From Coprobacillus sp. CAG:605 (lineage in GTDB: Bacteria > Bacillota_I > Bacilli_A > RF39 > UBA660), in contig HF998235.1 of assembly GCA_000433255.1 (NCBI GenBank), positions 13 to 64,012 of the forward strand: 64,000 nucleotides of DNA, in the 5' to 3' direction. The translations under genes and the position numbers were made by a program. The notes below the pieces were generated by a model that was not told the origin of the DNA, ran no database searches, and saw only the letters and a list, made by a program, of their open reading frames with translations. Below are positions 1 through 64,000 of the stretch, piece after piece. Positions within the stretch are counted from its first letter, which is position 1; every line of letters starts with the position of its first letter.

Positions 1-7
1 AGGTAAT

Positions 8-982
8 TCATATATCTGCATTTGCTTCTATCAATTTTGTTTGTTCTCTTTTAGTAATTTCATTTATTACTTTCTTTTCATAATAGCAAAGATAAGAATC
101 TCCATAGAATTTTCTATTTTCTTCTTGTTCTTTTTTATAATCTTTTAATGCATTTACTAGCGTATCTCCAATAGAAATAGTTCTTCTACTTTGAGGATTT
201 TTACAATCCCCATAATACCAAACACCAACAGAATGTCCTTTTGTTATATTTTTTCTTTTTGGTAAACCATATTGATTTTTCTTAATAATGTTTTTATTTA
301 TTATTAATGTTTTCTTTTCAAAATCAACGCAATCCCAAGTTAAACCATATACTTCTGACACTCTCATTCCTGTATAATAAACAGTTAAAAAAGCATAATA
401 TATTGAATGTGTACCTTTAAATCTATCTAATATTCTTTCTATTTCTTCTTGCGTAAATATATGTGCAGGATCTTTTCCAATTTTATCTATTCTTGGTGCA
501 TGGACGTGTTCAGCAGGATTAGTGTTAATATAATTTAATGTGTAACACGCATATTTTAATGAACCTTTAACCACTTTTAAAATACTCGCCATATAGTTTT
601 TTGAAAAGCCATACTCAACATATATTTTATTGATAAATTCCTGTAAAAGACGTGTATCTAATTGCCATAATTTATAAAATTCTACTCTTGGTTTTACGTG
701 ATTTTTAATAATGTTTATATAAGATATTGTAGTAGAGTAATGCAAATTGAAACTTGCATAATTATCTATCCAATAATCTAAAAAATCTGCATACGACATA
801 TTTTCTCTTAACTGCGTCTTTTGACCATTGTAGTAAAAATCGTTATAGGCTTTTGCTCCTTCTTTAAAAGCCTCTGCTTTTGTTTGATACCCTGACTTTG
901 TTATCCATTTTCTTGTTCCATCAACTGTTGCAATTTCAAATCGGTATTCATATACCTTTCCACGTTTTCTTACGCTTACCAT
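8..982 (-). CDS. Tyrosine recombinase / phage-type integrase, apparently truncated before the catalytic C-terminus
   Basis: Likely start is ATG 982 with a GGAGAG RBS at 988-993; the ORF-track N-terminal extension is probably spurious. N-terminus MVSVRKRGKVYEYRFE resembles an arm-type DNA-binding domain, followed by a SAM-like core-binding region and box I (TGMRVSEVYGLTWDCVDF). A TGA stop at 8-10 comes before any HxxR / catalytic Tyr region, and only 7 nt remain to the window edge. Confidence 0.7.
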   Translation of the reverse strand: MVSVRKRGKVYEYRFEIATVDGTRKWITKSGYQTKAEAFKEGAKAYNDFYYNGQKTQLRENMSYADFLDYWIDNYASFNLHYSTTISYINIIKNHVKPRVEFYKLWQLDTRLLQEFINKIYVEYGFSKNYMASILKVVKGSLKYACYTLNYINTNPAEHVHAPRIDKIGKDPAHIFTQEEIERILDRFKGTHSIYYAFLTVYYTGMRVSEVYGLTWDCVDFEKKTLIINKNIIKKNQYGLPKRKNITKGHSVGVWYYGDCKNPQSRRTISIGDTLVNALKDYKKEQEENRKFYGDSYLCYYEKKVINEITKREQTKLIEANADI

Positions 983-1016
983 AGTTATCTCTCCTTCATT
1001 ATAAAACTTAATGAAA

Positions 1017-1048
1017 CGGAAAAATGCCAGCATTTCGAATGCTGACAT
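1017..1048 (-). terminator. Hairpin plus short U-run between secA and the integrase start
   Basis: Stem cagcatt/aatgctg (1028-1034 / 1038-1044) extends to 1024-1048 with one mismatch. It is followed on the minus strand by TTTTCC. The U-tract is weak. Confidence 0.4.
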
Positions 1049-1060
1049 TTTATATAACTA

Positions 1061-1176
1061 TGTCCACAATAATTGTCCACGTAGATTTTTTATTGATTTT
1101 TATGGGGTTTCCTCGATTCTGTCCACATTATTTATGCTATGTGGACAAATCGTGGACAAATTGTCATCTGTGGACA
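1061..1176. repeat. Cluster of six TGTCCAC / GTGGACA heptamer sites (three in each orientation)
   Basis: TGTCCAC at 1061, 1074 and 1120. GTGGACAAAT at 1141, 1152 and 1170. All lie in the 250-bp gap between the secA stop and the integrase start. Confidence 0.7.
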
Positions 1177-1231
1177 AATTTATCATTTTTTCTATTTTTA
1201 ACAATTCCTTGTTTTATAAGGGTTTGCGATG

Positions 1232-3721
1232 TTATTTACCACAACAGTTTTTGTACTTTTTGCCACTTCCACATGGACACAAATCATTACGTCCAACCTT
1301 AGTTACCTTTTTAGGAACATGTTTAGCTTTTTCTTTACCATCATTTTCCTTACCTTCAACTACTGGTTTTCTTGTAAGATTTTGTGTAATTTGAGCTTTC
1401 AATAAGAAAGTAGATATCTTAGCATCAATACTATCTTCCATCTTTTCAAATATTTGATATCCTTCTTGAGTATAAGCTTGTAATGGATTAGTTTGACCAT
1501 ATCCTCTTAAACCAATACCTTCTCTTAAATGTTCCATAGTAGATATATGATCTACCCAAGCCTCATCAATTACTCTTAAACTAATAGCTTTCTCAAATTC
1601 ATTAACTACTTCAATTGGAATATCTTTTAGTTTATTCTTATAATCTTCTAAAATCTTTTTATTCAAATAATCTTCAACTTGTTCATCTTTCATATCCTTG
1701 ATTTCATCAAGTTCAATCTTATTTTTATGTAATAAATTATTATTAACATCTTCTAAAATATCAATCTTATCAGCTTCAGTTAAATATCCTTCTGGATCAA
1801 TATGATTATCAATTAAAGCTGCTACATTATTCTTAAATGTTTCTTCAATATCTAAAGTAACGTCTTCTTTATCTAATAATTCATTTCTTCTCTTATAAAT
1901 AATCTCTCTTTGTTGATTCATGACATTATCATAATCTAACAAACTCTTACGCATATCAAAGTTATTTCCTTCAACTTTCTTTTGTGCAGTTTCAATAGAC
2001 CTAGTAAATGTTTTTGACCTAATAGCTTGACTACCATCAATACCTAGCGAAATTAACATATTCTTAATTTTTTCAGTACCAAATCTTCTCATTAAATCAT
2101 CTTCAAATGATACAAAGAATTGTGATACACCAGGATCTCCTTGACGACCTGAACGTCCTCTTAACTGATTATCAATACGACGAGATTCATGTCTTTCTGT
2201 ACCAATTACATAAAGACCACCTAACTCTTTAACCCCTTCACCAAGTTTAATATCCGTACCACGACCAGCCATGTTAGTAGCTATTGTAATAGCACCTTTT
2301 TCACCGGCCTTAGCAATAATCTCAGCTTCTCGTTCATGATTCTTAGCATTTAATACTTCATGAGGCAAATGAGCTTTCTTTAATAAACCACTTAAATGTT
2401 CATTAGACTCTACTGAAATAGTACCAACTAAAATAGGTTGCCCAGTAGCATGAATCTCTTTAATACAATTAATAATGGCTTGATATTTTCCTTCTTCTGT
2501 AGCATAAACTAAATCTGGTAAATCTTGTCTAATTACAGGTTTATTAGTAGGAATTTGAATTACATACATATTATATATATTGATAAATTCTTCTTCCTCA
2601 GTCTTAGCTGTACCTGTCATACCTGATAACTTATTATACATTCTAAATAAGTTTTGGAATGTAATAGTAGCCATGGTCTTAGTTTCTTCATTAATAGTTA
2701 CATTTTCTTTAGCTTCAATAGCTTGATGTAACCCATCACTAAACTGTCTACCATGCATTAAACGACCCGTAAATTGGTCAACGATAATAACTTCACCATT
2801 TTCAATTACATAATCAACATCCTTTTTAAAGCCATAATTAGCTTTCAAAGCTTGATTAATATGATGTACTAAAGCACTATTATCAATATCATAAAGATTT
2901 TTTAAATGAAAATAATTTTCAACTTTTTCACTACCTGATTCAGTTAATGAAACATTTTTAGTCTTTACATCTAAATCATAATCTTCTTCTTTTAATTTCT
3001 TAACTGCTCTATCCGCATCAATATATAAATTTTTAGCATCAAATCTACCACCAGATATAATTAATGGTGTTCTTGCTTCATCGATTAAAATTGAGTCAAC
3101 CTCATCAACAATACAAAAATTAAGTGGTCTTTGAACTCTATCTTCCGCTCTAATTACCATATTATCTCTTAAGTAATCAAAACCAATCTCATTGTTTGTT
3201 GAATACATTACATCACAATTATAAGCTTCTTGCTTTTGTTTAGGATTTAATTCTCTTAAATTCAACCCTACAGTAAGTCCTAAGAAACGATAAATATTTC
3301 CCATCCACTCTGAGTCACGTTGTGCCAAGAATTCATTTACTGTTACAATATGAACCCCCTTACCACTTAACGCATTTAAATAAGTTGGCATTGTCTCGGT
3401 CAAAGTCTTACCTTCACCAGTTTTCATTTCCGCAATATTACCATAATGGATTGCTAAACCACCAACTACCTGAACAAAATAAGGTTTTTCTCCAATAACA
3501 CGATAAGCAGCTTCTCTTACAGTAGCAAAAGCCGGTACTATAATATCATCTAAAGTTTTACCTTGTTCTAACTCTTTCTTAAATTCACCAGTTTTATTTT
3601 TTAATTCTTCATCACTAAGTTTGGAATATTCTGAATCTAAAGCAACAATTTTCTTTGCTATTTCTTCAAATCTACATAATTCTCTATATTCACTATCTAT
3701 TAGTTTTTTTAAAAATTTCAT
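1232..3721 (-). CDS. secA: Preprotein translocase ATPase SecA
   Basis: Translation has DEAD-motor motifs (MKTGEGKTL, DEVDSILIDEARTPLIIS, TNMAGRGTDI) and the C-terminal zinc motif CPCGSGKKYKNCCG. Start set at ATG 3721 (MKFLKKLID) with a GGAGG RBS 9 nt upstream. Confidence 0.97.
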   Translation of the reverse strand: MKFLKKLIDSEYRELCRFEEIAKKIVALDSEYSKLSDEELKNKTGEFKKELEQGKTLDDIIVPAFATVREAAYRVIGEKPYFVQVVGGLAIHYGNIAEMKTGEGKTLTETMPTYLNALSGKGVHIVTVNEFLAQRDSEWMGNIYRFLGLTVGLNLRELNPKQKQEAYNCDVMYSTNNEIGFDYLRDNMVIRAEDRVQRPLNFCIVDEVDSILIDEARTPLIISGGRFDAKNLYIDADRAVKKLKEEDYDLDVKTKNVSLTESGSEKVENYFHLKNLYDIDNSALVHHINQALKANYGFKKDVDYVIENGEVIIVDQFTGRLMHGRQFSDGLHQAIEAKENVTINEETKTMATITFQNLFRMYNKLSGMTGTAKTEEEEFINIYNMYVIQIPTNKPVIRQDLPDLVYATEEGKYQAIINCIKEIHATGQPILVGTISVESNEHLSGLLKKAHLPHEVLNAKNHEREAEIIAKAGEKGAITIATNMAGRGTDIKLGEGVKELGGLYVIGTERHESRRIDNQLRGRSGRQGDPGVSQFFVSFEDDLMRRFGTEKIKNMLISLGIDGSQAIRSKTFTRSIETAQKKVEGNNFDMRKSLLDYDNVMNQQREIIYKRRNELLDKEDVTLDIEETFKNNVAALIDNHIDPEGYLTEADKIDILEDVNNNLLHKNKIELDEIKDMKDEQVEDYLNKKILEDYKNKLKDIPIEVVNEFEKAISLRVIDEAWVDHISTMEHLREGIGLRGYGQTNPLQAYTQEGYQIFEKMEDSIDAKISTFLLKAQITQNLTRKPVVEGKENDGKEKAKHVPKKVTKVGRNDLCPCGSGKKYKNCCGK

Positions 3722-3828
3722 AATTTCTAACCTCCACATCATATATTCTAGCATATTTTAATACTAAAATAAAAACAAATTAAGTAAAATTCCTTAAAAA
3801 GAAACCAATTTTTATATTTTATTAACTT

Positions 3829-4551
3829 TTAATACTCAATATCCATTAAATAAAGCCCACAAGCTGGTGCCGTCATCATTTGCTTTTTTATCATATAATC
3901 ATCAAGCATCTTTGAAACATCACATATTTCTTTTTTATGCATCCCAACTTCCAACATTGCTCCAACCATATTTCTTACCATATAACGATAAAAACTTTTA
4001 CCTAAAAATTCTATTTCTAAAATGTCGTTATTCATATTAAATTTGATGTCCTCAACACACATCAAATAATTATCCCTTTCCCCAGCAACAAAATTTCTAA
4101 AATCATGACACCCCAAAAATACCTTAGCGCATTCCCTCATTTTATCAATATCTAACTTTTCATACACTTGTAAAAAATATCTACTCTTTAAGCAATCAAA
4201 ATCACCTAAATTAATTTTATAAACATACTTTTTTCGCTTCACATTAAATCTAGCATGAAAATCATTACCTACTTTTTTACAATCTAGTACTCTTATATCA
4301 TTATCTAAAATCCTATTAACCGCATACATAAGCCTATCTGCTGGTATATCATAATCTATATCAAAATGTATCATTTGACCATAAGCATGAACCCCTTTAT
4401 CCGTCCTAGAAGCTCCTTTAACTAAAACTTCACCTTTATTAATCACCCCAAGAGCTTCTTCTAAAACTTTTTGAACCGTACGATAATCATTAAGCCTTTG
4501 AAACCCATAAAAACCACTACCGTCATAACTTACTTTCATTAAATATCTCAT
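3829..4551 (-). CDS. truA: tRNA pseudouridine(38-40) synthase TruA
   Basis: MKVSYDGSGFYGFQRL and GASRTDKGVHA motifs. Its ATGA start overlaps the stop of the upstream gene. Confidence 0.9.
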   Translation of the reverse strand: MRYLMKVSYDGSGFYGFQRLNDYRTVQKVLEEALGVINKGEVLVKGASRTDKGVHAYGQMIHFDIDYDIPADRLMYAVNRILDNDIRVLDCKKVGNDFHARFNVKRKKYVYKINLGDFDCLKSRYFLQVYEKLDIDKMRECAKVFLGCHDFRNFVAGERDNYLMCVEDIKFNMNNDILEIEFLGKSFYRYMVRNMVGAMLEVGMHKKEICDVSKMLDDYMIKKQMMTAPACGLYLMDIEY

Positions 4552-5324
4552 TTAGCTTCCACATCCCTATATATTGCTTTTATTAATTCTTTCACATCTA
4601 CATAATCTAGTAATTCATGTCCATTTTTTCGAGCCATTTTCACAAATTCAATAATTTTAGGCATCTTCATATACCGATATAACTTTTCATTATAACAATC
4701 ATTACCTAAACACTCCAAAACAATCTTACCATTTCTAAAAACAACATAATTATCTACAACATCTAGATAATCTTCATTTTCATCATCAAATATTATAATA
4801 TTTTTCTTATACTTACTCTTTAATCTCTTAAAAACTTTCTTCAAAGATTCTTTATCCTTATAATTAAAACCTTTAAAATAATAATCAACAATTATCACTT
4901 TAGGATTATAAAAAAGCACACATGCTAACCACACTTTTTTTTGCTCCATTCTCGACATATTTAAAATATCTCTTGTCAAAAAGTCTTGCGATAACCCCAC
5001 CATCATTAACGCCTTAAGTCCTTTATCAACTACATCTATAATTTCTAAATCATAAATTTCATTTAAATACTTCATTTCATCCAAAGCATTTTTCATCTCA
5101 AACTCTTTTAAAACTTCATTACCTAAATATCCAATATCACTAGCGTGTCCACATTCATTAACTAACAAATACCCATTCAAAGGATTCTTTTTCTTAAACA
5201 ATAAGTCCTTAATTAAAGCCCCACTAAGTCCATTACAAAAAGTAATCGCACTATCTTTAAAAACATAATCAACATGATTTAATTTTTGATAATCTTTTAA
5301 TGATCTAACACTTAAATCTTTCAT
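4548..5324 (-). CDS. EcfA-like ABC ATPase-fold protein lacking Walker A (degenerate)
   Basis: ABC-like length and position (second of two genes before truA, as ecfA' is in Bacillus). Walker A is replaced by NGLSGALIKD, the signature by MSRMEQKK and Walker B by VIIVDYYF. Start is a TAATG overlap with the upstream gene. Confidence 0.5.
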   Translation of the reverse strand: MKDLSVRSLKDYQKLNHVDYVFKDSAITFCNGLSGALIKDLLFKKKNPLNGYLLVNECGHASDIGYLGNEVLKEFEMKNALDEMKYLNEIYDLEIIDVVDKGLKALMMVGLSQDFLTRDILNMSRMEQKKVWLACVLFYNPKVIIVDYYFKGFNYKDKESLKKVFKRLKSKYKKNIIIFDDENEDYLDVVDNYVVFRNGKIVLECLGNDCYNEKLYRYMKMPKIIEFVKMARKNGHELLDYVDVKELIKAIYRDVEAK

Positions 5325-6115
5325 TATGATTTCCATATTTCTTTAATCATCTCCTTATTATCTGTAATAATCCTATCTAAAAGCCCATAATATCCCAGTT
5401 GAATTGATAAATCAATCATAAAAGGTAAATCAAATCCCAATCTTCGTAATAATTTTTCTTCTTTTAAACATTCAATCGTCTTACCTTCCATAGCAATTTC
5501 TTTATTATAAAGCACTACTAAATAAGGAAAAAAAGTTACATAATCCATATCCGTTGTAATATTTATAATCGTTATCTTATTCTTCTTACAATAACTAATT
5601 ATTCTCTTAATCATATCCTCATTCATATCAATAAATAAATCATCAATAACTAAATAAACCGGATTTCGCACTAATTCTTTAATAATCTTAATATAATTTT
5701 TCCATTCAACATCAAAATTACATATTCTTTTTTCTAACTCATCATCTAATTTAAAATAATCAATTATCTTTTTAGTTCGAGCTTCCTCTTCTTCTAATTC
5801 CAAATTTAAGTCATTCATACTATCAAAAAGCTCATTAATAACTGTATTTTTATTAACGTATTTATCATGAAACACAACAGCGACATATCTCCTTAATAAA
5901 TATAAATTACTTCTAACTATTTCCACACCATTAATTTTTATTGAACCACGATATCTTATTCTACCAGCTAAAATACGCGCTAACGTCGTTTTCCCAGAAC
6001 CACTAGGGCCAATAATACTAACTCCAACCCCTTTAGGTATAGTTAAAGATAAGTTATGAAAAATTTCTTTATCTAAAGTTGTATAAGATATGTTGCTTAA
6101 GTTTAATTGTTCCAT
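5324..6115 (-). CDS. EcfA-like ABC ATPase with intact Walker A but degenerate signature and Walker B
   Basis: GPSGSGKTTLARILAG is a Walker A. There is no LSGGQ (NFDVEWKNY sits in its place) and Walker B reads LVIDDLF. The C-terminal LGFDLPFMIDLSIQL resembles EcfA tails. AGGTGAGG RBS lies before ATG 6115. Confidence 0.6.
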   Translation of the reverse strand: MEQLNLSNISYTTLDKEIFHNLSLTIPKGVGVSIIGPSGSGKTTLARILAGRIRYRGSIKINGVEIVRSNLYLLRRYVAVVFHDKYVNKNTVINELFDSMNDLNLELEEEEARTKKIIDYFKLDDELEKRICNFDVEWKNYIKIIKELVRNPVYLVIDDLFIDMNEDMIKRIISYCKKNKITIINITTDMDYVTFFPYLVVLYNKEIAMEGKTIECLKEEKLLRRLGFDLPFMIDLSIQLGYYGLLDRIITDNKEMIKEIWKS

Positions 6116-6166
6116 AATCCTCACCTTAAGTTAATATTATACATAAACTTGCCAAAAAAAGAAAGA

Positions 6167-6538
6167 TTAATTATCTTCCTTTATAACATTTTCCTCTGTA
6201 GAATCACTACTTGAACTACTTTTATCCTTATTTTCAACTCTTAGAATTAATTCTCCATCTTTAGTATACCCAAATTTTTCTCTCGCATATCTTGCCATAT
6301 AATCTGGATCTTGCAATTTAACAACTTCGCTTTCTAACTTTTTTTCTTCTAAAACTAAACTATCATATTTATTAGTAAGCTCGCCCTTTAGTCTTCTATT
6401 TTCAAAAATTTTTGTCCAATCATTAAACACACTATGAATAACCAAAACGATTAAAACAATTAAAATTACACTTAACCATTTCATTCTTCTTTTAGCTTTA
6501 TTAACTTTTTTCTTCTTAACTTGACCCTTATTCACCAT
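6167..6538 (-). CDS. divIC: Septum formation initiator DivIC/FtsB family
   Basis: N-terminal TM segment, a coiled coil, then DPDYMARYAREKFGYTKDGE. Follows yabP-yabQ as in B. subtilis. Confidence 0.8.
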   Translation of the reverse strand: MVNKGQVKKKKVNKAKRRMKWLSVILIVLIVLVIHSVFNDWTKIFENRRLKGELTNKYDSLVLEEKKLESEVVKLQDPDYMARYAREKFGYTKDGELILRVENKDKSSSSSDSTEENVIKEDN

Positions 6539-6605
6539 TTCATACCCTCTAGTATCAATAATTATACCACGAAACGTACCTATTTTCTAGAAGATAACTT
6601 TAATT

Positions 6606-6872
6606 TTACATTTTATTTGTAAACTTTCTTCCAACAAAAAAACCCAAAATAATAATAAACATAAAATATATGTGAAAATTACCATTATTAATAAAGAACA
6701 AAACATCAACATACATTATTACCATAATAAAAGTTGCCAAGAAATATATCAAAATCTTAGAAACCAAATAAGCTTTCTTTAAAAGTTTCCTATGAACTCT
6801 CATACAAAAATTAATAAGTATTCCATATAAGAATGAAATAAAAAAGCATATTAACTGAACTTCAATTTTCAT
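6606..6872 (-). CDS. yabQ: Spore cortex biosynthesis protein YabQ
   Basis: Small polytopic membrane protein directly after yabP with an overlapping stop/start. Call rests on synteny with B. subtilis yabP-yabQ-divIC. Confidence 0.65.
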   Translation of the reverse strand: MKIEVQLICFFISFLYGILINFCMRVHRKLLKKAYLVSKILIYFLATFIMVIMYVDVLFFINNGNFHIYFMFIIILGFFVGRKFTNKM

Positions 6873-7165
6873 TTAAACAATTTATCAAAGATAGAGCCTT
6901 CTTTTTTACTATCTTTGCCATCTAAGTACACTAAAGAATTAACTTTTCCTTTTATATTTAAATTGCCTTCTAAAGTATCAAGTCTCACAATTTCTAAGTT
7001 ACTTCCCTTTAAAACCAAAGGACCTAAATTAGTTTCCATAACAAACTCTTCCGGTGAAAAACTTACTAGCTTTTTTAATCCTGTTAAACTTACTCTCTTC
7101 CTATCATCCATTTTTATTTCGCTACTCAAAGTTAACTCCCTGACTGCATTTATTCTATTATCCAT
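6869..7165 (-). CDS. yabP: Sporulation protein YabP
   Basis: 98 aa with the pattern LTGLKKLVSFSPEEFVMETNLGPLVLKGSNLEI typical of YabP/YqfC, plus synteny. Confidence 0.75.
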   Translation of the reverse strand: MDNRINAVRELTLSSEIKMDDRKRVSLTGLKKLVSFSPEEFVMETNLGPLVLKGSNLEIVRLDTLEGNLNIKGKVNSLVYLDGKDSKKEGSIFDKLFK

Positions 7166-7201
7166 CTTATTATCACCACTAAATTATATGTTAGAACCAC
7201 G

Positions 7202-7223
7202 AAAAAAAGACGCCAAAGCGTCT
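7202..7223 (-). terminator. Rho-independent terminator after spoVG
   Basis: Minus strand reads agacgc-tttg-gcgtct followed by T7. Confidence 0.75.
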
Positions 7224-7237
7224 AAATTATAGTAAAA

Positions 7238-7495
7238 CTACTCAGCTTTCTTATATTCTTCAATAATAGCGTCTTCTAGCATTTTACGAACATCAGGATT
7301 AATAGGATGAGCTATATCTCTATATCCACCAGTAGCAGTTTTTCTACTAGGCATTGCAATGAATAACCCATTGTCTCCTTCTATAATTCTAATATCATGA
7401 ACAGCGAATGAATCATCTAATACGATTGAGGCAATTCCTCTCATACGTGATCCTTCTTTTTCAATTTTACGAACGCTAACTGATGTAACTTGCAT
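7238..7495 (-). CDS. spoVG: Septation protein SpoVG
   Basis: [52 protein letters not shown] is the canonical SpoVG sequence. Confidence 0.95.
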
Positions 7496-7570
7496 AGCAT
7501 TACTCTCCTTCTAAAGTCTTTCAACTTAATTATATTCTATAGCAAATATATTTAAATTTCAAGTAAATTA

Positions 7571-7783
7571 TTACATATGATAAATCTTTACATCCCCAAT
7601 TGCCACATCAGCATAAGTAAAACTCATATTATTTCCCTCAACAATAACCGTAAAAATATTAGGATAAACTTGATTTACAACGCCTTTAAACATTTGATTT
7701 CTACTTCTTGAACCACTAACTTTAATCATAATTTGCTTATTAACTAAACTTTCAATTTCTTCTTTGATATCACTAACATTCAT
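7571..7783 (-). CDS. veg: Veg (biofilm / sporulation-associated small protein)
   Basis: 70 aa with the GVVNQVYPNIFTV ... FTYADV pattern. Located between yabG and spoVG as in B. subtilis. Confidence 0.8.
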   Translation of the reverse strand: MNVSDIKEEIESLVNKQIMIKVSGSRSRNQMFKGVVNQVYPNIFTVIVEGNNMSFTYADVAIGDVKIYHM

Positions 7784-8550
7784 CTAGGATACCCCACATA
7801 CATCATTCCATTACAAATTAAACCGCCCATACCATCAACCCCATTTTTAGTTTTAGATAGTAGCTCAATCAAATTAATCTCCTTATTACGTTCCGTAAGA
7901 GCCAAATTACAAGCAATAATTGCCGGGTCCAAGGCATGAATATTGACCCTTTTAGGACTACTAGCAAAATTAGCACCTGCCTTAATCAACTCTTCATAAT
8001 TACTTTGACAAGCCCCAGCAATAATAATCAACTTTTCATGAGATTTTTCATACTTTCTAGCATTTTTAACCGCACCCACAAAATTAGTAGAATTCTTATA
8101 ATTTTTTAAATCTTTTTTATCCCCTTTTTTCTTCATATAAGCATCATGTCCTGTAATTATAACAATATCCGGCTTTACCTCTTCTAAATATCCCACAATA
8201 TCATTGGCAATATGTTCTTCATCAATCTTCTTTCCCACTGCCAAAATATGGTTTTCCCGATAATAATCCATACATCTTTTTAAATATTCACTATCCCCGT
8301 CTAACTGTAAAACTCTAGGTGGTAAATAAAAATAATCATTTCTATCCATATCAGTATCAACTTTCGGTACATTAAACTTATCTTCTATCATTTTTTTATC
8401 CACAACAGTACAATCATCAACCGGACTATCAGCATACAACCTATCATTAACACCCTTTAAATACACCATATTTCCCTTAACACTAAGTACTAAAAATAAA
8501 GTATCATTTTTATAACTATTTCTCGTTATATAATCTCCACTTTTTATCAT
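7780..8550 (-). CDS. yabG: Sporulation-specific peptidase YabG
   Basis: IVIITGHDAY ... IIAGACQS motifs, plus synteny (rsmA-yabG-veg). Start chosen at ATG 8550 after a GGTGAT RBS. Confidence 0.8.
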   Translation of the reverse strand: MIKSGDYITRNSYKNDTLFLVLSVKGNMVYLKGVNDRLYADSPVDDCTVVDKKMIEDKFNVPKVDTDMDRNDYFYLPPRVLQLDGDSEYLKRCMDYYRENHILAVGKKIDEEHIANDIVGYLEEVKPDIVIITGHDAYMKKKGDKKDLKNYKNSTNFVGAVKNARKYEKSHEKLIIIAGACQSNYEELIKAGANFASSPKRVNIHALDPAIIACNLALTERNKEINLIELLSKTKNGVDGMGGLICNGMMYVGYPR

Positions 8551-8594
8551 GAATATCACCACTTAATTGTATGTAATTAAAAATTAATTAGAAC

Positions 8595-8621
8595 AAAAAA
8601 CCTTGTTTAATTAAAACAAGG
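8595..8621 (-). terminator. Terminator overlapping the rsmA stop codon
   Basis: Minus strand reads ccttgttt-taatt-aaacaagg followed by T6. Confidence 0.6.
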
Positions 8622-9387
8622 AATTATATAAATCTATAAATTCAATCATACTAAATTCTTCCGCTCTCGAACTTAAATCATGACCATAATTTTTTAAAAC
8701 TATACTAACTTTTTCTAAATCATAACCTTTTAAATTATTGCGAATATTCTTTCTTTTATACAAAAAGCATTGTTTAACAAACTTAAAAAACTTTTCTTCA
8801 TTATTAACTTGATATTTATTATGTCTTACTAGCTTTATAACCGCACTATCAACATTAGGAACAGGATAAAAAGCATACCTTGATACATTAGTAAGAGTTG
8901 ATATATCATAAAAATAATTTAAATAAACACTCACACTACCATATTCTTGACTACCAGGTTTTGCACTAAATCTATCTGCTACTTCCTTCTGAACCATCAA
9001 AGTCATATCGACTTCATTTATATTGGAACTAATTATTTTCTCAATAATTGGTGTCGTTATATAATAAGGTATATTAGCAATTACATGAATTTTATCATAC
9101 TTAGAAAAATCATATTCCCTAAAATCCACTTGTAAAATATCTTGATACACAACTTTTAAATTAGAACAACTTATTTTATCTAAATATTCTTTAACTCTTA
9201 AGTCTATTTCAAATGCTAAAACATCACACCCCATATCAACAAGTTTTTTAGTTAAAGCTCCATGTCCAGGTCCAATTTCAATTATCAAATCATTATTTCC
9301 CACGGAAACACTTGCCACAATTTTATTAAGAACATTATTATCTTGTAAAAAATTTTGACCTAAATTCTTTTTATATTGAAAACCCAT
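8611..9387 (-). CDS. rsmA: 16S rRNA (adenine1518/1519-N6)-dimethyltransferase RsmA/KsgA
   Basis: KKNLGQNFL, EIGPGHGALT and ANIPYYITTPI motifs. Confidence 0.93.
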   Translation of the reverse strand: MGFQYKKNLGQNFLQDNNVLNKIVASVSVGNNDLIIEIGPGHGALTKKLVDMGCDVLAFEIDLRVKEYLDKISCSNLKVVYQDILQVDFREYDFSKYDKIHVIANIPYYITTPIIEKIISSNINEVDMTLMVQKEVADRFSAKPGSQEYGSVSVYLNYFYDISTLTNVSRYAFYPVPNVDSAVIKLVRHNKYQVNNEEKFFKFVKQCFLYKRKNIRNNLKGYDLEKVSIVLKNYGHDLSSRAEEFSMIEFIDLYNSLF

Positions 9388-9414
9388 AATTTTCCTCCTT
9401 AGAAAAAAAGAAGT

Positions 9415-9951
9415 TTAATAACCTCTTCTTAGTATATCATAACTTACAATAGAACGTCCAACATGACTTAAAGCATATTCTTGACTTGGTGTTAATAAAT
9501 CTAAATTATTTCCCCCAACACCTCTATCTAATACAATCGCATATATTGGCTCACTACCTAATCTATGTTCATTAATTCTTATAACTGTTCCACAAGGTGT
9601 CGCAGTCGAAGACGCCACAATATTAAGCTCTCCATAAGTCGCATCTTGATAAGTAACGTTTCCATGTAATACATCTAAACTAGGCATACACGCTAAATGC
9701 CCACCACATAAGGGACAATCTGCCGAATACCCAGTTAAATAACCAGTATAAGTATCTTTAGCTGAATATAAATCATTAGCAATATCTTCTTTAACTTTCA
9801 TAACCATTGAATTTAAATCTAAGGTTTTATTTAAGTTCGAGTTACCTGCTTTCAAAAATTTATTATTAGAAGTTGATGTAATAAGTATCAAAGAAACTAC
9901 TAAAACTCCACTTTTAATCAAAAAATTAATCATTTTAGTAAATTTATTCAT
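9415..9951 (-). CDS. 3D-domain (MltA-like) secreted protein, YabE-like by position
   Basis: N-terminal signal/TM segment. The C-terminus (GYLTGYSADCPLCGG ... VASSTATPCGTVIRI ... YAIVLDRG) resembles a 3D domain. Lies between tatD and rsmA as yabE does. Confidence 0.55.
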   Translation of the reverse strand: MNKFTKMINFLIKSGVLVVSLILITSTSNNKFLKAGNSNLNKTLDLNSMVMKVKEDIANDLYSAKDTYTGYLTGYSADCPLCGGHLACMPSLDVLHGNVTYQDATYGELNIVASSTATPCGTVIRINEHRLGSEPIYAIVLDRGVGGNNLDLLTPSQEYALSHVGRSIVSYDILRRGY

Positions 9952-9997
9952 TTAATTTACTCACCTCAAGTACAAATTAATTTTATCATGATTATAT

Positions 9998-10735
9998 TTA
10001 AATGTCAAAAATCCTTTTAATATTTTCATTGGTAATATTTTCTAAAGGTGCTAAGTCTACATTATATAGCTGACATATGAACAATGCCACATCTTTAATA
10101 TGAGCTGGTTCATTTCTCTTTCCTCTATATGGAACCGGTGTTAAATAAGGACTATCAGTTTCTAAAATAATATTTCCCAAAGGAATTTTTGTCAAAATAT
10201 CCTTTAAATTACAATTTTTAAAAGTAACAACGCCATTTACTCCTAATACAAATCCCATTTTTATATATATACAAGCTGTTTCATAACTTCCACTAAATGA
10301 ATGAATTACACCCTTTACTTTATGCCTTTTTAATATCTCGATAGTATCTAAAGTTGCATCACGACTATGAATAACAACCGGCAAATTTAATCTTTCGGCT
10401 ATTTCTAATTGACGTTCAAATATTGCAATTTGTTCATCTTTATTTTCTTTACCATAATGATAATCTAATCCAATCTCTCCAATACCAACAATTTTACTAG
10501 GTAAATTATCAAATATTTTATAATCAAATTCTTCCAAGCAATTCTCTGGATGTAATCCAACAACTCCATAAACATTATCATATTTTTTTACATCCTCTAT
10601 AACTTCTAATGAACTAGCCATATTATATCCAGCGTTAATTATTCTCAAAACTCCCTGTTTTTTAGCATTATCTAAAATGCTCTTCTTATCATCGTAATAT
10701 TCATTTAAAACATGACAATGTGTATCCGTTAACAT
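9998..10735 (-). CDS. tatD: TatD-family metal-dependent DNase/hydrolase
   Basis: MLTDTHCHV, GEIGLDY, VIHSRDA and ETDSPYL motifs. Confidence 0.9.
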   Translation of the reverse strand: MLTDTHCHVLNEYYDDKKSILDNAKKQGVLRIINAGYNMASSLEVIEDVKKYDNVYGVVGLHPENCLEEFDYKIFDNLPSKIVGIGEIGLDYHYGKENKDEQIAIFERQLEIAERLNLPVVIHSRDATLDTIEILKRHKVKGVIHSFSGSYETACIYIKMGFVLGVNGVVTFKNCNLKDILTKIPLGNIILETDSPYLTPVPYRGKRNEPAHIKDVALFICQLYNVDLAPLENITNENIKRIFDI

Positions 10736-10755
10736 ATTATCCTACTTTCAATTTT

Positions 10756-10769
10756 ATTTCCCAGGAAAT
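10756..10769. promoter_or_regulatory. Noc-binding-site-like palindrome, one mismatch (ATTTCCCAGGAAAT)
   Basis: 13/14 match to the B. subtilis NBS consensus ATTTCCCGGGAAAT. Intergenic between tatD and metG. Confidence 0.5.
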
Positions 10770-10806
10770 ATTTTGTCATACAAGCAAGAAAAATTTCACC
10801 ATAATT

Positions 10807-10820
10807 ATTTCCCGGGAAAT
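10807..10820. promoter_or_regulatory. Perfect Noc-binding-site palindrome ATTTCCCGGGAAAT
   Basis: 14/14 match to the NBS consensus, 2 nt from the metG stop and 37 bp from the previous site. Confidence 0.6.
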
Positions 10821-10822
10821 AA

Positions 10823-12352
10823 TTATTTTCTCTCGATTCTAGTAAATAAATGCTCAGGTGTTCCCAACTTAATTGAAGATTTTAATCCACCAAAAACTTT
10901 AGTACTTTCATAATCTCTTACATCAGTGTTTAATTGATTTAAAATCTTTTCACTAGTTTCTGGTAAAAATGGACTTAAATGAATAGCAATAATTCTAATA
11001 CTTTCTAACAAGTTATATAAAACAGTCCCAAGTCTAGCTTTCTTACTTTCATCTTTAGCCAAAATCCAAGGTGTTGTATCATCAATATACTTATTACACT
11101 TTCTAAGAACATCAAAAATTTCTTCTAAAGTCTCGCCGACTTTTAATTCGTTCATTTTCTCTTCTAACTTATTTGAAAGTCCAAGCACATTATTTATTAA
11201 ATCATTATCGATTTCTTCAGTACAATCTCCATTTTGAACAATTCCTTCAAAATACTTCATATTCATACTTATCGTACGATGTACCAAATTTCCTAAATTA
11301 TTAACCAAGTCCGCATTAATTCTATTAACTAAATTTTCTTCACTAAAAGTACCATCACTTCCAAATGGAACCTCTCTTAAAGCATAATATCTAACCGCAT
11401 CAACTCCATAATCACGAATATACTCTCTCGGATCTTTATAATTTCCTAAACTCTTACTAATCTTACCGCCATTGATAACTAACCAACCATGACCAAATAC
11501 TTGTTTAGGTAACTCCAAGTCTAAAGCCATTAACATTGCTGGCCAAATAATAGTATGAAATCTTACAATTTCCTTACCAACCAAATGCAAATCGCAAGGC
11601 CAATATTTTTTAAACTTCTCATCATTTTCAGTCATATAACCAAGCGAAGTAATATAGTTTGACAAAGCATCAACCCAAACATAAATAACATGCTTAGGGT
11701 CAAAAGTAACTGGAATACCCCAAGTAAATGAAGTTCTAGAAACACATAAATCATCTAATCCTGGTTTAATAAAGTTATTAATCATTTCATTCTTTCTTGA
11801 CTTTGGTAAGATAAAATCAGGATGTGACTCAATATACTCCACTAATCTATCTTGATATTTAGATAATCTAAAAAAGTATGCTTCCTCACTAACCTCTTTA
11901 ACTTCTCTCCCACAATCTGGACACATGCCATTAACTAACTGACTTTCAGTCCAAAATGATTCACAAGGAGTACAATATAATCCTTTATATTCTCCTTTAT
12001 AAATATCACCTTGGTCATACAACTTCTTAAATATCTTTTGTACTATTTCTTCATGTTTTTTATCGGTTGTTCTAATAAAATAATCATAACTAATATTTAA
12101 ACTTTTCCATAAATCTTTAGCGTTATTTACTATTTTATCTACATACTCTTTTGGCGTAACTCCCGCCTCACGAGCTTTATTTTCAATTTTTTGACCATGT
12201 TCATCAGTTCCCGTTTGAAAATAAACATCATATCCTAATAATCTCTTATATCTTGCAATCGAATCTGCAATAATTGTTGTATAACAATGTCCAATATGAA
12301 AATCTGCACTTGGATAATATATCGGTGTTGTTATATAAAATTTCTTTTCCAT
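10823..12352 (-). CDS. metG: Methionyl-tRNA synthetase
   Basis: HIGH motif (ADFHIGHCY), KMSKS motif (KISKSLGN) and a zinc knuckle (CTPCESF ... CPDCG). ATG 12352 is preceded by a GGAGGAG RBS. Confidence 0.95.
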   Translation of the reverse strand: MEKKFYITTPIYYPSADFHIGHCYTTIIADSIARYKRLLGYDVYFQTGTDEHGQKIENKAREAGVTPKEYVDKIVNNAKDLWKSLNISYDYFIRTTDKKHEEIVQKIFKKLYDQGDIYKGEYKGLYCTPCESFWTESQLVNGMCPDCGREVKEVSEEAYFFRLSKYQDRLVEYIESHPDFILPKSRKNEMINNFIKPGLDDLCVSRTSFTWGIPVTFDPKHVIYVWVDALSNYITSLGYMTENDEKFKKYWPCDLHLVGKEIVRFHTIIWPAMLMALDLELPKQVFGHGWLVINGGKISKSLGNYKDPREYIRDYGVDAVRYYALREVPFGSDGTFSEENLVNRINADLVNNLGNLVHRTISMNMKYFEGIVQNGDCTEEIDNDLINNVLGLSNKLEEKMNELKVGETLEEIFDVLRKCNKYIDDTTPWILAKDESKKARLGTVLYNLLESIRIIAIHLSPFLPETSEKILNQLNTDVRDYESTKVFGGLKSSIKLGTPEHLFTRIERK

Positions 12353-12374
12353 AACTATCTCCTCCATAGAAAAA

Positions 12375-12565
12375 AGCCATAACATAAGGACGAGAAAACC
12401 CGTGGTACCACCTTATTTTATGACTAATCATACACTTAAATATCTTAACGCGATTAACGATTTAGCTCCCAAATCCATACTCCCTATTCATTTTTATTTC
12501 TCTTCCACCATCAAGAAACTCTCTTTAAAAAACTCCTAGGTACCCATTTGTTCCTCACTAATTAA
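12375..12565 (-). promoter_or_regulatory. T-box leader (probable Met specifier AUG) controlling metG
   Basis: Minus strand contains the T-box sequence GGTGGTACCACGG, a terminator ending GGCTTTTTT just before the RBS, AGAGA and CGTTA boxes, and AAAATGAAT as a candidate specifier loop. Confidence 0.8.
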
Positions 12566-12581
12566 CCATAGTTTACCATTA

Positions 12582-13052
12582 TTAACATGAAATATCAAGT
12601 TTATTTGTAATCAAAATATTAAGTATTTGACCCACTATTTCATTACAACTACTATCACTAACTAAGATAATCCCTTCCACATTTGAATCAATTATCACTG
12701 GTCTTAAATCACAAGCACTACAAATCTTATCTTTTTCCCTCATTAAATCATATAGTGATAATCCAACCAATCTTTTAACATCTAAATCGGTAATCTCAGT
12801 ATTATTAAAAATAATTTTTTCCCTATTTGTCGCTAGTATTTTTACATGCATATTATCCACAAGCATTTTCAAAAGTCCAATCACATACTCATCATAATTC
12901 TTAATTGCTACCGCTTTAACTAACTTTATATAATTATCATCAATACTTATTTCTAAACTATCATCTTTCTTTATTGACAATCTCTTTCTTATATCTTTAG
13001 GGATTACAATACGTCCTAATTCATCTATTTTTTTAATCGAACCATTATTCAT
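12582..13052 (-). CDS. spoVT: AbrB-domain transcription regulator, SpoVT-like
   Basis: N-terminal KIDELGRIVIPKDIRKRLSIKKDDSLEI (SpoVT/AbrB swapped-hairpin) plus a C-terminal domain. Directly downstream of mfd as in B. subtilis. Confidence 0.65.
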   Translation of the reverse strand: MNNGSIKKIDELGRIVIPKDIRKRLSIKKDDSLEISIDDNYIKLVKAVAIKNYDEYVIGLLKMLVDNMHVKILATNREKIIFNNTEITDLDVKRLVGLSLYDLMREKDKICSACDLRPVIIDSNVEGIILVSDSSCNEIVGQILNILITNKLDISC

Positions 13053-13098
13053 TTCATAACCTCACTACCCTTATTTTATCCACAAGTATCTTTTTTAT

Positions 13099-13121
13099 AA
13101 CTAAAACAACAAAAAAGAGGC
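13099..13121 (-). terminator. Terminator after mfd
   Basis: Minus strand reads agaggc-tttg-gcctct followed by T6. Confidence 0.7.
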
Positions 13122-13130
13122 CAAAGCCTC

Positions 13131-16100
13131 TTAATTACTTAATTTATCCACTTCATCTTTTATTAAATTCAATAAATCTACCAAGTAATAGACAAAATGT
13201 TTATCTAAATTATTCACAGGTAAAGTAATATATACTTTATTTAATACTGAACGAAATTGAAACTTTCTTGAAATATTATAAGCTTGAATAAATAACTTAT
13301 CAAATTTTAAATTATGAACCAAAGTAGTTGGCAGTTCAATCTCCACTAAAGTACTATTCTGTACAACTTTTGTTATTCCTAGACTATTAGCTAGTTTTTC
13401 AAACCATTCTTCATACATATAAACTCTAATCTTTTCATCAATCTTACCAAATCTATCCTCAATTTCATGCTGAATGCTTTCTAATTTTTCATAACTATCA
13501 ATTTCATTAATCTTTTGATGAATTTCAATTTTTAAACTCTCATCACTTACATACTTATCACTAATATGAGTATCAACATTAATTAAAGCTTTATTACTAG
13601 TATCTTCTTTAGGTATTTCTTCCCCATGAATTTTTTTAATCTCTTCATCAACCATTTTCATATACAAATCTAGGCCAACCGCTGAAACAAATCCCGCTTG
13701 ATCACTACCCAAAATATCCCCAGCACCACGTAGCGACAAATCACGCATAGCAATACGATAACCACTACCTAACTCAGTAAACTCTTTAATAGCTTGTAAT
13801 CTCTTTATCGCAATATCATTTAACATCTTATTTTTATCATACATTAAATAAGCATAAGCAATTTTATTACTACGCCCAACACGACCACGAATTTGATACA
13901 ACTGACTTAAACCAAATCTGTCAGCATCAAATATTATCAATGTATTAGTATTAGGAATATCTATTCCAGTTTCAATAATCGTCGTACATAATAAAATATC
14001 ATACTTATAATTAATAAAATCATCCATTACATCTTCAATTTCACTTTTATTCATTCGACCATGAGCCGTTACAATCCTAGCTTCCGGAACTAACTTTTGC
14101 AATTCACTTCGTTTATTTTCTAAGCCATCAACATGATTATATAAAATAAATATTTGTCCTTTTCGCGCTAATTCCTTATATATAGCATCTTTTACAACCA
14201 TATCAGATTCCGCCATGACATAGGTTTGAACAGGATATCTATTAACCGGTGCCGTATCTATAATGGATAAATCTCTTAACCCTGACATCGCCATTTTCAA
14301 AGTTCTTGGAATTGGTGTTGCAGATAATGTTAAAACATTAACATCATTCTTATATTGTTTAATTCTTTCTTTATGTGTTACTCCAAAACGTTGTTCTTCA
14401 TCAACTATTAATAACCCTAAATTCTTATATTCAATGTCCTTACTAAGCAAACGATGCGTACCAAATACTATATCTATAGTTCCATTTTTTAAGCCTTCTA
14501 AAATTCTTTCCGTTTCTTTAGGAGTAGTAAATCTATTTAATAACGCTATTTCTACCGGAAAATTTTTAAATCTTTCCAAAGCATTTTCATATTGTTGCTT
14601 TGAAAGTATTGTTGTAGGACATAAATAAGATACTTGCATATTATTAACAACTGTTTTAAACATTGCTCTAAATGCTACTTCAGTCTTTCCAAAACCTACA
14701 TCTCCACATAATAATCTATCCATAGGAACATCTTTTTCTAAATCCTGATTAATATCTTTAAAAGCTTTTTCTTGGTCAGCCGTTGGAACATACTTAAAAT
14801 CAGCATCAAATAAATCTTCTATTGGATCACTTTTAAAAGCTGGCCCTTTTATCTTAGCACGCTCCGCATAAAGCTTAATAAGTTCCATAGAAATATCATG
14901 AACTTTTTTCTGCATTGCTCGTTTAGTCTTTTCCCAAGAGGTACTATTTAGCTTATTAATTTTAGGAACATCCCCATCTTTAGAAGAATACTTAAATATA
15001 TTACTAATCTTTTCTACAGGAACATAAACTTTATCATCACCATCATACTTTATTAGTAAGTAATCTTTTTTTATACCATGATTATCTAACGTAACAACAC
15101 CACTATAAATACCTATTCCATGAGCTTCATGAACGACATAATCACCAACTTCCAACTGGTCAAAATTATGTATTCTTTTACCAATTCGATAAGAATTTTT
15201 ATATTTAATTTCTTTATGATTTATTTTTTCAATATCAAATTCCGCTATTACACAGTAATTAAATATTTCAAAACCATTATCTATTTTCTTTGAAATAATA
15301 TTTATTTTATTAGTAATAATTTCATTTCCAGTGGTAATTCTTGCCGCGGGAAATATTTCTATTATATCATCAATTTCATTTTTATTAGATAAATAAAATA
15401 TAATAGTATTATTACTTTTTAATTTATTTTTTACATAATTTTCTAATAAATCAAAGTTAGAATTAAAATTTTCTATTTCTTTTGTTTGATAATGAAATTT
15501 ATTATCATTTAAAACCTCTAAACTATCCAAATAAATCCAGTTCGAAATATTTAACTCTTCCATTTCAAACATATATTTTTTATTCTCATTTAGCGATTGA
15601 TTATATTCCATTATCTCATCACAAAGTTTAGCATACCCTGCATCAATTTGCGATTTTTCAATCATAAATACAAAAGGCTTTCCTAAATAATCCAAGATTG
15701 AACTCTTATTTGCCGTTTCAATCTCGATATAAGGTAATATCGTAATCTTATCTATCTCTTTAATAGATAACTGATTATTCTCATCAAATACTCTTACTGA
15801 ATCAATTTCGTCACCAAAAAATTCAATTCTAACTGGATGCTCTTGCTCGATTATAAATAAATCAATTATAAAACCACGAACCGCATATTCACCAGTCGCT
15901 GCAACCATAGATTCCTTAGTATATCCAAACTCATCTAAAATTTGAATAAACTTATCTCTATTTATTTGCATCCCCTTCTTTAACTCAAATTGTGTCTTAT
16001 TAGCATATTTATAGTCAGGAAGATATCTTAAAAGTCCCATTAAATTCGTAACGACAATATGTTTTTTATTATCCTTTAATTGATTTAAAGTTTCCAAACG

Positions 16101-16358
16101 TTTAATTTTCAAATCAGGCGAAATCGCCACCGCTACTGAAGAAATAAAATCATCCATTGGAAATATTAAAACATCCTTATTTAAAGTACTTAGTAAATCA
16201 TAATATTGATTAGCTTCATATAAACTATTAGCTAAAACTAAAACGTTCTCATCATGAATTTCAAAATACTGATTAACGTAAAAAACGTTTAACTCTTTCG
16301 TTAAACCAATTACTTCACTATTATTAACATAATTATATAACTCATTTAAATAATTCAT
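13131..16358 (-). CDS. mfd: Transcription-repair coupling factor Mfd
   Basis: 1075 aa with a CarD-like domain (VGDYVVHEAHGIG) and helicase motifs (GDVGFGKTEVA, DEEQRFG, TATPIPRTL, QLYQIRGRVGR). Confidence 0.96.
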   Translation of the reverse strand: MNYLNELYNYVNNSEVIGLTKELNVFYVNQYFEIHDENVLVLANSLYEANQYYDLLSTLNKDVLIFPMDDFISSVAVAISPDLKIKRLETLNQLKDNKKHIVVTNLMGLLRYLPDYKYANKTQFELKKGMQINRDKFIQILDEFGYTKESMVAATGEYAVRGFIIDLFIIEQEHPVRIEFFGDEIDSVRVFDENNQLSIKEIDKITILPYIEIETANKSSILDYLGKPFVFMIEKSQIDAGYAKLCDEIMEYNQSLNENKKYMFEMEELNISNWIYLDSLEVLNDNKFHYQTKEIENFNSNFDLLENYVKNKLKSNNTIIFYLSNKNEIDDIIEIFPAARITTGNEIITNKINIISKKIDNGFEIFNYCVIAEFDIEKINHKEIKYKNSYRIGKRIHNFDQLEVGDYVVHEAHGIGIYSGVVTLDNHGIKKDYLLIKYDGDDKVYVPVEKISNIFKYSSKDGDVPKINKLNSTSWEKTKRAMQKKVHDISMELIKLYAERAKIKGPAFKSDPIEDLFDADFKYVPTADQEKAFKDINQDLEKDVPMDRLLCGDVGFGKTEVAFRAMFKTVVNNMQVSYLCPTTILSKQQYENALERFKNFPVEIALLNRFTTPKETERILEGLKNGTIDIVFGTHRLLSKDIEYKNLGLLIVDEEQRFGVTHKERIKQYKNDVNVLTLSATPIPRTLKMAMSGLRDLSIIDTAPVNRYPVQTYVMAESDMVVKDAIYKELARKGQIFILYNHVDGLENKRSELQKLVPEARIVTAHGRMNKSEIEDVMDDFINYKYDILLCTTIIETGIDIPNTNTLIIFDADRFGLSQLYQIRGRVGRSNKIAYAYLMYDKNKMLNDIAIKRLQAIKEFTELGSGYRIAMRDLSLRGAGDILGSDQAGFVSAVGLDLYMKMVDEEIKKIHGEEIPKEDTSNKALINVDTHISDKYVSDESLKIEIHQKINEIDSYEKLESIQHEIEDRFGKIDEKIRVYMYEEWFEKLANSLGITKVVQNSTLVEIELPTTLVHNLKFDKLFIQAYNISRKFQFRSVLNKVYITLPVNNLDKHFVYYLVDLLNLIKDEVDKLSN

Positions 16359-16367
16359 ACCAATTAC

Positions 16368-16919
16368 CTATTTCTTATTATACTTTTGCATACAATACTC
16401 TATATCATGATTAGCAAAATCTACTATGATGTCTTTAAATATAGGAGCCATTTCATTAAATTGTTCTAAATTTTCTTTACTAATTCTTCCTAAAACATAA
16501 TCTTTAGTATCCATACTTCTATCATGCGCAATACCAATTTTCAACCGAGGAACCATATCAGTTCCTAAAGAAGCAATTATTGACTTCATTCCATTATGTC
16601 CGCCCGCACTACTTTTATATTTTAACCGATATTTTAGAAATGATAAGTCTAAATCATCTTGAATAATCAAAATATCTTTATTTTCAATTTTATAATAATT
16701 AGCAAATTTGGCAACTGCATCTCCTGAAAGATTAACGTACGTTAAAGGCTTTATAAAAATAACTTTTTCACCATTAATATTTTCTTCACAACATAAAGCA
16801 TTGAACTTTTTGACAAATTTTTTATTTCCCGGGAAATAATCTAACACCATAAACCCAATATTATGTCTTGTACATTCATACTCTTTACCATAATTTCCAA
16901 TACCAACAATTAACTTCAT
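16368..16919 (-). CDS. pth: Peptidyl-tRNA hydrolase
   Basis: MKLIVGIGNYGKEYECTRHNIGF and GGHNGMKSI motifs. Confidence 0.93.
   Translation of the reverse strand: MKLIVGIGNYGKEYECTRHNIGFMVLDYFPGNKKFVKKFNALCCEENINGEKVIFIKPLTYVNLSGDAVAKFANYYKIENKDILIIQDDLDLSFLKYRLKYKSSAGGHNGMKSIIASLGTDMVPRLKIGIAHDRSMDTKDYVLGRISKENLEQFNEMAPIFKDIIVDFANHDIEYCMQKYNKK
16824..16837. promoter_or_regulatory. Perfect Noc-binding-site palindrome inside pth
   Basis: ATTTCCCGGGAAAT. It is translated as YFPGN in pth. Confidence 0.6.
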
Positions 16920-16932
16920 TTTATATCACATC

Positions 16933-17637
16933 CTAATCAAAAATTCTTTTATAACTCCTATGCTCTAATACATTTACTGGCGGATTAACAATCAAGCCAT
17001 CAGAACCATTTTTTGTCGCTTTAATAAGAACCATTATAGCACTCTTTTGATATCCTGCATAAACAAATTGTAACTTTTTAACACTAAATTTATATTTAGT
17101 TAAAATCCCTATAAGTTCCATTAATCTTTCTGGACGATGCACTAAATACAAAGGTGCTTTATTTTTTAAAATATATTTAGCCGTCATTACAATTTCTTCT
17201 AAATTAGTTTTTATTTCATGACGAGCTATAGCTAAACTTTCTTCTGTATTAACATATGACCCTTTATTTAACTTAAAATAAGGCGGATTACAAGTAACCG
17301 CATCAACAGATTCGGGTAAAATATATTCCAAGCTCTCATTAAGATTAGCATTAATAATTTTAACTTGTTTTTCTAAATTATTAAGTATAACCGAATTATA
17401 TGCTAATTGAAAAACATTTTTTTGTAATTCAAAACCAATTATTTTACTATTAACTCTAGTTGAAAGTATCAAAGGCACAGCCCCATTACCACAACAAAAA
17501 TCAACTATTGTATTTAATCCGGCCTTATTTTCTACAAATTCGGCAAGTAATATTGAGTCTAAAGAAAATTTAAATAATTTCTCATCTTGATATATTTCTA
17601 ATCCATAATCAAATAAATCATTCTTTACTACTTTCAT
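16933..17637 (-). CDS. Class I SAM-dependent N6-adenine methyltransferase, TrmN6/YabB-like
   Basis: SAM-binding DFCCGNGAVP and the motif IV CNPPYF. Confidence 0.7.
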   Translation of the reverse strand: MKVVKNDLFDYGLEIYQDEKLFKFSLDSILLAEFVENKAGLNTIVDFCCGNGAVPLILSTRVNSKIIGFELQKNVFQLAYNSVILNNLEKQVKIINANLNESLEYILPESVDAVTCNPPYFKLNKGSYVNTEESLAIARHEIKTNLEEIVMTAKYILKNKAPLYLVHRPERLMELIGILTKYKFSVKKLQFVYAGYQKSAIMVLIKATKNGSDGLIVNPPVNVLEHRSYKRIFD

Positions 17638-18418
17638 TATTATCTAGTTCAATCTCCTTAACTTCATTTCCAATTAAAACTTTATATTTTCTATTTAATA
17701 TATCAACAGATATAACTTTGCCTTCACCTTGCTCTAAAGTAATCTTCTTACCAACAGTAGGCATCCCGACACGACAACAACTATATTGTTCATCTTCGTA
17801 AGTTAAACAACATAATAATCTACCACAACAACCATTAATTTTAGAAGGATTCAAAGCAATATTTTGATTCTTAGCCATATTCATACTTATAGAATCAATA
17901 TGATTTAAAAAACCAGCACAACACAGTCTTCTCCCACATACACCATATCCATCAATACTTTTAGCTTTATCACGAGCCCCAATTTGTCTTAATTCAATTC
18001 TTGTTTTAAATTTACCAGCTATTCTTTTCGCAAGTTCACGAAAATCAATACGTTCATCAGCCAAGAAATTTAATAATAATTGTTTTCTATCAAAGTTAAA
18101 GCTCGAATCCATAAAACGCATATTCAAGTTTAATTCATTAGCAACTTCTTTAGCATAATTCATAGCTTCTTCTTGTTCCTTCAATAAACTTAAATGTTTC
18201 TTATAATCATTTTTGGTTGCAATACGAATTATTGGACTAATTTCCTCAATCGAAGTTTTTAAATCTGTTTCATTAACTTTCATTACTACTTTACCAAATT
18301 GTTCTCCTCGTTCTGTTCGAACAATAACCGTTACATTAATTGGACATTCTAATTTTTCTGCATTAAAATAATAAATTTTTCCATTTGGTTTAAATTCTAC
18401 ACCATAAATATTACGCAT
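17618..18418 (-). CDS. ricT: PSP1-domain protein RicT/YaaT (stage 0 sporulation)
   Basis: PSP1-like N-terminus and the Cys-rich C-terminus CGRRLCCAGFL ... CCGRLLCCLTYE. Follows holB as in B. subtilis. Confidence 0.85.
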   Translation of the reverse strand: MRNIYGVEFKPNGKIYYFNAEKLECPINVTVIVRTERGEQFGKVVMKVNETDLKTSIEEISPIIRIATKNDYKKHLSLLKEQEEAMNYAKEVANELNLNMRFMDSSFNFDRKQLLLNFLADERIDFRELAKRIAGKFKTRIELRQIGARDKAKSIDGYGVCGRRLCCAGFLNHIDSISMNMAKNQNIALNPSKINGCCGRLLCCLTYEDEQYSCCRVGMPTVGKKITLEQGEGKVISVDILNRKYKVLIGNEVKEIELDNNESSKE

Positions 18419-19244
18419 TAGCTCTCCTCATTTCTATGACAAACTGATCTAATAATAGCTCTAAACTTACATTTGCTTGATTTAATGTTATAGTTTTTTC
18501 TATAATTGCAATTTGCTTTTTTAATTGTTCAAGAGAAATTCCTGATAAAACGTCATTTTTTTTATTTCCCGGGAAATATTTTTCACTAATTGCACTCATA
18601 TACATATCAAAAATAACAGTTAACAAAGAATTAATTTCATTTCTCGTACCAAAAGACGGTAAAATAAATTCTTTATTTACTATCAAATCACAATTTTCCA
18701 AAATTCTTCTTACATATTCATTTGCATATTCAATTATTTTCTCATCAACTACACTCTTAGTCGCATAATCGATTTTCATAATTTGACAACGACTCTTTAT
18801 CGTATCAATTACTCTCTCTTTATTAGTAGTTATAAAGAACCCTAAAATATTATCTTCCGGTTCTTCTAAAAATTTTAACATACAGTTTGAAGCAGAATCA
18901 TTCATCATATCAGCATCTTTTATTATATATATATTATACCTTGAATACACAGGTTTAGTACTAAACTTTTCTTGCAACTCATTAAGTTGCTGTTTTTTTA
19001 TACTCATACCATCTGGCTCAACAATTATAATACTAGGTAAATTCAATAAATCAATTAACTTACATAAATTGCATTGTTCAGTACAATCACTCTTATACTT
19101 ATCAGGACAATTAACAATCTTTAATAGTTGTTTTATATCATTCAAACATAATTCATAATTATTTGTTTCAATTAAAAAAGCATGAGAAAGCTTATTATCC
19201 TCATATTTCTTTTTCAATTCATTAAATTTATCTGCTTCAAACAT
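18411..19244 (-). CDS. holB: DNA polymerase III delta-prime subunit HolB
   Basis: HAFLIE start, LKFLEEPE and IKSRCQ motifs. ATG 19244 is preceded by GGTGG. Confidence 0.85.
   Translation of the reverse strand: MFEADKFNELKKKYEDNKLSHAFLIETNNYELCLNDIKQLLKIVNCPDKYKSDCTEQCNLCKLIDLLNLPSIIIVEPDGMSIKKQQLNELQEKFSTKPVYSRYNIYIIKDADMMNDSASNCMLKFLEEPEDNILGFFITTNKERVIDTIKSRCQIMKIDYATKSVVDEKIIEYANEYVRRILENCDLIVNKEFILPSFGTRNEINSLLTVIFDMYMSAISEKYFPGNKKNDVLSGISLEQLKKQIAIIEKTITLNQANVSLELLLDQFVIEMRRANA
18564..18577. promoter_or_regulatory. Perfect Noc-binding-site palindrome inside holB
   Basis: ATTTCCCGGGAAAT. It is translated as YFPGN in holB. Confidence 0.6.
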
Positions 19245-19260
19245 AACTACCACCAATCAA

Positions 19261-19398
19261 TCATATTATCAATAATTTTATAATAACTAGTGCTAATACA
19301 CCAAAACCACCTAAAAAATAAGTAATTATTATATTTATAATATTAATAGGAATAATGACGTTAACATACTTTAACATAACATTTAAACCATATAACAT
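19261..19398 (-). CDS. Small hydrophobic BofA-like protein (absent from the ORF track)
   Basis: Manual translation gives MLYGLNVMLKYVNVIIPINIINIIITYFLGGFGVLALVIIKLLII. The IPIN-x8-FLGxxG-x-ALV pattern matches the C-terminal half of B. subtilis BofA as I recall it. It occupies the recR-bofA position. The frame stays open upstream to 19452 without a canonical start. Confidence 0.4.
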   Translation of the reverse strand: MLYGLNVMLKYVNVIIPINIINIIITYFLGGFGVLALVIIKLLII

Positions 19399-19489
19399 TA
19401 AAAAGGAAAAAACTAATTTTCTTATAACAAAATATACTTTTTTTATAGTTAATCACCAACCAATATAATTATATTAGGCTTACTATAAT

Positions 19490-20089
19490 TTATGATATAT
19501 CTTTTCTATCATTTAAGGCATTAAGAAGTGTAATCTCATCCAAATAATCAATATCAACACCCATTGGAATACCATAAGACAAACGAGATATTTTAACCCC
19601 TTTATCTTCTAATATCTTCTTTATATATAAAGTAGTCGTTTCTCCTTCAATAGACGGCTTCAAAGCTATAATAACTTCAGGATTTTCCAAAGTTTTTACT
19701 CTATCAATTAGTGAAGATAAATTAATATCTTCAGGCCCTCTATCATCAATTGGTGAAATAAGCCCATCTAAAACATGATACACCCCATTATACTTACCAG
19801 CCTTTTCAAAAGCAAAAACGCCTTTAAAGTCCTCTAAAACACATATTACGTTATGATTTCTCGAAATATCTCGGCAAACATAACATACATCTTCATCTGT
19901 TAAACCACCACAAATACTACATCTCTTTAATTTCTTTTTGGCCGTATTTAAGGCTAAAGAAAAATCAGCAACTTCCTCTAAAGACATATCCAAAATTGCC
20001 AGTGCCATACGTTCAGCACTCTTTTCGCCAATACCAGGCAATTTCTTAAAGTATTCTATTAATTCTAATAAATTAGCAGGATATATCAT
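19490..20089 (-). CDS. recR: Recombination protein RecR
   Basis: LPGIGEKSAERMA (HhH), a C4 zinc finger (CSICGG ... CYVC) and a Toprim domain. Confidence 0.95.
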   Translation of the reverse strand: MIYPANLLELIEYFKKLPGIGEKSAERMALAILDMSLEEVADFSLALNTAKKKLKRCSICGGLTDEDVCYVCRDISRNHNVICVLEDFKGVFAFEKAGKYNGVYHVLDGLISPIDDRGPEDINLSSLIDRVKTLENPEVIIALKPSIEGETTTLYIKKILEDKGVKISRLSYGIPMGVDIDYLDEITLLNALNDRKDIS

Positions 20090-20385
20090 TAAAATAATCC
20101 GTTAAGAGCACTTCCATATTGACCCATAGCTTTTTCCATAGCTTGATCAACATTCTTAATAGCATCATTTGTGGCAATCATAATCATATCTTGAAGTACT
20201 TCAATATCATCCTTAGTTAAATCTTCATTTTTTATTACTACTTCAGTTACTTCTTTATTACCATTCATTGTAACTTCAACTAATTCAGACTTTCCTGTAA
20301 ATAATTGTTTACCCACTTCCTCTTTTTTCTTCATTATATCTCTTTGCATTCTTTGTGCTTGAGCCATTAAATTTTGCATATTCAT
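20089..20385 (-). CDS. ybaB: Nucleoid-associated protein YbaB/EbfC
   Basis: 98 aa, MQNLMAQAQRMQ ..., located between dnaX and recR. Confidence 0.9.
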   Translation of the reverse strand: MNMQNLMAQAQRMQRDIMKKKEEVGKQLFTGKSELVEVTMNGNKEVTEVVIKNEDLTKDDIEVLQDMIMIATNDAIKNVDQAMEKAMGQYGSALNGLF

Positions 20386-20402
20386 AAATTTATTCTCCTC
20401 TT

Positions 20403-22052
20403 CTATTTTGTTTCATAATTATTTCCAAAAATTTCATTAGCTAGCTTCTCCAACTCACTAGTATTTTCTTCAATAATTATGGAATCATCCATCATAGTAT
20501 ATTTATAACCACTTTTTAAGTTAGTAATATACTTATTACGTGCCTCTTCCCATACTTTTGGTGAAATAGACACCAATTTATATTCTCTACCAAAGAATAT
20601 TTTAAAATCTTTTTCTACTGATTCAATATTCTCATTAATTAAATCATTAGTATTATTTATCTTATTAACCAATACAGCATAATTATTAGATGCTGCAACA
20701 AGCTCAGTATCTACTATATATGAAAGTAACAACTTATTCGCATTACTTTCATAAATAACAAAATCGTCCCATTTTTCTTTTAGCTCTAACAAATACTTTT
20801 TTTGAGCTCCTACAAAAGTATTATTTATTCTGGCATCCACATTAAAGTGAGCCTTTTTTTCATTAACTATTGGAGCCTCATTATTTATTTCTGGTTCTTT
20901 ACTTCCTTTTATTTCCTGGGAAATATTTTCTTTAGTTGGTCTTTCTTCGACTTTTTGCTCTATTTTCAAAGTAGAACCACTCTTTTTTTCCTCAACTGGA
21001 GCTTTAACATCCTTATTTGAAATTTTATTTCCCGGGAAATATTTTAAAATTACAATTTCTAAAAAATTATATGGAGCGATATTACTTTTAATTTCTTGAA
21101 GTACTCTATTTAATTCAAAAACCATACTATAAAGCATATCAAAATCAAGAATACCATTATAATTATCTAATTTTATATCTATTAAGATTGATTTTATTCT
21201 ATCTATCAGCTTTTCAATTAATATTCTTACATCGATACCATTATTTTTAAATTCTTTTAATAGTTCTAAAGTGCCTTTAACATCCCCAGAAGTAAATACA
21301 TCCATAAATTCTTTTACTTTTTTATTTGATATACTTCCAAAATTGCTTGTAACATCATCTACATCTATTTTAGTATTACGTGAAGAAATTTGGTCTAAAA
21401 TACTTAATGCATCACGCATACCACCATTACTCATATAAGCTATTTCTTTTAAAGCGGCATCCGTTATATCAATTTTTTCTTCGTTACAAACATAATTTAA
21501 ACGATTAACTATATCATCAACTACAATTGGTTTAAAATCAAATCTTTGACAACGCGATAAAACTGTAATTGGAACACTTTGAATATCAGTTGTTGCTAAT
21601 ATAAATACTACATTAGATGGTGGTTCTTCCAATGTTAATAATAAAGCATTAAAAGCACTAGTAGATAGCATATGAAATTCATCAACTATATATACTTTAT
21701 ACTTTGAATTTGCTGGAGCTAAACGAACATTGTTAATTATTTCTCTTATTTCATCTACTCCATTATTAGAAGCAGCATCTATCTCAATTATATCTGGATT
21801 TGTTCCAAAACTTTTACACATTTCACACTCATTACAAGGATTTCCATCTTTTGGATTTAAGCAATTTAAAGCCTTAGCAAATATTTTAGCAGAACTTGTT
21901 TTACCGGTACCACGTGGGCCAGTAAAAATATAAGCATGCGAAATATGTTCATTTTTTATAGCATTTTTTAATAATGTTTTTGTATATTCTTGACCTACTA
22001 AAGAATCAAAATTCTGTGGTCTATATTTTCGATAAAGAACTTTATATTCCAT
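20403..22052 (-). CDS. dnaX: DNA polymerase III gamma/tau subunit DnaX
   Basis: YRKYRPQNF, GPRGTGKTS, zinc module CNECEMC, DEFHMLS and SRCQRFDF motifs. Confidence 0.96.
   Translation of the reverse strand: MEYKVLYRKYRPQNFDSLVGQEYTKTLLKNAIKNEHISHAYIFTGPRGTGKTSSAKIFAKALNCLNPKDGNPCNECEMCKSFGTNPDIIEIDAASNNGVDEIREIINNVRLAPANSKYKVYIVDEFHMLSTSAFNALLLTLEEPPSNVVFILATTDIQSVPITVLSRCQRFDFKPIVVDDIVNRLNYVCNEEKIDITDAALKEIAYMSNGGMRDALSILDQISSRNTKIDVDDVTSNFGSISNKKVKEFMDVFTSGDVKGTLELLKEFKNNGIDVRILIEKLIDRIKSILIDIKLDNYNGILDFDMLYSMVFELNRVLQEIKSNIAPYNFLEIVILKYFPGNKISNKDVKAPVEEKKSGSTLKIEQKVEERPTKENISQEIKGSKEPEINNEAPIVNEKKAHFNVDARINNTFVGAQKKYLLELKEKWDDFVIYESNANKLLLSYIVDTELVAASNNYAVLVNKINNTNDLINENIESVEKDFKIFFGREYKLVSISPKVWEEARNKYITNLKSGYKYTMMDDSIIIEENTSELEKLANEIFGNNYETK
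20911..20924. promoter_or_regulatory. Noc-binding-site-like palindrome, one mismatch, inside dnaX
   Basis: ATTTCCTGGGAAAT. It has the same TTTT / TATTTT flanks as the perfect sites. Confidence 0.45.
21027..21040. promoter_or_regulatory. Perfect Noc-binding-site palindrome inside dnaX
   Basis: ATTTCCCGGGAAAT. It is translated as YFPGN in the dnaX linker. Confidence 0.6.
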
Positions 22053-22104
22053 ACCATCACCCTCCTCAATATTGTATCATATATTCTCTATTTATTATAG
22101 AAAT

Positions 22105-22521
22105 TTATCTCATATTCTTAAAAAAATTTAAAAATAATTTTTTATATTTATCTATATATTCATTATTTCCAATATCAAGTTTAATGTATTTTAAAGGCTC
22201 ATACAAGCCATTTAAATTTTGGTCAAGCAAATAATACACTTTATCTATTCTAGAGGCCTCTATTGCCTCAAAACAAAGCTTACAAGGCTTAAGCGTAGTA
22301 AGAAGTATACAACCATTAAGTCTAAAATCACCTAAAATTTTTTCTGCTTCACAAATAGCGTTAATTTCTGCATGGCCAATAACCAAATTATCGCATTTAC
22401 GGGTATTATGGCCTGTGGATAAAATATTTCCATTTTTAATTATGATACATCCTACAGGAATATCACCGTTTTTTGATGACTCTAAAGCTAAATTATATAA
22501 TTGTTCTAAATATTTTTCCAT
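22105..22521 (-). CDS. tadA: tRNA-specific adenosine deaminase TadA
   Basis: HAEINAI and PCKLC deaminase motifs. Start set at ATG 22521 (MEKYLEQ) with a GGAG RBS. The longer ORF-track N-terminus overlaps the SRP RNA. Confidence 0.88.
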   Translation of the reverse strand: MEKYLEQLYNLALESSKNGDIPVGCIIIKNGNILSTGHNTRKCDNLVIGHAEINAICEAEKILGDFRLNGCILLTTLKPCKLCFEAIEASRIDKVYYLLDQNLNGLYEPLKYIKLDIGNNEYIDKYKKLFLNFFKNMR

Positions 22522-22569
22522 AGTTATACTCCAAACTAGCTTGCTACATATGTATGCACAAATTCCAAT

Positions 22570-22648
22570 AAAAAAGTGCACACAAACAGGGATAGTTATG
22601 GCTGCTGTATTCCTACTCTGACCAGGTTCCTATATAATTGTTGCACGC
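22570..22648 (-). ncRNA. ffs: Signal recognition particle RNA, short (4.5S-like) form
   Basis: Minus strand reads GUGCAACAA ... CCUGGUCAGAGUAGGAAUACAGCAGCC ... UUUGUGUGCAC-UUUUUU. This gives the domain IV motif (GGUCAG ... GGAA tetraloop ... AGCAGC), a closing 5'/3' helix GUGCA/UGCAC and a U6 terminator. TTGATT and TATAAT promoter elements lie just upstream at about 22653-22685. The ends are approximate. Confidence 0.6.
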
Positions 22649-22850
22649 ATATATTATATAACATAATTTCTTATAAAATCAAGGAAAAAATGGCATTTTT
22701 AGTAAATTTCAAGTATTGTTCGCCATATATTTGTTCGCTAAACTAATCAAATTTGATATTTTTCCAATATCATTAAATATATATGAATTATGTTAATTTG
22801 ATATCAAAAATGCCTGTTGATAAATACTTGAAATGTGAATATTTTTTACT

Positions 22851-23576
22851 ATGTTTCACGTGAAACATAGTAATTATCTTTTTAAAACGATATATCAGTC
22901 CATTTAAGTTAAAATTATATTTATGATTATCTTTTATTTAATGTATTATTCTCAATGTTTCACGTGAAACATTGGACTTTTGTATCTTTAACTTAAAACA
23001 TGGTCAAATAACTACCTAAATATTTATAAAATAAAGTAAAAACCCTATCTCATTGACTTTAATTCCATAAAATTAAAACAATTATCAACTATGTTTCACG
23101 TGAAACATTAGAAAAAGTAAAATAAATTTAGTAATGAAACTCATATAAAATATAGAAATATTAAAAATAATTATTTATCACGTATAAAAAATAAAACTTC
23201 ATTAGTGTATTTTAAAAATTTGAAAAAAGTTTAATTGAAATTTTAAATTAATTAACAATGTTTCACGTGAAACATATATACTTTGATTAATTTTTTTAAA
23301 AGATAAATTAAAAATTATATAAAATAGATATGTAGATTAATTATTGCTGCTGTTTACTTATAAACACCCAATGTTTCACGTGAAACATTGAGTTGACTTT
23401 TAAAATTATTGCTGGACTTATTATAATTTTAATATTTTTTATTTATTAAATAATTAATGCTTATTAAAATAAATATTTATCCACTATGTTTCACGTGAAA
23501 CATATAAAAAAATACATATCTATTTCTAAATATGTATTTCTATTTAAATAAGTTAACAATGTTTCACGTGAAACAT
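22851..23576. repeat. Array of seven identical 18-bp palindromes ATGTTTCACGTGAAACAT (each a perfect parS core)
   Basis: Copies at 22851-22868, 22955-22972, 23091-23108, 23258-23275, 23371-23388, 23486-23503 and 23559-23576. Spacers are 86, 118, 149, 95, 97 and 55 bp and are unrelated to each other. No ORF of 60 aa or more lies in 22622-23588. Confidence 0.9.
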
Positions 23577-23588
23577 TGTTAATAATTT

Positions 23589-26054
23589 TTATTGATTGTT
23601 ATTTTCTAATTCAGTTGTAGAACTTTCATTAAGTACCTCATCTGGTTCGGCCTTAATTAAACTGATTGTGGATACTTTTTGGCCATCTTTCAAGTTAATT
23701 AAACGAACTCCCTGAGTAACCCTGCCTAAAACTGATATTTGAGCTAATGGCATACGCATAACCATACCAGAATCAGTAATAATTACTACATCGGTACTAT
23801 CATCTACCACTTTAAATGTGCATAACTTTCCGTTTTTATCCGTTACATTTAAGGCTTTTACTCCCTTAGATCCACGTCTTGTTTCGCGGAAGTCTTGAAC
23901 ATTTGTTTGCTTGCCGTAACCATTTTCCGTTACTATCAAAATGTTATTATCGTCACTAGTAACCTCAGCACCAATACAGTAAGCATCTTCACTTAAGTTA
24001 ATACCCTTAACACCTGAAGCAGTACGTCCCATTTCTCTAATTTCAGATTCATTAAATTTAACCATACGGCCATCACTTGAACCTAACAAAATATTATCGC
24101 TACCCGTTGTTTTTCTAACCGCAATTAACTCATCATTATCTCTTAAAGTAATACAAATTTTACCATTTTGACGTATGCTTTCAAATTCAGCTAAAGAGGT
24201 CTTTTTAATTATACCACCTTTTGTAGCAAACATCAAGTACTTATTTTCATCATCTCGAGAAACTTTAATAACACTATTTACTAATTCATCCTTCTCAATT
24301 TGTAATAGATTAATTATTGGTAAGCCCTTAGATTGTCTACTAAACTGAGGAATCTCGTAGCCTTTTAACCTGTATACCTTACCCTTATTAGTAAAGAATA
24401 ATGCATAATCATGTGTGGATAAATTTATTAAATGTTCAACATTATCTTCTTCATTAGTTGTCATTCCCTTTACACCTACACCACCACGGTTTTGCGACTT
24501 AAATGTATCGGCAGTTGTTCTCTTAATATATCCTTTGCTTGTTAATGCTAACATAACGTTTTCTTCTGGTATTAATGATTCATCTTCGATATATTCAATA
24601 GCAGTCATATCAATATCAGTACGTCTTTCATCAGCATATTTTGCTTTAATTTCTAATAATTCTTCTTTAATAATGCTATAAATCTTTTCATCACTAGCTA
24701 AAATACCATTTAATTTATCAATTAAAGCCAATAACTCATTCAATTCATCTTCTATCTTAGAACGTTCTAAACCAGTCAAACGACGTAATTTTAATTCTAA
24801 AATAGCATCAGCTTGAATATCATCAAGACCAAATCTACTCATTAACTTTTCTTTAGCTAATGCATCAGTTTCAGCATTTCTTATGATGTTGATAACTTCA
24901 TCTAAATTATCTAAAGCAATCTTATATCCTTCTAAAATATGAACTCTCTTTTCAGCCTTATCTAATTCAAACTTAGTTCTTCTGTAGATAACTTCCTTTT
25001 GAAATTCAATATATTTTGAAATAATTTCATATAAGTTCAAAGTTTTTGGCTTACCTTGGTCTAACATCAAGAAAATAATACCATAAGTTGTTTGTAATTG
25101 TGTAAATTTATATAAATTATTTAATACAACATTTGCATTTGCTTCTTTTTTTAAATGAACTACTAAACGAATACCATCTAATGTAGATTCATCATGTAAA
25201 TCAGCAATTCCTTCTAAAACTTTATCTCTTACTAACTCTGCAATACGAGTTCTTAAAGACATTTTAGTTACTTGATAAGGAATATCTGTGAATACAATTT
25301 GTTGTTTTCCATGATTTTCTTGTATTTCAGCATGAGCTCTCAAAGTAATAGTACCTCTACCAGTCTCATAAGCTTGTTTAATACCCTTGTTTCCTAAAAT
25401 AGATGCTCCAGTAGGAAAATCTGGTCCTTTAATATACTTCATCAACTCTTCAACAGTAATATCATGATTATCAATATAAGCAACACAACCATCAATTACT
25501 TCCCCTAAATTATGAGGAGGAATATTAGTTGCCATACCTACAGCAATACCCATAGTACCATTTACTAATATATTAGGAAATCTTGAAGGCAATACTTTAG
25601 GTTCTTTCTTAGTTCCATCAAAGTTTGGATCAAAATCAACAGTATCTTTATAAATATCTCTTAATAACTCCAAAGAAATCTTTGATAATCTTGCTTCTGT
25701 ATAACGATATGCTGCCGCACCAAAGCCATCTATTGAACCAAAATTACCATGCCCATCAACTAGTGGATGACGATAACTAAAATCTTGAGCCATTCTTACC
25801 ATAGCATCATATACTGATGTATCACCATGTGGATGATATTTACCTAAAACCGCACCTACAGTAGTAGCACTCTTACGAAAAGCCTTATCTGGTGTTAAAC
25901 CATCTTCATACATTGTGTATAAAATACGACGATGTACAGGTTTTAAACCATCTCTTAAATCTGGTAATGCACGCGCAATAATAACATCCATTGAATATTC
26001 TAAGAAGGAACTCTTCATTATATCAACAACATTTTTATTTTGTTTATTATCCAT
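23589..26054 (-). CDS. gyrA: DNA gyrase subunit A
   Basis: [12 protein letters not shown], the [11 protein letters not shown] active-site Tyr region and C-terminal beta-pinwheel repeats. Confidence 0.98.
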
Positions 26055-26067
26055 ACTTCTTCACCTC

Positions 26068-27996
26068 CTAGTAATCCAAATTCTCAACATAGTGAGCATT
26101 TTCTTCAATAAATTTTCTTCTTGGCTCTACTTCTTCACCCATTAAAGTATTAAATACTCCATCAGCATCCATAGCATCCTCTAAAGAAACTTGAACCAAA
26201 GTTCTATTATTAATATCCATTGTTGTCTCACAAAGTTCTTCTGGATCCATTTCACCTAAACCTTTATTACGAGCAATATCAACTTTAACATTAGCTGGTA
26301 AAGTTTTTAAAAATTCATTTTTTTCGTCCTCTGTTAATACATAATGGAAATTTTTACCCCAGGATATCTTAAATAATGGTGGTTGAGCTATATAAATATG
26401 TCCCGTTTCCAATAATGGTCTAAAGAATCTATAGAATAAAGTTAATAAAAGAATCCTAATATGTGCTCCATCAACATCGGCATCAGTCATAATAATTATT
26501 TTGTCATATCTTAATTTATTGATATCAAAATCATCACCAATACCGGTACCAAACGCTGTTATCATACTTCTAATCTCTTCATTAGATAATGCTCTATCAA
26601 GACGTGCTTTTTCAACATTTAATATTTTTCCTCTTAAAGGTAACACTGCTTGTGTACGATTATTTCTACCACCAATAGCAGACCCACCAGCAGAATCTCC
26701 TTCGACTATAAATATTTCACATTCTTTAGCATCTTTACTTGTACAATCTGTAAGTTTACCCCATTGATTTGATAAATCTAAACCATCTTTAGTCTTTCTT
26801 TGTAAATCACGAGCTTTTTTTGCCGCTTCACGAGCACGAGACGCCGTCATAGCTTTCTCTACGATGCGTTTAGCAATCTCAGGATTTTCCATTAAATATC
26901 TTTGTAAGCCTTCACTAAACACATCATCAGCAATCTTTCTTACTTCAATATTTCCAAGCTTTGTCTTAGTTTGACCTTCGAATTGTGGATCCGGATGCTT
27001 ACAGGAAACAATCATTGTTAAGCCTTCTCTTACATCATCACCAATTAATGCTGGAGCGTTATCCTTTAACATCTTAGCATTTCTAGCATAATTGTTAATA
27101 ATTCTTGTTAATGCTCTTTTAACTCCATCTTCATGAGTTCCACCTTCATGAGTATGAATATTATTAGTGTAAGAATAAACTGCTTCATTATATCCATCAT
27201 TATATTGCATCGCAACTTCAATTAAAATATTATCTTCTTTACCTTCTACATAGATAACTTCCGGATTAATAGGGGTTTTATTTTTATTTAATAAGTGAAC
27301 AAATTCAATAATTCCACCCTCATAAACAAATTCATCTTTCCTATTATCTTCTCTTTCATCAATTAAGACAATTCTTAATCCCTTATTTAAAAAGGCAATT
27401 TCTTGTAATCTCTTAGCTAAAGTATCATAGTTATAAATTGTTGTTTCCTTAAATATTTCAGGGTCAGCTTTAAACCTTACTGTAGAACCTGTTCTATTTA
27501 TATCACAATTTCCTATAACTTTTAGTGGTTCAACCGAATGTCCACCATTTTCAAAACGTTGAAAATATATTTTACCATCACGATAAATTGTTACTTCAAG
27601 CCATGTGGATAAAGCATTAACAACACTAGCACCTACACCATGAAGTCCACCAGATACTTTATATCCGCCACCTCCGAATTTACCACCAGCATGTAATACT
27701 GTAAAAATAGTTTCAACTGTGGATAAGCCAGTCTTTGCATTAGTACCTGTAGGAATACCACGACCATCATCTTTAACTGCAATAACATTACCTTTTTCCA
27801 CAACAACTTCAATATCATCACAATATCCAGCCAAAGCTTCATCAACAGCATTATCAACAATCTCCCATACTAAATGATGTAGTCCAGCTTCTCCTGTTGT
27901 ACCAATATACATTCCGGGTCTTTTTCTTACCGCTTCCAAGCCCTCTAATACTTGAATATCATTATCATTATAATCACTATGTCCTATTTCTCTCAT
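26068..27996 (-). CDS. gyrB: DNA gyrase subunit B
   Basis: [16 protein letters not shown], the GHKL ATPase fold, Toprim EGDSAGG and [10 protein letters not shown]. Confidence 0.98.
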
Positions 27997-29086
27997 CAGT
28001 ATCCTCCTTTATCTTGCCATCATAAATTTCAATAATCTTACTATTACTCTTTATCGTTTCTAAGACATCATCTACATCAGTTGTAGTTATAAAAGTTTGA
28101 ACTTCTTTATCAAGTAAATTTAAAATATTCTCTATCTTTTGCATATCTAGTTCACTAAATAAATCATCTAAAATCAATATAGGACTAGTCTTCTTAACTT
28201 TCTTAAATATCTCTACTTCACTTAATTTATAAGCAATAATAGCATTTTTTTGTTGCCCTTCTGAACCATAATCTTTTAATTTTTGATTATCCACAACAAA
28301 ATCATAATCATCATGATGTACTCCAAAACCTGTTTTTCCTAGTAACATATCTTTATTTTGATTCTTACTATATATTTCTAATAATTCATCTTGACTTTTA
28401 TTTTCATAATCAGAAATATACTGTATACAAATTGTATTGTTACCACATATTTTACTATATTTATCACCAATATTATCCTGTATTAACCCTAAAAAGGTCT
28501 TTCTTTTTTGATACAATATCATACCATAATCAATTAATTTCTTAGTTAATACATTCAAATAATCACTACTAGAATTGGCATTCGCATACATTGTCTTCAA
28601 ATATGCATTTCTTTGCTTAAGTACTTTATTATATTGATTTAAAACTTTTAAATATTCATTATCTAACTGGGATAAATCAATATTTAAACTATTTCTTCTA
28701 ACCCCAGGTGAATCTTTAATTATTCTTAAATCATCAGGATTAAATAATACAACATTAATTTTCGATATATAATCACTTAATCTTGGATATTTATTACTAT
28801 CAATTTTAGCACTCTTTCCTTCATTAGTTATTACGACATTATATTCATGTTTTATATTATGTTCAACAACACCTGAAATCTTCGTTAAATTTTTACCATT
28901 CTTTATTAAAATTTTATCCAAAGTTCCCCGAAATGATTTTGTTAAAGATAAAACATATATTGCTTCGATCAAATTAGTTTTTCCCATTCCATTTGGTCCT
29001 ACTATCAAGTTCTTTTCTAAAGAAAAATTAATACTAAGTCGGTCATAGTTTCTAAAATTGAGTAATTTTAGACTTACTAAATGCAT
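27977..29086 (-). CDS. recF: DNA replication and repair protein RecF
   Basis: FRNY start, Walker [10 protein letters not shown], the SEGQQKN signature and ILILDD. Confidence 0.93.
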
Positions 29087-29151
29087 CCTATGCCTCTACT
29101 CCCTTATAGTAAAATAATAGGTATAAACAATACTCCTATACCTGTTAATAA

Positions 29152-29637
29152 TTATACCACATTATCTTTCTTTTTGGCTGGCTTTTTTGCTTTTTTGACG
29201 ATTTTTCTTTCATTTAAAACATAATTTAATCTAGTTGCTCGCAAAATCAAGTTTGTAAAAACATAATATGAAATATTTACTGAAATTTTTGACATATTTT
29301 TAAATATTATTTCTGTATTTTTATCAATTTTTCGATAATCTTTAACGTTGTTTAAAGAAATCCAAGAACAATTCTTACTCCGAGGTGAAGATGTTGGAAA
29401 AAATATAATGTCTTTACTTTCTTCAATAATAATTGGTGATTTAGTAGAATACCCCGTTAATATCCGAGTCCCCCTTCTACGCCCTTCAAACGTACTACCA
29501 AAATATTCACAACTTTTCTTAATAATATTAAGTGTATTATCTTTTATTAAATAAGATTTATTCCCCTCATATATTTTAGTATTTGGATAATTGCTTATAA
29601 TTGCCAATGTATCTTCATTAATCTCATAATTTTTCAT
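29152..29637 (-). CDS. ComK-family transcription factor homologue
   Basis: SCEYFGSTFEGRRRGT ... KSPIIIEES ... IIFFPTSSPRSKNCSWISL aligns by eye with B. subtilis ComK (SCRFFGSSYAGRKAGT ... KPPIMVDPS ... IFLFPTLSSTRPQCGWIS). Confidence 0.7.
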   Translation of the reverse strand: MKNYEINEDTLAIISNYPNTKIYEGNKSYLIKDNTLNIIKKSCEYFGSTFEGRRRGTRILTGYSTKSPIIIEESKDIIFFPTSSPRSKNCSWISLNNVKDYRKIDKNTEIIFKNMSKISVNISYYVFTNLILRATRLNYVLNERKIVKKAKKPAKKKDNVV

Positions 29638-29717
29638 TACCTAATTCCCCCTTTGTTAATGAATTGCCAATGTTATACCATATAAACTTTGTCGAATTTT
29701 AGCGAATTTTGTCGAAT

Positions 29718-29743
29718 TGTGAATAAAATTAAAGTTATCCACA
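29718..29743. promoter_or_regulatory. Inverted pair of DnaA boxes (TGTGAATAA-aattaaag-TTATCCACA), copy 1
   Basis: A 26-nt element between the dnaN stop and the comK-like start. A near-identical copy lies at 57744-57769. It is preceded by three tandem 10-bp repeats, GTCGAATTTT / AGCGAATTTT / GTCGAATTGT, at 29691-29720. Confidence 0.55.
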
Positions 29744-29775
29744 AAAAAAATACCCAAATGGGTATCATAAATATC

Positions 29776-30894
29776 TTAATAAGTCTTCAAAGGTAAGATT
29801 AATTGAATTAATGATTCATCTTCAGTAGATTTAATAACTATCGGTTTAACTTCACCATTTAATAATATCAATATTTGTTCATCTTTAAATGTTCTTAAAG
29901 CTTCTAACATATATTTTGAACTAAACGAAATATCTAAATTAGTATCAACATTACAATCAACTTTAACTCTTTCTTCAACTTTACCAATTTCACTAGCATA
30001 CGAATTAATAACAAGTTCTTTATTACTTAAATGCATTTTAACAATGTTTTTATCCTTACTTTGAGTAAGAAGAGCTGCTCTATCTATTGCATTATAATAA
30101 TCATTTAAATTAGTATTTAACATAATTTCAAACTCAGTTGGAATTAAATTATTAGTATTAGGATATGTACCTGCAAGTAAATTACTTTGGAAAGTTATAT
30201 TTTTATATTTAAACAAAATCTTATTATTAAATACATGCATTTCCATATCTTGTTCATCTGTTAATATCTTATCTAACTCTAAAATATTTTTACCAGGAAT
30301 AACAATATTAACAGCTGATTCAGCTTCAACATTAAGTTTAACTGTTTTTTTAGCTAAGCGATAACTATCAGTAGCTATACATTCCAAAATATCTCCGGTA
30401 ATTTTAAAGTTAAGTCCTGTAAGTAATGGTCTTAATTCTTGAGTAGAAATAGCAAATACTGTTTGACTAATAATTGTTTTAAATAAGTCACTGTTGATAA
30501 TTATTGGATTTTTATGTTCATCTAATTTAATAGCTGGATACTCACTTGAATCTAAGCAATTTAAATTATACTCAGAAGCTCCTGAAGATATTTTTATCTT
30601 TAATCCATCCACAACTTCAAAGTTAATTAAGTCTTCCGGCATTTTTCTAATAATATCAACAATAAACTTACTTTGAATTATTATATTACCTAAACTTTCA
30701 ACATTTTTAATTTCTTTATTTTCAATAAAAGATTTAATTGTTAACTCTGAATCACTCGCAGTTAAGTACAATCCTTCCTCTTTTAATTCAAATTTAATTC
30801 CATTTAATATAGGAATAACATTTTTTGTAGATATAGCTCTTGCTACATTCATTAAATTTTCTAATATAACATTTTTTTCAATTGTAAATTTCAT
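29776..30894 (-). CDS. dnaN: DNA polymerase III beta sliding clamp
   Basis: 372 aa, MKFTIEKNVILENL ... three-domain clamp, downstream of dnaA. Confidence 0.95.
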   Translation of the reverse strand: MKFTIEKNVILENLMNVARAISTKNVIPILNGIKFELKEEGLYLTASDSELTIKSFIENKEIKNVESLGNIIIQSKFIVDIIRKMPEDLINFEVVDGLKIKISSGASEYNLNCLDSSEYPAIKLDEHKNPIIINSDLFKTIISQTVFAISTQELRPLLTGLNFKITGDILECIATDSYRLAKKTVKLNVEAESAVNIVIPGKNILELDKILTDEQDMEMHVFNNKILFKYKNITFQSNLLAGTYPNTNNLIPTEFEIMLNTNLNDYYNAIDRAALLTQSKDKNIVKMHLSNKELVINSYASEIGKVEERVKVDCNVDTNLDISFSSKYMLEALRTFKDEQILILLNGEVKPIVIKSTEDESLIQLILPLKTY

Positions 30895-31039
30895 ATTTTC
30901 TCCTTCTTTTATATATATTCATAATCATAATACTGTGGATAATGTGGATAACTTTTTGCTTTTACCCATATTTATGCCAAATTTTGGGCATTTTGCCCTG
31001 TGGATAACTAACTGAGTTATCCACAATCCATTCACATAG
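30895..31039. promoter_or_regulatory. oriC part 2 (dnaA-dnaN spacer): four consensus DnaA boxes plus an AT-rich candidate unwinding region
   Basis: TGTGGATAA at 30934-30942 and 30943-30951 (abutting) and at 30999-31007, and TTATCCACA at 31018-31026. An almost pure A/T stretch at 30897-30933 abuts dnaN. Confidence 0.8.
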
Positions 31040-32410
31040 TTAGATTTTTGCTTTAATTTCATTGACAATTTCTTGTAATTTTTTATTGTCTTTAAGGTCT
31101 TCTGTGATTTTATCAACAGCATGAATTACGGTAGAATGATCTCTTCCCCCAAATTCTAAGCCAATTCTTGGAAATGATTCATCAGTAAGCATTCTAGCTA
31201 AGTACATTGCAAGCATTCTAGGATATGCAATGTTCTTGGACTTTTTCTTTCCTTTTAGAACATCAATTGTGAATCCATAATAGTCTGCAACTGCCTTTTG
31301 AACCATAGAAATATCGTTATTTGAATAAATATTTTTACTTATATAATCCCCTAAAGCTTCTTGGGCAAAATCTAAATCTATCTTAGTTGGGGTATAAACA
31401 GCAACATAAGCCGCTAATCTATTAATTGCCCCCTCAATTTCCCTTACATCCGTATCGCATGAGTTCGCAATGTACATAATAACATCATCACTTATCATTT
31501 TTGCAATACTAAGATACTTAATTTTATCTTTAATTATTCTTACTCTTAGGTCTAAATCCGGTGGATAAATATCTACGGGAAGTCCCCATGCAAACCTGCT
31601 TCTAAGACGTTCTTCTAATAATTTTAAGTCTTCTGGCGATCTATCAGATGTAATAATAATTTGCTTATTGTGACTGTGTAGTTCATTAAATGTATGAAAG
31701 AACCCTTGCTGTGTTTTTTCAGCTCCTACTAAAAACTGGATATCATCTACCAACAAAACATCTACATCTCGATATTTATTTTTAAAGTAATCAGCTCTTT
31801 CAAATGACGATTCTGCCCCATTAGTACTGGCAATACTTGTATAATCATCCTTAAAATTCTCACTAGTTGTGTATAAAACTCTTAAATTACTATTTTCTAC
31901 TATGTAATTTCCTATTGCATGCATTAAGTGGGTCTTTCCTAGCCCACTTTTACCATAAATAAACAAAGGATTATATATTTTTCCTGGTTGTTGTGCTACA
32001 GCGATTGCTGCAGTTTTGGCAAATTTGTTGGTATCTCCAGTAACATAGTTATCAAAAGTAAACTCTTTCTTTAAATTTGTAATAAACTCTGTATTATTAT
32101 CTTTTTTAACTTCCAAAGTCCTGTTGTTGATAATTTCCAAGTTATCCACAGTCTCATCTTCTAGAACAAAAGAAATATCATAAGTAACGTTAGTTAATTC
32201 AGTCAAAGCGTCTTCCAAAAGCTGATACCAGCTAGTTTCGAGCACATTTTTATGCACTGCCATTGGTACTTGAATGACGATTTTGTTCTTTAAAGTATCT
32301 ATTTCATGTAATTTTAATGGTTTAAACCATGTATTAAATGTGATTGGATTTATTTTTTGTTGTAGCAACGATAGAAATTTGCTCCATAAATCCTGATTGT
32401 CCAAAATCAT
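31040..32410 (-). CDS. dnaA: Chromosomal replication initiator DnaA
   Basis: NPLFIYGKSGLGKTHL, LLVDDIQFL and the C-terminal HTH region GGRDHSTVIHA. Start chosen at ATG 32410 (MILDNQDLW). The RBS spacing is poor, so GTG 32434 remains possible. Confidence 0.96.
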   Translation of the reverse strand: MILDNQDLWSKFLSLLQQKINPITFNTWFKPLKLHEIDTLKNKIVIQVPMAVHKNVLETSWYQLLEDALTELTNVTYDISFVLEDETVDNLEIINNRTLEVKKDNNTEFITNLKKEFTFDNYVTGDTNKFAKTAAIAVAQQPGKIYNPLFIYGKSGLGKTHLMHAIGNYIVENSNLRVLYTTSENFKDDYTSIASTNGAESSFERADYFKNKYRDVDVLLVDDIQFLVGAEKTQQGFFHTFNELHSHNKQIIITSDRSPEDLKLLEERLRSRFAWGLPVDIYPPDLDLRVRIIKDKIKYLSIAKMISDDVIMYIANSCDTDVREIEGAINRLAAYVAVYTPTKIDLDFAQEALGDYISKNIYSNNDISMVQKAVADYYGFTIDVLKGKKKSKNIAYPRMLAMYLARMLTDESFPRIGLEFGGRDHSTVIHAVDKITEDLKDNKKLQEIVNEIKAKI

Positions 32411-32478
32411 CACCCCACTAACCAAATCTATCACAAGTATTGTACTCTATTTTTTAAATTTTGGGAAGTTTTTTTTAG

Positions 32479-32778
32479 TTATTCACAAGAAATTCACAGG
32501 TTATCAACATTTTATCAACATTTTTTTATCGGTGTATGCTGGTCTCTTATTAGTTATCAACATTATCAACAATTTATTTATCAACAATGTGGATAAATAT
32601 TCAAAAGTTATCCACAACTCCTGTGGATAACTGATATTTTATATTTTTTTTGGCTGAAATACGCCAAAAAAATGCTTGTGAATAATGTGGATAACTATAA
32701 AAAATGGCACTTTTTGACATAAAAGTTGTGCACAACTAAAAAGTTATCCACAGGCGATTTTGATTTTCTTGTTGATAA
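32479..32778. promoter_or_regulatory. oriC part 1 (upstream of dnaA): at least 13 DnaA boxes
   Basis: Consensus boxes (TTATCCACA / TGTGGATAA) at 32588, 32608, 32622, 32686 and 32744. TTATCAACA variants at 32501, 32512, 32554, 32563, 32578 and 32770 (complement). TTATTCACA variants at 32479 and 32677 (complement). Confidence 0.85.
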
Positions 32779-32823
32779 ATTTTCCTAAATCAACATATCA
32801 TTACATTATATCCAATATTTTCC

Positions 32824-32853
32824 TTGACTTTTAAGTTAATTTAATATTATAAT
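32824..32853 (+). promoter_or_regulatory. Sigma-A-type promoter for rpmH
   Basis: TTGACT (32824-32829), an 18-nt spacer, then TATAAT (32848-32853). Confidence 0.5.
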
Positions 32854-32886
32854 AACCTTGCTATTTAAGTTTAGGAGGTGCAAACT

Positions 32887-33009
32887 ATGAAGAGAACTTT
32901 TCAACCAAACAATCGTAAAAAATCAAAAAAACATGGCTTCTTTGCTAGAAAAGAAAGCAATATTCTTAAATCAAGAAGAAAAAAAGGACGTAAAGTATTA
33001 TGCAAATAA
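32887..33009 (+). CDS. rpmH: 50S ribosomal protein L34 (absent from the ORF track)
   Basis: Manual translation gives [40 protein letters not shown]. An AGGAGG RBS lies at 32873-32878. Confidence 0.93.
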
Positions 33010-33030
33010 ACCACAAAAAGTGGTTTTTTT
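33009..33030 (+). terminator. Hairpin plus U-run after rpmH (probably a partial terminator before rnpA)
   Basis: aaccac-aaaaa-gtggtt followed by T5. Confidence 0.55.
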
Positions 33031-33047
33031 CTAATTAGGTGAATTTT

Positions 33048-33380
33048 ATGAAGAGAACAGAAATGGTCAAAAAGTCAAAAGACTTTCAAAGTATAATAAA
33101 TTATAAACATTTTTATAAAAATAAATATTTTGTTATCTATGCATCAAAACCAGATAATACCTTTCTAAAACCTAAATTTGGTATTGCTGTTGGAAAGGCC
33201 CTGGGAGATGCTGTTAACCGTAATTTAATGAAACGACGCGTTAGAAATATAATTGATAACAACAAAATATTATTTCCAAATAACCATAATTATATTATAA
33301 TGATTAAAAGGACTTCCAAAGAGGCTAAGTTTAGTGAATTAAATGAGGCCTTATCAAGTCTAATAAAGGAGATAAAATGA
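33048..33380 (+). CDS. rnpA: Ribonuclease P protein component
   Basis: KKSKDFQSI ... AVNRNLMKRRVRN (RNR motif). ATG 33048 follows an AGGTGA RBS. Position is rpmH-rnpA-yidC. Confidence 0.88.
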   Translation: MKRTEMVKKSKDFQSIINYKHFYKNKYFVIYASKPDNTFLKPKFGIAVGKALGDAVNRNLMKRRVRNIIDNNKILFPNNHNYIIMIKRTSKEAKFSELNEALSSLIKEIK

Positions 33381-34318
33381 AAAAAAATAATAAAATAAAA
33401 ATATTTTTACTAGCGATTTTAGTAATGTTATCCACAGGTTGTACTAAATATGTTAAAGATGGTAACAAATCTGTAATCTATGAAGCAACTGGTCAAACGC
33501 TTACTGCAAACATACTATGTAAACCAGTAACTGAGGACCTATATAATATATATAAGGAAAACGAAGATAAACTAACTAACAAATTAGACGAATTACCAGA
33601 TTGTAACAATTTTAGTGTAACAGACATTAAATATGTTAGTTTATGGGAAAGCTTTTTTGTTAAACCTCTAGCTTGGATAATTCTAAAAGTTGGAGAATTA
33701 GTTAAAAACTATGGTGTCGCTGTAATGCTTATAAGTGTTTTAATAAGAGCTATTATGATACCATTAACCAAAAAATCTATGGCTCAAACTGAAAATTTGA
33801 AAAAAGCTCAACCGGAAATTAATCGTCTTGAAAAAAAATATGCTAATAAAACTGATAATGAATCATTAATGGCTAAGAGTCAAGAAACAATGATGATTTA
33901 TAAAAAATATAACATTAATCCTGTTAGTGGCTGCCTTACTTCATTTATTCAGTTACCAATATTCTTCGCTTTCTTAGAAGCCATCAACCGTGTACCAGCA
34001 ATTTTTGAAGGAACTCTATTTAATATGAATTTAGGTATGACCCCAATGACTGGTTTCGCTCATGGTAATTACATTTATATAATCTTACTTTTATTAATTA
34101 TTGGTAGTACCTATGTAACATTTAAATTTAGTATGCAAAGTGCTGGTTCAACAGAAGCTGAACGTCAAATGAAAATGATGAGCACATTCATGATAATCAT
34201 GATATCATTCGCTTCCCTAAGCTTACCAACTGCACAAGCATTATACTGGGTAGTAAATAATGTCTTTGCTATAATTCAAAATCTTATTGTTAAAAAGCTT
34301 ATGAAAGTAGGTAAATAA
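33377..34318 (+). CDS. yidC: Membrane protein insertase YidC/SpoIIIJ (lipoprotein type)
   Basis: Lipobox LSTGC and conserved PLTKKSMAQTENLKKAQPEI ... YKKYNINPVSGCL. Confidence 0.92.
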   Translation: MKKNNKIKIFLLAILVMLSTGCTKYVKDGNKSVIYEATGQTLTANILCKPVTEDLYNIYKENEDKLTNKLDELPDCNNFSVTDIKYVSLWESFFVKPLAWIILKVGELVKNYGVAVMLISVLIRAIMIPLTKKSMAQTENLKKAQPEINRLEKKYANKTDNESLMAKSQETMMIYKKYNINPVSGCLTSFIQLPIFFAFLEAINRVPAIFEGTLFNMNLGMTPMTGFAHGNYIYIILLLLIIGSTYVTFKFSMQSAGSTEAERQMKMMSTFMIIMISFASLSLPTAQALYWVVNNVFAIIQNLIVKKLMKVGK

Positions 34319-34929
34319 TGGAAAAATATACGTATACTGGTAAAAATTTAGATGAACTAAAAACCAATGCTTATCAAGAATTAAATTTAGAAGAAAATGA
34401 ATGTTTAATCAAAGTAACGGAAGATAAAGGATCTTTATTTAAAGGTCAATCATATACTTTGGATGTTTATAAAATAACTGATGTTGCTGCTGAAATTAAG
34501 AATTATTTAAGCGAATTATTAACTAAAATGGGTTTAGAAACAACATTTGAAACCAAAATTCGTGGTGAACAAATAACTATTAAAATGTTTTCTAATCAAA
34601 ATAATATTTTAATCGGTCGTAATGGTCAAACACTAAAGGCTCTTCAACAAATAATAAGACAATACATTTTCAATATAATTGGTGTTTATCCATATATATT
34701 ATTAGACGTTGAAAACTACAAAGAAAAATGTGAAAATCATTTAGAAAAACTAGCTAAGCAAATAGCTCGTGAAGTAACTAAAACCAAACAACCTATTATT
34801 ATGGACAGCATGAACTCCTATGAAAGAAGAATAGTTCATAATACTCTAGCTAACTTTAAAAATATTACAACATTTAGTGAAGGTGAAGAACCTAATAGAC
34901 ATATCGTTGTCAAAATAAAGGAAGACTAA
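34318..34929 (+). CDS. jag: RNA-binding protein Jag/KhpB (KH + R3H)
   Basis: GRNGQTLKALQ (KH) and ERRIVHNTL (R3H). Follows yidC. Confidence 0.88.
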   Translation: MEKYTYTGKNLDELKTNAYQELNLEENECLIKVTEDKGSLFKGQSYTLDVYKITDVAAEIKNYLSELLTKMGLETTFETKIRGEQITIKMFSNQNNILIGRNGQTLKALQQIIRQYIFNIIGVYPYILLDVENYKEKCENHLEKLAKQIAREVTKTKQPIIMDSMNSYERRIVHNTLANFKNITTFSEGEEPNRHIVVKIKED

Positions 34930-34993
34930 GTTCTTCTTTTTTTGTTTATTTTTTGCAAAATGTGATATAATACGACGGAAAGGAAGGATAATC

Positions 34994-36343
34994 ATGGACG
35001 ACACTATTGTATCTATCTCAACATCCCTTGGTGTAGGCGCCATTGCCATCATAAGATTAAGTGGCCCTAAAGCAATTGAAATTGTTAATAAAATATTTAA
35101 AGGAAAAGACTTAACTAAAGTAGATAGTCACACTATAAACTATGGCTATATTAAAGAAAATGACACAATTATTGACGAAGTTTTAGTTAGTATTATGCGT
35201 GCTCCAAAAACTTATACTACAGAAGATGTAGTAGAAATTAATACTCATGGTGGAATAGCTACAACTAATAAAGTATTAGAGCTTTGCTTAACCAATGGTG
35301 CGCGCCTTGCCGAACCAGGAGAATTTACTAAACGGGCTTTTTTAAATGGCCGCATTGATTTAACCCAGGCTGAAGCCGTTGAAGATATCATAACATCAAC
35401 GACAGATAAATCTTTAAACTTATCAATGAACCAATTAACCGGTTCTTTAAAGAAGTTAATTACCGATACTCGTAAAACTATGGTTAACTTAATGGCAAAT
35501 ATTGAAGTAAACATCGATTATCCAGAATACGAAGACGCTGAAAATATAACTATTCCGCTTTTAAAAGAAAAACTAGTTCCTATCAAAAATAAACTATCCA
35601 AACTTTTAGAAGAATCCAAAAATGCTAAAATAATCAAAGATGGTATCGATGTTGCTTTAATTGGCCGCCCAAACGTTGGTAAATCAAGCCTTTTAAATCT
35701 TTTTTTAGAAGAAGAAAAAGCCATTGTTACAAACATTGCTGGTACCACCCGTGACATAGTTGAAGGTCAAACTATTATAAATGGAATCAAAATTAACTTT
35801 ATCGATACTGCCGGTATTCGTAATACCACTGATGTAGTTGAAAAAATTGGAGTTGAAAAAAGTAAACAAATGATATCTAAAGCTGATTTAAACATCCTAA
35901 TTTTAAATAATAATGAACCTATAACTAATGAAGATAAAGAACTCCTTGAATTAATAAAATCTAAACCAAGTATAATATTTATTAATAAAAATGATTTAGA
36001 ACCAAAGTTAGATTTAGAACAAATGCCAAATATTGTTCAAGGAAATACCCTATCTTTAGAAGGAATAAAAGATTTAAAACAAAAAATAATCGAATATTTT
36101 AATTTAGAAAAGATTGAAGTTAAAGATGCAACCTATTTAACAAACGCTCGTCAAAACGCTTTAATCAAAAACACCATATCCTATATTGACCAAGCCTTAG
36201 AAGATATAGAAAACGAAGTTCCTGTCGATATGATAGAAATAAATATCCGTACTGCTTGGGATACACTAGGTGAAATAATTGGTGCTACGTATAAAGACGA
36301 ATTGTTAGATGAATTGTTCTCTAATTTCTGTTTAGGAAAGTAA
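34994..36343 (+). CDS. mnmE: tRNA modification GTPase MnmE
   Basis: DTIVSISTS ... GAIAIIRLSG, G1 GRPNVGKSS, DTAGIR and the C-terminal FCLGK. Confidence 0.96.
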   Translation: MDDTIVSISTSLGVGAIAIIRLSGPKAIEIVNKIFKGKDLTKVDSHTINYGYIKENDTIIDEVLVSIMRAPKTYTTEDVVEINTHGGIATTNKVLELCLTNGARLAEPGEFTKRAFLNGRIDLTQAEAVEDIITSTTDKSLNLSMNQLTGSLKKLITDTRKTMVNLMANIEVNIDYPEYEDAENITIPLLKEKLVPIKNKLSKLLEESKNAKIIKDGIDVALIGRPNVGKSSLLNLFLEEEKAIVTNIAGTTRDIVEGQTIINGIKINFIDTAGIRNTTDVVEKIGVEKSKQMISKADLNILILNNNEPITNEDKELLELIKSKPSIIFINKNDLEPKLDLEQMPNIVQGNTLSLEGIKDLKQKIIEYFNLEKIEVKDATYLTNARQNALIKNTISYIDQALEDIENEVPVDMIEINIRTAWDTLGEIIGATYKDELLDELFSNFCLGK

Positions 36344-36351
36344 GTGATAAA

Positions 36352-38217
36352 ATGAAAAACTATGAAATAATTGTTGTAGGAGGTGGCCATGCGGGTTGTG
36401 AAGCTTCTCACATTGCAGCCTATAAAGGCCATAAAACTGCCTTAGTAACTATGAATATCAAAAATATTGCAGATATGCCTTGTAATCCTTCAATAGGTGG
36501 AACTGCTAAAGGAATAATAGTTCGTGAAATCGATGCCCTAGGTGGTTTAATGGGCCGTGTTGCCGACCGTTCTCATTTTCAAATAAAAATGCTAAATAGT
36601 GGTAAAGGTCCTGCTGTAAGATCACTCCGTGCGCAAGCTGATAAAATAACCTATCCTAAAAATATGCTTCAAGAATTAAAAAACTTAGAAAATCTTGATA
36701 TCATTGAAGGCATGGTTGAAGATATTATAGTAGAAAATAACGTAATTAAAGGAATTATCCTTGAAACTGGTGAAAAAATAATGTGCCAATGTCTAATTTT
36801 AACCACTGGTACTTATCTTAAAGGAAGCATTTTATGCGGTGCGGAAAAACACCCCGGTGGTCCACATGGTGAAAGAAGAAGTAACTATTTAAGTGATAAT
36901 CTAAAGAAAAATGGTCTTCATATTCAACGTTTAAAGACCGGAACTCCTCAAAGAATAGCGGCTTCCTCAATAGATTTTTCAAAAATGAAACCAGAAACTG
37001 GCGACGATACCTATTGGACATTCTCCCATGATTTTCCTCCTCAATATAAAATAAACGAACAACAAAAATGTTATCTTATCTATACCACTTTAGAAACCAA
37101 AAAAATCATTGAAGATAATTTAGATAAATCAAGTATGTATGGTGGTTACGTTGAAGGCATTGGTCCAAGATACTGTCCTTCAATTGAAGATAAAGTAGTT
37201 CGTTTCCACGATAAAGACCATCATCAACTTTTTTTAGAGCCAGAATCTCTTTATTATGATGATTGGTACCTACAAGGTTTTTCAACTTCAATGCCTCATG
37301 ATATTCAAGAACAAATGGTTCATTCCCTACCCGGACTTGAACATGCCAAGATAACTAAGTATGCCTACGCTATTGAATACGATGCCATTGACCCACTTCA
37401 AATTAACCCATCCTTAGAATCTAAAGTTCTATCTGGCTTATTTACGGCTGGCCAAATAAATGGCACTAGTGGTTATGAAGAAGCCGCCGGCCAAGGTATA
37501 ATGGCTGGTATAAATGCAGCTTTAAAATTAGAACAAAAAGCCCCATTAATCTTAAAAAGAAATGAAGCTTACATCGGTGTTTTAATAGATGATTTAGTAA
37601 CTAAGGGAACTAATGAACCTTATCGCATGCTAACTAGTCGTGCTGAATTTAGATTAATTCTTCGTCATGACAACGCTGACTTAAGATTAAGAGACCTAGC
37701 GTACAAAGTAGGAACCATTTCTCAAGAACAATACGATAATTTAAATCTAAAAAAGAAACAAATTCAAGAATTAACTAAAATTTTACAAGATAATAAATTA
37801 AAATTAAACGACGAAACTAAAAAAATATTTCAAGAAAACAACATTGAAGTACCAAGTATTTCAACATCCTTCTATCAATTATTAAAACGTCCAGGAATAT
37901 CTATTCAATTTATTAATAAACTATTAGATTTTAACTATCCTGAAGCTGTTTTAGAACAGGTTGAAATATCCACTAAGTACGAAGGATATATCGTTAAAAC
38001 TAATAAAGAAATCGAAAAAATGTTGAAATTAGAATCTAAGCAAATACCTAAAGATATAGATTATTCTAAAGTAACAAACTTAGCTAGCGAAGCCCGTCAA
38101 AAATTAGAAAAAATTCGTCCGGAAACTATTGGACAAGCTACACGTATATCAGGCGTTAACCCAGCCGATATTTCTATTCTTACTATCTATTTAAGAAAGG
38201 AATATCCTCATGAATAA
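36352..38217 (+). CDS. mnmG: tRNA uridine 5-carboxymethylaminomethyl modification enzyme MnmG
   Basis: VVGGGHAGCEA FAD motif and GPRYCPSIEDK. Confidence 0.97.
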   Translation: MKNYEIIVVGGGHAGCEASHIAAYKGHKTALVTMNIKNIADMPCNPSIGGTAKGIIVREIDALGGLMGRVADRSHFQIKMLNSGKGPAVRSLRAQADKITYPKNMLQELKNLENLDIIEGMVEDIIVENNVIKGIILETGEKIMCQCLILTTGTYLKGSILCGAEKHPGGPHGERRSNYLSDNLKKNGLHIQRLKTGTPQRIAASSIDFSKMKPETGDDTYWTFSHDFPPQYKINEQQKCYLIYTTLETKKIIEDNLDKSSMYGGYVEGIGPRYCPSIEDKVVRFHDKDHHQLFLEPESLYYDDWYLQGFSTSMPHDIQEQMVHSLPGLEHAKITKYAYAIEYDAIDPLQINPSLESKVLSGLFTAGQINGTSGYEEAAGQGIMAGINAALKLEQKAPLILKRNEAYIGVLIDDLVTKGTNEPYRMLTSRAEFRLILRHDNADLRLRDLAYKVGTISQEQYDNLNLKKKQIQELTKILQDNKLKLNDETKKIFQENNIEVPSISTSFYQLLKRPGISIQFINKLLDFNYPEAVLEQVEISTKYEGYIVKTNKEIEKMLKLESKQIPKDIDYSKVTNLASEARQKLEKIRPETIGQATRISGVNPADISILTIYLRKEYPHE

Positions 38218-38926
38218 AGAAGAATTTCTAATTGCTGTATCAAATCTAGGTTTAAATCTTACCATGCAACAACAAAAAGACTTAGAAACATACCAGTCTT
38301 TCCTAGAAGAATATAATAAAACAACCAATCTAACAACAATTGTTAATGAATTCGAAGTATACTTAAAACATTTTTATGATTCCTTAACAATTATTAAAGA
38401 AATTGATTTAACAAAAGTTGATACTCTCTTAGACATTGGAACAGGTGCGGGATTTCCCGGTATGGTATTAAAAATCTGTTATCCTAATCTTAATGTTACT
38501 TTGCTTGATTCCAACAACAAAAAACTAATCTTTTTAGATAATTTAAAAAATAAATTAAATATAGATGTAACTCTTGTTCATAGTCGTGCCGAAGAATTTA
38601 TTACTGACAATCGTGAAAAATTTGATGTTGTTGTAACTCGTGCTGTTGCATCCCTTCCTATCCTTTGTGAACTTGCAATTCCTTACTTAAAAGTAAACGG
38701 CTATTTTATTGCTATGAAATCAAATGCCTTAGAAGAAATCAATGCCAGTACTAATATCTTATCCAAATTAGATAGTAAAATAATTAATATCAATGAATTT
38801 GAATTACCTCATGAACATTCCAAAAGAACATTAATAAAAATAGAAAAATTAAAACCAACTAATCATCAATATCCAAGGCAATACAATCAAATAAAAAAAG
38901 AAGTAAGTAATCTCTTAACAAAATAG
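38210..38926 (+). CDS. rsmG: 16S rRNA (guanine527-N7)-methyltransferase RsmG
   Basis: DIGTGAGFPG SAM motif and TRAVA. Follows mnmG. Confidence 0.93.
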   Translation: MNKEEFLIAVSNLGLNLTMQQQKDLETYQSFLEEYNKTTNLTTIVNEFEVYLKHFYDSLTIIKEIDLTKVDTLLDIGTGAGFPGMVLKICYPNLNVTLLDSNNKKLIFLDNLKNKLNIDVTLVHSRAEEFITDNREKFDVVVTRAVASLPILCELAIPYLKVNGYFIAMKSNALEEINASTNILSKLDSKIININEFELPHEHSKRTLIKIEKLKPTNHQYPRQYNQIKKEVSNLLTK

Positions 38927-38943
38927 TGGTTACTTACTTTTTA
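38901..38943 (+). terminator. Long-loop hairpin plus T-run at the rsmG 3' end
   Basis: aagtaagtaa (38901-38910) pairs with ttacttactt (38930-38939) and is followed by ttt. The 19-nt loop makes it atypical. Confidence 0.4.
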
Positions 38944-39116
38944 AATTTTATAAAAAATAAAACTATTATTATAATCAAAATATAAAAATAACTCTCCAAT
39001 ATAATACCAAAATTTATTATTTTAAAATATCTTTAAGTAAAAAAATTATGGTTGCAAAAAAATTCAATATAGAGTATTATTAATATAGACAAGTATAATA
39101 AAGGGGCTGATTTATA

Positions 39117-40499
39117 ATGCAAATGGAATCACAAATAGTACAAGTAAATATCGACGATATAATCCCAAATAGGTTTCAACCACGACTTTCTTTTGACGAC
39201 CAAGGTTTAAAAGAATTAGCGGCTTCTATAAAAGAACATGGGATAATTCAACCCTTAGTGCTACGTAAACTTGGAAGTAAATATGAAATAATTGCTGGCG
39301 AAAGAAGATATAAAGCCTCTCAAATGGCTGGACTAACTACAGTACCTGCTGTAATTTCCAATATTGATGATAATTCCAGTGCCGAAGTAGCTTTAGTTGA
39401 AAATATTCAAAGAAGAGACCTAACTCCAATTGAAGAAGCTAGAAGTTACAAAAATCTTCTTGATAAAGGTTATCTAACTCAAGAACAGCTAGCTAAAAAA
39501 ATGGGTATCTCTCAATCTGCTATTGCCAACAAACTCCGTCTTTTAAATCTTGATGATGAAGTACAACAGGCTCTTTTAGAAGGAAGAATAAGCGAACGTC
39601 ATGCCCGTGCCCTTCTATCACTAGATAGCAAAACAGCTCAAAAAGAATGGCTTAATCGCATTATAACGGATCGTATGACTGTAAGACAACTAGATCAAGA
39701 ACTAAAACAAGTTCTAAAGAAAAATACTACTAATAAAGAAATTCCTTTAGTAGATATCAACCCAAACGTTGAAGAAATCAAAGATAAAGCTGTAGATATC
39801 AATCCAAATCAAAATAAAAATAGAAATGTGGCGAATCTGATGGTACCAGAAGACATCCTAACAGACTATAGTAGTTCTCTACCTCAAAATACTAGCGATA
39901 TGAAAACAATTAATGTTCCAAATAGCATGGATATAATGTCTAACATGCCTGCTGACGATAACCAAAGTCCCGTTAATAAATTCTTTAATACCTTAGAAAG
40001 TACTCCTGCTAACGTTAATGGTAACAATGCTTTCTCTGCTGAAAATACTTTTAATATGAATAGTGCTCCGGAGTTAAATTTTAACTTCAATACTCCAACT
40101 TCTTTCGATACTTTAACTCCACTAGAACAACAACCTAAAAAAGATATCGAAATCTTTGACCCAACTCCAAAACAAGAAGAAACAATTACAACACCAACTC
40201 CTGATTTTAATGCCTTTGAAACCCCAATTGAACTAAACCCAAATAATCGTTTCTTCACTCCTGAACCAAATAATATTACTTCAACATACCAAGAATCAAC
40301 ACCTAAACAAGAAGAATTATTTGACCCAATGAGTATGGTTGAGTCACTTGAACCAATTAAAGTATCAAGTTCATTAGATAATTCCATTGCCATGATAAAA
40401 GAAACCATAACTAAACTTCAAAACCAAGGAATTAGAATAAGTTATAATGAAACTGACGAACCTTTAGAACATAAAATAACTATTACTATTGATAAATAA
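39117..40499 (+). CDS. noc: ParB-family protein of the Noc (nucleoid occlusion) type with a long low-complexity insertion
   Basis: ParB N-domain (IPNRFQPR, GERRYKAS). HTH segment SQSAIANKLRLLNL ... ISERHARAL matches B. subtilis Noc (GQSTIANKLRLLKL ... ITERHARAL) better than Spo0J (SRPHIANHLRLLTL ... LSMGHGRTL). C-terminus IAMIKETITKLQNQGIRISYNETDEPLEHKITITIDK parallels the Noc C-terminus. Lies directly after rsmG. Confidence 0.8.
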   Translation: MQMESQIVQVNIDDIIPNRFQPRLSFDDQGLKELAASIKEHGIIQPLVLRKLGSKYEIIAGERRYKASQMAGLTTVPAVISNIDDNSSAEVALVENIQRRDLTPIEEARSYKNLLDKGYLTQEQLAKKMGISQSAIANKLRLLNLDDEVQQALLEGRISERHARALLSLDSKTAQKEWLNRIITDRMTVRQLDQELKQVLKKNTTNKEIPLVDINPNVEEIKDKAVDINPNQNKNRNVANLMVPEDILTDYSSSLPQNTSDMKTINVPNSMDIMSNMPADDNQSPVNKFFNTLESTPANVNGNNAFSAENTFNMNSAPELNFNFNTPTSFDTLTPLEQQPKKDIEIFDPTPKQEETITTPTPDFNAFETPIELNPNNRFFTPEPNNITSTYQESTPKQEELFDPMSMVESLEPIKVSSSLDNSIAMIKETITKLQNQGIRISYNETDEPLEHKITITIDK

Positions 40500-40506
40500 C
40501 AAAAAT

Positions 40507-40535
40507 GACTGCTTTTTAAGGCAGTCTATTTTTTT
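40507..40535. terminator. Bidirectional terminator between noc-like and the convergent HTH gene
   Basis: gactgc-tttttaag-gcagtc flanked by A5 and T7. Confidence 0.7.
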
Positions 40536-40738
40536 ACATTTAAAACTTTTATACCACAAATATGGCAAAATTCCAAATATGTTTTTAACTTTATATTAAT
40601 CGCACCTCTTTCAACAGCTTTAACCCATTGAACTGATTTGTGCATCTTTTTAGCTAATTCTAGTTGCGTAATATTAGCACTCTCACGAATAAACTTAAAA
40701 ACATCAGGAATATTATAATCTTCAAAACTAATTTTCAT
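40526..40738 (-). CDS. Small XRE-family helix-turn-helix protein
   Basis: ITQLELAKKMHKSVQWVKAVERG is a Cro/C1-type HTH. ATG 40738 is the likely start. Confidence 0.6.
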   Translation of the reverse strand: MKISFEDYNIPDVFKFIRESANITQLELAKKMHKSVQWVKAVERGAINIKLKTYLEFCHICGIKVLNVKK

Positions 40739-40899
40739 GAATTTCACCTATTAATTTTATATCAAATAGCTATCAAGCAATAACGAAAAAGTCTATTCTC
40801 ACTAGACTGTAAGACTACATAAGGGACCTAGTTAAAATAAACTTTATAATAATAAATTTTATCAAAAAAGATAATTCCCCTTAATCATAATAAACTTTA

Positions 40900-42852
40900 T
40901 TATTCAGTAATATTTTCCTTATTACCTTCATATTCCATTTCACTATTCACATACTCACTACCTTTAACATAATAGTAAACATACATTTTTTTATCATTAT
41001 CAGCCTGATTACCCGTTATCGCATCAAGTGGCACCCCTACTACATTCTCAGGCACATCATACCACCTAGCTTCTTTATCTTTTAAATATTCCTCAACAGT
41101 ATTTACCCATATATTCTTTGAAATATTTCCATCTACTGGATTCATTTGCCTATTATCGTCATATCCATTCCAAACCAACATCAAAATATCTGGATTGTAC
41201 CCAATCATATAACAGTCAGTCCCCGACGACCCAGTTTTCATAGCATACTTTCGACTTATCTTTGAACCTAAACTAATAATCGTTGGCGTATTATAATCAA
41301 TAAAAGCCGAATTATATGTCGCCGTTAGCATTTCATTTAAAATAAACGTATAATTAGAATTTAAAACTTGAGTACTATTATTTTTCTTTTCGTATAAAAT
41401 ATTTCCATGCATATCCGTAACCTTTAAAATTACCCCCAAGTCTTTTTTATATCCATTACTAGCTAAAGTAGTATAAGCATTAGCAAAATCCCACATCGAG
41501 ATCTCTGCTGTTCCTAAAGGCAGTGACGGGATAGTCGGTAAGTCTTTTTTTATCCCCATTCTCTTTGCTGTTTTAACCAACATATCTTCTCCTAAAAACA
41601 AATGAGTCTTCACCGCATAAATATTATCACTATAACTTAACGCCGCCGCCATAGTAATTTCTTTATTAGCATATTTTTTATTATAATTTTGTGGTGAATA
41701 CGTATCATTATTAGCAAATACAAACGTTGTTTCCTCACTTAAAAACTTTGAAGAAGATGTCATTCCATTTTCTAACGCCGCATAATAAAGTATCGGTTTC
41801 ATAGTACTACCAACTTGTCTTTCAGCACTAACTACTCTATTAAATTGACTTTTATTATAATCTCTTCCCCCAACTAATGCCATTATATTTCCCGTATTTG
41901 GATCAATTATCATACTAGCCACTTGCATCTCATTATCTGGCATATATTCATTAACATTTTTCTCTAAAATACCTTGTAGTTCAATATCCAAAGACGTATA
42001 AATCTTTAAACCTCCCGTTTCAATTAATGATTTCGGTATTGCAAGTTTATCTAACTCACTTTTAACAACATCTTGATAATACATCAACGTATCTAAATTA
42101 TTTTCACTTCTCTTACCATATAAAATCAAAGTATTTTTAAATAAATTATCCGCATCTTCTTCACTTAACTTCTTATTATTAACCATAGCTTTTGCTACAA
42201 TCTTCCCCCTTAATATTGCATCGTCATAATTACTAATCGGGTTATAATAACTAGGTCCCTTAGGAATACCAGCTAAAACAATACTTTCTTCCAAAGTCAA
42301 ATCCTTTGCACTTTTATTAAAATAATACTCTGCCGCACTACCAATTCCAAAATTACCTTGCCCAAAATTAATCGTATTAATATATCCTTCTAATATTTCA
42401 TTCTTACTATAATGCATCTCTAACTTTAAAGTAAGCCAAGCCTCCTCTATCTTTCTTTCCCATGTCTTATCAAAATCTAAATACAAATTTTTAACATACT
42501 GCTGAGATATAGTACTAGCGCCACCAACTACTTTCCTACTTTTTATATTCTGCAACATAGTTTTTATAATTCTTAAATAATCAAAACCCTTATGCTTATA
42601 AAAATTTTTATCTTCAATACTTATTATGGCATTCAAAAAATCTGGTGAAACATCACTTAAACTTACCCACTTTGAATTTCCACTTCCTTGGTACACAATA
42701 GTCTCATTATGGTCATAAATATAATACTGTCCTGTTGTTTTAATATCTAAAACTGGACTAATATAAGCCATAAAATAAAGTCCTAAAATACTTACAATGC
42801 CTAAGACAAATAATAGACAAAATACCTTAAAAAGTCGCTTAAATCTCTTCAA
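40900..42852 (-). CDS. Class A penicillin-binding protein (glycosyltransferase + transpeptidase)
   Basis: GT51 motifs (EDKNFYKHKGFD, GASTISQQ) and transpeptidase motifs STMK, SDN and KTG. N-terminal TM anchor. Confidence 0.9.
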   Translation of the reverse strand: MKRFKRLFKVFCLLFVLGIVSILGLYFMAYISPVLDIKTTGQYYIYDHNETIVYQGSGNSKWVSLSDVSPDFLNAIISIEDKNFYKHKGFDYLRIIKTMLQNIKSRKVVGGASTISQQYVKNLYLDFDKTWERKIEEAWLTLKLEMHYSKNEILEGYINTINFGQGNFGIGSAAEYYFNKSAKDLTLEESIVLAGIPKGPSYYNPISNYDDAILRGKIVAKAMVNNKKLSEEDADNLFKNTLILYGKRSENNLDTLMYYQDVVKSELDKLAIPKSLIETGGLKIYTSLDIELQGILEKNVNEYMPDNEMQVASMIIDPNTGNIMALVGGRDYNKSQFNRVVSAERQVGSTMKPILYYAALENGMTSSSKFLSEETTFVFANNDTYSPQNYNKKYANKEITMAAALSYSDNIYAVKTHLFLGEDMLVKTAKRMGIKKDLPTIPSLPLGTAEISMWDFANAYTTLASNGYKKDLGVILKVTDMHGNILYEKKNNSTQVLNSNYTFILNEMLTATYNSAFIDYNTPTIISLGSKISRKYAMKTGSSGTDCYMIGYNPDILMLVWNGYDDNRQMNPVDGNISKNIWVNTVEEYLKDKEARWYDVPENVVGVPLDAITGNQADNDKKMYVYYYVKGSEYVNSEMEYEGNKENITE

Positions 42853-42955
42853 AATTCTTCACCCTAACACTATTATGTAAAAAAAATGCGTTTTTATGTA
42901 GTCAATTTCCAATCTCTATGTTATAATGTTTTAGAAAAAAACGGAGGGCTGTTTT

Positions 42956-43312
42956 TTGAAGAAAAAATTAGATATAAATTTATTAAAAAATAACAATTTA
43001 ACATATACTAAAAAAGATGTATCATACGATACATACAACAATATTATAAAATACAACTTAGACGATGTTGTAAATACTCTAGAATTACTCGAAGATGGTG
43101 TAATATTCACTAGAGAAAACGACGAATATTTATTTAATTTAAAACTATCTAAAGATCAAAATACTTGCCGTTATTTGCTTAAAGAATTAGATAGTTATAT
43201 TGATATCGTAGTAGATGATGGTCAAATTATAAAAGAAGATAATAAACTAACTATTAATTATCAAATCGAAAGTGATGATGAATTTACTACTATTGAATTA
43301 TTTTTAAAGTAG
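42956..43312 (+). CDS. DUF1934/YwiB-like small protein
   Basis: 118 aa immediately upstream of argS, as ywiB is in B. subtilis. Call rests on weak pattern recognition only. TTG start. Confidence 0.4.
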   Translation: MKKKLDINLLKNNNLTYTKKDVSYDTYNNIIKYNLDDVVNTLELLEDGVIFTRENDEYLFNLKLSKDQNTCRYLLKELDSYIDIVVDDGQIIKEDNKLTINYQIESDDEFTTIELFLK

Positions 43313-43321
43313 GGTGAGATT

Positions 43322-44935
43322 ATGAAAGAAAAAATAAGAGAAATATTACTTCAAAGTTTAAAAGAAAATAATATTGAATATGAAGAAGATATTATTATCG
43401 AAAATCCAAATAAAAAAGATAATGGGGATTATTCAACAAACTTAGCATTACGTTTAACTAAATTACTACATAAAAATCCCTTAGAAATAGCCCAAAATAT
43501 TACAAATAAAATAAATAGTGATTTATTTACCAAAGTAGAAATTGCTAAACCAGGTTTTATTAACTTTTACATGGATAAAAAATATTTATTAGATAATATT
43601 AATACTGTCTTAGAACTTCAAGAAAACTATGGCCGTAACAATATTGGACATTATAAACGATACAACTTAGAATTTGTCAGTGCCAATCCAACCGGTATTT
43701 TGCATTTGGGAAACGCTAGAGGCGGAGCATATGGTGATTCCTTAGCGCGAATCTTAAGATTTAGTGGTTATGACGTAACTGAAGAATATTATGTTAATGA
43801 TGCTGGTAATCAAGTTAACAACCTCGCTTTATCAATAGAGGCTAGATATAAAACGATTTGTGGTATTCCTACTGACTTACCAGAAAATGGCTATCATGGT
43901 CAAGAAATTATTGAAATTGCTAAGAACTTATATAATGAACATCAAGATACCTTATTAAATGAAAACATTGAATATTATAAAAATCTTGGTATCAATATTC
44001 TATTAGATAAAATCAAAAAAGTCTTAAAAGATTATCGCATCAACTATGATGTCTATACTAGCGAAAAATCAATTTACAAAACCCATCCAATTCCTGAAAT
44101 TATAAATAAATTAACTACTAATGGTTATACTTATGAACAAGAAGGTGCTACTTGGTTAAAAGCTAGCGAACTAGGAGATTCTAAAGACCATGTTTTAGTT
44201 AAAGCTGACGGCCTATACACTTACTTAGTACCAGATATTGCATACCATATCGATAAAATTGAAAGAGGGTATGACCATTTAATTGACGTTTTTGGAACTG
44301 ACCACCATGGTTATGTTGCGCGCCTTAAAGGCTCCCTAAAAGCTCTAGGGTACGACCCAGACATCTTAGATGTTAAACTATTACAATTAGTAAGATTAGT
44401 ATCTAATGGTGAAGAAATAAAAATGAGTAAACGTACCGGTAAAATAGTATCTCTTCAAGAATTAATTGACTTAGTAGGTGTTAATGCTGCAAGATACTTC
44501 TTCGTAAGCAGATCCCTTGATACTCAAATGGATTTTGACTTAGACCTAGCCACTAAAAAATCTAACGAAAACCCTGTTTATTACGTATCATACGCTTACG
44601 CTAGAATCTGCAATATTTTAAATAATTACGAAGGAAAAATAACTAACGTTACAGAATATAAAACCATAAATAGTCCTGAAGCATATAATGTCTTAGAACA
44701 AATTTATAAATTTAACGAAGTAGTAATATCCGCTGCAACTAAAGAATTACCTCACTTAATTACTAATTACGTCTATGATTTAGCAGAATCATTCCATTCA
44801 CTATATTCTAAAGAAAGAATAATTACAGAAGATAAAGAAAAAACCAACGAATACTTAAACTTAATTAGTGCCGTTAAAGTAACACTTAAAAATGCATTAG
44901 ATTTAATTGGTGTTATACCACCAGAAAAAATGTAG
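43322..44935 (+). CDS. argS: Arginyl-tRNA synthetase
   Basis: SANPTGILHLGNARG (HIGH-type) and the MSKRTG motif. 537 aa. Confidence 0.96.
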   Translation: MKEKIREILLQSLKENNIEYEEDIIIENPNKKDNGDYSTNLALRLTKLLHKNPLEIAQNITNKINSDLFTKVEIAKPGFINFYMDKKYLLDNINTVLELQENYGRNNIGHYKRYNLEFVSANPTGILHLGNARGGAYGDSLARILRFSGYDVTEEYYVNDAGNQVNNLALSIEARYKTICGIPTDLPENGYHGQEIIEIAKNLYNEHQDTLLNENIEYYKNLGINILLDKIKKVLKDYRINYDVYTSEKSIYKTHPIPEIINKLTTNGYTYEQEGATWLKASELGDSKDHVLVKADGLYTYLVPDIAYHIDKIERGYDHLIDVFGTDHHGYVARLKGSLKALGYDPDILDVKLLQLVRLVSNGEEIKMSKRTGKIVSLQELIDLVGVNAARYFFVSRSLDTQMDFDLDLATKKSNENPVYYVSYAYARICNILNNYEGKITNVTEYKTINSPEAYNVLEQIYKFNEVVISAATKELPHLITNYVYDLAESFHSLYSKERIITEDKEKTNEYLNLISAVKVTLKNALDLIGVIPPEKM

Positions 44936-44946
44936 GAGGAAATTTT

Positions 44947-45387
44947 ATGAAATTAAACGATTTAACCAAAGCTGAATTAGAAGCTATGAGTTATGATGAT
45001 ATAGCGTACTTAATATTAAGCGAAGAAAAAAAGGAAACCAAAATAACTGACCTTTTTAAAAAAGTTTGTGATTTACTAGGGTTATCCCAAGCAGAATATG
45101 AAGCAAAAATAACTGATTTTTTCCAAGTACTATCCACTGATCAAAGATTTGTTATGGTTGATAAAGGATACTGGGATTTAAAGAGTAATCATAAGGCTAA
45201 TATTATTATGGATAATGATGAAGAAGACGAAGAAGAAAAAGAGGAAGACGAAGAAGACGAAGACACAACTGAAGAAAACGATGATTTATTCTATGATGAA
45301 GATTCAACTGACGACGATACAACTGATGATGATTTAAAAGATTTAGTAATCGTAACCGATGATGACGAAGAAAATGCAAACCTTTAA
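44947..45387 (+). CDS. rpoE: RNA polymerase delta subunit RpoE
   Basis: N-terminal HARE-HTH (MSYDDIAYLIL ... ITDLF ... DQRFVMVDKGYWDLK) followed by a poly-acidic tail. Confidence 0.88.
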   Translation: MKLNDLTKAELEAMSYDDIAYLILSEEKKETKITDLFKKVCDLLGLSQAEYEAKITDFFQVLSTDQRFVMVDKGYWDLKSNHKANIIMDNDEEDEEEKEEDEEDEDTTEENDDLFYDEDSTDDDTTDDDLKDLVIVTDDDEENANL

Positions 45388-45440
45388 CGTTTGCTTTCTT
45401 TTCTCTTCCACGATATAATACATAAAGAAGGAGCTAGAAA

Positions 45441-46502
45441 ATGAAAGAAAGACTAGAAACTATAATAACTAAATATGAGGACCTAAAACAAGAACTAACA
45501 AAACCGGAAGTTTTAGCAGACTATAATAAACTAAGAACTTTATCAAAAGAACAAAAAGACTTAGAAAGCATTGTTAATAAATATAAAGAATACTTAACTA
45601 GTGAAAAAAATATTGAAGATGCTAAAATATTAGCTAACGATCCGGAAATGCATGAATTAGCTGAAGAAACTTTAGCTGAAGAAACTGCTAATAAAGAGCG
45701 TTTAGAAAAAGAACTTGAATTAATGTTAATTCCAAAAGACCCTAATGACGATAAAAATATTATTATGGAAATAAGAGGAGCTGCCGGAGGAGACGAAGCC
45801 AATATCTTTGCTGGCGACTTATTCCGTATGTATTCTAAGTACGCTGAAAAACAAAATTGGAAAATTGAAATTCTCCATGAAGTAGAGGGTAGTGCCGGTG
45901 GATATTCCCAAATCGAATTTATGATTAGAGGTGAAAATGTCTATTCAAAATTAAAATTTGAAAGTGGTTCGCACCGTGTTCAAAGAGTACCAGTAACCGA
46001 GACTCAAGGTCGTGTTCATACTTCAACTGCCACAGTACTTGTTATGCCTGAAGTAAATGTTGATGACGTTGAAATTAAAGAAAGTGATTTAAAAATAGAT
46101 GTTTATCACTCTAGTGGTGCCGGTGGTCAATCAGTTAACACTTCCAACTCTGCCGTTCGTATCACTCATGTTCCAACCAATACCGTTGTAACTTGTCAAA
46201 TAGAAAGATCACAATTAAAAAATAAAGAAAAGGCTATGAAAATGCTAGCGGCAAAACTTCAAGATGCTGCCGAAGCTAAAGCTGAAGCTGAATTAGGTCA
46301 AAACCGTAAAAAAATAGGAACCGGCGATAGATCAGAAAAAATTAGAACTTACAACTATCCTCAAAATAGAATAACTGACCACCGTATTAACTTTACTATT
46401 ATGGAACTAGACCGTGTTATGGAAGGTAACCTAGACCCCGTAATTGAAGCTTTAATAAACGAAGACCAAAGATTAAAACTTCTAGGAGATACTAATGAAT
46501 AA
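45441..46502 (+). CDS. prfA: Peptide chain release factor 1
   Basis: PVTETQGRVHTS region (PxT-type motif) and the GGQ motif (SSGAGGQSVNT). Confidence 0.96.
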   Translation: MKERLETIITKYEDLKQELTKPEVLADYNKLRTLSKEQKDLESIVNKYKEYLTSEKNIEDAKILANDPEMHELAEETLAEETANKERLEKELELMLIPKDPNDDKNIIMEIRGAAGGDEANIFAGDLFRMYSKYAEKQNWKIEILHEVEGSAGGYSQIEFMIRGENVYSKLKFESGSHRVQRVPVTETQGRVHTSTATVLVMPEVNVDDVEIKESDLKIDVYHSSGAGGQSVNTSNSAVRITHVPTNTVVTCQIERSQLKNKEKAMKMLAAKLQDAAEAKAEAELGQNRKKIGTGDRSEKIRTYNYPQNRITDHRINFTIMELDRVMEGNLDPVIEALINEDQRLKLLGDTNE

Positions 46503-47226
46503 ACCAGAGTTTATCTCTAATGTAGATTTTGAAATCTTAAAATCAATGTATCCCGATAATATAGACGAGGTAATTCAAAAACTAAATAATCATTATCCCG
46601 TTCAATACTTAATTGGTAATGTTAATTTTTATGGCTATCAAATATTTGTTGACGAAAGAGTACTAATTCCGCGTTTTGAAACCGAAGGTTTAGTTGAAGA
46701 AACTCTAAAACTTATTAAATTTAAAAATATAACACCCAAAATTATCGAAATAGGAACGGGTAGTGGTTGTATTGCTATTGCTCTAAGTAAAGAATTAAAT
46801 ACCCATGTAACTGCCATTGACATATCAAAAAGTGCCATTGAAGTAGCAACTAAAAACGCTTTATACAACGAAGCTGACGTTACTTTCCAATTAAAAGACA
46901 TCAAAACTGGCGACTTTAATTCTAAATACAATATTTTAATAAGCAATCCGCCATACGTTAAATATGACGAACCAGTTGACCCTGCAACTAAATTTGAACC
47001 TCAGAATGCCTTATTTGCCGACCATAATGGCTTGGAATTTTATGAAGTAATTTTAAAACGCAGCCATGAATTTATGGAATCTACAAACATAATAGCATTT
47101 GAAATAGGTGAAACTCAAGCTCCTGAGATAGAAACTCTAGCTAAAAAAGAATATCCTAACGCTAATGTTATAGTAAAAAAAGACTTACAAGAAAGAAATC
47201 GTTACTTATTTGTAATTAATGATTAA
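46495..47226 (+). CDS. prmC: Release factor glutamine methyltransferase PrmC/HemK
   Basis: EIGTGSGCIA SAM motif and the NPPY motif (ISNPPYV). Confidence 0.92.
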   Translation: MNKPEFISNVDFEILKSMYPDNIDEVIQKLNNHYPVQYLIGNVNFYGYQIFVDERVLIPRFETEGLVEETLKLIKFKNITPKIIEIGTGSGCIAIALSKELNTHVTAIDISKSAIEVATKNALYNEADVTFQLKDIKTGDFNSKYNILISNPPYVKYDEPVDPATKFEPQNALFADHNGLEFYEVILKRSHEFMESTNIIAFEIGETQAPEIETLAKKEYPNANVIVKKDLQERNRYLFVIND

Positions 47227-47238
47227 ACTTAATATAAT

Positions 47239-47267
47239 TCACTCAATATAATATTGGGTGATTTTTT
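47239..47267 (+). terminator. Terminator after prmC
   Basis: tcactcaata-taa-tattgggtga followed by T6. Confidence 0.75.
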
Positions 47268-47771
47268 ATAAAAAAGATAATAATAATTTTATTCGTAGTC
47301 GTAAGTGTATACATTTTATCAACTCCTAAAGAAGAACAAATAACTATACCAGATACTTCCATTCGTTTCCGCATCATTGCTAATTCCAATTCCCTAGAAG
47401 ATCAACTAGAAAAAAATGAAATCAAACAAGACTTAATTAAAAACGTAATTCCTAAAATGCTAAATAACAATATTTCTTCTTCCAGAGCATCTATTAAAAA
47501 CACCATACCATTACTAAAAGAACAACTAAATATCTATAAAATACCATATTCTCTAAACCTTGGTCAAAACTATTTCCCTGAAAAAAACTACAAAGGCGTA
47601 ACATACGATGCCGGAAACTATGAATCTCTAGTCATAACTTTAGGTAGTGGACTAGGGGATAACTGGTGGTGTGTTCTATATCCACCTTTATGTTTAATCG
47701 AAGACGAACCTGCCTTAGATAATATAACTTTTAAAAGCTACATCAAAGAGTACCTAAATAATTCTAATTAA
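47268..47771 (+). CDS. spoIIR: Stage II sporulation protein R (5' boundary unresolved)
   Basis: IRFRIIANSNS and NWWCVLYPPLCL motifs. The frame is open from 47262 and encodes a signal-anchor (KKIIIILFVVVSVYIL). The first in-frame ATG is 47457, so an ATA 47268 start or a frameshift relative to GTG 47258 must be assumed. Confidence 0.7.
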   Translation: MKKIIIILFVVVSVYILSTPKEEQITIPDTSIRFRIIANSNSLEDQLEKNEIKQDLIKNVIPKMLNNNISSSRASIKNTIPLLKEQLNIYKIPYSLNLGQNYFPEKNYKGVTYDAGNYESLVITLGSGLGDNWWCVLYPPLCLIEDEPALDNITFKSYIKEYLNNSN

Positions 47772-47782
47772 TAAATTTACAC

Positions 47783-47816
47783 TCACCTTAATATAAATAA
47801 TTAGGGTGATTTTTTT
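47783..47816 (+). terminator. Terminator after spoIIR
   Basis: tcaccttaat-ataaata-attagggtga followed by T7. Confidence 0.75.
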
Positions 47817-48345
47817 GATTAATATACTAATTTGGATAGCTATCGCTCTAAGTATGGATACATTTTCTTTAGCACTATCCTTAGGAACTATGAACTTATC
47901 GTATAAAAAAGTATTATTTTATCCGTTACTAGTTGGCGTCTTTCATTTTATCTTTCCCCTTATAGGACGCTTACTAGGAGATATCATTTTAAATATTATA
48001 ATTATTGGTTCCCAAAAACTCTTAGGTCTAATTTTCTTAATTTTATTCTTAAAACTACTTTATGATATGAAAAAGGGTAGTAAAGACACCATCAAAATTA
48101 GTAAAATATCACTAATTCTTCTAGCCATATCGGTTTCTTTAGATAGTTTAACTACCGGCATAGGGCTAAATGCAATAACAAAAAGTATCCTCCTTCCTTC
48201 TTTAATCTTCCAAGTAGTTAGTACCACATTTACTTTTTTAGGTTTATTAATCGGTGCCAAAGCCAGTAACTCCCTGGGAAACCTTGCCAATTACTTTGGT
48301 CTTTTAATCTTACTCATTCTTGCTCTAGCCCATTTATGTAAATAA
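47806..48345 (+). CDS. mntP: Manganese efflux pump MntP family
   Basis: Six-TM protein with two repeats carrying SMDTFSLALSLG and SLDSLTTGIGL. GTG 47806 lies inside the terminator stem, so in-frame TTG 47815 is an alternative start. Confidence 0.65.
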   Translation: MIFLINILIWIAIALSMDTFSLALSLGTMNLSYKKVLFYPLLVGVFHFIFPLIGRLLGDIILNIIIIGSQKLLGLIFLILFLKLLYDMKKGSKDTIKISKISLILLAISVSLDSLTTGIGLNAITKSILLPSLIFQVVSTTFTFLGLLIGAKASNSLGNLANYFGLLILLILALAHLCK

Positions 48346-48425
48346 CATGTAATAAAAATTGACTAACACTCAAAAACAAGATATATTAAATATAAGAAAT
48401 AACTTATTTTAAAAGGAGGCTTTAT

Positions 48426-49676
48426 ATGCCAAAATTAATTATTGAAGGTCAAAATACCTTAACTGGAACCATAAAGATTAGTGGCGCTAAAAATAGTGTG
48501 GTGGCCCTTATTCCAGCTGCTGTTTTGTGCGAAACTAATTGTACTATCGAAAACGTTCCTAATATTGCTGATACTAAATCACTTATCGATATTATGGAAA
48601 AACTTGGTTGTAAAATAGATTATACTAATGAAACTCTAAACATTGATACATCTTCCTTACAAAATGTTCTAATTCCAGAAGAACTTTCTAAAAAACTTCG
48701 TGCTTCTTACTATTACATGGGTGCATTACTAGGTCGTTATAATCATGTTGAAATTTATTTTCCAGGTGGCTGCAACATCGGTTCTAGACCAATTGACCTT
48801 CATCTAAAAGGCTTCGAAAAATTAGGAGCCGCTATTACAATCGAAGGCAATAAGTACATAATTGACGCTAAAAAACTAACCGGCGCTAAAATATACCTTG
48901 ACTTTGCCTCTGTAGGAGCTACTATTAACATCATGCTAGCGGCTGTCAAAGCTCATGGTATAACTCAAATATTTAATGCTGCTAAAGAGCCGGAAATCGT
49001 TAATATAGCTATGTTTTTAAATAATATGGGAGCTAAAATAACTGGCGCTGGTACTTCATGTATCAAAATTGAGGGAACTTCTACCTTAGATAGTGGCCGC
49101 ATTGAAACTATCCCTGATAGAATTGAAGCTGGAACGTATCTAATTGCTGGTGCTCTAATCGGCCAAAACCTAAAAATTAAAGGTATAATCAAAGAACATT
49201 TAGAAGCCCTTCTATCTAAAATGAAAGAAATGAATATTCCTCTTAATATTTATGAAAATGAAATAATTGTTAGCAAACCAGATATTTACAAGCCTATTAA
49301 TGTCAAAACTCTAGTATATCCAGGCTTTGTTACTGACTTAGGTCAACCAATGCAAACGCTTTTAACTCAAGCCACTGGAACTTCTATTTTCGAAGAAACA
49401 ATCTACGAGAACCGTATGGGACATGTTAAATATCTAAATCTTATGGGCGCAAATATCAAAGTTAATAACCAAACCGCCTTCATAACGGGTCCTTCAAAAT
49501 TAAAAGGAACAACAGTTATTGCCACTGACCTAAGAGCAGGTGCCTCCCTAGTTCTAGCCGCCTTAATAGCATCTGGTACCACAACCATTGAAGAGGCTTC
49601 GCATATTTTAAGAGGCTATGAATCTATCGTAGAAAAATTATCTAATGTTGGTGCTAAAATAACTTTGGTTGAATAA
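48426..49676 (+). CDS. murA: UDP-N-acetylglucosamine 1-carboxyvinyltransferase MurA
   Basis: ISGAKNS, GGCNIGSRPIDLH (active-site Cys) and TDLRAGASLVLAAL. Confidence 0.96.
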   Translation: MPKLIIEGQNTLTGTIKISGAKNSVVALIPAAVLCETNCTIENVPNIADTKSLIDIMEKLGCKIDYTNETLNIDTSSLQNVLIPEELSKKLRASYYYMGALLGRYNHVEIYFPGGCNIGSRPIDLHLKGFEKLGAAITIEGNKYIIDAKKLTGAKIYLDFASVGATINIMLAAVKAHGITQIFNAAKEPEIVNIAMFLNNMGAKITGAGTSCIKIEGTSTLDSGRIETIPDRIEAGTYLIAGALIGQNLKIKGIIKEHLEALLSKMKEMNIPLNIYENEIIVSKPDIYKPINVKTLVYPGFVTDLGQPMQTLLTQATGTSIFEETIYENRMGHVKYLNLMGANIKVNNQTAFITGPSKLKGTTVIATDLRAGASLVLAALIASGTTTIEEASHILRGYESIVEKLSNVGAKITLVE

Positions 49677-49677
49677 G

Positions 49678-49703
49678 ATAGTAGTAGTTACTACTATTTT
49701 TTT
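49678..49703 (+). terminator. Terminator after murA
   Basis: atagtag-tagtta-ctactat followed by T7. Confidence 0.75.
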
Positions 49704-49715
49704 GAGAGGTAAATT

Positions 49716-50309
49716 ATGAAAATAAAATTACTATTTCTAACCATAGCCTCATTATTGTTAACTTATTTAATATTTACAACTAATATTGATAATCGTTTAG
49801 ACATTGTATCTCTATATGATACTACAACTACAACTAGACCTAACTTCAACGATTATCTTCTTAAATACTTAGATAATAATGTATCATATTCGATGAACCA
49901 AAAATATTCCAATAAAAATCTCGAAATTGAAAATGTCATATCTAATATAAATTCTAATAAAAATAAAATTCAAGAAAAAATCCATGATGCAGAGATCATA
50001 ATTATTTATTTCGGCGACTTTGAGCTTTTAAACGAAGATGTAACGTCAACTGAACTTCTAGAAGAAACAGAAAATCTCTTTAAAATAATTCGTAAAATTA
50101 ATTCTAAACAAATAATCTTTTTATCTCCTGTAAATATTAAATCTTCTTATATGTATAAATCTTTATGTCAAAAATACAAAATATCATATATTAATACTAC
50201 TTCCTACTTAGAAAAAACAGATATTAGTAACAATATTATCAATGAAACCGGTCATCAAAAACTAGGTAAAATATTATATTCTACTATTTCAAATGCCTGG
50301 AATTTGTAA
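49716..50309 (+). CDS. Membrane-anchored hypothetical protein, possibly a degenerate SGNH/GDSL-like fold
   Basis: N-terminal TM segment. Weak block resemblance (IIIIYFGDFEL, IIFLSPVN, NETGHQKLG) and no clear GDS Ser block. Confidence 0.25.
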   Translation: MKIKLLFLTIASLLLTYLIFTTNIDNRLDIVSLYDTTTTTRPNFNDYLLKYLDNNVSYSMNQKYSNKNLEIENVISNINSNKNKIQEKIHDAEIIIIYFGDFELLNEDVTSTELLEETENLFKIIRKINSKQIIFLSPVNIKSSYMYKSLCQKYKISYINTTSYLEKTDISNNIINETGHQKLGKILYSTISNAWNL

Positions 50310-50348
50310 ATTGCTGCCACTCTTTGTAAAAAAAATCACTCAAATTTA

Positions 50349-50376
50349 TTGAAATTGCTAAAAACTATGATATAAT
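50349..50376 (+). promoter_or_regulatory. Sigma-A-type promoter for rpmE
   Basis: TTGAAA, a 16-nt spacer, then TGATATAAT (extended -10). Confidence 0.55.
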
Positions 50377-50433
50377 ACATAAGACGAAACAAAATCTATG
50401 TTATGGATATAACATGGCGGAAGGAGAGATATA

Positions 50434-50652
50434 ATGAAAAAGGGTATACATCCAGAAATGCATGAAGTTGAAGTACGTTGTGCATGTGGTAACACTTTTA
50501 CAGTAAAATCTACAAAAGAGTCAATTCAATGTGATGTTTGTAGCGCTTGCCATCCATTCTACACTGGTTCTCAAGCTAGAGCTAAGAAGACTGGTTCAGT
50601 TGAAAAATTCAACCGTAAATATGGCTTTACTGACGAAAATAAGACTGCCTAA
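50434..50652 (+). CDS. rpmE: 50S ribosomal protein L31 (zinc-ribbon type A)
   Basis: MKKGIHPE ... CACGN ... CSACHPFYTG. Confidence 0.95.
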   Translation: MKKGIHPEMHEVEVRCACGNTFTVKSTKESIQCDVCSACHPFYTGSQARAKKTGSVEKFNRKYGFTDENKTA

Positions 50653-50667
50653 TTGCAGTTTTTTTTC
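50644..50667 (+). terminator. Terminator after rpmE
   Basis: actgc-ctaatt-gcagt followed by T8. It overlaps the stop codon. Confidence 0.75.
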
Positions 50668-50769
50668 ATATATTTTTTAGCAAAAATATACCATCAAACG
50701 TCAACGTGGGTGAAATTTTATTTCCTTTTTACCCCATTTATATTATAATTTTTATTATGGGAGGCTATA

Positions 50770-51690
50770 ATGCAACAAGAAAACCTAATCAAAGTCCTTA
50801 AGTATATCAATGCTAAAACTGATATTGCCATATCAAAACTTTTCTTTGAATACTTAAAAGACCACAATAAATATAAAATAAGTCCCAGTGATTATAAAAT
50901 ATACGAATTCTATAAACTAACTAAGAACGAAAAAGAAAATATAATAACTAAAGGACAAAGTAAACAAGCAATTAAAAGATTAAATAAAATAACTAATCTT
51001 AATGAATATAAATTAAAAAATCAATTCTATAAAAGATATAACTCTTACTTAAATCGCCATTGGTTAGAGCTAACCGGCTCTAATATCACCGAATTTTATG
51101 ACTTTGCTAATAAGTACACCCACCTTTTAAGTACCACAAATGATATTACCATTAGCAAAAATACCATAACCCCTGATTTAAAAAATTATACTAAATTATA
51201 TAATGAACTAGTTTTAAATGGTAAGTCAATTATCGAAGAACCCCTAACAGAAATGGCCCCCTTATCTTCCTTAAATCCTAATGCCTTTAACATTATAAGA
51301 ATGATTACTTTAAATAATGAAATAATTTATTCCTATCTAATAACAATGTACAATGACTCTTCACTATTTGCTCCCATAAATATTGAAACGGGAATAATTG
51401 ATTATGATGCCTGCGATTTATTAAAGAACACTTATGATTTTCACCCAATAACTAGCCAACAAATAAACTGGCTAACCATTCCAAAATGGCCCAGAACCAA
51501 GAGATTTACTCTTAAAGTAGCCTTAGAAAACCCCAATTTAAAATATCAAGAAATTGATCTAATCATGTCTACAAACGGACCTGCTTTAATTAAAATAAAC
51601 CCTAGTCCAAACTATCAAAACATAGAACTAATGAATTTAATATATAAAAAAGATAGTTTAAAAAAACTATTAAAAGAAGAAGGAGAATAA
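50770..51690 (+). CDS. Hypothetical protein, possibly a sugar-transfer-associated ATP-grasp fold (degenerate)
   Basis: The pattern YEFYKLTKNEKENII ... LNPNAFNIIRMITL ... HPITSQQI ... IPKWP ... GPALIKIN resembles ATPgrasp_ST-type proteins from memory. Not verified. Confidence 0.3.
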   Translation: MQQENLIKVLKYINAKTDIAISKLFFEYLKDHNKYKISPSDYKIYEFYKLTKNEKENIITKGQSKQAIKRLNKITNLNEYKLKNQFYKRYNSYLNRHWLELTGSNITEFYDFANKYTHLLSTTNDITISKNTITPDLKNYTKLYNELVLNGKSIIEEPLTEMAPLSSLNPNAFNIIRMITLNNEIIYSYLITMYNDSSLFAPINIETGIIDYDACDLLKNTYDFHPITSQQINWLTIPKWPRTKRFTLKVALENPNLKYQEIDLIMSTNGPALIKINPSPNYQNIELMNLIYKKDSLKKLLKEEGE

Positions 51691-51693
51691 AAT

Positions 51694-52143
51694 ATGAGTA
51701 TATATATAGCCTCTGATCATAGAGGAATATCTTTAAAAAATTATTTAATAACAAAATTAGAAAAAAACAACAATGTTATCAAAAGTGATTTAGTAAACTA
51801 TGATACTGACGATTATCCTGATTTTGCTTTTGATGTTTGTAACCATATGTCTAAAGAAGAAGATATTGCCATCCTAATATGTGGTAATGGAATTGGCATT
51901 TCTATTGCGGCGAACAAGGTTAAAGGAATTCGCTGTGCTCGTGTCGTATCTAATGACGATAGCTACGCGGCTAAAACCCATAATCACGCTAACGCTATTT
52001 CCCTAGCAGCTGATTTAGAACCAACCAAAGCATTAGAAATTGTTAATACTTTCCTTCATGCAACTCCATCTATAGAAGATCGTCATGTAAGAAGAGTAAA
52101 TAAAATCATATCCTATGAAAACGGAGAATATAATGAAGTATAA
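51694..52143 (+). CDS. rpiB: Ribose-5-phosphate isomerase B
   Basis: IASDHRG and ICGNGIGISIAANKVKGIRCA motifs. Confidence 0.92.
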   Translation: MSIYIASDHRGISLKNYLITKLEKNNNVIKSDLVNYDTDDYPDFAFDVCNHMSKEEDIAILICGNGIGISIAANKVKGIRCARVVSNDDSYAAKTHNHANAISLAADLEPTKALEIVNTFLHATPSIEDRHVRRVNKIISYENGEYNEV

Positions 52144-52315
52144 GTCACTAATTTATGCTTTAACCTTCTTTTTAAGTATATTTGCCTTAAGTGGGGTTAA
52201 CTTTGATAAATTTATGAAACGTAATAAACCATTAGAAGCCAGGGTAATTGTCTTTATTCTTGCTTTTGCTGCTAGTTACTTAGTTACCAATTTTATAGTT
52301 GACTTTATATCTTAA
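52133..52315 (+). CDS. DUF1146 / YwzB-like small membrane protein
   Basis: VNFDKFMKRNKPLEARVIVFILAFAASYLVTNFIVDF parallels B. subtilis YwzB. ATG 52133 follows a GGAG RBS. Confidence 0.55.
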   Translation: MKYKSLIYALTFFLSIFALSGVNFDKFMKRNKPLEARVIVFILAFAASYLVTNFIVDFIS

Positions 52316-52324
52316 AGGAGCAAT

Positions 52325-53227
52325 ATGAAAAATAAAATCTATTTTAGTATCATAATATTACTTATTCCTCTAACCATAATTTCTTTTAATAGAGAAAAAC
52401 AATTGGCTGAAAACGCGGACAATCTTCAAGATAAAAAAACTATTATAGTTTTAAAAAATAACAATGAAATAACAAATATTCCCCTTGAGGAATATGTAAC
52501 AGGTGTAGTTGGAGCAGAAGTTCCAGCTTTATTTTTGGAAGAAACCCTAAAAGCCCAAGCCATTGCTTCTCGTACCTTTGCTTTATATCAACAAAATCAT
52601 ATCGGCTATCTTACTTTAAGCGATCAAGCCTATAACTCTAATACTGAACTAAAAGCTAAATGGCAAGATAAATACGATGAATATTATTCTAAAATATCCA
52701 AAGCTGTATTAGACACTAAAGACTTAGTTTTAACTTATAATAACGAACTAATTAAATCTTACTATTATTCTATGAGTAATGGCTATACCGAAAGTTCTTT
52801 AACTGTTTTTAACGAAGACTTACCATATCTAGAAATTATTCCTTCAATCTACGATAACGAAACTCTAAATAACTTTTCCACAACCATCACATTACCTAAA
52901 GAAGAATTTTGTTCCAAGTTAAGTATATCTTGTTCTAACGTTACTATTTCTAATATTCAAAAAGATAAATCTAACCGTATTGAAAGTATTGAAATAAATA
53001 ACCAAAAATTTCTTGGTACTACAATAAGAACTTTATTAACCCTTAAATCAACTGACTTTACCATTAATCTTCAAAACAACAAAGTAACTATCACCACTAA
53101 AGGTTATGGTCATGGCGTAGGTATGAGCCAATATGGCGCTAATGGAATGGCTGCATCCGGTAAAAACTACACTGAAATACTTAATTACTACTACAAAAAT
53201 ATAAAAATTCAAAAATATATAGTATAA
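52325..53227 (+). CDS. spoIID: Stage II sporulation protein D (lytic transglycosylase)
   Basis: EEYVTGVVGAEVP ... EETLKAQAIASRTFAL ... GYGHGVGMSQYGANGMA. Confidence 0.92.
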   Translation: MKNKIYFSIIILLIPLTIISFNREKQLAENADNLQDKKTIIVLKNNNEITNIPLEEYVTGVVGAEVPALFLEETLKAQAIASRTFALYQQNHIGYLTLSDQAYNSNTELKAKWQDKYDEYYSKISKAVLDTKDLVLTYNNELIKSYYYSMSNGYTESSLTVFNEDLPYLEIIPSIYDNETLNNFSTTITLPKEEFCSKLSISCSNVTISNIQKDKSNRIESIEINNQKFLGTTIRTLLTLKSTDFTINLQNNKVTITTKGYGHGVGMSQYGANGMAASGKNYTEILNYYYKNIKIQKYIV

Positions 53228-53270
53228 CTTTTCTAAATTTGGTCAAACTTCCTAATAGGAAGGTGAATAT

Positions 53271-53915
53271 ATGAAAAAAAGAAAGTTAAGAGGCTATGTA
53301 ATCCCCACAATATGTTTTATGTTAATCACAACAATTTTATTTAGTAGTTATAAAATGTATCAAATTTTAATGATTAGTAGAAATAATACTATCAAAGAAA
53401 CTATTGAACCCGTGGTTAAAGAAGAAGAGGAAAATGTAACGCCAACTATTAACGAAACGAAAAGCATTATCCGTCCATATAACCAAAATACGGTTGTCGC
53501 CCAAATTCCATTCTATGATGCTGATGCTACTGACGATGAGCAAAAAGCAGCATTAATTTATTATGAAGGAATTTATATGCAAAACACAGGTGTGTTATAT
53601 ACCGATAACCAAAGTTTTGATGTTCTAGCTGTTTTAGATGGTACTGTAAAAGACATTAAAGAAGACGAAATCATGGGTAATATTATTGAAATTGAACACT
53701 CAAAAAATTTGACTACTATTTATCAAAGTGTTGATGACGTTAAAGTAACTGTTGGTGCCAGTGTCTCTCAAGGTACAGTAATTGCCAAAAGTGGCGCTAA
53801 TAAACTAAATACGGATAGTACTAATGCTCTTCATTTTGAAGTTTATTACAAAGGCCAACTAATTAACCCTGAAGAATTCTATTTATATAATTATAATGAT
53901 ATCATGGAAAAATGA
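53271..53915 (+). CDS. Membrane-anchored LytM/M23-domain protein with degenerate active site, SpoIIQ-like
   Basis: N-terminal TM segment. M23 core (IIEIEHSKNLTTIYQS ... GTVIAKSG ... ALHFEVYYKG) with the HxH motif reduced to LHF. Adjacent to spoIID. Confidence 0.55.
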   Translation: MKKRKLRGYVIPTICFMLITTILFSSYKMYQILMISRNNTIKETIEPVVKEEEENVTPTINETKSIIRPYNQNTVVAQIPFYDADATDDEQKAALIYYEGIYMQNTGVLYTDNQSFDVLAVLDGTVKDIKEDEIMGNIIEIEHSKNLTTIYQSVDDVKVTVGASVSQGTVIAKSGANKLNTDSTNALHFEVYYKGQLINPEEFYLYNYNDIMEK

Positions 53916-54424
53916 AACAACTAAATATCTATTTAAATGATAATGACTTAGTAATATTAGATAAACTTACTAATTACCCTCTAAAATCTATTCAAAATAG
54001 TATGATTATTTCTAAAGAACAATTCTTAGATGAAATAAAAAAGATAAATAAAAAATATAAAATATTTTCCAACTATATTCCTTATAAATTAAATATTTAT
54101 CTAAACAAAAAAGTGTTAGAAGAAGACATTTTATACTATACTTCCATATTTGAAGAATTCTTATTTACTAAGATAAATGTTATATCTATTCTTGATGTTT
54201 TAGAGTCTAAAAATTACTTAATATCTAACCAAAATTCTAATTATTTAATATATAATAATAAGATATATTCTATTGATTTTACACTATCTAAAATTTTAAT
54301 AGATTCTCTAGATTTACAAGTGATTATAATGGGTAATAATCTAAGTATTTCATTATCCAATTCCTATATAGTTGTTAATTACTATAGTTATCTAAAAGAT
54401 ATCATTCTTTCTATTAAAGCTTAA
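53912..54424 (+). CDS. Hypothetical protein
   Basis: 170-aa ORF with an ATGA overlap to the upstream gene. Very N/I/K/L-rich with no motif recognised. Confidence 0.35.
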   Translation: MKQLNIYLNDNDLVILDKLTNYPLKSIQNSMIISKEQFLDEIKKINKKYKIFSNYIPYKLNIYLNKKVLEEDILYYTSIFEEFLFTKINVISILDVLESKNYLISNQNSNYLIYNNKIYSIDFTLSKILIDSLDLQVIIMGNNLSISLSNSYIVVNYYSYLKDIILSIKA

Positions 54425-54562
54425 ACTTATTATTTAAGCTTTTATTAAATTATAATGTAAAATCTGAGTAATAAATGATATCAAAATTATTGCATTATTA
54501 ATTTAAATGGGGTAGAATTGTATGTAGAGGCTAATTTTAAATAATATATCAAACTTAAAAAA

Positions 54563-55276
54563 ATGGATTATATAATTGTAGATTCTGATATCGAAGCTAT
54601 TGCATCAATAAAAAGTATTATAAACAAGGCGATTTTCAAGTATAACTTTGCTTATGAAATTAAAACCTTTACTGAATATTGCCAAGGATTACAAGAAGAG
54701 ATTGACGATTTGTCCAAAATTAAAATCTTCATTCTTGCAATTGATTTACGTACTGATATTGACGGTATTCAAATTGCTCAACAAATTAGAGCTAAAGATT
54801 TAGACAATTATATCATTTTTGTAACTAATCATGTAGCAATGTTTGAAACTGTTCATCGCTCTATTCATAATATTTATGATTTCATCGAAAAATTTAACAA
54901 TATGAGCAGTAGATTAACTAAAGATTTACAAGTATTAACTAAGTACAATCAAGATAATAAACTATTTAAATATAAAAGTCGCAATACTGACATTAAAATA
55001 TTATTAAAATCAATAAATTATATCTATCGTGATACCTACGGCCGCCATGTCATAATTGTAACTGATAAAAATAATTTTGTTGTTCCCATAACTCTTTGTG
55101 CAATAAAAAGCAAATTAGATGATAGATTTATTCAAGTTCATCGTTCTTGCATTGTAAATCGCTCTAATATTTCCGTTATCGATTGGAGTAAAGGTTACTT
55201 TACTTTAAACAATGGTCAAACCATAGATAGGGTATCTAAAAAATATCGCCCTAATAGTTCTAAGGTTTCTAACTAA
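54563..55276 (+). CDS. LytTR-family response-regulator-like DNA-binding protein (orphan)
   Basis: Receiver-like N-terminus (IIVDSD ... ILAIDL ... IIFVTNH). C-terminal LytTR domain (IQVHRSCIVNRSNI ... VSKKY). No kinase is adjacent. Confidence 0.7.
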   Translation: MDYIIVDSDIEAIASIKSIINKAIFKYNFAYEIKTFTEYCQGLQEEIDDLSKIKIFILAIDLRTDIDGIQIAQQIRAKDLDNYIIFVTNHVAMFETVHRSIHNIYDFIEKFNNMSSRLTKDLQVLTKYNQDNKLFKYKSRNTDIKILLKSINYIYRDTYGRHVIIVTDKNNFVVPITLCAIKSKLDDRFIQVHRSCIVNRSNISVIDWSKGYFTLNNGQTIDRVSKKYRPNSSKVSN

Positions 55277-55528
55277 CTTTACTATTTTTGATATTTTAAA
55301 GGTAAGATGACTTAAGAAAGTTGTCTTTTTTTAATTATCACAAAACTTGTCTAAAAAGTCCGTTTTTTTGCTCAAAATGTATCTTTTTTAAATTATTATT
55401 ATAAAAAAATATAATTTTAATAAGAAAAATGATACTTTAAGACAAGAAATGAAAAAAATGCCATATTTTATGATATTCTTAATTTGCAAGTGAGGGATAC
55501 TTGCTAGAAAAAAGGAAGGAGAATTAGT

Positions 55529-55744
55529 GTGAGAAGTAGAGTTAAATGGTTTAATAATGAGAAAGGGTATGGGTTCATCGAATATAATACAAACGAAGAT
55601 ATCTTTGTTCATTATTCAGCTATCTTGAAAAGAGGTTTTAAAACATTGAAAGAAAATCAATTAGTTGATTTTACATTAATAGAAACAGATAAAGGCCTAC
55701 AAGCTCAAGATGTAAAAGAAGTTGAAGTGACTGCGGTTAGCTAG
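55529..55744 (+). CDS. Cold-shock protein (CspA family)
   Basis: VKWFNNEKGYGFI (RNP1) and DIFVHYS (RNP2). GTG start after a GGAAGGAG RBS. Confidence 0.9.
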   Translation: MRSRVKWFNNEKGYGFIEYNTNEDIFVHYSAILKRGFKTLKENQLVDFTLIETDKGLQAQDVKEVEVTAVS

Positions 55745-55801
55745 TCATTTTCATTTGCAAGAAAATATATTATTTGCTACAATATAATTGGGAGGGATAA
55801 T

Positions 55802-56332
55802 ATGAAATTAAATATCCGCGGTGATAAATTGGAAATCACCAAATCAATCAAAAAATATGTTGAGGAGAAATTAGCTAGACTTGATCGTTACTTTGAAAAT
55901 CCCAATAATATTGAAGCATTAGTATTCATCAAAGTAAAGGGACCTAATCAAACTGTTGAAGTAACTATCCCAACTAAGGGAATTACTTTAAGAAGAGAAG
56001 AGACAACTGAAGATTTATATTCTTCGATTGACTTAGTTTTAGACAAATTAGAACGCCAAATTAGAAAGAACAAAACTAAATTAGAAAAGAAATCTAAATT
56101 AGCACCAAACTTTGAAATGCTATTAGATTTTGAACCAGTAAATGAGCCAGACGAATCTTCCATTGTAAAAAGAAAAGTAGTTGATTCCAAACCAATGAGT
56201 GAAGAAGAAGCTATCTTACAATTAGAACTATTAAATCATGACTTCTTTGTTTTTAAAAACATAAATGAAGAATGTACATCAGTTCTATATCGTCGTAAGG
56301 CGGGAAATTACGGTATAATTAATATTAAATAA
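55802..56332 (+). CDS. hpf: Ribosome hibernation promoting factor, long form (HPF/YvyD)
   Basis: MKLNIRGDKLEITKSIKKYVEEKLARLDRYF and the C-terminal dimerisation domain (HDFFVFKN ... VLYRRKAGNYGII). Confidence 0.92.
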   Translation: MKLNIRGDKLEITKSIKKYVEEKLARLDRYFENPNNIEALVFIKVKGPNQTVEVTIPTKGITLRREETTEDLYSSIDLVLDKLERQIRKNKTKLEKKSKLAPNFEMLLDFEPVNEPDESSIVKRKVVDSKPMSEEEAILQLELLNHDFFVFKNINEECTSVLYRRKAGNYGIINIK

Positions 56333-56343
56333 ATTAAAATAAG

Positions 56344-56365
56344 CACTCATTATTTGAGTGTTTTT
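56344..56365 (+). terminator. Terminator after hpf
   Basis: cactca-ttatt-tgagtg followed by T5. Confidence 0.7.
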
Positions 56366-56376
56366 CTAAGAGTAAC

Positions 56377-56739
56377 ATGAATTACGAATTAATTTTACAT
56401 AAATTACAACTATCTAAATTTCGTTCTAGTTTTCATCTAAATAAGAACATGCAAGACTACGTCAAAACTAAAGGCCTACCTAAAATAACTAACGATGCCT
56501 ATGAGTTAATAACCAAACGTCTAGCCCCTAAAGTTATTCTAAATGACGGCCGTCAAACTCCCATGAAATCTAATTCCCATCCGGTTTTTATCGCACAACA
56601 CGCCTGTGCATGCTGTTGTCGTAGTTGCTTATATAAATGGCACCATATTCCTATGAACAAAGAACTATCTAAAGAAGAAATTGACTATATAGTAGGTCTA
56701 TTAATAGCCTGGATAAAAAAAGAAACTAAAATCTCTTAA
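56377..56739 (+). CDS. DUF4186-like protein
   Basis: HPVFIAQHACACCCRSCLYKWHHIP matches my memory of the DUF4186 core. Confidence 0.5.
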   Translation: MNYELILHKLQLSKFRSSFHLNKNMQDYVKTKGLPKITNDAYELITKRLAPKVILNDGRQTPMKSNSHPVFIAQHACACCCRSCLYKWHHIPMNKELSKEEIDYIVGLLIAWIKKETKIS

Positions 56740-57133
56740 TCAAAGTTTTTTTAGCTTCTTTTCTTTTTCTAATAACATCGTTAACAACGTCTAATGCTTC
56801 TAAACTAATTTTACCTTTACTAGTTTTTAAAGAGTCACGCATATCAGTTAACAATTTTAAATCATAATAATCTAAATAAGATGTATCTTCCATTAAACTT
56901 ATATCTCTTTTTAACTTATGAACATTTATCTTAATTAAAAGCGATAAGACTTGGTTTAATCTAGCCGCCTCAACATACCTGTTAAAAACTAAACTATCTA
57001 TTCTCAATCTTAAGATATCACTATAATTCATATTCTTTAAACCTAAATACAAATCTTCAATCTTATAGCGATTACTCGCAATACAATCTAAAATCTCTTT
57101 ACTACTCATTTCCTTATTATTAAAAATATACAT
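56726..57133 (-). CDS. Hypothetical protein
   Basis: 135-aa ORF, predicted helical. Its 3' end overlaps the convergent DUF4186 gene by 14 nt. Confidence 0.35.
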   Translation of the reverse strand: MYIFNNKEMSSKEILDCIASNRYKIEDLYLGLKNMNYSDILRLRIDSLVFNRYVEAARLNQVLSLLIKINVHKLKRDISLMEDTSYLDYYDLKLLTDMRDSLKTSKGKISLEALDVVNDVIRKRKEAKKTLIKRF

Positions 57134-57267
57134 CTAATCATCCTTTCATTAAGTTTGGTTATTATATTATATATTCTACTCAAAGTCAAATACTTCGACA
57201 AATATTCCAATTTTCATTAGAAATTTTTCTAAATATGCATTATAATAAAAAGTAGTAGGTGATAAAT

Positions 57268-57741
57268 ATGTTTAAAGTTAATGATTATGTTATTTATAAA
57301 CGCGATGTTTGTATTATACTCGAAGAAAAAATAATTTCCAACTACGAGTATTTTGTCTTGCAATCAACTATTGACGATTCTTTAAAAATCAATATTCCTA
57401 AAAATATGAGTTCTAAACTTCTAAGACATTTAAATACTAAAAAAGATATTGAAAAATTAATAAGTAAAATTAAAACTATTCCTCTTTTAGATGTTAATTC
57501 TAAAAATATTGAAGAAGATTATAAAAGATGTCTTCGTGACGAAACCCTAGAAAGTCTTATTGCTATTATTAAAACTAGTTATTTTCGTAACCAAAGCCGT
57601 CTTGCCCATAACAAAAAAATGACTGATAAAGACAAATATTATTATGAATTAGCTGAAAAATTTTTATATAACGAAATAGCATATATCTATAATACTACTT
57701 ATGAAGATGCTAAAAAGTATGTTTTAGACAAATTAAATTAG
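57268..57741 (+). CDS. CarD/CdnL-family RNA-polymerase-binding regulator-like protein
   Basis: MFKVNDYVIYKRDVCIILEEK ... YFVLQS resembles the CarD_CdnL_TRCF Tudor-like N-domain. AGGTGA RBS. Confidence 0.5.
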   Translation: MFKVNDYVIYKRDVCIILEEKIISNYEYFVLQSTIDDSLKINIPKNMSSKLLRHLNTKKDIEKLISKIKTIPLLDVNSKNIEEDYKRCLRDETLESLIAIIKTSYFRNQSRLAHNKKMTDKDKYYYELAEKFLYNEIAYIYNTTYEDAKKYVLDKLN

Positions 57742-57743
57742 CT

Positions 57744-57775
57744 TGTGGATAAAATTAAAGTTATCCACATTTTTT
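57744..57775 (+). terminator. Inverted DnaA-box pair (TGTGGATAA-aattaaag-TTATCCACA), copy 2, followed by T6
   Basis: A perfect 9-bp stem made of two consensus DnaA boxes. The T-run makes it a plausible terminator for the carD-like gene. Confidence 0.6.
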
Positions 57776-57806
57776 AATATTTAACTTCCCTGGTTCATAT
57801 GATTAA

Positions 57807-60329
57807 ATGGGTGTCGATATGAACGGATTAACAAAACAAGAAGTAGTACAAAGCCGTAAAAAGTATGGCTCAAATACCTTAACTAAAATAAAACCTAAAT
57901 CTTTATTTCAACTTATACTAGAGTCCTTTAGCGACCCAATAATTAAAATTCTTCTCATTGTTTTAGCTATTAAAATAGTTTTTCTTTTTCGTGATTTTGA
58001 CTTTTTTGAAACCATTGGAATACTAATCGCCATCGTTCTAGCCTCAGTAATCGGTGCTATCTCAGAGTACGCCTCGGAAGAAGCTTTCAAAAACTTAGAA
58101 GATGCCGCTAAAAACAACTATACAACTGTTCTTCGAGACAAAAAAATTTCTAAAATATTAAGCACTGACTTAGTAGTAGGGGATATTGTTATTCTTTATA
58201 GTGGAGAAGCCATTCCTGCAGATGGTATAATTATTTCTGGTACCATAGCGGTTAATGAGTCCTCAATCAATGGCGAAGCCAAAGAAAAGCATAAAAAAGT
58301 CAATGACAAAGTATTTTCTTCCACCATTATTTACGATGGTGAAGCTAGAATGTGCATTACTGCTGTAGGGGATTCTACTTTAATTGGTTCATTAGCTAAA
58401 GATATTCAAACCCAAGACACAACAAGCCCCCTAAAAGACCGTCTAACATCTTTAGCCAAAATAATTGCTTTAATTGGCTATATTGGGGCCATTTTAGTCG
58501 CTATAATCTATCTTGTTACCTCTAAAGATTATAGTATAAATAATATTTTATATGCTCTAACACTAAGTGTCACCGTCATAGTTGTAACAGTCCCAGAAGG
58601 CTTACCAATGATGATTACCTTGGTTTTATCTTCTAATATGAAAAAAATGCTTAAGGAAAATGTCTTAGTTCGTAAACTAGTAGGCATCGAAACTAGTGGT
58701 AATATTACTTGCTTGCTAACAGATAAAACCGGTACCTTAACTGAAGGTATTCTAAAAGTATCAAGTATAGTAACACCAAGTTCTAACAAAGTTACAAATT
58801 TATCTAATTTAAATCAAACACTAAAAACTGAAATCACTAACAACTTATATTACAACAACTCCAGTAGTTATGATACCTCTGGTCAAATAATTGGTGGTAA
58901 TGCCACTGACAAAGCCATCTTACAATTCATAAAAAAGCCCATAACTAATCACCAAATCACTAACAAAATTCTTTTTAACAGCGATCTAAAATACAGTGCT
59001 GTAACTTTAGATAACAATATTACTTACCTTAAAGGTGCTAAAGAAGTCCTTCTAGATAAATGTATTTACTATATTAACGAAGTTGGCGAAAAAAAGATAA
59101 TTACTAAGAAAGAAGCTATCTCCAAAGAAATCGAAAATATCTCGGCAACTGGAGTTCGCATTATTCTTTTAGCTATGAGTAAGGACTATGACCCTACTAA
59201 ATCAAATCTAACTTACTTAGGTTATCTTATTATCAAAGATAATATTAGATCAAATGCTACATCATCTGTTAATACACTTCACCAAGCAGGTATCAATGTT
59301 ATCATGATTACAGGTGATAATATAAATACAGCTATTTCTATCGCTAAAGAAACCAACATTATAACATCTAAATCAGATCTGGCTCTAACTTCTTTAGAAT
59401 TTAATAAACTAAGTAATGAAGAAATAATTAAGATCTATCCTCATTTAAAAGTAATTGCCAGAGCACTTCCTAACGATAAAAGTAGGCTAGTAAAAATATT
59501 AAAAGAAAACAACCAAATTGTCGGTATGACTGGTGATGGTATTAACGATGCAGGGGCTTTAAAACTTGCTAATGTTGGTTTTGCCATGGGTTCTGGTACC
59601 GAAGTAAGCAAAGAAGCTGCCGATATAATAATTTTAGATAATAACATCAAATCCATAACCAAAGCCGTTCTTTTCGGACGTACCATCTTTAAAAGCATAA
59701 GAAAATTCATAATATTCCAACTAACTGTTAATATATGTGCCATGATAATGGCCATTATTGGCCCTATCTTAAAACTAGGTACTCCTGTAACAGTCATTCA
59801 AATGCTATGGATAAATATGATTATGGATACCCTAGCTGGTATTGCCTTTGCTCACGAACCACCTCTTAAAGAGTACATGACCCAGCCACCAAAGACTAAA
59901 AACGAACCCATTATAAATCGTCTTATGTTTAATCAAATAATAATAACTGGGTTATATTCCTCACTTCTAGGTATTCTCTTCTTAAAACTTCCTATAGTTT
60001 ATAAAGTTATTCGCTATAGTACCGACGATCGTTACCTTCTAACCGCTTACTTTGCTTTATTTATTTTTATTGGTATATTTAACGCCCTAAATGCCCGAAG
60101 CCCTAGACTTAATGTTTTTGCTAATCTTACTAAAAATATTCCATTCATTATTATCTTTGGTCTTATTATTATCATTCAAATTTATCTTATCTACTTTGGT
60201 GGTTCCCTTTTTAGAACATATGGCCTAACCTTAAAAGAACTAATATTTACCATAACAATCGCTCTAAGCGTAATTCCCTTTGATATCCTAAGAAAACTAA
60301 AAGTTAAAGATCGTTTTAAAACCCACTAA
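57807..60329 (+). CDS. P-type cation-transporting ATPase (Ca2+-ATPase-like, P2 type)
   Basis: DKTGTLT phosphorylation site, TGDN, GDGINDAGALK and PEGLP in TM4. ATG 57819 is an alternative start. Confidence 0.9.
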   Translation: MGVDMNGLTKQEVVQSRKKYGSNTLTKIKPKSLFQLILESFSDPIIKILLIVLAIKIVFLFRDFDFFETIGILIAIVLASVIGAISEYASEEAFKNLEDAAKNNYTTVLRDKKISKILSTDLVVGDIVILYSGEAIPADGIIISGTIAVNESSINGEAKEKHKKVNDKVFSSTIIYDGEARMCITAVGDSTLIGSLAKDIQTQDTTSPLKDRLTSLAKIIALIGYIGAILVAIIYLVTSKDYSINNILYALTLSVTVIVVTVPEGLPMMITLVLSSNMKKMLKENVLVRKLVGIETSGNITCLLTDKTGTLTEGILKVSSIVTPSSNKVTNLSNLNQTLKTEITNNLYYNNSSSYDTSGQIIGGNATDKAILQFIKKPITNHQITNKILFNSDLKYSAVTLDNNITYLKGAKEVLLDKCIYYINEVGEKKIITKKEAISKEIENISATGVRIILLAMSKDYDPTKSNLTYLGYLIIKDNIRSNATSSVNTLHQAGINVIMITGDNINTAISIAKETNIITSKSDLALTSLEFNKLSNEEIIKIYPHLKVIARALPNDKSRLVKILKENNQIVGMTGDGINDAGALKLANVGFAMGSGTEVSKEAADIIILDNNIKSITKAVLFGRTIFKSIRKFIIFQLTVNICAMIMAIIGPILKLGTPVTVIQMLWINMIMDTLAGIAFAHEPPLKEYMTQPPKTKNEPIINRLMFNQIIITGLYSSLLGILFLKLPIVYKVIRYSTDDRYLLTAYFALFIFIGIFNALNARSPRLNVFANLTKNIPFIIIFGLIIIIQIYLIYFGGSLFRTYGLTLKELIFTITIALSVIPFDILRKLKVKDRFKTH

Positions 60330-60396
60330 TACTTTTTTCTATTTAAATTTTTTTGAACTTATGATACCATATTTATAGATAGAAAGATGTGGTACT

Positions 60397-61116
60397 ATGA
60401 ATAAAAAAGGTTTTGTATTTGTCGAAACAATTATCGTTGTAACTGTTCTTGCTAGTTCTCTATTAATGGTATATGCAACCTTTACTACCATATTATCTAG
60501 TGAAAAACGTCGCGTTATGTTTGACGACCCAGCTTATATCTACCGTACTTACTACTTAGAAAATTTCTTAGTATCCTTAAATATGGATCAATATGTTTCT
60601 AAGTACTTAAGTAAAACTGATACTACTAAGCAAAAAATAATCGAACTTGATTGTGGTGATATTTCTTTATATAACGCTGTTAATGCTGAAGCTGAACTTA
60701 ACGGTGGTGAATTAAAAAAACGTATTTTTTGCGAAGATGCCATTAAAAGTACCAATAATAAACTAAACGTTAAACATATCTTCATAACCTTCTATGATAT
60801 AACCGACTTTAAATCGTGCACAACAAAAACTGGTAAAATATCTAACAATGCCACTTGTAAAGAATATCGTGATGCCCTAAAAAATATCAATGTTAATATG
60901 ATTTATTATATAAGAACTTTAACTGGTACCGGCCAAGGCTACCGCATCATTGTAGAATATGAAGAAACAGAGTTAGATAAATCCAATGCTAAAAGTCCTG
61001 TAAACGGCAATTGTGGAACAAATTATCAAATTGATGGTAACAAGTGTTATCGTAAAATAACCAAAAACTATTTCAATAATGTAATAATGGTACCAAGAGG
61101 TGATATTAGTGAATAA
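60397..61116 (+). CDS. Prepilin-type N-terminal cleavage/methylation domain protein (pseudopilin-like)
   Basis: MNKKG|FVFVETIIVVTVL has a class III signal with Gly-1 and Glu+5. The C-terminal domain is large and Cys-containing. Confidence 0.65.
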   Translation: MNKKGFVFVETIIVVTVLASSLLMVYATFTTILSSEKRRVMFDDPAYIYRTYYLENFLVSLNMDQYVSKYLSKTDTTKQKIIELDCGDISLYNAVNAEAELNGGELKKRIFCEDAIKSTNNKLNVKHIFITFYDITDFKSCTTKTGKISNNATCKEYRDALKNINVNMIYYIRTLTGTGQGYRIIVEYEETELDKSNAKSPVNGNCGTNYQIDGNKCYRKITKNYFNNVIMVPRGDISE

Positions 61117-61693
61117 AAAAGGTTTAACTTTAGTTGAGCTAATCTTTAGCTTAGCTCTTATATCTATAATAATGGTATTTATCTTTAATCTATTAGGTGA
61201 TTTAAAAACCGAGGACTCATTAAGTAAAACAAGAAGTGAAGACAGCTTAACCCGTTCAACAGTCATAAATCTAATTCAAAATGATTTTATTAAACTTGGC
61301 CTTTATAGATGGTCTTCTTGTAATCAAAGTGGTTCCTTAATATGCATAAGTTTCACTTTCAAAGATAATACAACCAAAAATCTCCATGTTTACGAAGATT
61401 TTATTGCCTATGGTGCTCCTGGAATGATGGAAAAATGGACTCTTCAAGGAGGAAAGTTCACCCTAGACAACTTCTCATATTGCTTTAAAACAACAATTGA
61501 AAATCCCAAAGATAGATTTGATACAGCAAGTCCTAACTATTACTTAAAAATATTTATTCCTGTAACCCACGACGTAAAATCTAAGCGTAAATATGATTTT
61601 GAAATAATGAGTATGGGAAAAATGACTGATATTTATGCTTCAAACCCTAATTCATTAACCTTTAATGGTCAAACTAAAGACAATGTCTGCTAA
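61109..61693 (+). CDS. Prepilin-type N-terminal cleavage/methylation domain protein (pseudopilin-like)
   Basis: GTG 61109 follows an AGAGG RBS. MNKKG|LTLVELIFSLALISII has Glu+5. Confidence 0.65.
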   Translation: MNKKGLTLVELIFSLALISIIMVFIFNLLGDLKTEDSLSKTRSEDSLTRSTVINLIQNDFIKLGLYRWSSCNQSGSLICISFTFKDNTTKNLHVYEDFIAYGAPGMMEKWTLQGGKFTLDNFSYCFKTTIENPKDRFDTASPNYYLKIFIPVTHDVKSKRKYDFEIMSMGKMTDIYASNPNSLTFNGQTKDNVC

Positions 61694-63210
61694 TCATTAA
61701 TTATCTCTAACTTACGGAGATAATTTTTTTCTAACTCCTTTATAAACAAAGACTTACTAGAATATGGTACCATTAAAAAACAATAATTCTTCGTCCTTGT
61801 AATACCTACATAAAATAATCTTCTTTCTTCGTTATAAGGATACTTATCATTAACTATTGCCACATCCCCTAAATATTCATGATCTTCTATTTTATTAGGA
61901 AAACCCATTATACTATCCCTAAGATTAATCATTATTACATTATCACATTCTAACCCCTTAGACTTATGAATAGTCATATAAGTAATATCAACATCTTCAT
62001 ATCCTATCATAACAACCTTATCATCAACCAACTTAAAATTCCTATTATCTAAAATCATACCTCTATCTTTATTATTCCTTCCTAAAATTAAATACTTACT
62101 TTCCTTATTTTTTAAAATAACTTTCTTAATAGAGGAGGCAATATCCTTATAATAAACAATCTTCAAAGGCTTATCTAACCTCTTAGCAGATTTTAATTTC
62201 TTATCTATCTGTCTTTTATTCTGCATCACAAAACTTCCTGCAATATCAATCAACTCTTGACTATTACGATATGTATTTTGAATTTTTAAAATCTTACCAT
62301 TTAAAAAATACTTCTTAAAATTAATAAATAAATCTAAATCACACCCTGTAAATCTATATATCGACTGAAAATCATCTCCCACCACCATATACCGGCATCC
62401 TATCTTCAGAAGCATTTCTCTTATCAAGTAAAATCTAATCAAAGAAGTATCTTGATACTCATCAATAATAATAATCTTATACTTAAATATAACCCCACCA
62501 CTTTTTACAACCTCACAAGCTCTTATTATCAAATCATCAAAATCTAACTCTTTTTCTTCCTCTAAATACTTTTGATATCTTAAATAAATATTTAAAACCA
62601 CCATTACAAAATCTTTCTTCTTTTCATACTTCCAAAACTTCCATCTATCTTTTTTAATAATTTCCTTAAAATAACTTATGTCATACCCATTACATTTAAA
62701 AAGTCTTATATACTTAGCAATTAATTTCTCATACTCTAAGACTAAATCAGTATTTTTATATATAAAATTCTTGTATTCTTTTAAACTCTTTGCTTTTATA
62801 TTAAAAAAACTAAGTATCGCTTGATAATGCTTCTTACTTTCTAAAACATCTTGATAAATATACTTATTAATAATTCTTTCTAAAGTTTCATTATCTGTAA
62901 TATCAAAACTTATATTATTTTCTTCTAAAATTCGCATCGCTAACTTATGAAAAGTATAAACATCCATATCTGTATTAAATTCATTCTTAATTTTATCTTT
63001 TAAACTTTGAGCTGCTGCTCTAGTATAAGATATACAAAGTATCTCTTCCGGACGAATATTTTTTTCATAAATTAAATATTTTATCTTACCAAGGATAGTT
63101 AAAGTTTTACCAGATCCTGCCCCCGCAACCACTAACAAATATCTACTATTATCCATGACAATCTTCGTTTGTTCTTCATCTAAGTAATATTTTCCAATTT
63201 GTATTTTCAT
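61690..63210 (-). CDS. UvrD/Rep-family (SF1) helicase, short form
   Basis: AGAGSGKT Walker A, IIIDEYQDTS, YRNSQE and TIHKSKGLECD motifs. ATG 63210 follows a GGAGGG RBS. Confidence 0.8.
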   Translation of the reverse strand: MKIQIGKYYLDEEQTKIVMDNSRYLLVVAGAGSGKTLTILGKIKYLIYEKNIRPEEILCISYTRAAAQSLKDKIKNEFNTDMDVYTFHKLAMRILEENNISFDITDNETLERIINKYIYQDVLESKKHYQAILSFFNIKAKSLKEYKNFIYKNTDLVLEYEKLIAKYIRLFKCNGYDISYFKEIIKKDRWKFWKYEKKKDFVMVVLNIYLRYQKYLEEEKELDFDDLIIRACEVVKSGGVIFKYKIIIIDEYQDTSLIRFYLIREMLLKIGCRYMVVGDDFQSIYRFTGCDLDLFINFKKYFLNGKILKIQNTYRNSQELIDIAGSFVMQNKRQIDKKLKSAKRLDKPLKIVYYKDIASSIKKVILKNKESKYLILGRNNKDRGMILDNRNFKLVDDKVVMIGYEDVDITYMTIHKSKGLECDNVIMINLRDSIMGFPNKIEDHEYLGDVAIVNDKYPYNEERRLFYVGITRTKNYCFLMVPYSSKSLFIKELEKNYLRKLEIIND

Positions 63211-63286
63211 AGATCCCTCCACTAATATATATTACCGCTATACCCCTGATTTTCTTTTTTTCTTTTTTCAAAACAATAAAAAAGAG

Positions 63287-63844
63287 TTATTTTTGTATTT
63301 TTTTATACTCTTCATATAACTCTTTAAATCTATTATAGTGAACAACTTCTCTTTGTCTTAAGAATAATAATGGTTCGATTAAATCAGGATCTTTTGCTAA
63401 TGAAAGCATATTTTCATATCCTGCACGGGCTTTTTCTTCCGCTGCCATATCCTCACACAAATCAACAATTGGATCTCCCGTCGATGCAAAATAACTTGCT
63501 GTAAATGGCACTCCTGAAGGATTTACTGGATAAACACCTTTACCATGTTCTGTATAATACTCAGCTAACCCCGCTGCCTCTAATTCTTCTAACGTTGCAT
63601 CCTTAATTAACTGTCTAAACATCGTTGCAATCATTTCACAATGCCCAAGTTCCTCTGTTGCAATCATATTAAGTAAAGCTTTTCCTTTAGCATCCGGCAT
63701 CGCAAAACTTTGCGAAAAATACCTTAACGCCGCTGCAAGCTCACCACCATAACCACCTAAACCTGCAATAATATACTTAGCCATCCTTAAATCTTTTTTC
63801 TTAATATTAACCGGAAACGCTAAATGCTTTTCATACTTATACAT
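63287..63844 (-). CDS. cotJC: Spore coat protein CotJC (manganese-catalase family)
   Basis: GGELAAALRYFSQS ... EELGHCEMIA ... REVVHYNRF. ATG 63844 overlaps the cotJB stop. Confidence 0.88.
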   Translation of the reverse strand: MYKYEKHLAFPVNIKKKDLRMAKYIIAGLGGYGGELAAALRYFSQSFAMPDAKGKALLNMIATEELGHCEMIATMFRQLIKDATLEELEAAGLAEYYTEHGKGVYPVNPSGVPFTASYFASTGDPIVDLCEDMAAEEKARAGYENMLSLAKDPDLIEPLLFLRQREVVHYNRFKELYEEYKKIQK

Positions 63845-64000
63845 AATAAACCCCCGCATCATTATCCCAAGGCCAAGGATTTTTATAATACTCATAACTA
63901 TCTTTATTTATACTACTCAAAACTAAAGGCCTATAATTCTTCTCAAACTCATTTAAATATCTCTTATACTCACTGGTATACTCCTTAAACTTATTAAACA
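63837..64000 (-). CDS. cotJB: Spore coat protein CotJB (5' end outside the window)
   Basis: Manual translation gives ... YKRYLNEFEKNYRPLVLSS ... YKNPWPWDNDAGVYYV*. This includes the characteristic PWPW motif and a translationally coupled stop. Confidence 0.7.
   Translation of the reverse strand, partial: FNKFKEYTSEYKRYLNEFEKNYRPLVLSSINKDSYEYYKNPWPWDNDAGVYYV

Follow-up and report, generated by a model that had tools for sequence, protein, structure and literature searches.

Clustered Noc-binding-site palindromes next to the origin-proximal parS array of Coprobacillus sp. CAG:605 and their predicted Noc-type reader

The DNA analyzed was a 64-kb stretch around oriC of the gut bacterium Coprobacillus sp. 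CAG:605, referred to below as the window. Perfect DnaA boxes were located at 32588-32744 and 30934-31017, flanking dnaA, and oriC thus lies where the preliminary description of this DNA had placed it. The gyrA-ffs spacer contained a parS array, and rsmG (38210-38926) was followed by a ParB-family gene starting at 39117. The features of the window, with candidate Noc-binding sites abbreviated as NBS, were as follows:

10755..10770, unstranded: candidate NBS (TATTTCCCAGGAAATA, one mismatch) between metG and tatD, 20 bp 5' of the tatD start
10806..10821, unstranded: candidate NBS, perfect, between metG and tatD, 51 bp away from the 10755 copy
16823..16838, unstranded: candidate NBS, perfect, within pth, codons 27-31, encoding YFPGN
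18563..18578, unstranded: candidate NBS, perfect, within holB, codons 222-226, encoding YFPGN
20910..20925, unstranded: candidate NBS with one mismatch, in the dnaX linker region, second frame, encoding NISQEI
21026..21041, unstranded: candidate NBS, perfect, within dnaX, codons 337-341, encoding YFPGN
22852..23575, unstranded: seven perfect parS sites of 16 bp, forming an array between gyrA and ffs
30934..32752, unstranded: two-part oriC, its DnaA-box clusters flanking dnaA, supported by GC skew; reference point for the distances given below
39117..40499, forward strand: the sole ParB-family gene of the window, encoding a 460-aa Noc-type protein, the predicted NBS reader

Scanning of both strands of the 64-kb window showed that the palindrome ATTTCCCGGGAAAT was perfect at four positions (10807, 16824, 18564, and 21027) and carried one central mismatch at two more, 10756 (CCCAGG) and 20911 (CCTGGG), in agreement with the preliminary description. 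At up to two mismatches, no match beyond these six was found on either strand of the 64 kb. Shuffling gave an expectation of 0.00 perfect sites and 0.18 sites at up to two mismatches in 64 kb, which bears out the earlier estimate of far fewer than one site by chance, and none of 100 shuffles yielded as many as six matches. Allowing up to three mismatches added a single site in the window, at 47572, against a chance expectation of 3.2, indicating that there were no weak sites beyond the cluster. All four CCCGGG hexamers of the window fell within the palindromic sites. For six sites placed uniformly over the 64 kb, a span no longer than 10.3 kb had a probability of p = 5e-4.

A T on the left and an A on the right were present at all six sites, extending the motif to the 16-bp palindrome TATTTCCCGGGAAATA. 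The longer shared flanks described earlier held in part: the A followed every site, TTTT preceded five of the six rather than all, and ATTTT followed four rather than five, the deviating 3' flanks being AATTA at 10807 and AATCT at 16824. The published NBS DNA that was crystallized with Noc, GGATATTTCCCGGGAAATATCC, includes the same 16-mer, and the motif had been correctly equated with the NBS of B. subtilis, in which sites are indeed far sparser (about 70 per 4.2 Mb; PMC4331003).

The six sites were located 11.4–21.7 kb from the dnaA start, matching the dense patch proposed at about 11-22 kb, with gaps of 0.05–6 kb between neighbors. To the right of oriC, the window had half-sites alone, as first noticed by eye, at 38452, 41887, 47572, 51997, and 56302. 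Exact-protein look-ups extended the DNA by about 7 kb on the left and about 10 kb on the right, so that about 81 kb of one genome were inspected in total; the species is represented by a fragmented assembly from a metagenome, with a 51-kb contig. Outside the cluster, the window (54 kb) and these 17 kb of extensions yielded no NBS, and the extensions contained neither ParB nor parS.

The adjoining parS array, which the preliminary description had also pointed out, consisted of seven perfect copies of TGTTTCACGTGAAACA (0.32 expected by chance) and lay 1.8 kb from the nearest NBS. All relatives had parS arrays of 2-8 copies in the same gyrA-ffs spacer. When the cores of the Noc-like protein and of B. 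subtilis Spo0J were used as tblastn queries, no further ParB-family gene came up in the window, nor did one in any locus up to 10 kb from holB, and parA and parB were not found in the origin gene cluster of the window.

The position of the 39117-40499 gene after rsmG corresponds to that of noc, which follows gidB (rsmG) in the ancestral Firmicutes origin cluster (PMC8136486). Its protein matched the Pfam domains ParB_N and HTH_ParB and contained the GERRY CTP motif. The specificity region (GISQSAIANKLRLLNL...SERHARALL) assigned Q173, K179, N184, and R201 to the protein, so that three of the four Noc specificity residues (Q173, K179, K184, and R201) were present, while position 184 was asparagine throughout the family. 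In the work of Jalal et al. (2020), A1 was shown to be read by Q173 and C6 by R201, provided that position 179 or 184 holds one permissive lysine, and Q173, K179, and R201 were sufficient for NBS specificity; the variant QKNR was absent from those supplements of that paper that were examined. The pair R173/G201, invariant in extant ParB, was missing from the protein and replaced by Q173/R201, which argues that it is not the reader of the adjoining parS array.

The score of the Noc model minus that of the generic ParB model was +85 bits for the 39117-40499 protein, compared with +93 and +107 for true Nocs and +23 and +8 for true ParBs. By these profile scores the protein is Noc-type rather than ParB-type, and the matching Noc-type gene announced for the window is thus present. 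The NCBI Noc model TIGR04285 gave 282.2 bits, below its cut-off of 315, with a match that extended no further than position 203 of the 255 in the model. Databases list the protein as a 'predicted transcriptional regulator'.

The protein had no counterpart of the conserved amphipathic helix at the N terminus by which Noc is targeted to the membrane (residues 1-10 to 15). The protein begins 16 residues before PNRFQPR, a stop codon lies 9 nt 5' of the ATG, and B. subtilis Noc could be aligned to it only from its residue 28 on. The start position was common to 13 of 13 members of the Noc-like family. Adams et al. (2015) found the N-terminal helix in every Noc homologue they examined. Since it is missing here, the membrane tethering of the Noc mechanism cannot be assumed. 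Two apparent short forms of the Noc-like protein (P0097 and P0107) were both frameshifted fragments.

The family has a linker of about 200 aa, modeled as disordered by AlphaFold2, with the conserved motifs NKFFN.LE and NPNNKFF. VNKFFNTLE was the single linker segment with a hydrophobic moment matching that of the B. subtilis Noc helix; hypothetically, it could be a relocated membrane helix within this linker of predicted disorder.

Across 88 related loci, 113 NBS were found, of which 87 were perfect. The NBS of relatives gathered beside and within the parS array, many of them inside this non-coding array, and in many relatives they alternated with parS inside one spacer array. In the segment corresponding to the cluster, relatives had 1-4 NBS each, which makes six a number particular to Coprobacillus sp. 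CAG:605.

The same 16-mer occurred at matching places (dnaX, holB, pth, and 5' of tatD) in relatives with HolB identities of 43-56%; the comparison of individual sites that had been proposed therefore came out in favor of conservation. Identity across matching sites was 94-100% in the 16-bp core and 42-72% in the flanks. Upstream of tatD, two NBS fill the 87-bp metG-tatD spacer. The one-mismatch copy at 10755 had a perfect counterpart in another strain and in a sister species (L127 at 18488 and L128 at 18473), and a site directly 5' of tatD was retained in L131, L132, and L134, also where a different gene lies upstream. The pth site had its counterpart in L127-L129 and L131, and a degraded one in L130; the counterpart of the holB site was present in L127-L130.

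A perfect NBS was present in the dnaX linker in seven of eight related loci, at the YFPGN place in L127-L131 and in the other frame (NISREI) in L133 and L134. The sites of L133 and L134 lay about 20-40 residues downstream of the YFPGN place, where the linker alignment is uncertain. The dnaX of L132 had a two-mismatch copy alone, further downstream, at 8637. For the dnaX site, the 16-bp core was 100% identical, as opposed to 46% for the flanks.

The 16-mer encodes YFPGN in three unrelated proteins (DnaX, HolB, and Pth), is read as ISREI or ISQEI in another frame, and also occurs in intergenic DNA. The recurrence of the same 16-mer at matching places, its YFPGN reading in unrelated proteins, and its use of a second frame indicate that the NBS copies are selected as DNA at conserved places.

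According to these results, the six palindromes are likely to be genuine NBS that load the 39117-40499 Noc-type protein and merge into one Noc domain. As a CTP-dependent ParB-family clamp, the protein would load at the six NBS, and we infer binding, clamp loading, and spreading there. According to ChIP, Noc of S. aureus spreads over 8-10 kb per site; combined with the gaps of 0.05–6 kb, spreading to this extent would yield a single uninterrupted Noc domain of about 15-20 kb. The domain would occupy the dnaA-gyrA-dnaX flank of oriC and adjoin a ParB domain nucleated at the parS array.

The NBS could belong to an ordinary scatter over the whole genome, as in B. subtilis, with the local density a chance fluctuation and no origin role. 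This would be compatible with the limited extent of the inspected DNA (about 81 kb of one genome) and with the 1-4 sites of the relatives in the same segment. We consider it improbable in view of the observed span (p = 5e-4), the remaining 54 kb and 17 kb of extensions, which lacked even weak sites, and the retention of the same places across distant relatives, whose NBS gather beside and inside the parS array. In S. aureus, ChIP mapped 41 peaks without a perfect motif, never more than two of them per 10.3 kb. The palindromes could instead be operators through which the ParB-family protein regulates or silences tatD and other genes, with no part in division or segregation. The two sites filling the 87-bp spacer 5' of tatD, at a conserved position, and the database name of the protein would fit such a role, and KorB-type ParB clamps do silence genes (PMC11790492). 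However, four of the six sites lie deep within the coding sequence of unrelated housekeeping genes, the protein core is Noc-type, and many sites of relatives are in the non-coding parS array, all of which makes an operator role quite unlikely.

It would be very surprising if the palindromes were a restriction-modification target, the site of an unrelated DNA-binding protein, or the trace of a conserved peptide. CCCGGG is a known restriction site (SmaI/XmaI), but the conserved unit is a 16-bp palindrome and not a hexamer, with every CCCGGG of the window inside it, and genomes avoid restriction targets instead of conserving them at matching places. All in-gene copies at perfect sites encode YFPGN, as a peptide origin would have it, yet the element also occurs in a second frame, in intergenic DNA, and in variable parts of proteins. 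Restriction-site origin, coding constraint, and chance were rejected on the basis of hexamer placement, reading frames, and shuffles.

For the preferred reading, a Noc-type clamp loading at six genuine NBS, the lack of the N-terminal helix means that a connection to the membrane or a partner, if any, would depend on the linker motifs (NKFFN.LE and NPNNKFF) or the C-terminal domain. The sites are few, perfect, clustered, and adjacent to parS, and their layout resembles a centromere-like origin organizer more than scattered, degenerate nucleoid-occlusion sites. A bolder proposal, which we put forward tentatively and hold to be somewhat doubtful, is that a helix-less Noc-derived clamp beside ParB at a composite origin centromere represents an undescribed organizing or anchoring module, or a surviving intermediate between ParB and Noc. 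As a module, it would belong to a clade of low-GC gut Firmicutes and act via the conserved linker motifs; as an intermediate, its NBS would be derived from duplicated parS units.

The Noc site itself is unchanged here, but it comes with a centromere-like layout and a reader without the N-terminal helix. If the predictions for the locus are true, the NBS-specific branch of the ParB family would serve a purpose other than classical nucleoid occlusion in a widespread group of gut bacteria. The close pairing of NBS with parS also offers a system for studying the divergence of a duplicated ParB and its site, as well as the sharing of a DNA segment by two related sliding clamps.

The current understanding of Noc comes from two model species, in which the sites are scattered and mostly imperfect and the chromosome is tied to the membrane via the N-terminal helix. 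Compared with the Noc-NBS systems of B. subtilis and S. aureus, the 16-bp palindrome TATTTCCCGGGAAATA is identical, the reader is of the ParB family with the GERRY CTP motif and Q173/K179/R201, its gene immediately follows rsmG (gidB), and the sites lie near the origin. In contrast, there are six sites in 10.3 kb here, perfect or with one mismatch, whereas B. subtilis has about 1 per 60 kb and S. aureus 1 per 34 kb, with no perfect site in the latter. The 39117-40499 protein also differs from Noc in having no N-terminal amphipathic helix, N184, a score below the NCBI Noc cut-off, and a disordered linker about 200 aa long that carries the conserved NKFF motifs.

With the ParB-parS centromere, the locus shares a few perfect palindromes clustered within about 25 kb of oriC and a reader from the same family, presumably a CTP-dependent sliding clamp. 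Unlike in that system, each half-site of the NBS departs from parS at two positions, Q173/R201 take the place of R173/G201 in the reader, and no ParA gene is beside the 39117-40499 gene. Finally, RacA-ram (B. subtilis) and RicO-ricS (S. aureus) offer a parallel in that a small number of specific, origin-confined sites could be read by a protein tying the origin to the cell envelope; the protein folds are unrelated, and for the locus described here anchoring is a hypothesis.

A motif scan of the window confirmed the six NBS copies of the preliminary description: ATTTCCCGGGAAAT (14-mer) was perfect at 10807, 16824, 18564 and 21027, with a single central mismatch in the copies at 10756 and 20911. 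No further match at ≤2 mismatches was present on either strand of the 64-kb window. Shuffles gave a chance expectation of 0.00 perfect copies and 0.18 at ≤2 mismatches, in agreement with the earlier estimate of far below one. At three mismatches, the scan of the window added one site (47572) against 3.2 expected by chance; therefore, there were no weak NBS outside the cluster. All CCCGGG hexamers in the window (4/4) fell inside NBS copies. For six uniformly placed sites, a span of ≤10.3 kb of 64 kb had p = 5e-4, and no NBS was found in the remaining 54 kb, in about 7 kb past the left end, or in 10 kb past the right end. A T preceded and an A followed the 14-mer in every copy; therefore, the unit is the 16-bp palindrome TATTTCCCGGGAAATA. 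The longer flanks described earlier were nearly right: TTTT preceded five of the six copies, while ATTTT followed only four. The sites and the features discussed with them were as follows.

10756 and 10807: NBS pair, filling the metG-tatD spacer
16824: NBS inside pth
18564: NBS inside holB
20911 and 21027: NBS pair inside dnaX
22852-23575 (724 bp): parS array in the non-coding gyrA-SRP RNA spacer, seven perfect 16-bp copies of TGTTTCACGTGAAACA
31040-32434, minus strand: dnaA, between two DnaA-box groups
39117-40499, plus strand: sole ParB-family gene in the window, directly after rsmG

An exact protein match assigned the window to Coprobacillus sp. CAG:605 (order Erysipelotrichales). This organism is common in human gut metagenomes, and the G+C content of the window was 29%. 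The oriC was two-part, with perfect DnaA boxes on either side of dnaA (five at 32588-32744, four at 30934-31017). Left of the origin, every gene was oriented away from oriC, in the order dnaA, dnaN, comK, recF, gyrB, gyrA, a 0.9-kb spacer, SRP RNA, tadA, dnaX, ybaB, recR, holB, ricT, a methyltransferase gene, pth, mfd, a spoVT-like gene, metG, tatD, ksgA, and yabG. The claimed placement of the NBS patch 11-22 kb from dnaA held. The comK-family gene (29152-29637) lay between dnaN and recF in all relatives as well. A further DnaA-box group (12853-13210), around the spoVT-like gene and the mfd end, was located inside the NBS cluster, 19 kb from oriC; the 12-14 kb bin held two perfect boxes and three with one mismatch. 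At the left window edge, a phage-type integrase gene (8-1048) adjoined secA. Another strain carried a different integrase at the same place (13570-14544 of its locus, L137), so the site may be an insertion hotspot.

The parS copies were 73-167 bp apart, and the array was 1.8 kb from the nearest NBS, as expected from the earlier claim that the two elements are neighbors. The same spacer held eight parS copies in other strains and 2-8 in every relative. Neither a ParB able to read parS nor a ParA was encoded in the window; the protein reading the array is encoded outside it. The genes soj and spo0J were absent from their usual position after noc.

The 460-aa window protein had the recognition region GISQSAIANKLRLLNL...SERHARALL, with the specificity residues Q173, K179, N184, and R201, numbered as in Jalal et al. 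2020. According to that study, adenine 1 of the NBS is recognized by Q173 and cytosine 6 by R201, as long as 179 or 184 is a lysine, and ParB proteins invariably carry R173 and G201. The NCBI Noc model score minus the generic ParB model score over the same ~200 residues was +85 bits for the window protein, +93 for B. subtilis Noc, +107 for Geobacillus Noc, +23 for B. subtilis Spo0J, and +8 for H. pylori ParB. On the residues and this difference, the window protein was predicted to recognize NBS rather than parS, which bears out the earlier claim of a Noc-type gene in the window.

The preliminary description had proposed comparing individual sites with relatives; in seven relatives (HolB identity 92, 56, 51, 48, 46, 48, and 43%) and a second strain, together eight related loci, the gene order was conserved and NBS recurred at matching places. 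An NBS was present in the dnaX linker of 7/8 loci (L132 had a two-mismatch copy only), in holB of the four closest, in pth of four (degraded in a fifth), and upstream of tatD in five, even where tatD's upstream neighbor differed. In divergent relatives, the 16-bp core was 94-100% identical vs. 42-72% in ungapped flanks. In DnaX, HolB and Pth, the NBS was read as TAT TTC CCG GGA AAT (YFPGN), each time where the protein sequence is variable; dnaX of two relatives and window site 20911 used an alternative frame (ISREI or ISQEI). Protein constraint as the cause was ruled out, because the same DNA word occurred in three unrelated proteins, two frames, and spacers; this recurrence argues that selection acts on the NBS as DNA.

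In related loci L129 (8226-8266, 10660-10700) and L130 (8183-8217, 10653-10687), the dnaX and holB NBS shared a 35-41-nt unit, TAAATTATTTCCCGGGAAATAATTYTGTGGATAAA, with a perfect DnaA box TGTGGATAA 5 nt past the NBS. One variable base was the same in both copies of a genome but not between the species, a pattern suggestive of gene conversion. No such unit was seen in the window species.

A HolB profile search added 80 loci of low-GC relatives (HolB identity 29-53%). The 88 related loci contained 113 NBS at ≤1 mismatch (87 perfect); NBS lay ≤300 bp from a parS in 16 loci, and 24 NBS were within 100 bp of one. The window species had a pure parS array with NBS in adjacent genes, whereas the gyrA-tadA spacers of several relatives had alternating parS/NBS arrays, whose elements start as little as 21 bp apart. 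The L207 array (5932-6713), five parS alternating with four NBS over 0.8 kb, began and ended with parS and was built from a ~390-bp unit with two parS and two NBS, which is duplicated. Similar arrays were present in L202 (5700-6536), L144 (5443-6540), L139 (882-1577), and L164 (30-215). Judged from these loci, NBS-parS pairing at the origin is a clade trait; no description of the pairing or of mixed arrays was found in the searched literature.

The p-value of the cluster, the retention of sites at matching places and the proximity of NBS to parS all speak against a chance concentration within a genome-wide NBS scatter, which is unlikely. A KorB-like operator role would account for the two NBS ahead of tatD but not for the four intragenic ones, and this explanation is quite improbable. 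A restriction target, an unrelated reader or a peptide constraint hardly deserves consideration, since the unit is a 16-bp palindrome that occurs in two frames and also in spacers. It was established that the sites are NBS, that they are in excess, clustered and conserved, and that a matching reader is encoded; the earlier observation was real and its overall interpretation was supported. We infer that the window protein binds the NBS and spreads: the six sites would load this Noc-type CTP clamp, which would build a Noc domain of ~15-20 kb on one oriC flank, beside the ParB domain.

The N-terminal amphipathic helix is needed for Noc function and was present in all homologues examined (Adams et al.), whereas the window protein lacked it: the start was 16 residues ahead of the PNRFQPR motif, a stop codon lay 9 nt upstream of the ATG, and alignment with B. 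subtilis Noc began only at Noc residue 28. Its score against the NCBI Noc model (282 bits) was below the curated cut-off of 315. Homologues of 420-516 aa shared this start, nearly invariant residues 1-200, and Q173, K179, N184, and R201 in all members. A variable linker followed residue 205; AlphaFold2 modeled ~236-401 as disordered and, beyond this stretch, confidently folded a small C-terminal domain (one helix, two strands). Two short linker motifs were kept, NKFFN.LE..PAN (~284-296) and NPNN(K/R)FF (~372-382), which are similar to SFSRFFGLG, the core of the membrane helix in B. subtilis Noc. Among linker segments, only NKFFN.LE..PAN equaled the B. subtilis helix (SFSRFFGLGEK) in helical hydrophobic moment; it may act as a docking motif or as a membrane anchor in a new position. 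Given the centromere-like layout and a reader without a helix, organizing or anchoring the origin region, or coordinating the origin with ParB, is favored over nucleoid occlusion across the genome; classical occlusion, with more NBS scattered elsewhere, is less favored.

The preliminary description had noted a much lower NBS density in B. subtilis, which has ~70 NBS per 4.2 Mb (PMC4331003), against six in 10.3 kb here. For S. aureus, the tabulated ChIP-seq data comprise 41 Noc peaks and 39 motifs, with ≤2 peaks in any 10.3-kb stretch and the motif-bearing peaks nearest the origin 29 kb and 67 kb away. None of the 39 motifs was perfect (8 with one mismatch, 21 with two, 10 with three or four), whereas the window had four perfect and two near-perfect NBS. 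Against these maps, the six NBS 11-22 kb from dnaA are an outlier in density and quality. At each S. aureus peak, Noc extends over 8-10 kb; by analogy, the six sites should yield one merged Noc domain. The NBS is a known kind of cis-element; what varies here is the cluster on an origin flank, which is dense, perfect and conserved, the Noc-type reader with a long linker and no helix, and the NBS-parS association throughout the clade.

Follow-up and report, generated by a model that had tools for sequence, protein, structure and literature searches.

The DNA analysed here is the replication-origin region of a spore-forming bacterium of the Bacillota with a low GC content (29%). It contains seven perfect parS sites within 726 bp of noncoding DNA, between gyrA and the gene for the SRP RNA. 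This array is very probably a parS cluster that serves as the origin-proximal chromosomal centromere of the species, an uncultured, low-GC, spore-forming representative of the Bacilli. By 'the window' we mean the whole stretch of 64,000 nucleotides that was analysed; its main features are as follows.

22851 to 23576, no strand: array of seven parS sites, perfect 18-bp palindromes
22851 to 22868, no strand: parS copy 1 (ATGTTTCACGTGAAACAT), exact match
22955 to 22972, no strand: parS copy 2, exact match
23091 to 23108, no strand: parS copy 3, exact match
23258 to 23275, no strand: parS copy 4, exact match
23371 to 23388, no strand: parS copy 5, exact match
23486 to 23503, no strand: parS copy 6, exact match
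23559 to 23576, no strand: parS copy 7, exact match, within a 30-bp palindrome
22656 to 23588, no strand: AT-rich, ORF-free intergenic region that hosts the array (from ORF scan and GC content)
22560 to 22655, minus strand: SRP RNA gene (ffs), left neighbour of the array (Rfam RF00169, 52.5 bits)
22682 to 22653: promoter-like site of the SRP RNA gene, about 170 bp left of the array
23589 to 26054, minus strand: gyrA, right neighbour of the array, transcribed toward it
30934 to 32778, no strand: bipartite oriC, with DnaA-box clusters on either side of dnaA
31040 to 32434, minus strand: dnaA
39117 to 40499, plus strand: Noc-type ParB-family gene, 460 aa, directly after rsmG (from profile scans and alignment)
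8 to 1048: phage-type integrase, at the left end of the window

On the minus strand the order is dnaA, dnaN, a ComK-like gene, recF, gyrB, gyrA, the array, SRP RNA and a tadA-like gene, followed by dnaX, ybaB, recR, holB, ricT, pth, mfd and spoVT. The plus strand carries, from 33039, rnpA, yidC, jag, mnmE, mnmG, rsmG and the ParB-family gene, beyond which lie PBP1A (minus strand), argS, rpoE, prfA, prmC and spoIIR. Since the DnaA-box clusters are at 30934-31025 and 32479-32778, the array stands 7.4-9.9 kb from the origin, and the distance of about 9 kb from dnaA given in the first-pass annotation is a fair one. At least 24 metagenome contigs come from the same species and carry an identical array. 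The six that were retrieved all have the seven sites at unchanged spacings in a region identical to the window, so that a comparison of site and spacer polymorphism within the species is uninformative. The assemblies end at the integrase on the left of the window, and SecA was found on a 3.9-kb contig only.

The 18-bp palindrome has seven exact matches, whose number and start positions agree with those first reported, and no match in 100 dinucleotide-preserving shuffles. Its inner 16 bp equal the parS consensus TGTTNCACGTGAAACA at 16 of 16 positions in 7 of 7 copies, as had been claimed, and when up to three mismatches to this consensus were allowed, the array's seven sites were the only ones recovered across the whole 64 kb. 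The spacers measure 86, 118, 149, 95, 97 and 55 bp, with a GC content of 12-22% against 29% for the window, and when compared with one another they share short AT-rich chance matches and nothing more; both their lengths and their description as unrelated AT-rich sequence were correct. The gap that holds the array had been put at roughly 940 bp without any ORF of 60 aa or more: it is 933 bp long, with 19% GC, and the longest ORF fully inside it has 26 aa. An Rfam search of this gap gave no match besides the adjoining SRP RNA, and the locus is indeed a dedicated noncoding one close to the origin.

A scan of GTDB, with one genome for each species, for pairs of perfect 16-mers at distances of 85-115 bp gave at least 120 loci, and relatives were recognised among them by tblastn with the proteins of the window. 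At least 19 GTDB species have parS arrays in the same order, gyrA-[array]-SRP RNA-tadA-dnaX-ybaB-recR, with GyrA proteins 62-79% identical to that of the window. They are low-GC gut MAGs labelled as uncultured Bacilli, 'Tenericutes', 'Mycoplasma', 'Clostridium' or Candidatus Onthocola. More than 100 metagenome contigs also have arrays at the gyrA-SRP RNA-tadA position, and gyrA, tadA or dnaX is present on 116 of 120 metagenome loci among the matches listed. The copy-number variation that the first-pass annotation had proposed to look for in the gyrA-tadA region exists: arrays of these relatives contain 3-11 sites, differing in number and spacing. Complete gyrA-tadA gaps of the clade have a median of four sites, which places the seven of the window at the upper end, and one relative has ten parS sites located between tadA and dnaX. 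The spacers of relatives cannot be aligned with those of the window and show no positional homology, only short scattered AT-rich matches, whereas the 3' end of gyrA (65-73% nucleotide identity) and the SRP RNA (70-87%) can be aligned; therefore, selection acts on the sites and not on the region. What the comparison shows is strong site-specific purifying selection on parS, at one fixed place in the gene order and throughout a broad clade.

The conserved unit is longer than the 16-mer. In the window, all seven copies have a C on their left side two bases out from the 18-mer, four of them have a G at the matching place on the right, and the extended consensus spans 22 bp, C-W-A-[16-mer]-T-W-G. 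Among the matches listed, the position next to the 16-mer holds A/T in all 172 half-sites from the syntenic relatives and in 673 of 680 half-sites from the clade's metagenome loci; across 22 other low-GC genomes it is A/T in 63%. The 18-bp extension is a clade-wide property, since A/T is kept at this rate in both sets. The identity of the seven copies over 18 bp had been attributed either to recent homogenisation or to selection on an 18-bp site, and of these two readings the second stands. Recent homogenisation of the copies is ruled out by the presence of the 18-bp site throughout the clade.

The same distribution bears on a mobile origin of the repeats. A dispersed REP/MITE-like element, or the centromere remnant of an integrated plasmid or ICE, might be suspected from the phage-type integrase at the left end of the window and from the contigs classed as viral or mobile, which also bear arrays of the 16-mer with up to eight copies. 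However, outside the array neither the 64 kb nor a 10-kb extension to the right holds a copy, and the array lies between core genes, with synteny kept across the clade and no mobile genes nearby. We give almost no credence to this explanation, and a REP/MITE or mobile-element origin was rejected on copy distribution and synteny.

A further alternative is that the palindromes serve chiefly as hairpins in RNA or DNA (gyrA terminators, cruciforms or an operator of gyrA/ffs) and match parS incidentally. A 30-bp palindrome (23553-23582) encloses copy 7, which lies 13 bp past the gyrA stop codon; this palindrome begins 7 bp past the stop codon and was flagged as terminator-like on the minus strand. 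Several of the parS copies were flagged as hairpins of this kind, five being found where 0.4 were expected. But one terminator would be enough and seven are not needed, the U-tracts are weak, and the distance from the gyrA stop codon to the first site ranges from about 10 to 150 bp in relatives. The 16/16 match to the parS consensus and its 18-bp version are, moreover, kept over the range of GyrA divergence given above. An incidental match thus appears highly improbable.

Could the seven sites form a plasmid-style, helically phased nucleoprotein complex, in which ParB dimers would occupy one face of the DNA and promote wrapping or pairing? The centre-to-centre spacings of the window (104, 136, 167, 113, 115 and 73 bp) fit a 10.40-bp period, with a Rayleigh R of 0.955 and p ~0.002 after scanning periods of 10-11 bp, in a test that was post hoc. 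The closest relative, L107, has an R of 0.62 (p = 0.58), however, and R does not exceed 0.19 for the pooled spacings of 19 relatives or 0.16 for 106 dereplicated parS-parS spacings. Nor does the window have a tandem repeat unit or an adjacent parAB, which also speaks against the 'plasmid-style centromere' of the first-pass annotation; its 'nucleosome-like spacing' does not fit the irregular spacers, which vary from 55 to 149 bp. We consider such a complex very unlikely. The 10.40-bp phasing of the window's sites was not reproduced in relatives and is best taken as due to chance or as specific to this species.

Which protein would bind the array? The product of the gene at 39117-40499 is the sole ParB-family protein of the window, with ParB_N and HTH_ParB domains and a GERR CTP motif. 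Its best structural-sequence match is Noc (7NG0/7NFU, 199 bits), followed by Spo0J (6SDK, 185 bits), and residue-by-residue alignments with solved structures reveal a Noc pattern, with Q173, K179, N184 and R201 (QKNR) at the specificity positions, a Noc-like C-terminus and an N/P/T-rich low-complexity linker of about 200 aa. The best 120 homologues are mostly 419-516 aa long and share the long N/P/T-rich linker; 119 of them have QKNR and one has QKSR. In two relatives the gene again has rsmG and PBP1A as neighbours, without soj-spo0J. ParB orthologues invariably have R173 and G201 (Jalal et al., PMC7383237). In deep mutational scanning, every parS-specific variant had R173 and dual-specificity variants mostly had T or S at 201, while Q173 and R201 with a permissive lysine (K179 and/or K184) confer NBS specificity (PMC7383237). 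The protein of the window is predicted to bind NBS, not parS. Because of its QKNR residues, its alignment with Noc and the perfect NBS in the window (see below), we regard it as a Noc-type paralogue with its own sites; in annotation, a ParB-family gene adjoining rsmG should not be taken without further evidence for the parS-binding ParB. An N-terminal amphipathic helix targets Noc to the membrane (PMC8429893). The PNRFQPR motif is preceded by 16 residues in 118 of 120 family members and by about 40 in B. subtilis Noc, and the protein of the window, like its family, thus lacks the N-terminal extension that carries the membrane-targeting helix of B. subtilis Noc.

We searched for the cognate ParB and for Soj with NCBIfam and Pfam profiles, in ORFs of at least 80 aa that are not nested in longer ORFs. 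No second ParB domain was found in these ORFs of the window, and a parS-specific ParB (R173/G201) was found neither in the window nor in 10 kb of DNA that follows it on the right. The six frames of the window contain no deviant Walker-A motif of the Soj/ParA type, and tblastn with approximate sequences of Spo0J, Noc and Soj yielded neither a parS-type ParB nor Soj in the window, a result that PDB sequences confirmed in the case of Spo0J and Noc. In two relatives, too, no parS-specific ParB and no soj-spo0J were found in the origin region. Among 240 array loci listed from the genome and metagenome scans, no parS-type ParB or Soj gene lies beside any array of the clade; in other phyla, ParB genes do adjoin arrays. 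In S. aureus, noc likewise lies beside gidB, with parB far away. Because the clade keeps perfect parS arrays, and because parS and NBS stay sharply distinct, the gene of a canonical ParB presumably lies in another part of the genome. As no Soj was seen in the window, the segregation system may work independently of ParA.

The sites predicted for the Noc-type protein are themselves present in the window.

10756 to 21040, no strand: cluster of six NBS (ATTTCCCGGGAAAT), 1.8-12 kb left of the array
10807, 16824, 18564 and 21027: perfect NBS
10756 and 20911: NBS with one mismatch

These four perfect and two one-mismatch sites compare with 0.18 expected. All six are left of the array, and none was found to its right in 40 kb of the window or in the 10-kb extension; under uniform placement this has a chance of about 0.001 for the window alone and of about 2e-6 when relatives are pooled, a rough pooling. 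Among the loci retrieved, NBS are confined to this clade, with 23 in 200 kb of its loci and none in the 728 kb that the remaining 100 loci of the genome scan amount to. In several relatives they occur inside the parS array, and in L045 a 125-bp unit with one NBS and one parS forms a six-fold tandem repeat. A metagenome scan for NBS 5-35 bp from a perfect parS gave at least 120 loci; among the matches listed, 118 of 120 were low-GC (about 0.2-0.3) and 0 of 120 contained a ParB-family or Soj gene. We found no description of interleaved parS and NBS in the literature searched.

With gaps counted once per sequence cluster (94-113 clusters), the distances between adjacent NBS and parS show peaks at 11 and 21 bp and troughs at 14-19 and 25-26 bp. 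Centre to centre, these neighbours are about 26, 36, 47 and 58 bp apart, near half-integral helical turns, with a period of ~10.5-10.75 bp (R = 0.36) and a mean phase near half a turn. The nominal Rayleigh p of ~1e-15 overstates the independence of the data, because the clusters are still related by descent; the periodic shape of the gaps is nevertheless hard to explain through inheritance alone. Phasing is absent between parS-parS neighbours (the 106 dereplicated spacings above) and between dereplicated NBS-NBS neighbours (n = 33), and mixed neighbours can be as close to each other as 7-13 bp.

The clade keeps two distinct types of site, parS and NBS, each in perfect form, and this implies two binding proteins of different specificity. 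The contrary possibility is that the Noc-type QKNR protein is the clade's only ParB-family protein and binds both the parS array and NBS, by dual or shifted specificity. In this species and in two relatives, its gene is the sole one of the ParB family seen around the origin, the DNA searched yielded no RxxG ParB, and parS and NBS are interleaved in many relatives, although the searches covered a small fraction of the genome. A single protein is hard to reconcile with the invariance of R173 in parS-specific variants and with the NBS specificity of Q173 and R201 with a permissive lysine (PMC7383237). The dual-specificity variants described there mostly have T or S at 201, whereas the best 120 homologues are all QKNR or QKSR. 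Furthermore, parS and NBS are sharply distinct and each is perfect, and solely the mixed NBS-parS neighbours are phased, which argues for two proteins. On balance we hold the single-protein explanation to be unlikely.

With two proteins, the gyrA-ffs-tadA array of this large clade of uncultured low-GC Bacilli from gut and rumen might, tentatively, be a joint loading platform for two paralogous CTP-dependent clamps, ParB at the 18-bp parS and the Noc-derived QKNR protein at NBS. The latter would have lost its membrane-targeting N-terminus, acquired a long disordered linker and been repurposed from genome-wide nucleoid occlusion to a centromere or origin function. This proposal is speculative and less likely than not. 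The fixed rotational phase between NBS and parS would mean that both proteins sit on the array together and constrain each other; in the species of the window, as a variant of this plan, the NBS would then have shifted to a place close by but no longer within the parS array. The observations behind the joint platform come from the relatives and from site statistics, not from the window. Should the pattern hold, it would be the first indication of ParB and Noc paralogues acting jointly at a centromere.

As for the chromosomal centromere proper, each 18-bp palindrome would nucleate one dimer of a canonical parS-specific ParB of the R173/G201 type. Upon CTP binding, the dimer would close into a clamp, leave the site and slide onto flanking DNA, and seven perfect sites in 726 bp would multiply loading at a single place on the chromosome, 7-10 kb from oriC. 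The resulting single dense ParB zone would recruit SMC-ScpAB and mark the origin for segregation; transcription of gyrBA from the right and the promoter-like site of the SRP RNA gene on the left would both probably limit ParB spreading. Collisions of SMC have been described for parS sites that are far apart (PMC8357415), and a single compact loading point would avoid them. ParB binding, CTP-dependent loading and SMC recruitment at the array are presumed from what is established for ParB. Work on segregation and SMC loading rests on a few models with single, loosely clustered or scattered parS. With its seven perfect sites in less than 1 kb, kept clade-wide, its 18-bp site and no adjacent parB gene, the array offers a natural test case, both for how the number of loading sites sets the flux of ParB and SMC and for whether loading at one point only prevents SMC collisions such as those considered in B. 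subtilis.

The array is no oddity: tight arrays of perfect parS are widespread, not rare, and were found in many phyla. In the 120 GTDB loci listed, the maximum number of perfect sites within 1 kb was two in 45 loci, three in 36, four in 17, five in nine, six in seven, seven in four and nine in two; at least five sites per kb thus occur in 22 of the listed loci and at least seven in six. These loci span the Bacillota, Actinomycetota, Alphaproteobacteria, Gammaproteobacteria, Bdellovibrionales, Spirochaetota, Paceibacterota and others, and outside the Bacilli clade the arrays are usually near mnmG-rsmG-parB. As a rule, bacterial parS sites are clustered near oriC, within 5-40 kb, scattering being peculiar to a few lineages, including Bacilli (PMC8357415). 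We found no description of natural sub-kilobase parS arrays in Bacillota in the literature searched.

How does the array compare with known systems? It has the parS sequence, the proximity to the origin and the conservation of a chromosomal parS cluster. Origin-proximal clusters bound by ParB are known in P. aeruginosa (parS1-4, PMC4368675) and also in Caulobacter and Corynebacterium. The array shares with them the 16-bp palindrome, the presence of several sites near oriC and, presumably, the role of ParB-CTP loading and SMC entry sites. It is, however, 10-50 times more compact, lies in one intergenic gap and consists of perfect sites only; its site is 18 bp long, and it is found beside gyrA/ffs rather than parAB, with no linked ParB or ParA gene. 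The eight origin-domain parS sites of B. subtilis extend over about 0.75 Mb (PMC8357415). Consensus, phylum and a similar gene order in the origin region are common to both, but in B. subtilis the sites are dispersed, lie mostly within genes and often deviate from the consensus, whereas those of the window form one noncoding array. Likewise, rsmG is followed by noc-soj-spo0J in B. subtilis and by the Noc-type gene only in the window.

The sopC centromere of the F plasmid is made of 12 tandem 43-bp repeats. The array resembles sopC (discussed in PMC3597684) in bringing together many identical palindromes for a ParB-family protein in less than 1 kb, and true tandem repeats of the sopC kind exist in some relatives, with the 125-bp unit repeated six times in L045 and a 55-bp unit repeated ten times in L077. 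Unlike sopC, the window has unrelated spacers, the chromosomal consensus and a core chromosomal synteny; with no repeat unit and no adjacent parAB, its array is not sopC-like. In S. pneumoniae, a ParB-parS system with four parS operates without parA (PMC7022226 Table 1). The origin region of the window resembles it in having no Soj/ParA nearby, and its parS would probably serve mainly for ParB-dependent SMC loading; S. pneumoniae differs in having four dispersed origin sites and a linked parB, against one array and no linked parB here. With the Noc-NBS systems of Bacillota (PMC7383237, PMC8429893), finally, the window has in common the specificity residues, the Noc-like C-terminus, the position after rsmG and perfect NBS. 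Its protein departs from B. subtilis Noc by lacking the membrane-targeting N-terminal extension and by its low-complexity linker, and its NBS form a cluster beside the array, or within it in the relatives, and are not distributed across the DNA sampled. Relative to the clusters described so far, the array thus differs in its compaction, its intergenic position between gyrA and ffs, its 18-bp site and the absence of a linked parB, to which the relatives, and they only, add interleaved and phased NBS.

The Noc-type member of the ParB family is encoded within the window itself, and its assignment rests on the four residues that set DNA specificity in these proteins.

39117-40499, plus strand: ParB-family gene downstream of rsmG, Noc-type by Q173, K179, N184 and R201 (QKNR)

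The best 120 database matches to its product form a single family, mostly 419-516 aa long, with QKNR in 119 and QKSR in one. The protein carries a linker of about 200 aa, rich in N, P and T, and has no N-terminal extension; it therefore possesses neither the membrane-targeting helix of Noc nor a ParA-stimulating peptide.

Noc-binding sites (NBS) are present in the window, on the left side of the parS array and at 1.8-12 kb from it.

10756, 10807, 16824, 18564, 20911 and 21027: six NBS, four of them perfect (ATTTCCCGGGAAAT)

Two of these sites share the 87-bp gap between tatD and metG, and the remaining ones are intragenic, in pth, holB and dnaX. To the right of the array, no NBS was found in 40 kb of the window, nor in the following 10 kb.

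Many relatives have NBS intermixed with parS within the gyrA-tadA array itself (loci L045, L082, L091, L092, L144, L088 and L159-L278, the last being metagenome loci with an NBS close to a perfect parS). The NBS-to-parS distance is 5-35 bp in at least 120 metagenome loci, and one locus repeats the pair in tandem.

L045, 2264-2962: tandem array of six 125-bp units, each with one NBS and one parS

Across L159-L278 and the 19 genome loci with parS arrays at the syntenic position, adjacent NBS and parS are helically phased (R = 0.36), with gap peaks at 11 and 21 bp, a period of about 10.5-10.75 bp and a phase close to half a turn. The same loci show no phasing between neighbouring parS or between neighbouring NBS. 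In the window, the centres of the seven parS (22851-23576) agree with a period of 10.40 bp (R = 0.955, p ~0.002); since relatives do not repeat it, this periodicity is probably due to chance or specific to the species.

The last parS copy lies within a longer palindrome.

23553-23582: 30-bp palindrome with parS copy 7 as its core, starting 7 bp past the gyrA stop codon

On the gyrA strand it is scored as a hairpin resembling a terminator, and it may also serve to terminate gyrA transcription.

Two other genes of the window deserve mention.

29152-29637, minus strand: ComK-family gene (161 aa) between dnaN and recF
8-1048, minus strand: phage-type integrase at the left edge

The former occupies the usual place of yaaA/remB and is kept in relatives (L092, L155 and L157). 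Of the species' metagenome contigs, two long ones stop within about 1.3 kb of the window's left edge, which suggests a strain-variable island or repeat at this end. The two arms differ asymmetrically in GC skew: to the left of oriC it has strongly negative values (about -0.3 to -0.6), and on the right arm (32001-64000) it does not switch clearly to positive ones but remains close to zero or slightly negative.

Chromosomal-type parS also occur on a contig classed as viral, of low GC (30%), where most are spaced by 38 bp.

L027, 6137-6445: eight perfect chromosomal-type parS

The contig perhaps represents a phage-plasmid, or else an element wrongly classed as viral, that uses the host-type centromere.

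Follow-up and report, generated by a model that had tools for sequence, protein, structure and literature searches.

The genes gidB (rsmG), noc, soj and spo0J form a single cluster in Bacillus subtilis, and the parS sites of this organism are scattered over the origin region. Compact origin-proximal clusters of parS, bound by ParB, occur for example in Caulobacter, Pseudomonas and Corynebacterium, where they provide one centromere for ParB loading. The Noc-NBS system is described from B. subtilis and S. aureus (7NFU, 7NG0, 6Y93). Noc brings DNA to the membrane and prevents division across the nucleoid; its NBS sites are many, spread over the chromosome and lacking in the terminus. For nucleoid occlusion, B. 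subtilis needs some 70 such dispersed sites (PMC4331003), and the N-terminal amphipathic helix that targets Noc to the membrane is extremely conserved (Adams et al. 2015). The residues specifying NBS are Q173, K179, K184 and R201 (Jalal et al. 2020); Q173 and R201 with a lysine at either 179 or 184 confer NBS preference, one lysine being enough (PMC7383237).

All four genes of the B. subtilis cluster are present in the genome of Coprobacillus sp. CAG:605, but they lie at two separate places. The window, that is, the whole stretch of 64,000 nucleotides analysed here, belongs to contig 35 of the assembly and contains rsmG and noc together with dnaA and two sets of palindromic sites (Table 1).

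The rsmG-noc locus and the soj-spo0J operon

As in B. subtilis, noc lies directly 3' of mnmE-mnmG-rsmG, and rsmG immediately precedes noc in most of the ~35 lineage members examined. A ribosome-binding site, AAAGGGG, can be read from the sequence some 10 nt ahead of the noc start codon, the ATG at 39117. The promoter-like site further upstream is a consensus match only, in a region where such sites are no more numerous than in shuffled sequence. Past the end of noc, a terminator-like hairpin is predicted to end both noc and the convergent HTH gene. The initial annotation had described one ParB-family gene after rsmG, then a terminator, a convergent gene for a 70-aa HTH protein and a penicillin-binding protein gene. 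All of these elements are present; only the length of the HTH protein had to be corrected, to 73 aa. Matches to the HTH gene were obtained by tblastn only in the source genome and in a 95%-identical sister genome, and none was found after noc in ~30 other lineage members, which have the PBP gene there instead. The HTH gene is thus a recent insertion and stands outside the system. The PBP1A gene, convergent to noc and downstream of it in ~30 related species, is the conserved neighbour of noc in the lineage and fills the place of soj and spo0J.

Table 1. Features of the window, in order of position
Feature	Position	Strand	Support
Six NBS, TATTTCCCGGGAAATA (four perfect, two with one mismatch)	10756..21040		Genome-wide site search
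Seven perfect parS sites, TGTTTCACGTGAAACA	22852..23575		7 seen vs 0.12 expected by chance
dnaA	31040..32434	-	TIGR00362, 485 bits; reference point for distances
rsmG, 16S rRNA m7G527 methyltransferase	38210..38926	+	PF02527, E 1.2e-46; TIGR00138, 165 bits vs cut-off 99.5
Promoter-like site for noc, TTTATA-17-TATAAT	38947..38975	+	Consensus scan, 10/12 positions; consensus match only
noc, Noc-clade ParB paralogue, 460 aa	39117..40499	+	ParB_N and HTH_ParB domains; phylogeny
Bidirectional intrinsic-terminator-like hairpin, GACTGC...GCAGTC	40507..40526	both	8-pair stem on +, 6-pair stem on -; T-runs on both sides
XRE-type HTH gene (HTH_3), 73 aa	40526..40747	-	PF01381, E 2.1e-06
Class A penicillin-binding protein gene, PBP1A family	40900..42852	-	Transgly and Transpeptidase domains; TIGR02074, 512 bits

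When the whole genome was searched with PF02195 (ParB_N) and PF13614 (ParA-type AAA_31), contig 35 yielded neither a ParA nor a second ParB, in agreement with the earlier statement on the 64 kb. The same searches, which the initial annotation had recommended for the genome at large, revealed a further ParB and a ParA, both on contig 25 of the same assembly, at ~80.7-82.2 kb. The two ORFs overlap by 11 bp, forming an overlapping operon as in B. subtilis. The upstream one encodes a Soj of 261 aa (PF13614, 212 bits) with the deviant Walker A motif KGGVGKT within NQKGGVGKTT. The other encodes a Spo0J of 295 aa (parB_part, 201 bits) that begins METKRKALGKGLEQLF and carries an N-terminal LGKGL peptide, the sequence GKSRS and R at position 173. 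The neighbourhood is chromosomal (ftsH, tilS, an MscS-like gene, ychF, rpsF and ssb); ychF, rpsF and ssb lie further downstream as they do in B. subtilis, whereas ftsH and tilS preceding soj constitute a difference. The genome thus holds what characterizes a ParABS system: a ParA-ParB operon, a Spo0J-clade ParB with LG(R/K)GL and R173, and consensus parS near oriC. It had been suggested that the reader of the parS array is either encoded elsewhere or lost; the former is what we find, and the latter is contradicted by the intact soj and spo0J. Because a conventional soj-spo0J operon exists on contig 25, the noc locus, first presented as unusual, is merely rearranged.

The assembly is of metagenome type, with 50 contigs and 92% completeness, and it leaves contigs 25 and 35 physically unconnected. 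The operon on contig 25 might therefore be a binning contaminant or part of a plasmid or prophage, the chromosome being truly devoid of both genes. We find this hardly credible: at 29.6% GC, contig 25 (95.5 kb) matches the remainder of the genome, and core genes (ftsH, tilS, ychF, rpsF, ssb) are encoded on it, the contamination estimate is 0.68%, the Spo0J in question clusters in the tree with the chromosomal Spo0J proteins of sister genomes, and in six related genomes noc and spo0J share one contig.

The separation of noc from soj-spo0J is common to the whole lineage of uncultured low-GC gut Bacilli, whose genomes measure 1.0-1.4 Mb. Both ParB genes, at separate places, occur in 18/18 other genomes of the same family, 70-98 kb apart where one contig carries both; the spacing is 52 kb and 67 kb in two near-complete chromosomes, on the same side of dnaA. 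In ~30 species rsmG-noc is followed by the convergent PBP1A gene, and soj is absent within 3 kb. Among outgroups, Bulleidia L073 keeps the order rsmG-noc-soj-spo0J, and L078 has rsmG-soj-parB. An ancestral rsmG-noc-soj-spo0J block has very probably been split in two, with Noc now assigned to NBS and Spo0J to parS. Under this scheme noc, still next to rsmG, would be monocistronic, equipped with a promoter-like site and a bidirectional terminator, and soj-spo0J would lie on the same origin-proximal flank, 52-98 kb farther on as in the relatives, on what is contig 25 in this assembly. This spacing and the convergent PBP1A gene after noc are differences from B. subtilis. Given 50 contigs and 92% completeness, the spacing of contigs 25 and 35 is taken from the relatives, and gaps could hold further sites or genes.

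Two ParB clades and two sets of palindromes

The seven-site parS array was present as first reported. It occupies a non-coding stretch after gyrA, 8-9 kb from dnaA; oriC is marked between ~32.4 and 33.0 kb, rnpA diverges from dnaA at 33039, and the GC skew of the window switches at ~32 kb. A genome-wide search with up to two mismatches found no further parS in the assembly, so that the array comprises all the sites. Relatives have matching arrays of 4-14 sites. The sequence of the site is identical to the Bacillus consensus; the arrangement, a single array of ~0.7 kb, differs from the scattered one of B. subtilis. In having several parS close to oriC, this genome resembles Caulobacter, Pseudomonas and Corynebacterium, from which it differs in that seven perfect sites fall within 724 bp of dedicated non-coding DNA, parAB is not adjacent, and a cluster of NBS lies alongside.

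The NBS palindrome agrees with the published 16-bp Noc site. Of the nine sites in the genome with at most two mismatches, six form a single 10 kb cluster, which takes in the metG-tatD spacer, pth, holB and dnaX and lies 2-13 kb past the parS array; the remaining three do not rise above the control level. The two palindromes, parS and NBS, are the most repeated GC-containing ones in the genome, with their sites restricted to the interval 10.7-23.6 kb of the window. An NBS cluster beside the parS array is kept in 17/18 genomes of the same family and in the two near-complete chromosomes. In one relative, G031 (a single contig of 1.26 Mb), all NBS with at most one mismatch lie within 6.5 kb, and parS and NBS are interleaved within ~700 bp.

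The window protein matches ParB_N (PF02195, E 6.9e-34) and HTH_ParB (PF17762, E 4.5e-35), and its best PDB matches are the Noc structures 7NG0 and 7NFU. Its score with TIGR04285, 282.2 bits, is below the NCBIfam cut-off of 315, in which it differs from the B. subtilis and S. aureus proteins, and the alignment spans the first 203 of the 255 model positions. In a maximum likelihood phylogeny of 27 proteins (IQ-TREE), it falls in a Noc clade with 7NG0 and the helix-bearing Nocs (support 100/99); the contig 25 protein falls with 6SDK in a Spo0J clade (100/99). Like B. subtilis and S. aureus Noc, the window protein has ParB_N, HTH and C-terminal domains and intact CTP-binding boxes (FQPR, GERRxxA, ENxQR) that align to 7NG0; FQPR, GERR and ENxQR are invariant in the lineage alignment. 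Inspection of the specificity positions, also recommended at the outset, gave QKNR for the window protein and RIKS for the contig 25 Spo0J. The former is of NBS type, with Q173, K179 and R201 kept and Asn instead of Lys at 184 (three of four identical to the NBS set); the latter has R at the parS-specifying position and Ser, not Gly, at 201.

The initial annotation had also considered that the single Noc-like protein has a broader role and reads parS. If such a protein bound the array, alone or besides NBS, the centromere role would have passed to it. No other ParB is encoded within 64 kb of the array, and the interleaving of parS and NBS within ~700 bp in G031 means that both complexes would share DNA by spreading anyway. 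Nevertheless, we judge a parS-reading Noc very unlikely: Q173 and R201 disfavour parS and favour NBS (PMC7383237), the protein belongs to the Noc clade and is without the N-terminal LG(R/K)GL peptide used by ParB to stimulate ParA, and the genome retains perfect NBS, an intact Spo0J with R173, and Soj. Its clade, its NBS-type residues and the presence of its own palindromes thus argue that the window protein is not the reader of parS. Spo0J is expected to load at the seven-site array and to cooperate with Soj and SMC. For the Noc-clade protein, with its intact CTP-binding boxes, loading is expected at the six NBS, presumably as a CTP-dependent clamp.

The Noc variant of the lineage

The window protein consists of an N-terminal CTP-binding and HTH part (residues 1-205), a linker (206-417) and a C-terminal dimerisation domain (418-460). 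AF2 pLDDT values are ~85-95 for the two outer parts and 35-56 for the linker, which is ~210 aa long, disordered and rich in N, P and T. Two features of its architecture set this protein apart from B. subtilis and S. aureus Noc. The first is the N-terminus: the amphipathic membrane-targeting helix (~aa 1-10, required for occlusion) is missing, the 20 aa before QPR being polar or acidic (MQMESQIVQV). Only two open codons precede the ATG. The helix is likewise missing in all ~35 lineage homologues, whereas canonical relatives begin MASLFNIL, MRKSIFELF or MGLFDFLG. The second is the linker itself, which contains short motifs before the C-terminal domain: VNKFFNTLES (aa 286-295), NNRFFTPEP (376-384) and ELFDPMSM (400-407). 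Motifs conserved in the linker across the lineage are NKFFNFLED, NPNNKFF and LFDPMD. Such motifs might serve partner proteins as docking sites or represent a membrane-binding helix in a new place.

One possibility is that the protein is still a classical nucleoid occlusion factor, which would spread far from a few strong sites or bind many degenerate ones missed by the consensus search, and would reach the membrane through an amphipathic motif that has moved to the linker. In favour of this, both the CTP-binding boxes and the C-terminal domain are preserved, and NKFFNFLED has the highest amphipathic moment of the linker (0.64-0.67, while the helices at the N-terminus of canonical relatives have 0.27-0.57) and resembles these helices in sequence (SIFELFD, GLFDFLG, SLFNILS). 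Furthermore, a search for MinD in the lineage did not detect it, which may leave a need for some control of the division site. On the other hand, the motif is net acidic and AF2 predicts no helix there. The dispersed pattern of NBS was not seen: outside the cluster, sites with up to two or three mismatches occur only at control level, and the confinement of the G031 sites to 6.5 kb of a 1.26 Mb genome tells the same. This stands against 13-28 dispersed sites in canonical relatives of the same class and the ~70 that B. subtilis needs (PMC4331003), compared with ~6 within 10 kb near oriC here. Classical occlusion therefore appears unlikely. Our tentative proposal is that the Noc of this lineage is no longer a genome-wide membrane-tethering occlusion factor and may act instead as a second origin-proximal ParB-type CTP clamp complex, assembled on a few perfect NBS beside parS.

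Across the lineage, Noc has lost the N-terminal helix and gained the linker, the NBS have collapsed into a single cluster, and noc has become uncoupled from soj-spo0J. These four changes occur together and might be facets of a single functional shift; MinD was not detected in this lineage. A parS array without a reader would have implied either that the centromere is an orphan or that a ParB paralogue has switched its specificity; since Spo0J and Soj are encoded further along the chromosome, neither is the case. The split locus is ordinary, and the Noc variant is the unusual part. Conserved over ~35 species of uncultured gut Bacilli, this natural variant is without two features held essential for occlusion in current models, the N-terminal membrane helix and dispersed sites, and yet, to judge from its residues, would retain NBS-type specificity and CTP binding. 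It readily lends itself to testing which activities of Noc are ancestral and what purpose a ParB-type clamp serves beside the centromere.

Location of the soj-spo0J pair

The initial annotation had described a single ParB-family gene (noc) after rsmG, followed by a terminator, an HTH gene and a penicillin-binding protein gene, and had seen no ParA and no second ParB. This description was accurate, each element being found, and whole-genome profile searches detected no other ParB_N domain or ParA-type ATPase on contig 35, which carries the window (29% GC). A replication origin lies inside the window. On the minus strand, dnaA, dnaN, recF, gyrB and gyrA run away from approximately 32.5 kb; the plus strand carries rnpA, yidC, jag, mnmE, mnmG and rsmG (see table). 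The convergent 73-aa HTH gene is confined to this genome and a 95%-identical sister. This restriction ruled it out as a partner of noc, and the gene is probably a recent small insertion. Between dnaN and recF, in the slot occupied by yaaA in B. subtilis, lies a 161-aa ORF that gave no NCBIfam match at E <= 1e-5.

Coordinates of the features described, in the window unless a contig or locus is named
Feature	Position	Strand	Remarks
NBS cluster	10756-21040		six sites
parS array	22852-23575		seven sites
161-aa ORF	29152-29637	-	between dnaN and recF
dnaA	31040-32434	-	
rsmG	38210-38926	+	directly before ParB-family gene
ParB-family gene (noc)	39117-40499	+	460 aa; ParB_N and HTH_ParB domains
Hairpin at noc end	40507-40526	both	scored as terminator
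XRE-type HTH gene	40526-40747	-	73 aa; convergent, between noc and PBP gene
PBP1A-family gene			after 73-aa HTH gene
tilS, ftsH	L003:10296-13623		contig 25 locus, directly before soj
SMC gene	G000:C19:1035-3976		same assembly, contig 19
parS/NBS segment	G031, 1036968-1037672		relative; ~700 bp
Tandem parS array	G034, C2:94413-94950		relative (Hadza gut MAG, locus L062)
NBS upstream of noc-like gene	G017:C37:11956-11971		other genus
NBS upstream of noc-like gene	G018:C10:27043-27058		other genus

The same searches, covering the 1.20 Mb assembly (50 contigs, 92% complete, 0.68% contamination), identified on contig 25 a second ParB_N match adjacent to a strong ParA match. The pair scores as ParA and ParB partition proteins: a Soj of 261 aa with the motif VNQKGGVGKTT and a Spo0J of 295 aa (METKRKALGKGLEQLF...PNPYQPR...GERR...GKSRS), whose ORFs overlap by 11 bp. 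Thus, the suggestion that the parS reader had been lost was set aside, the pair being intact, and the alternative that it is encoded elsewhere was borne out by a conventional soj-spo0J operon. The odd gene order is an ordinary lineage-specific rearrangement. The neighbours of the pair are core chromosomal genes, with tilS and ftsH upstream and an MscS-like gene, a transporter gene, ychF, rpsF and ssb downstream. The downstream half resembles the order in B. subtilis, where ychF-rpsF-ssb lie downstream of spo0J. Since ftsH and tilS adjoin soj here and share a side of the origin with dnaA in B. subtilis, the split is probably the product of a rearrangement spanning the origin and not of a simple insertion.

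Each of the 18 other family genomes searched had both ParB proteins, encoded at separate places. Where noc and spo0J share a contig, in four genomes, the gap measures 70 kb (G013), 77 kb (G016), 73 kb (G003) or 98 kb (G010). The positions of dnaA, noc and spo0J are 1.045, 1.054 and 1.107 Mb in relative G031 (SVAI01000001.1, 1,256,952 bp) and 0.362, 0.353 and 0.285 Mb in relative G032 (DAJPHG010000001.1, 1,191,766 bp). Together, these data put soj-spo0J on the flank that carries noc, 52-98 kb farther out, yet within approximately 5-8% of the chromosome from oriC. In about 30 related species a convergent PBP1A gene comes after rsmG-noc, and soj is absent within 3 kb; an outgroup Bulleidia (L073) has kept the order rsmG-noc-soj-spo0J and a Clostridia MAG (L078), also an outgroup, has rsmG-soj-parB. 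The genomes of the lineage sharing the split are MAGs of uncultured gut bacteria, obtained from rabbits, ruminants and Hadza people, and carry the label Bacilli, Tenericutes or Erysipelotrichaceae.

Besides Soj, the only ParA/MinD-type ATPases of the assembly are a TadZ-like protein on contig 9 and a CpsD-like protein on contig 26. Neither qualified as a hidden Soj or MinD, the former adjoining a TadA-type ATPase and the latter being a CpsD-type tyrosine kinase inside a capsule operon. Nothing scored over the TIGR01968 cut-off for MinD in this 92%-complete assembly, which leaves its absence unproven. The SMC gene, on contig 19, is divided between two reading frames, with model positions 1-133 matching 1035-1433 and the remainder starting at 1457, owing to either a frameshift or a misassembly.

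Assignment and distribution of parS and NBS sites

Because the NCBIfam Noc model tells the paralogues apart poorly (the window protein scores 282 bits and Spo0J of contig 25 scores 245 bits), identity was assigned from a tree and from specificity residues. When the N-terminal and HTH core was compared across 27 proteins, the maximum-likelihood tree resolved two clades, each with 100/99 support. One, the Noc clade, unites the window protein with homologues from its lineage, with Nocs of other families that bear the helix, and with Noc of G. thermoleovorans (PDB 7NG0); in the other, the Spo0J clade, are the contig 25 protein and its homologues together with Spo0J of B. subtilis (PDB 6SDK). By sequence, the folded domains of the window protein correspond to solved structures of Noc and Spo0J, the best match being to Noc (197 bits versus 182 bits for Spo0J). 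Binding to NBS is specified by Q173, K179, K184 and R201 and binding to parS by R173 and G201, a single Lys at 179 or 184 sufficing to license Q173/R201-dependent NBS binding (Jalal et al. 2020, PMC7383237). The whole-genome HMM search and the inspection of HTH specificity residues proposed in the initial annotation were both carried out: at the four positions the window protein has Q, K, N and R and the contig 25 hit R, I, K and S. The two most repeated GC-containing palindromes of the genome are parS (7 copies) and the NBS TATTTCCCGGGAAATA (4 perfect copies and 2 with one mismatch). Clades, residues and the presence of both kinds of site make it a well-founded proposition that Spo0J would pair with parS and Noc with NBS.

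The seven perfect parS sites (TGTTTCACGTGAAACA) occupy a non-coding stretch after gyrA at a spacing of 73-167 bp. Six of the nine NBS-type sites (up to 2 mismatches) are clustered in the metG-tatD spacer, pth, holB and dnaX; genome-wide, the other three, and all 3-mismatch counts, were at control level. Degenerate NBS or parS sites elsewhere were rejected since counts at up to 3 mismatches equalled those of control palindromes of the same composition. Of 18 genomes of the family, 17 have such an NBS cluster, and its distance from the parS array is 2-8 kb in every case. In G031 a stretch of 6.5 kb contains every NBS site of the 1.26 Mb contig, interspersed with parS sites, and the same DNA would have to accommodate both ParB-type complexes. 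One segment there has the order parS, NBS, parS, parS, parS, NBS. Four genomes of the same class with a helix-bearing Noc contain 13-28 degenerate NBS-like sites versus 0-3 for controls, located, among the matches listed, on many contigs. In this dispersal they resemble B. subtilis, with some 70 dispersed NBS sites (PMC4331003), whereas the sites of the lineage are clustered.

The tandem array of G034 comprises 14 parS sites, nine perfect and five of the form TGTTCCACGTGAAACA, spaced regularly at about 40 bp, much tighter than in the window. In the two other genera of the family (G017, G018) the noc-like gene is preceded, at a distance of about 280 bp, by an NBS that is perfect in one genus and has a single mismatch in the other, which hints at autoregulation; no such site was found upstream of the window noc.

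N-terminus, linker and possible role of the Noc variant

The N-terminal helix of Noc has been described as extremely conserved and required for function (Adams et al. 2015). Unlike canonical Noc, the lineage proteins are without this membrane helix: exactly 20 residues, polar or acidic, lie ahead of QPR in all members. In other families of the class, Noc starts with MASLFNIL, MRKSIFELF or MGLFDFLG. A hidden upstream start encoding a helix was ruled out for the window gene by the presence of only two open codons upstream of the ATG and of an AAAGGGG ribosome-binding site approximately 10 nt ahead of it. A 14-residue extension found in some relatives, MINIDYNSKGATKN, was discarded as a helix, being neither conserved nor amphipathic.

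Residues 206-417 form a long, disordered, N/P/T-rich linker with AF2 pLDDT values of 35-56, those of residues 1-205 and 418-460 being about 85-95. A regex count finds the motif N[KR]FFN[FQ]LE[DE] in 29 of 34 homologues (~22 of 25 in an alignment); NPNNKFF and LFDPMD also recur in the otherwise divergent linker. AF2 gave no confident structure for these motifs. The first has the top helical hydrophobic moment of the linker (0.64-0.67) and is reminiscent of the N-terminal helices of canonical relatives (hydrophobic, F, D/E/N, two hydrophobic). Likeness and moment raise the idea that a membrane helix might have been relocated into the linker.

As their CTP boxes are intact, both ParB proteins would be likely to load as clamps and spread. 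The best-supported reading is that one origin flank hosts two cognate ParB-type systems, Spo0J acting with Soj and SMC at the parS array and the Noc-clade protein at the adjoining NBS cluster. Were the linker motif to bind membrane and spreading to be extensive, the Noc complex might exert classical nucleoid occlusion, but this is unlikely given a Noc devoid of both the N-terminal helix and dispersed sites. Since the lineage genomes are related, helix absence, long linker, NBS clustering and gene-order split should be taken as a single evolutionary event rather than several. The retained gene represents a new Noc variant, one that has possibly, we tentatively suggest, been repurposed to an origin-proximal role.
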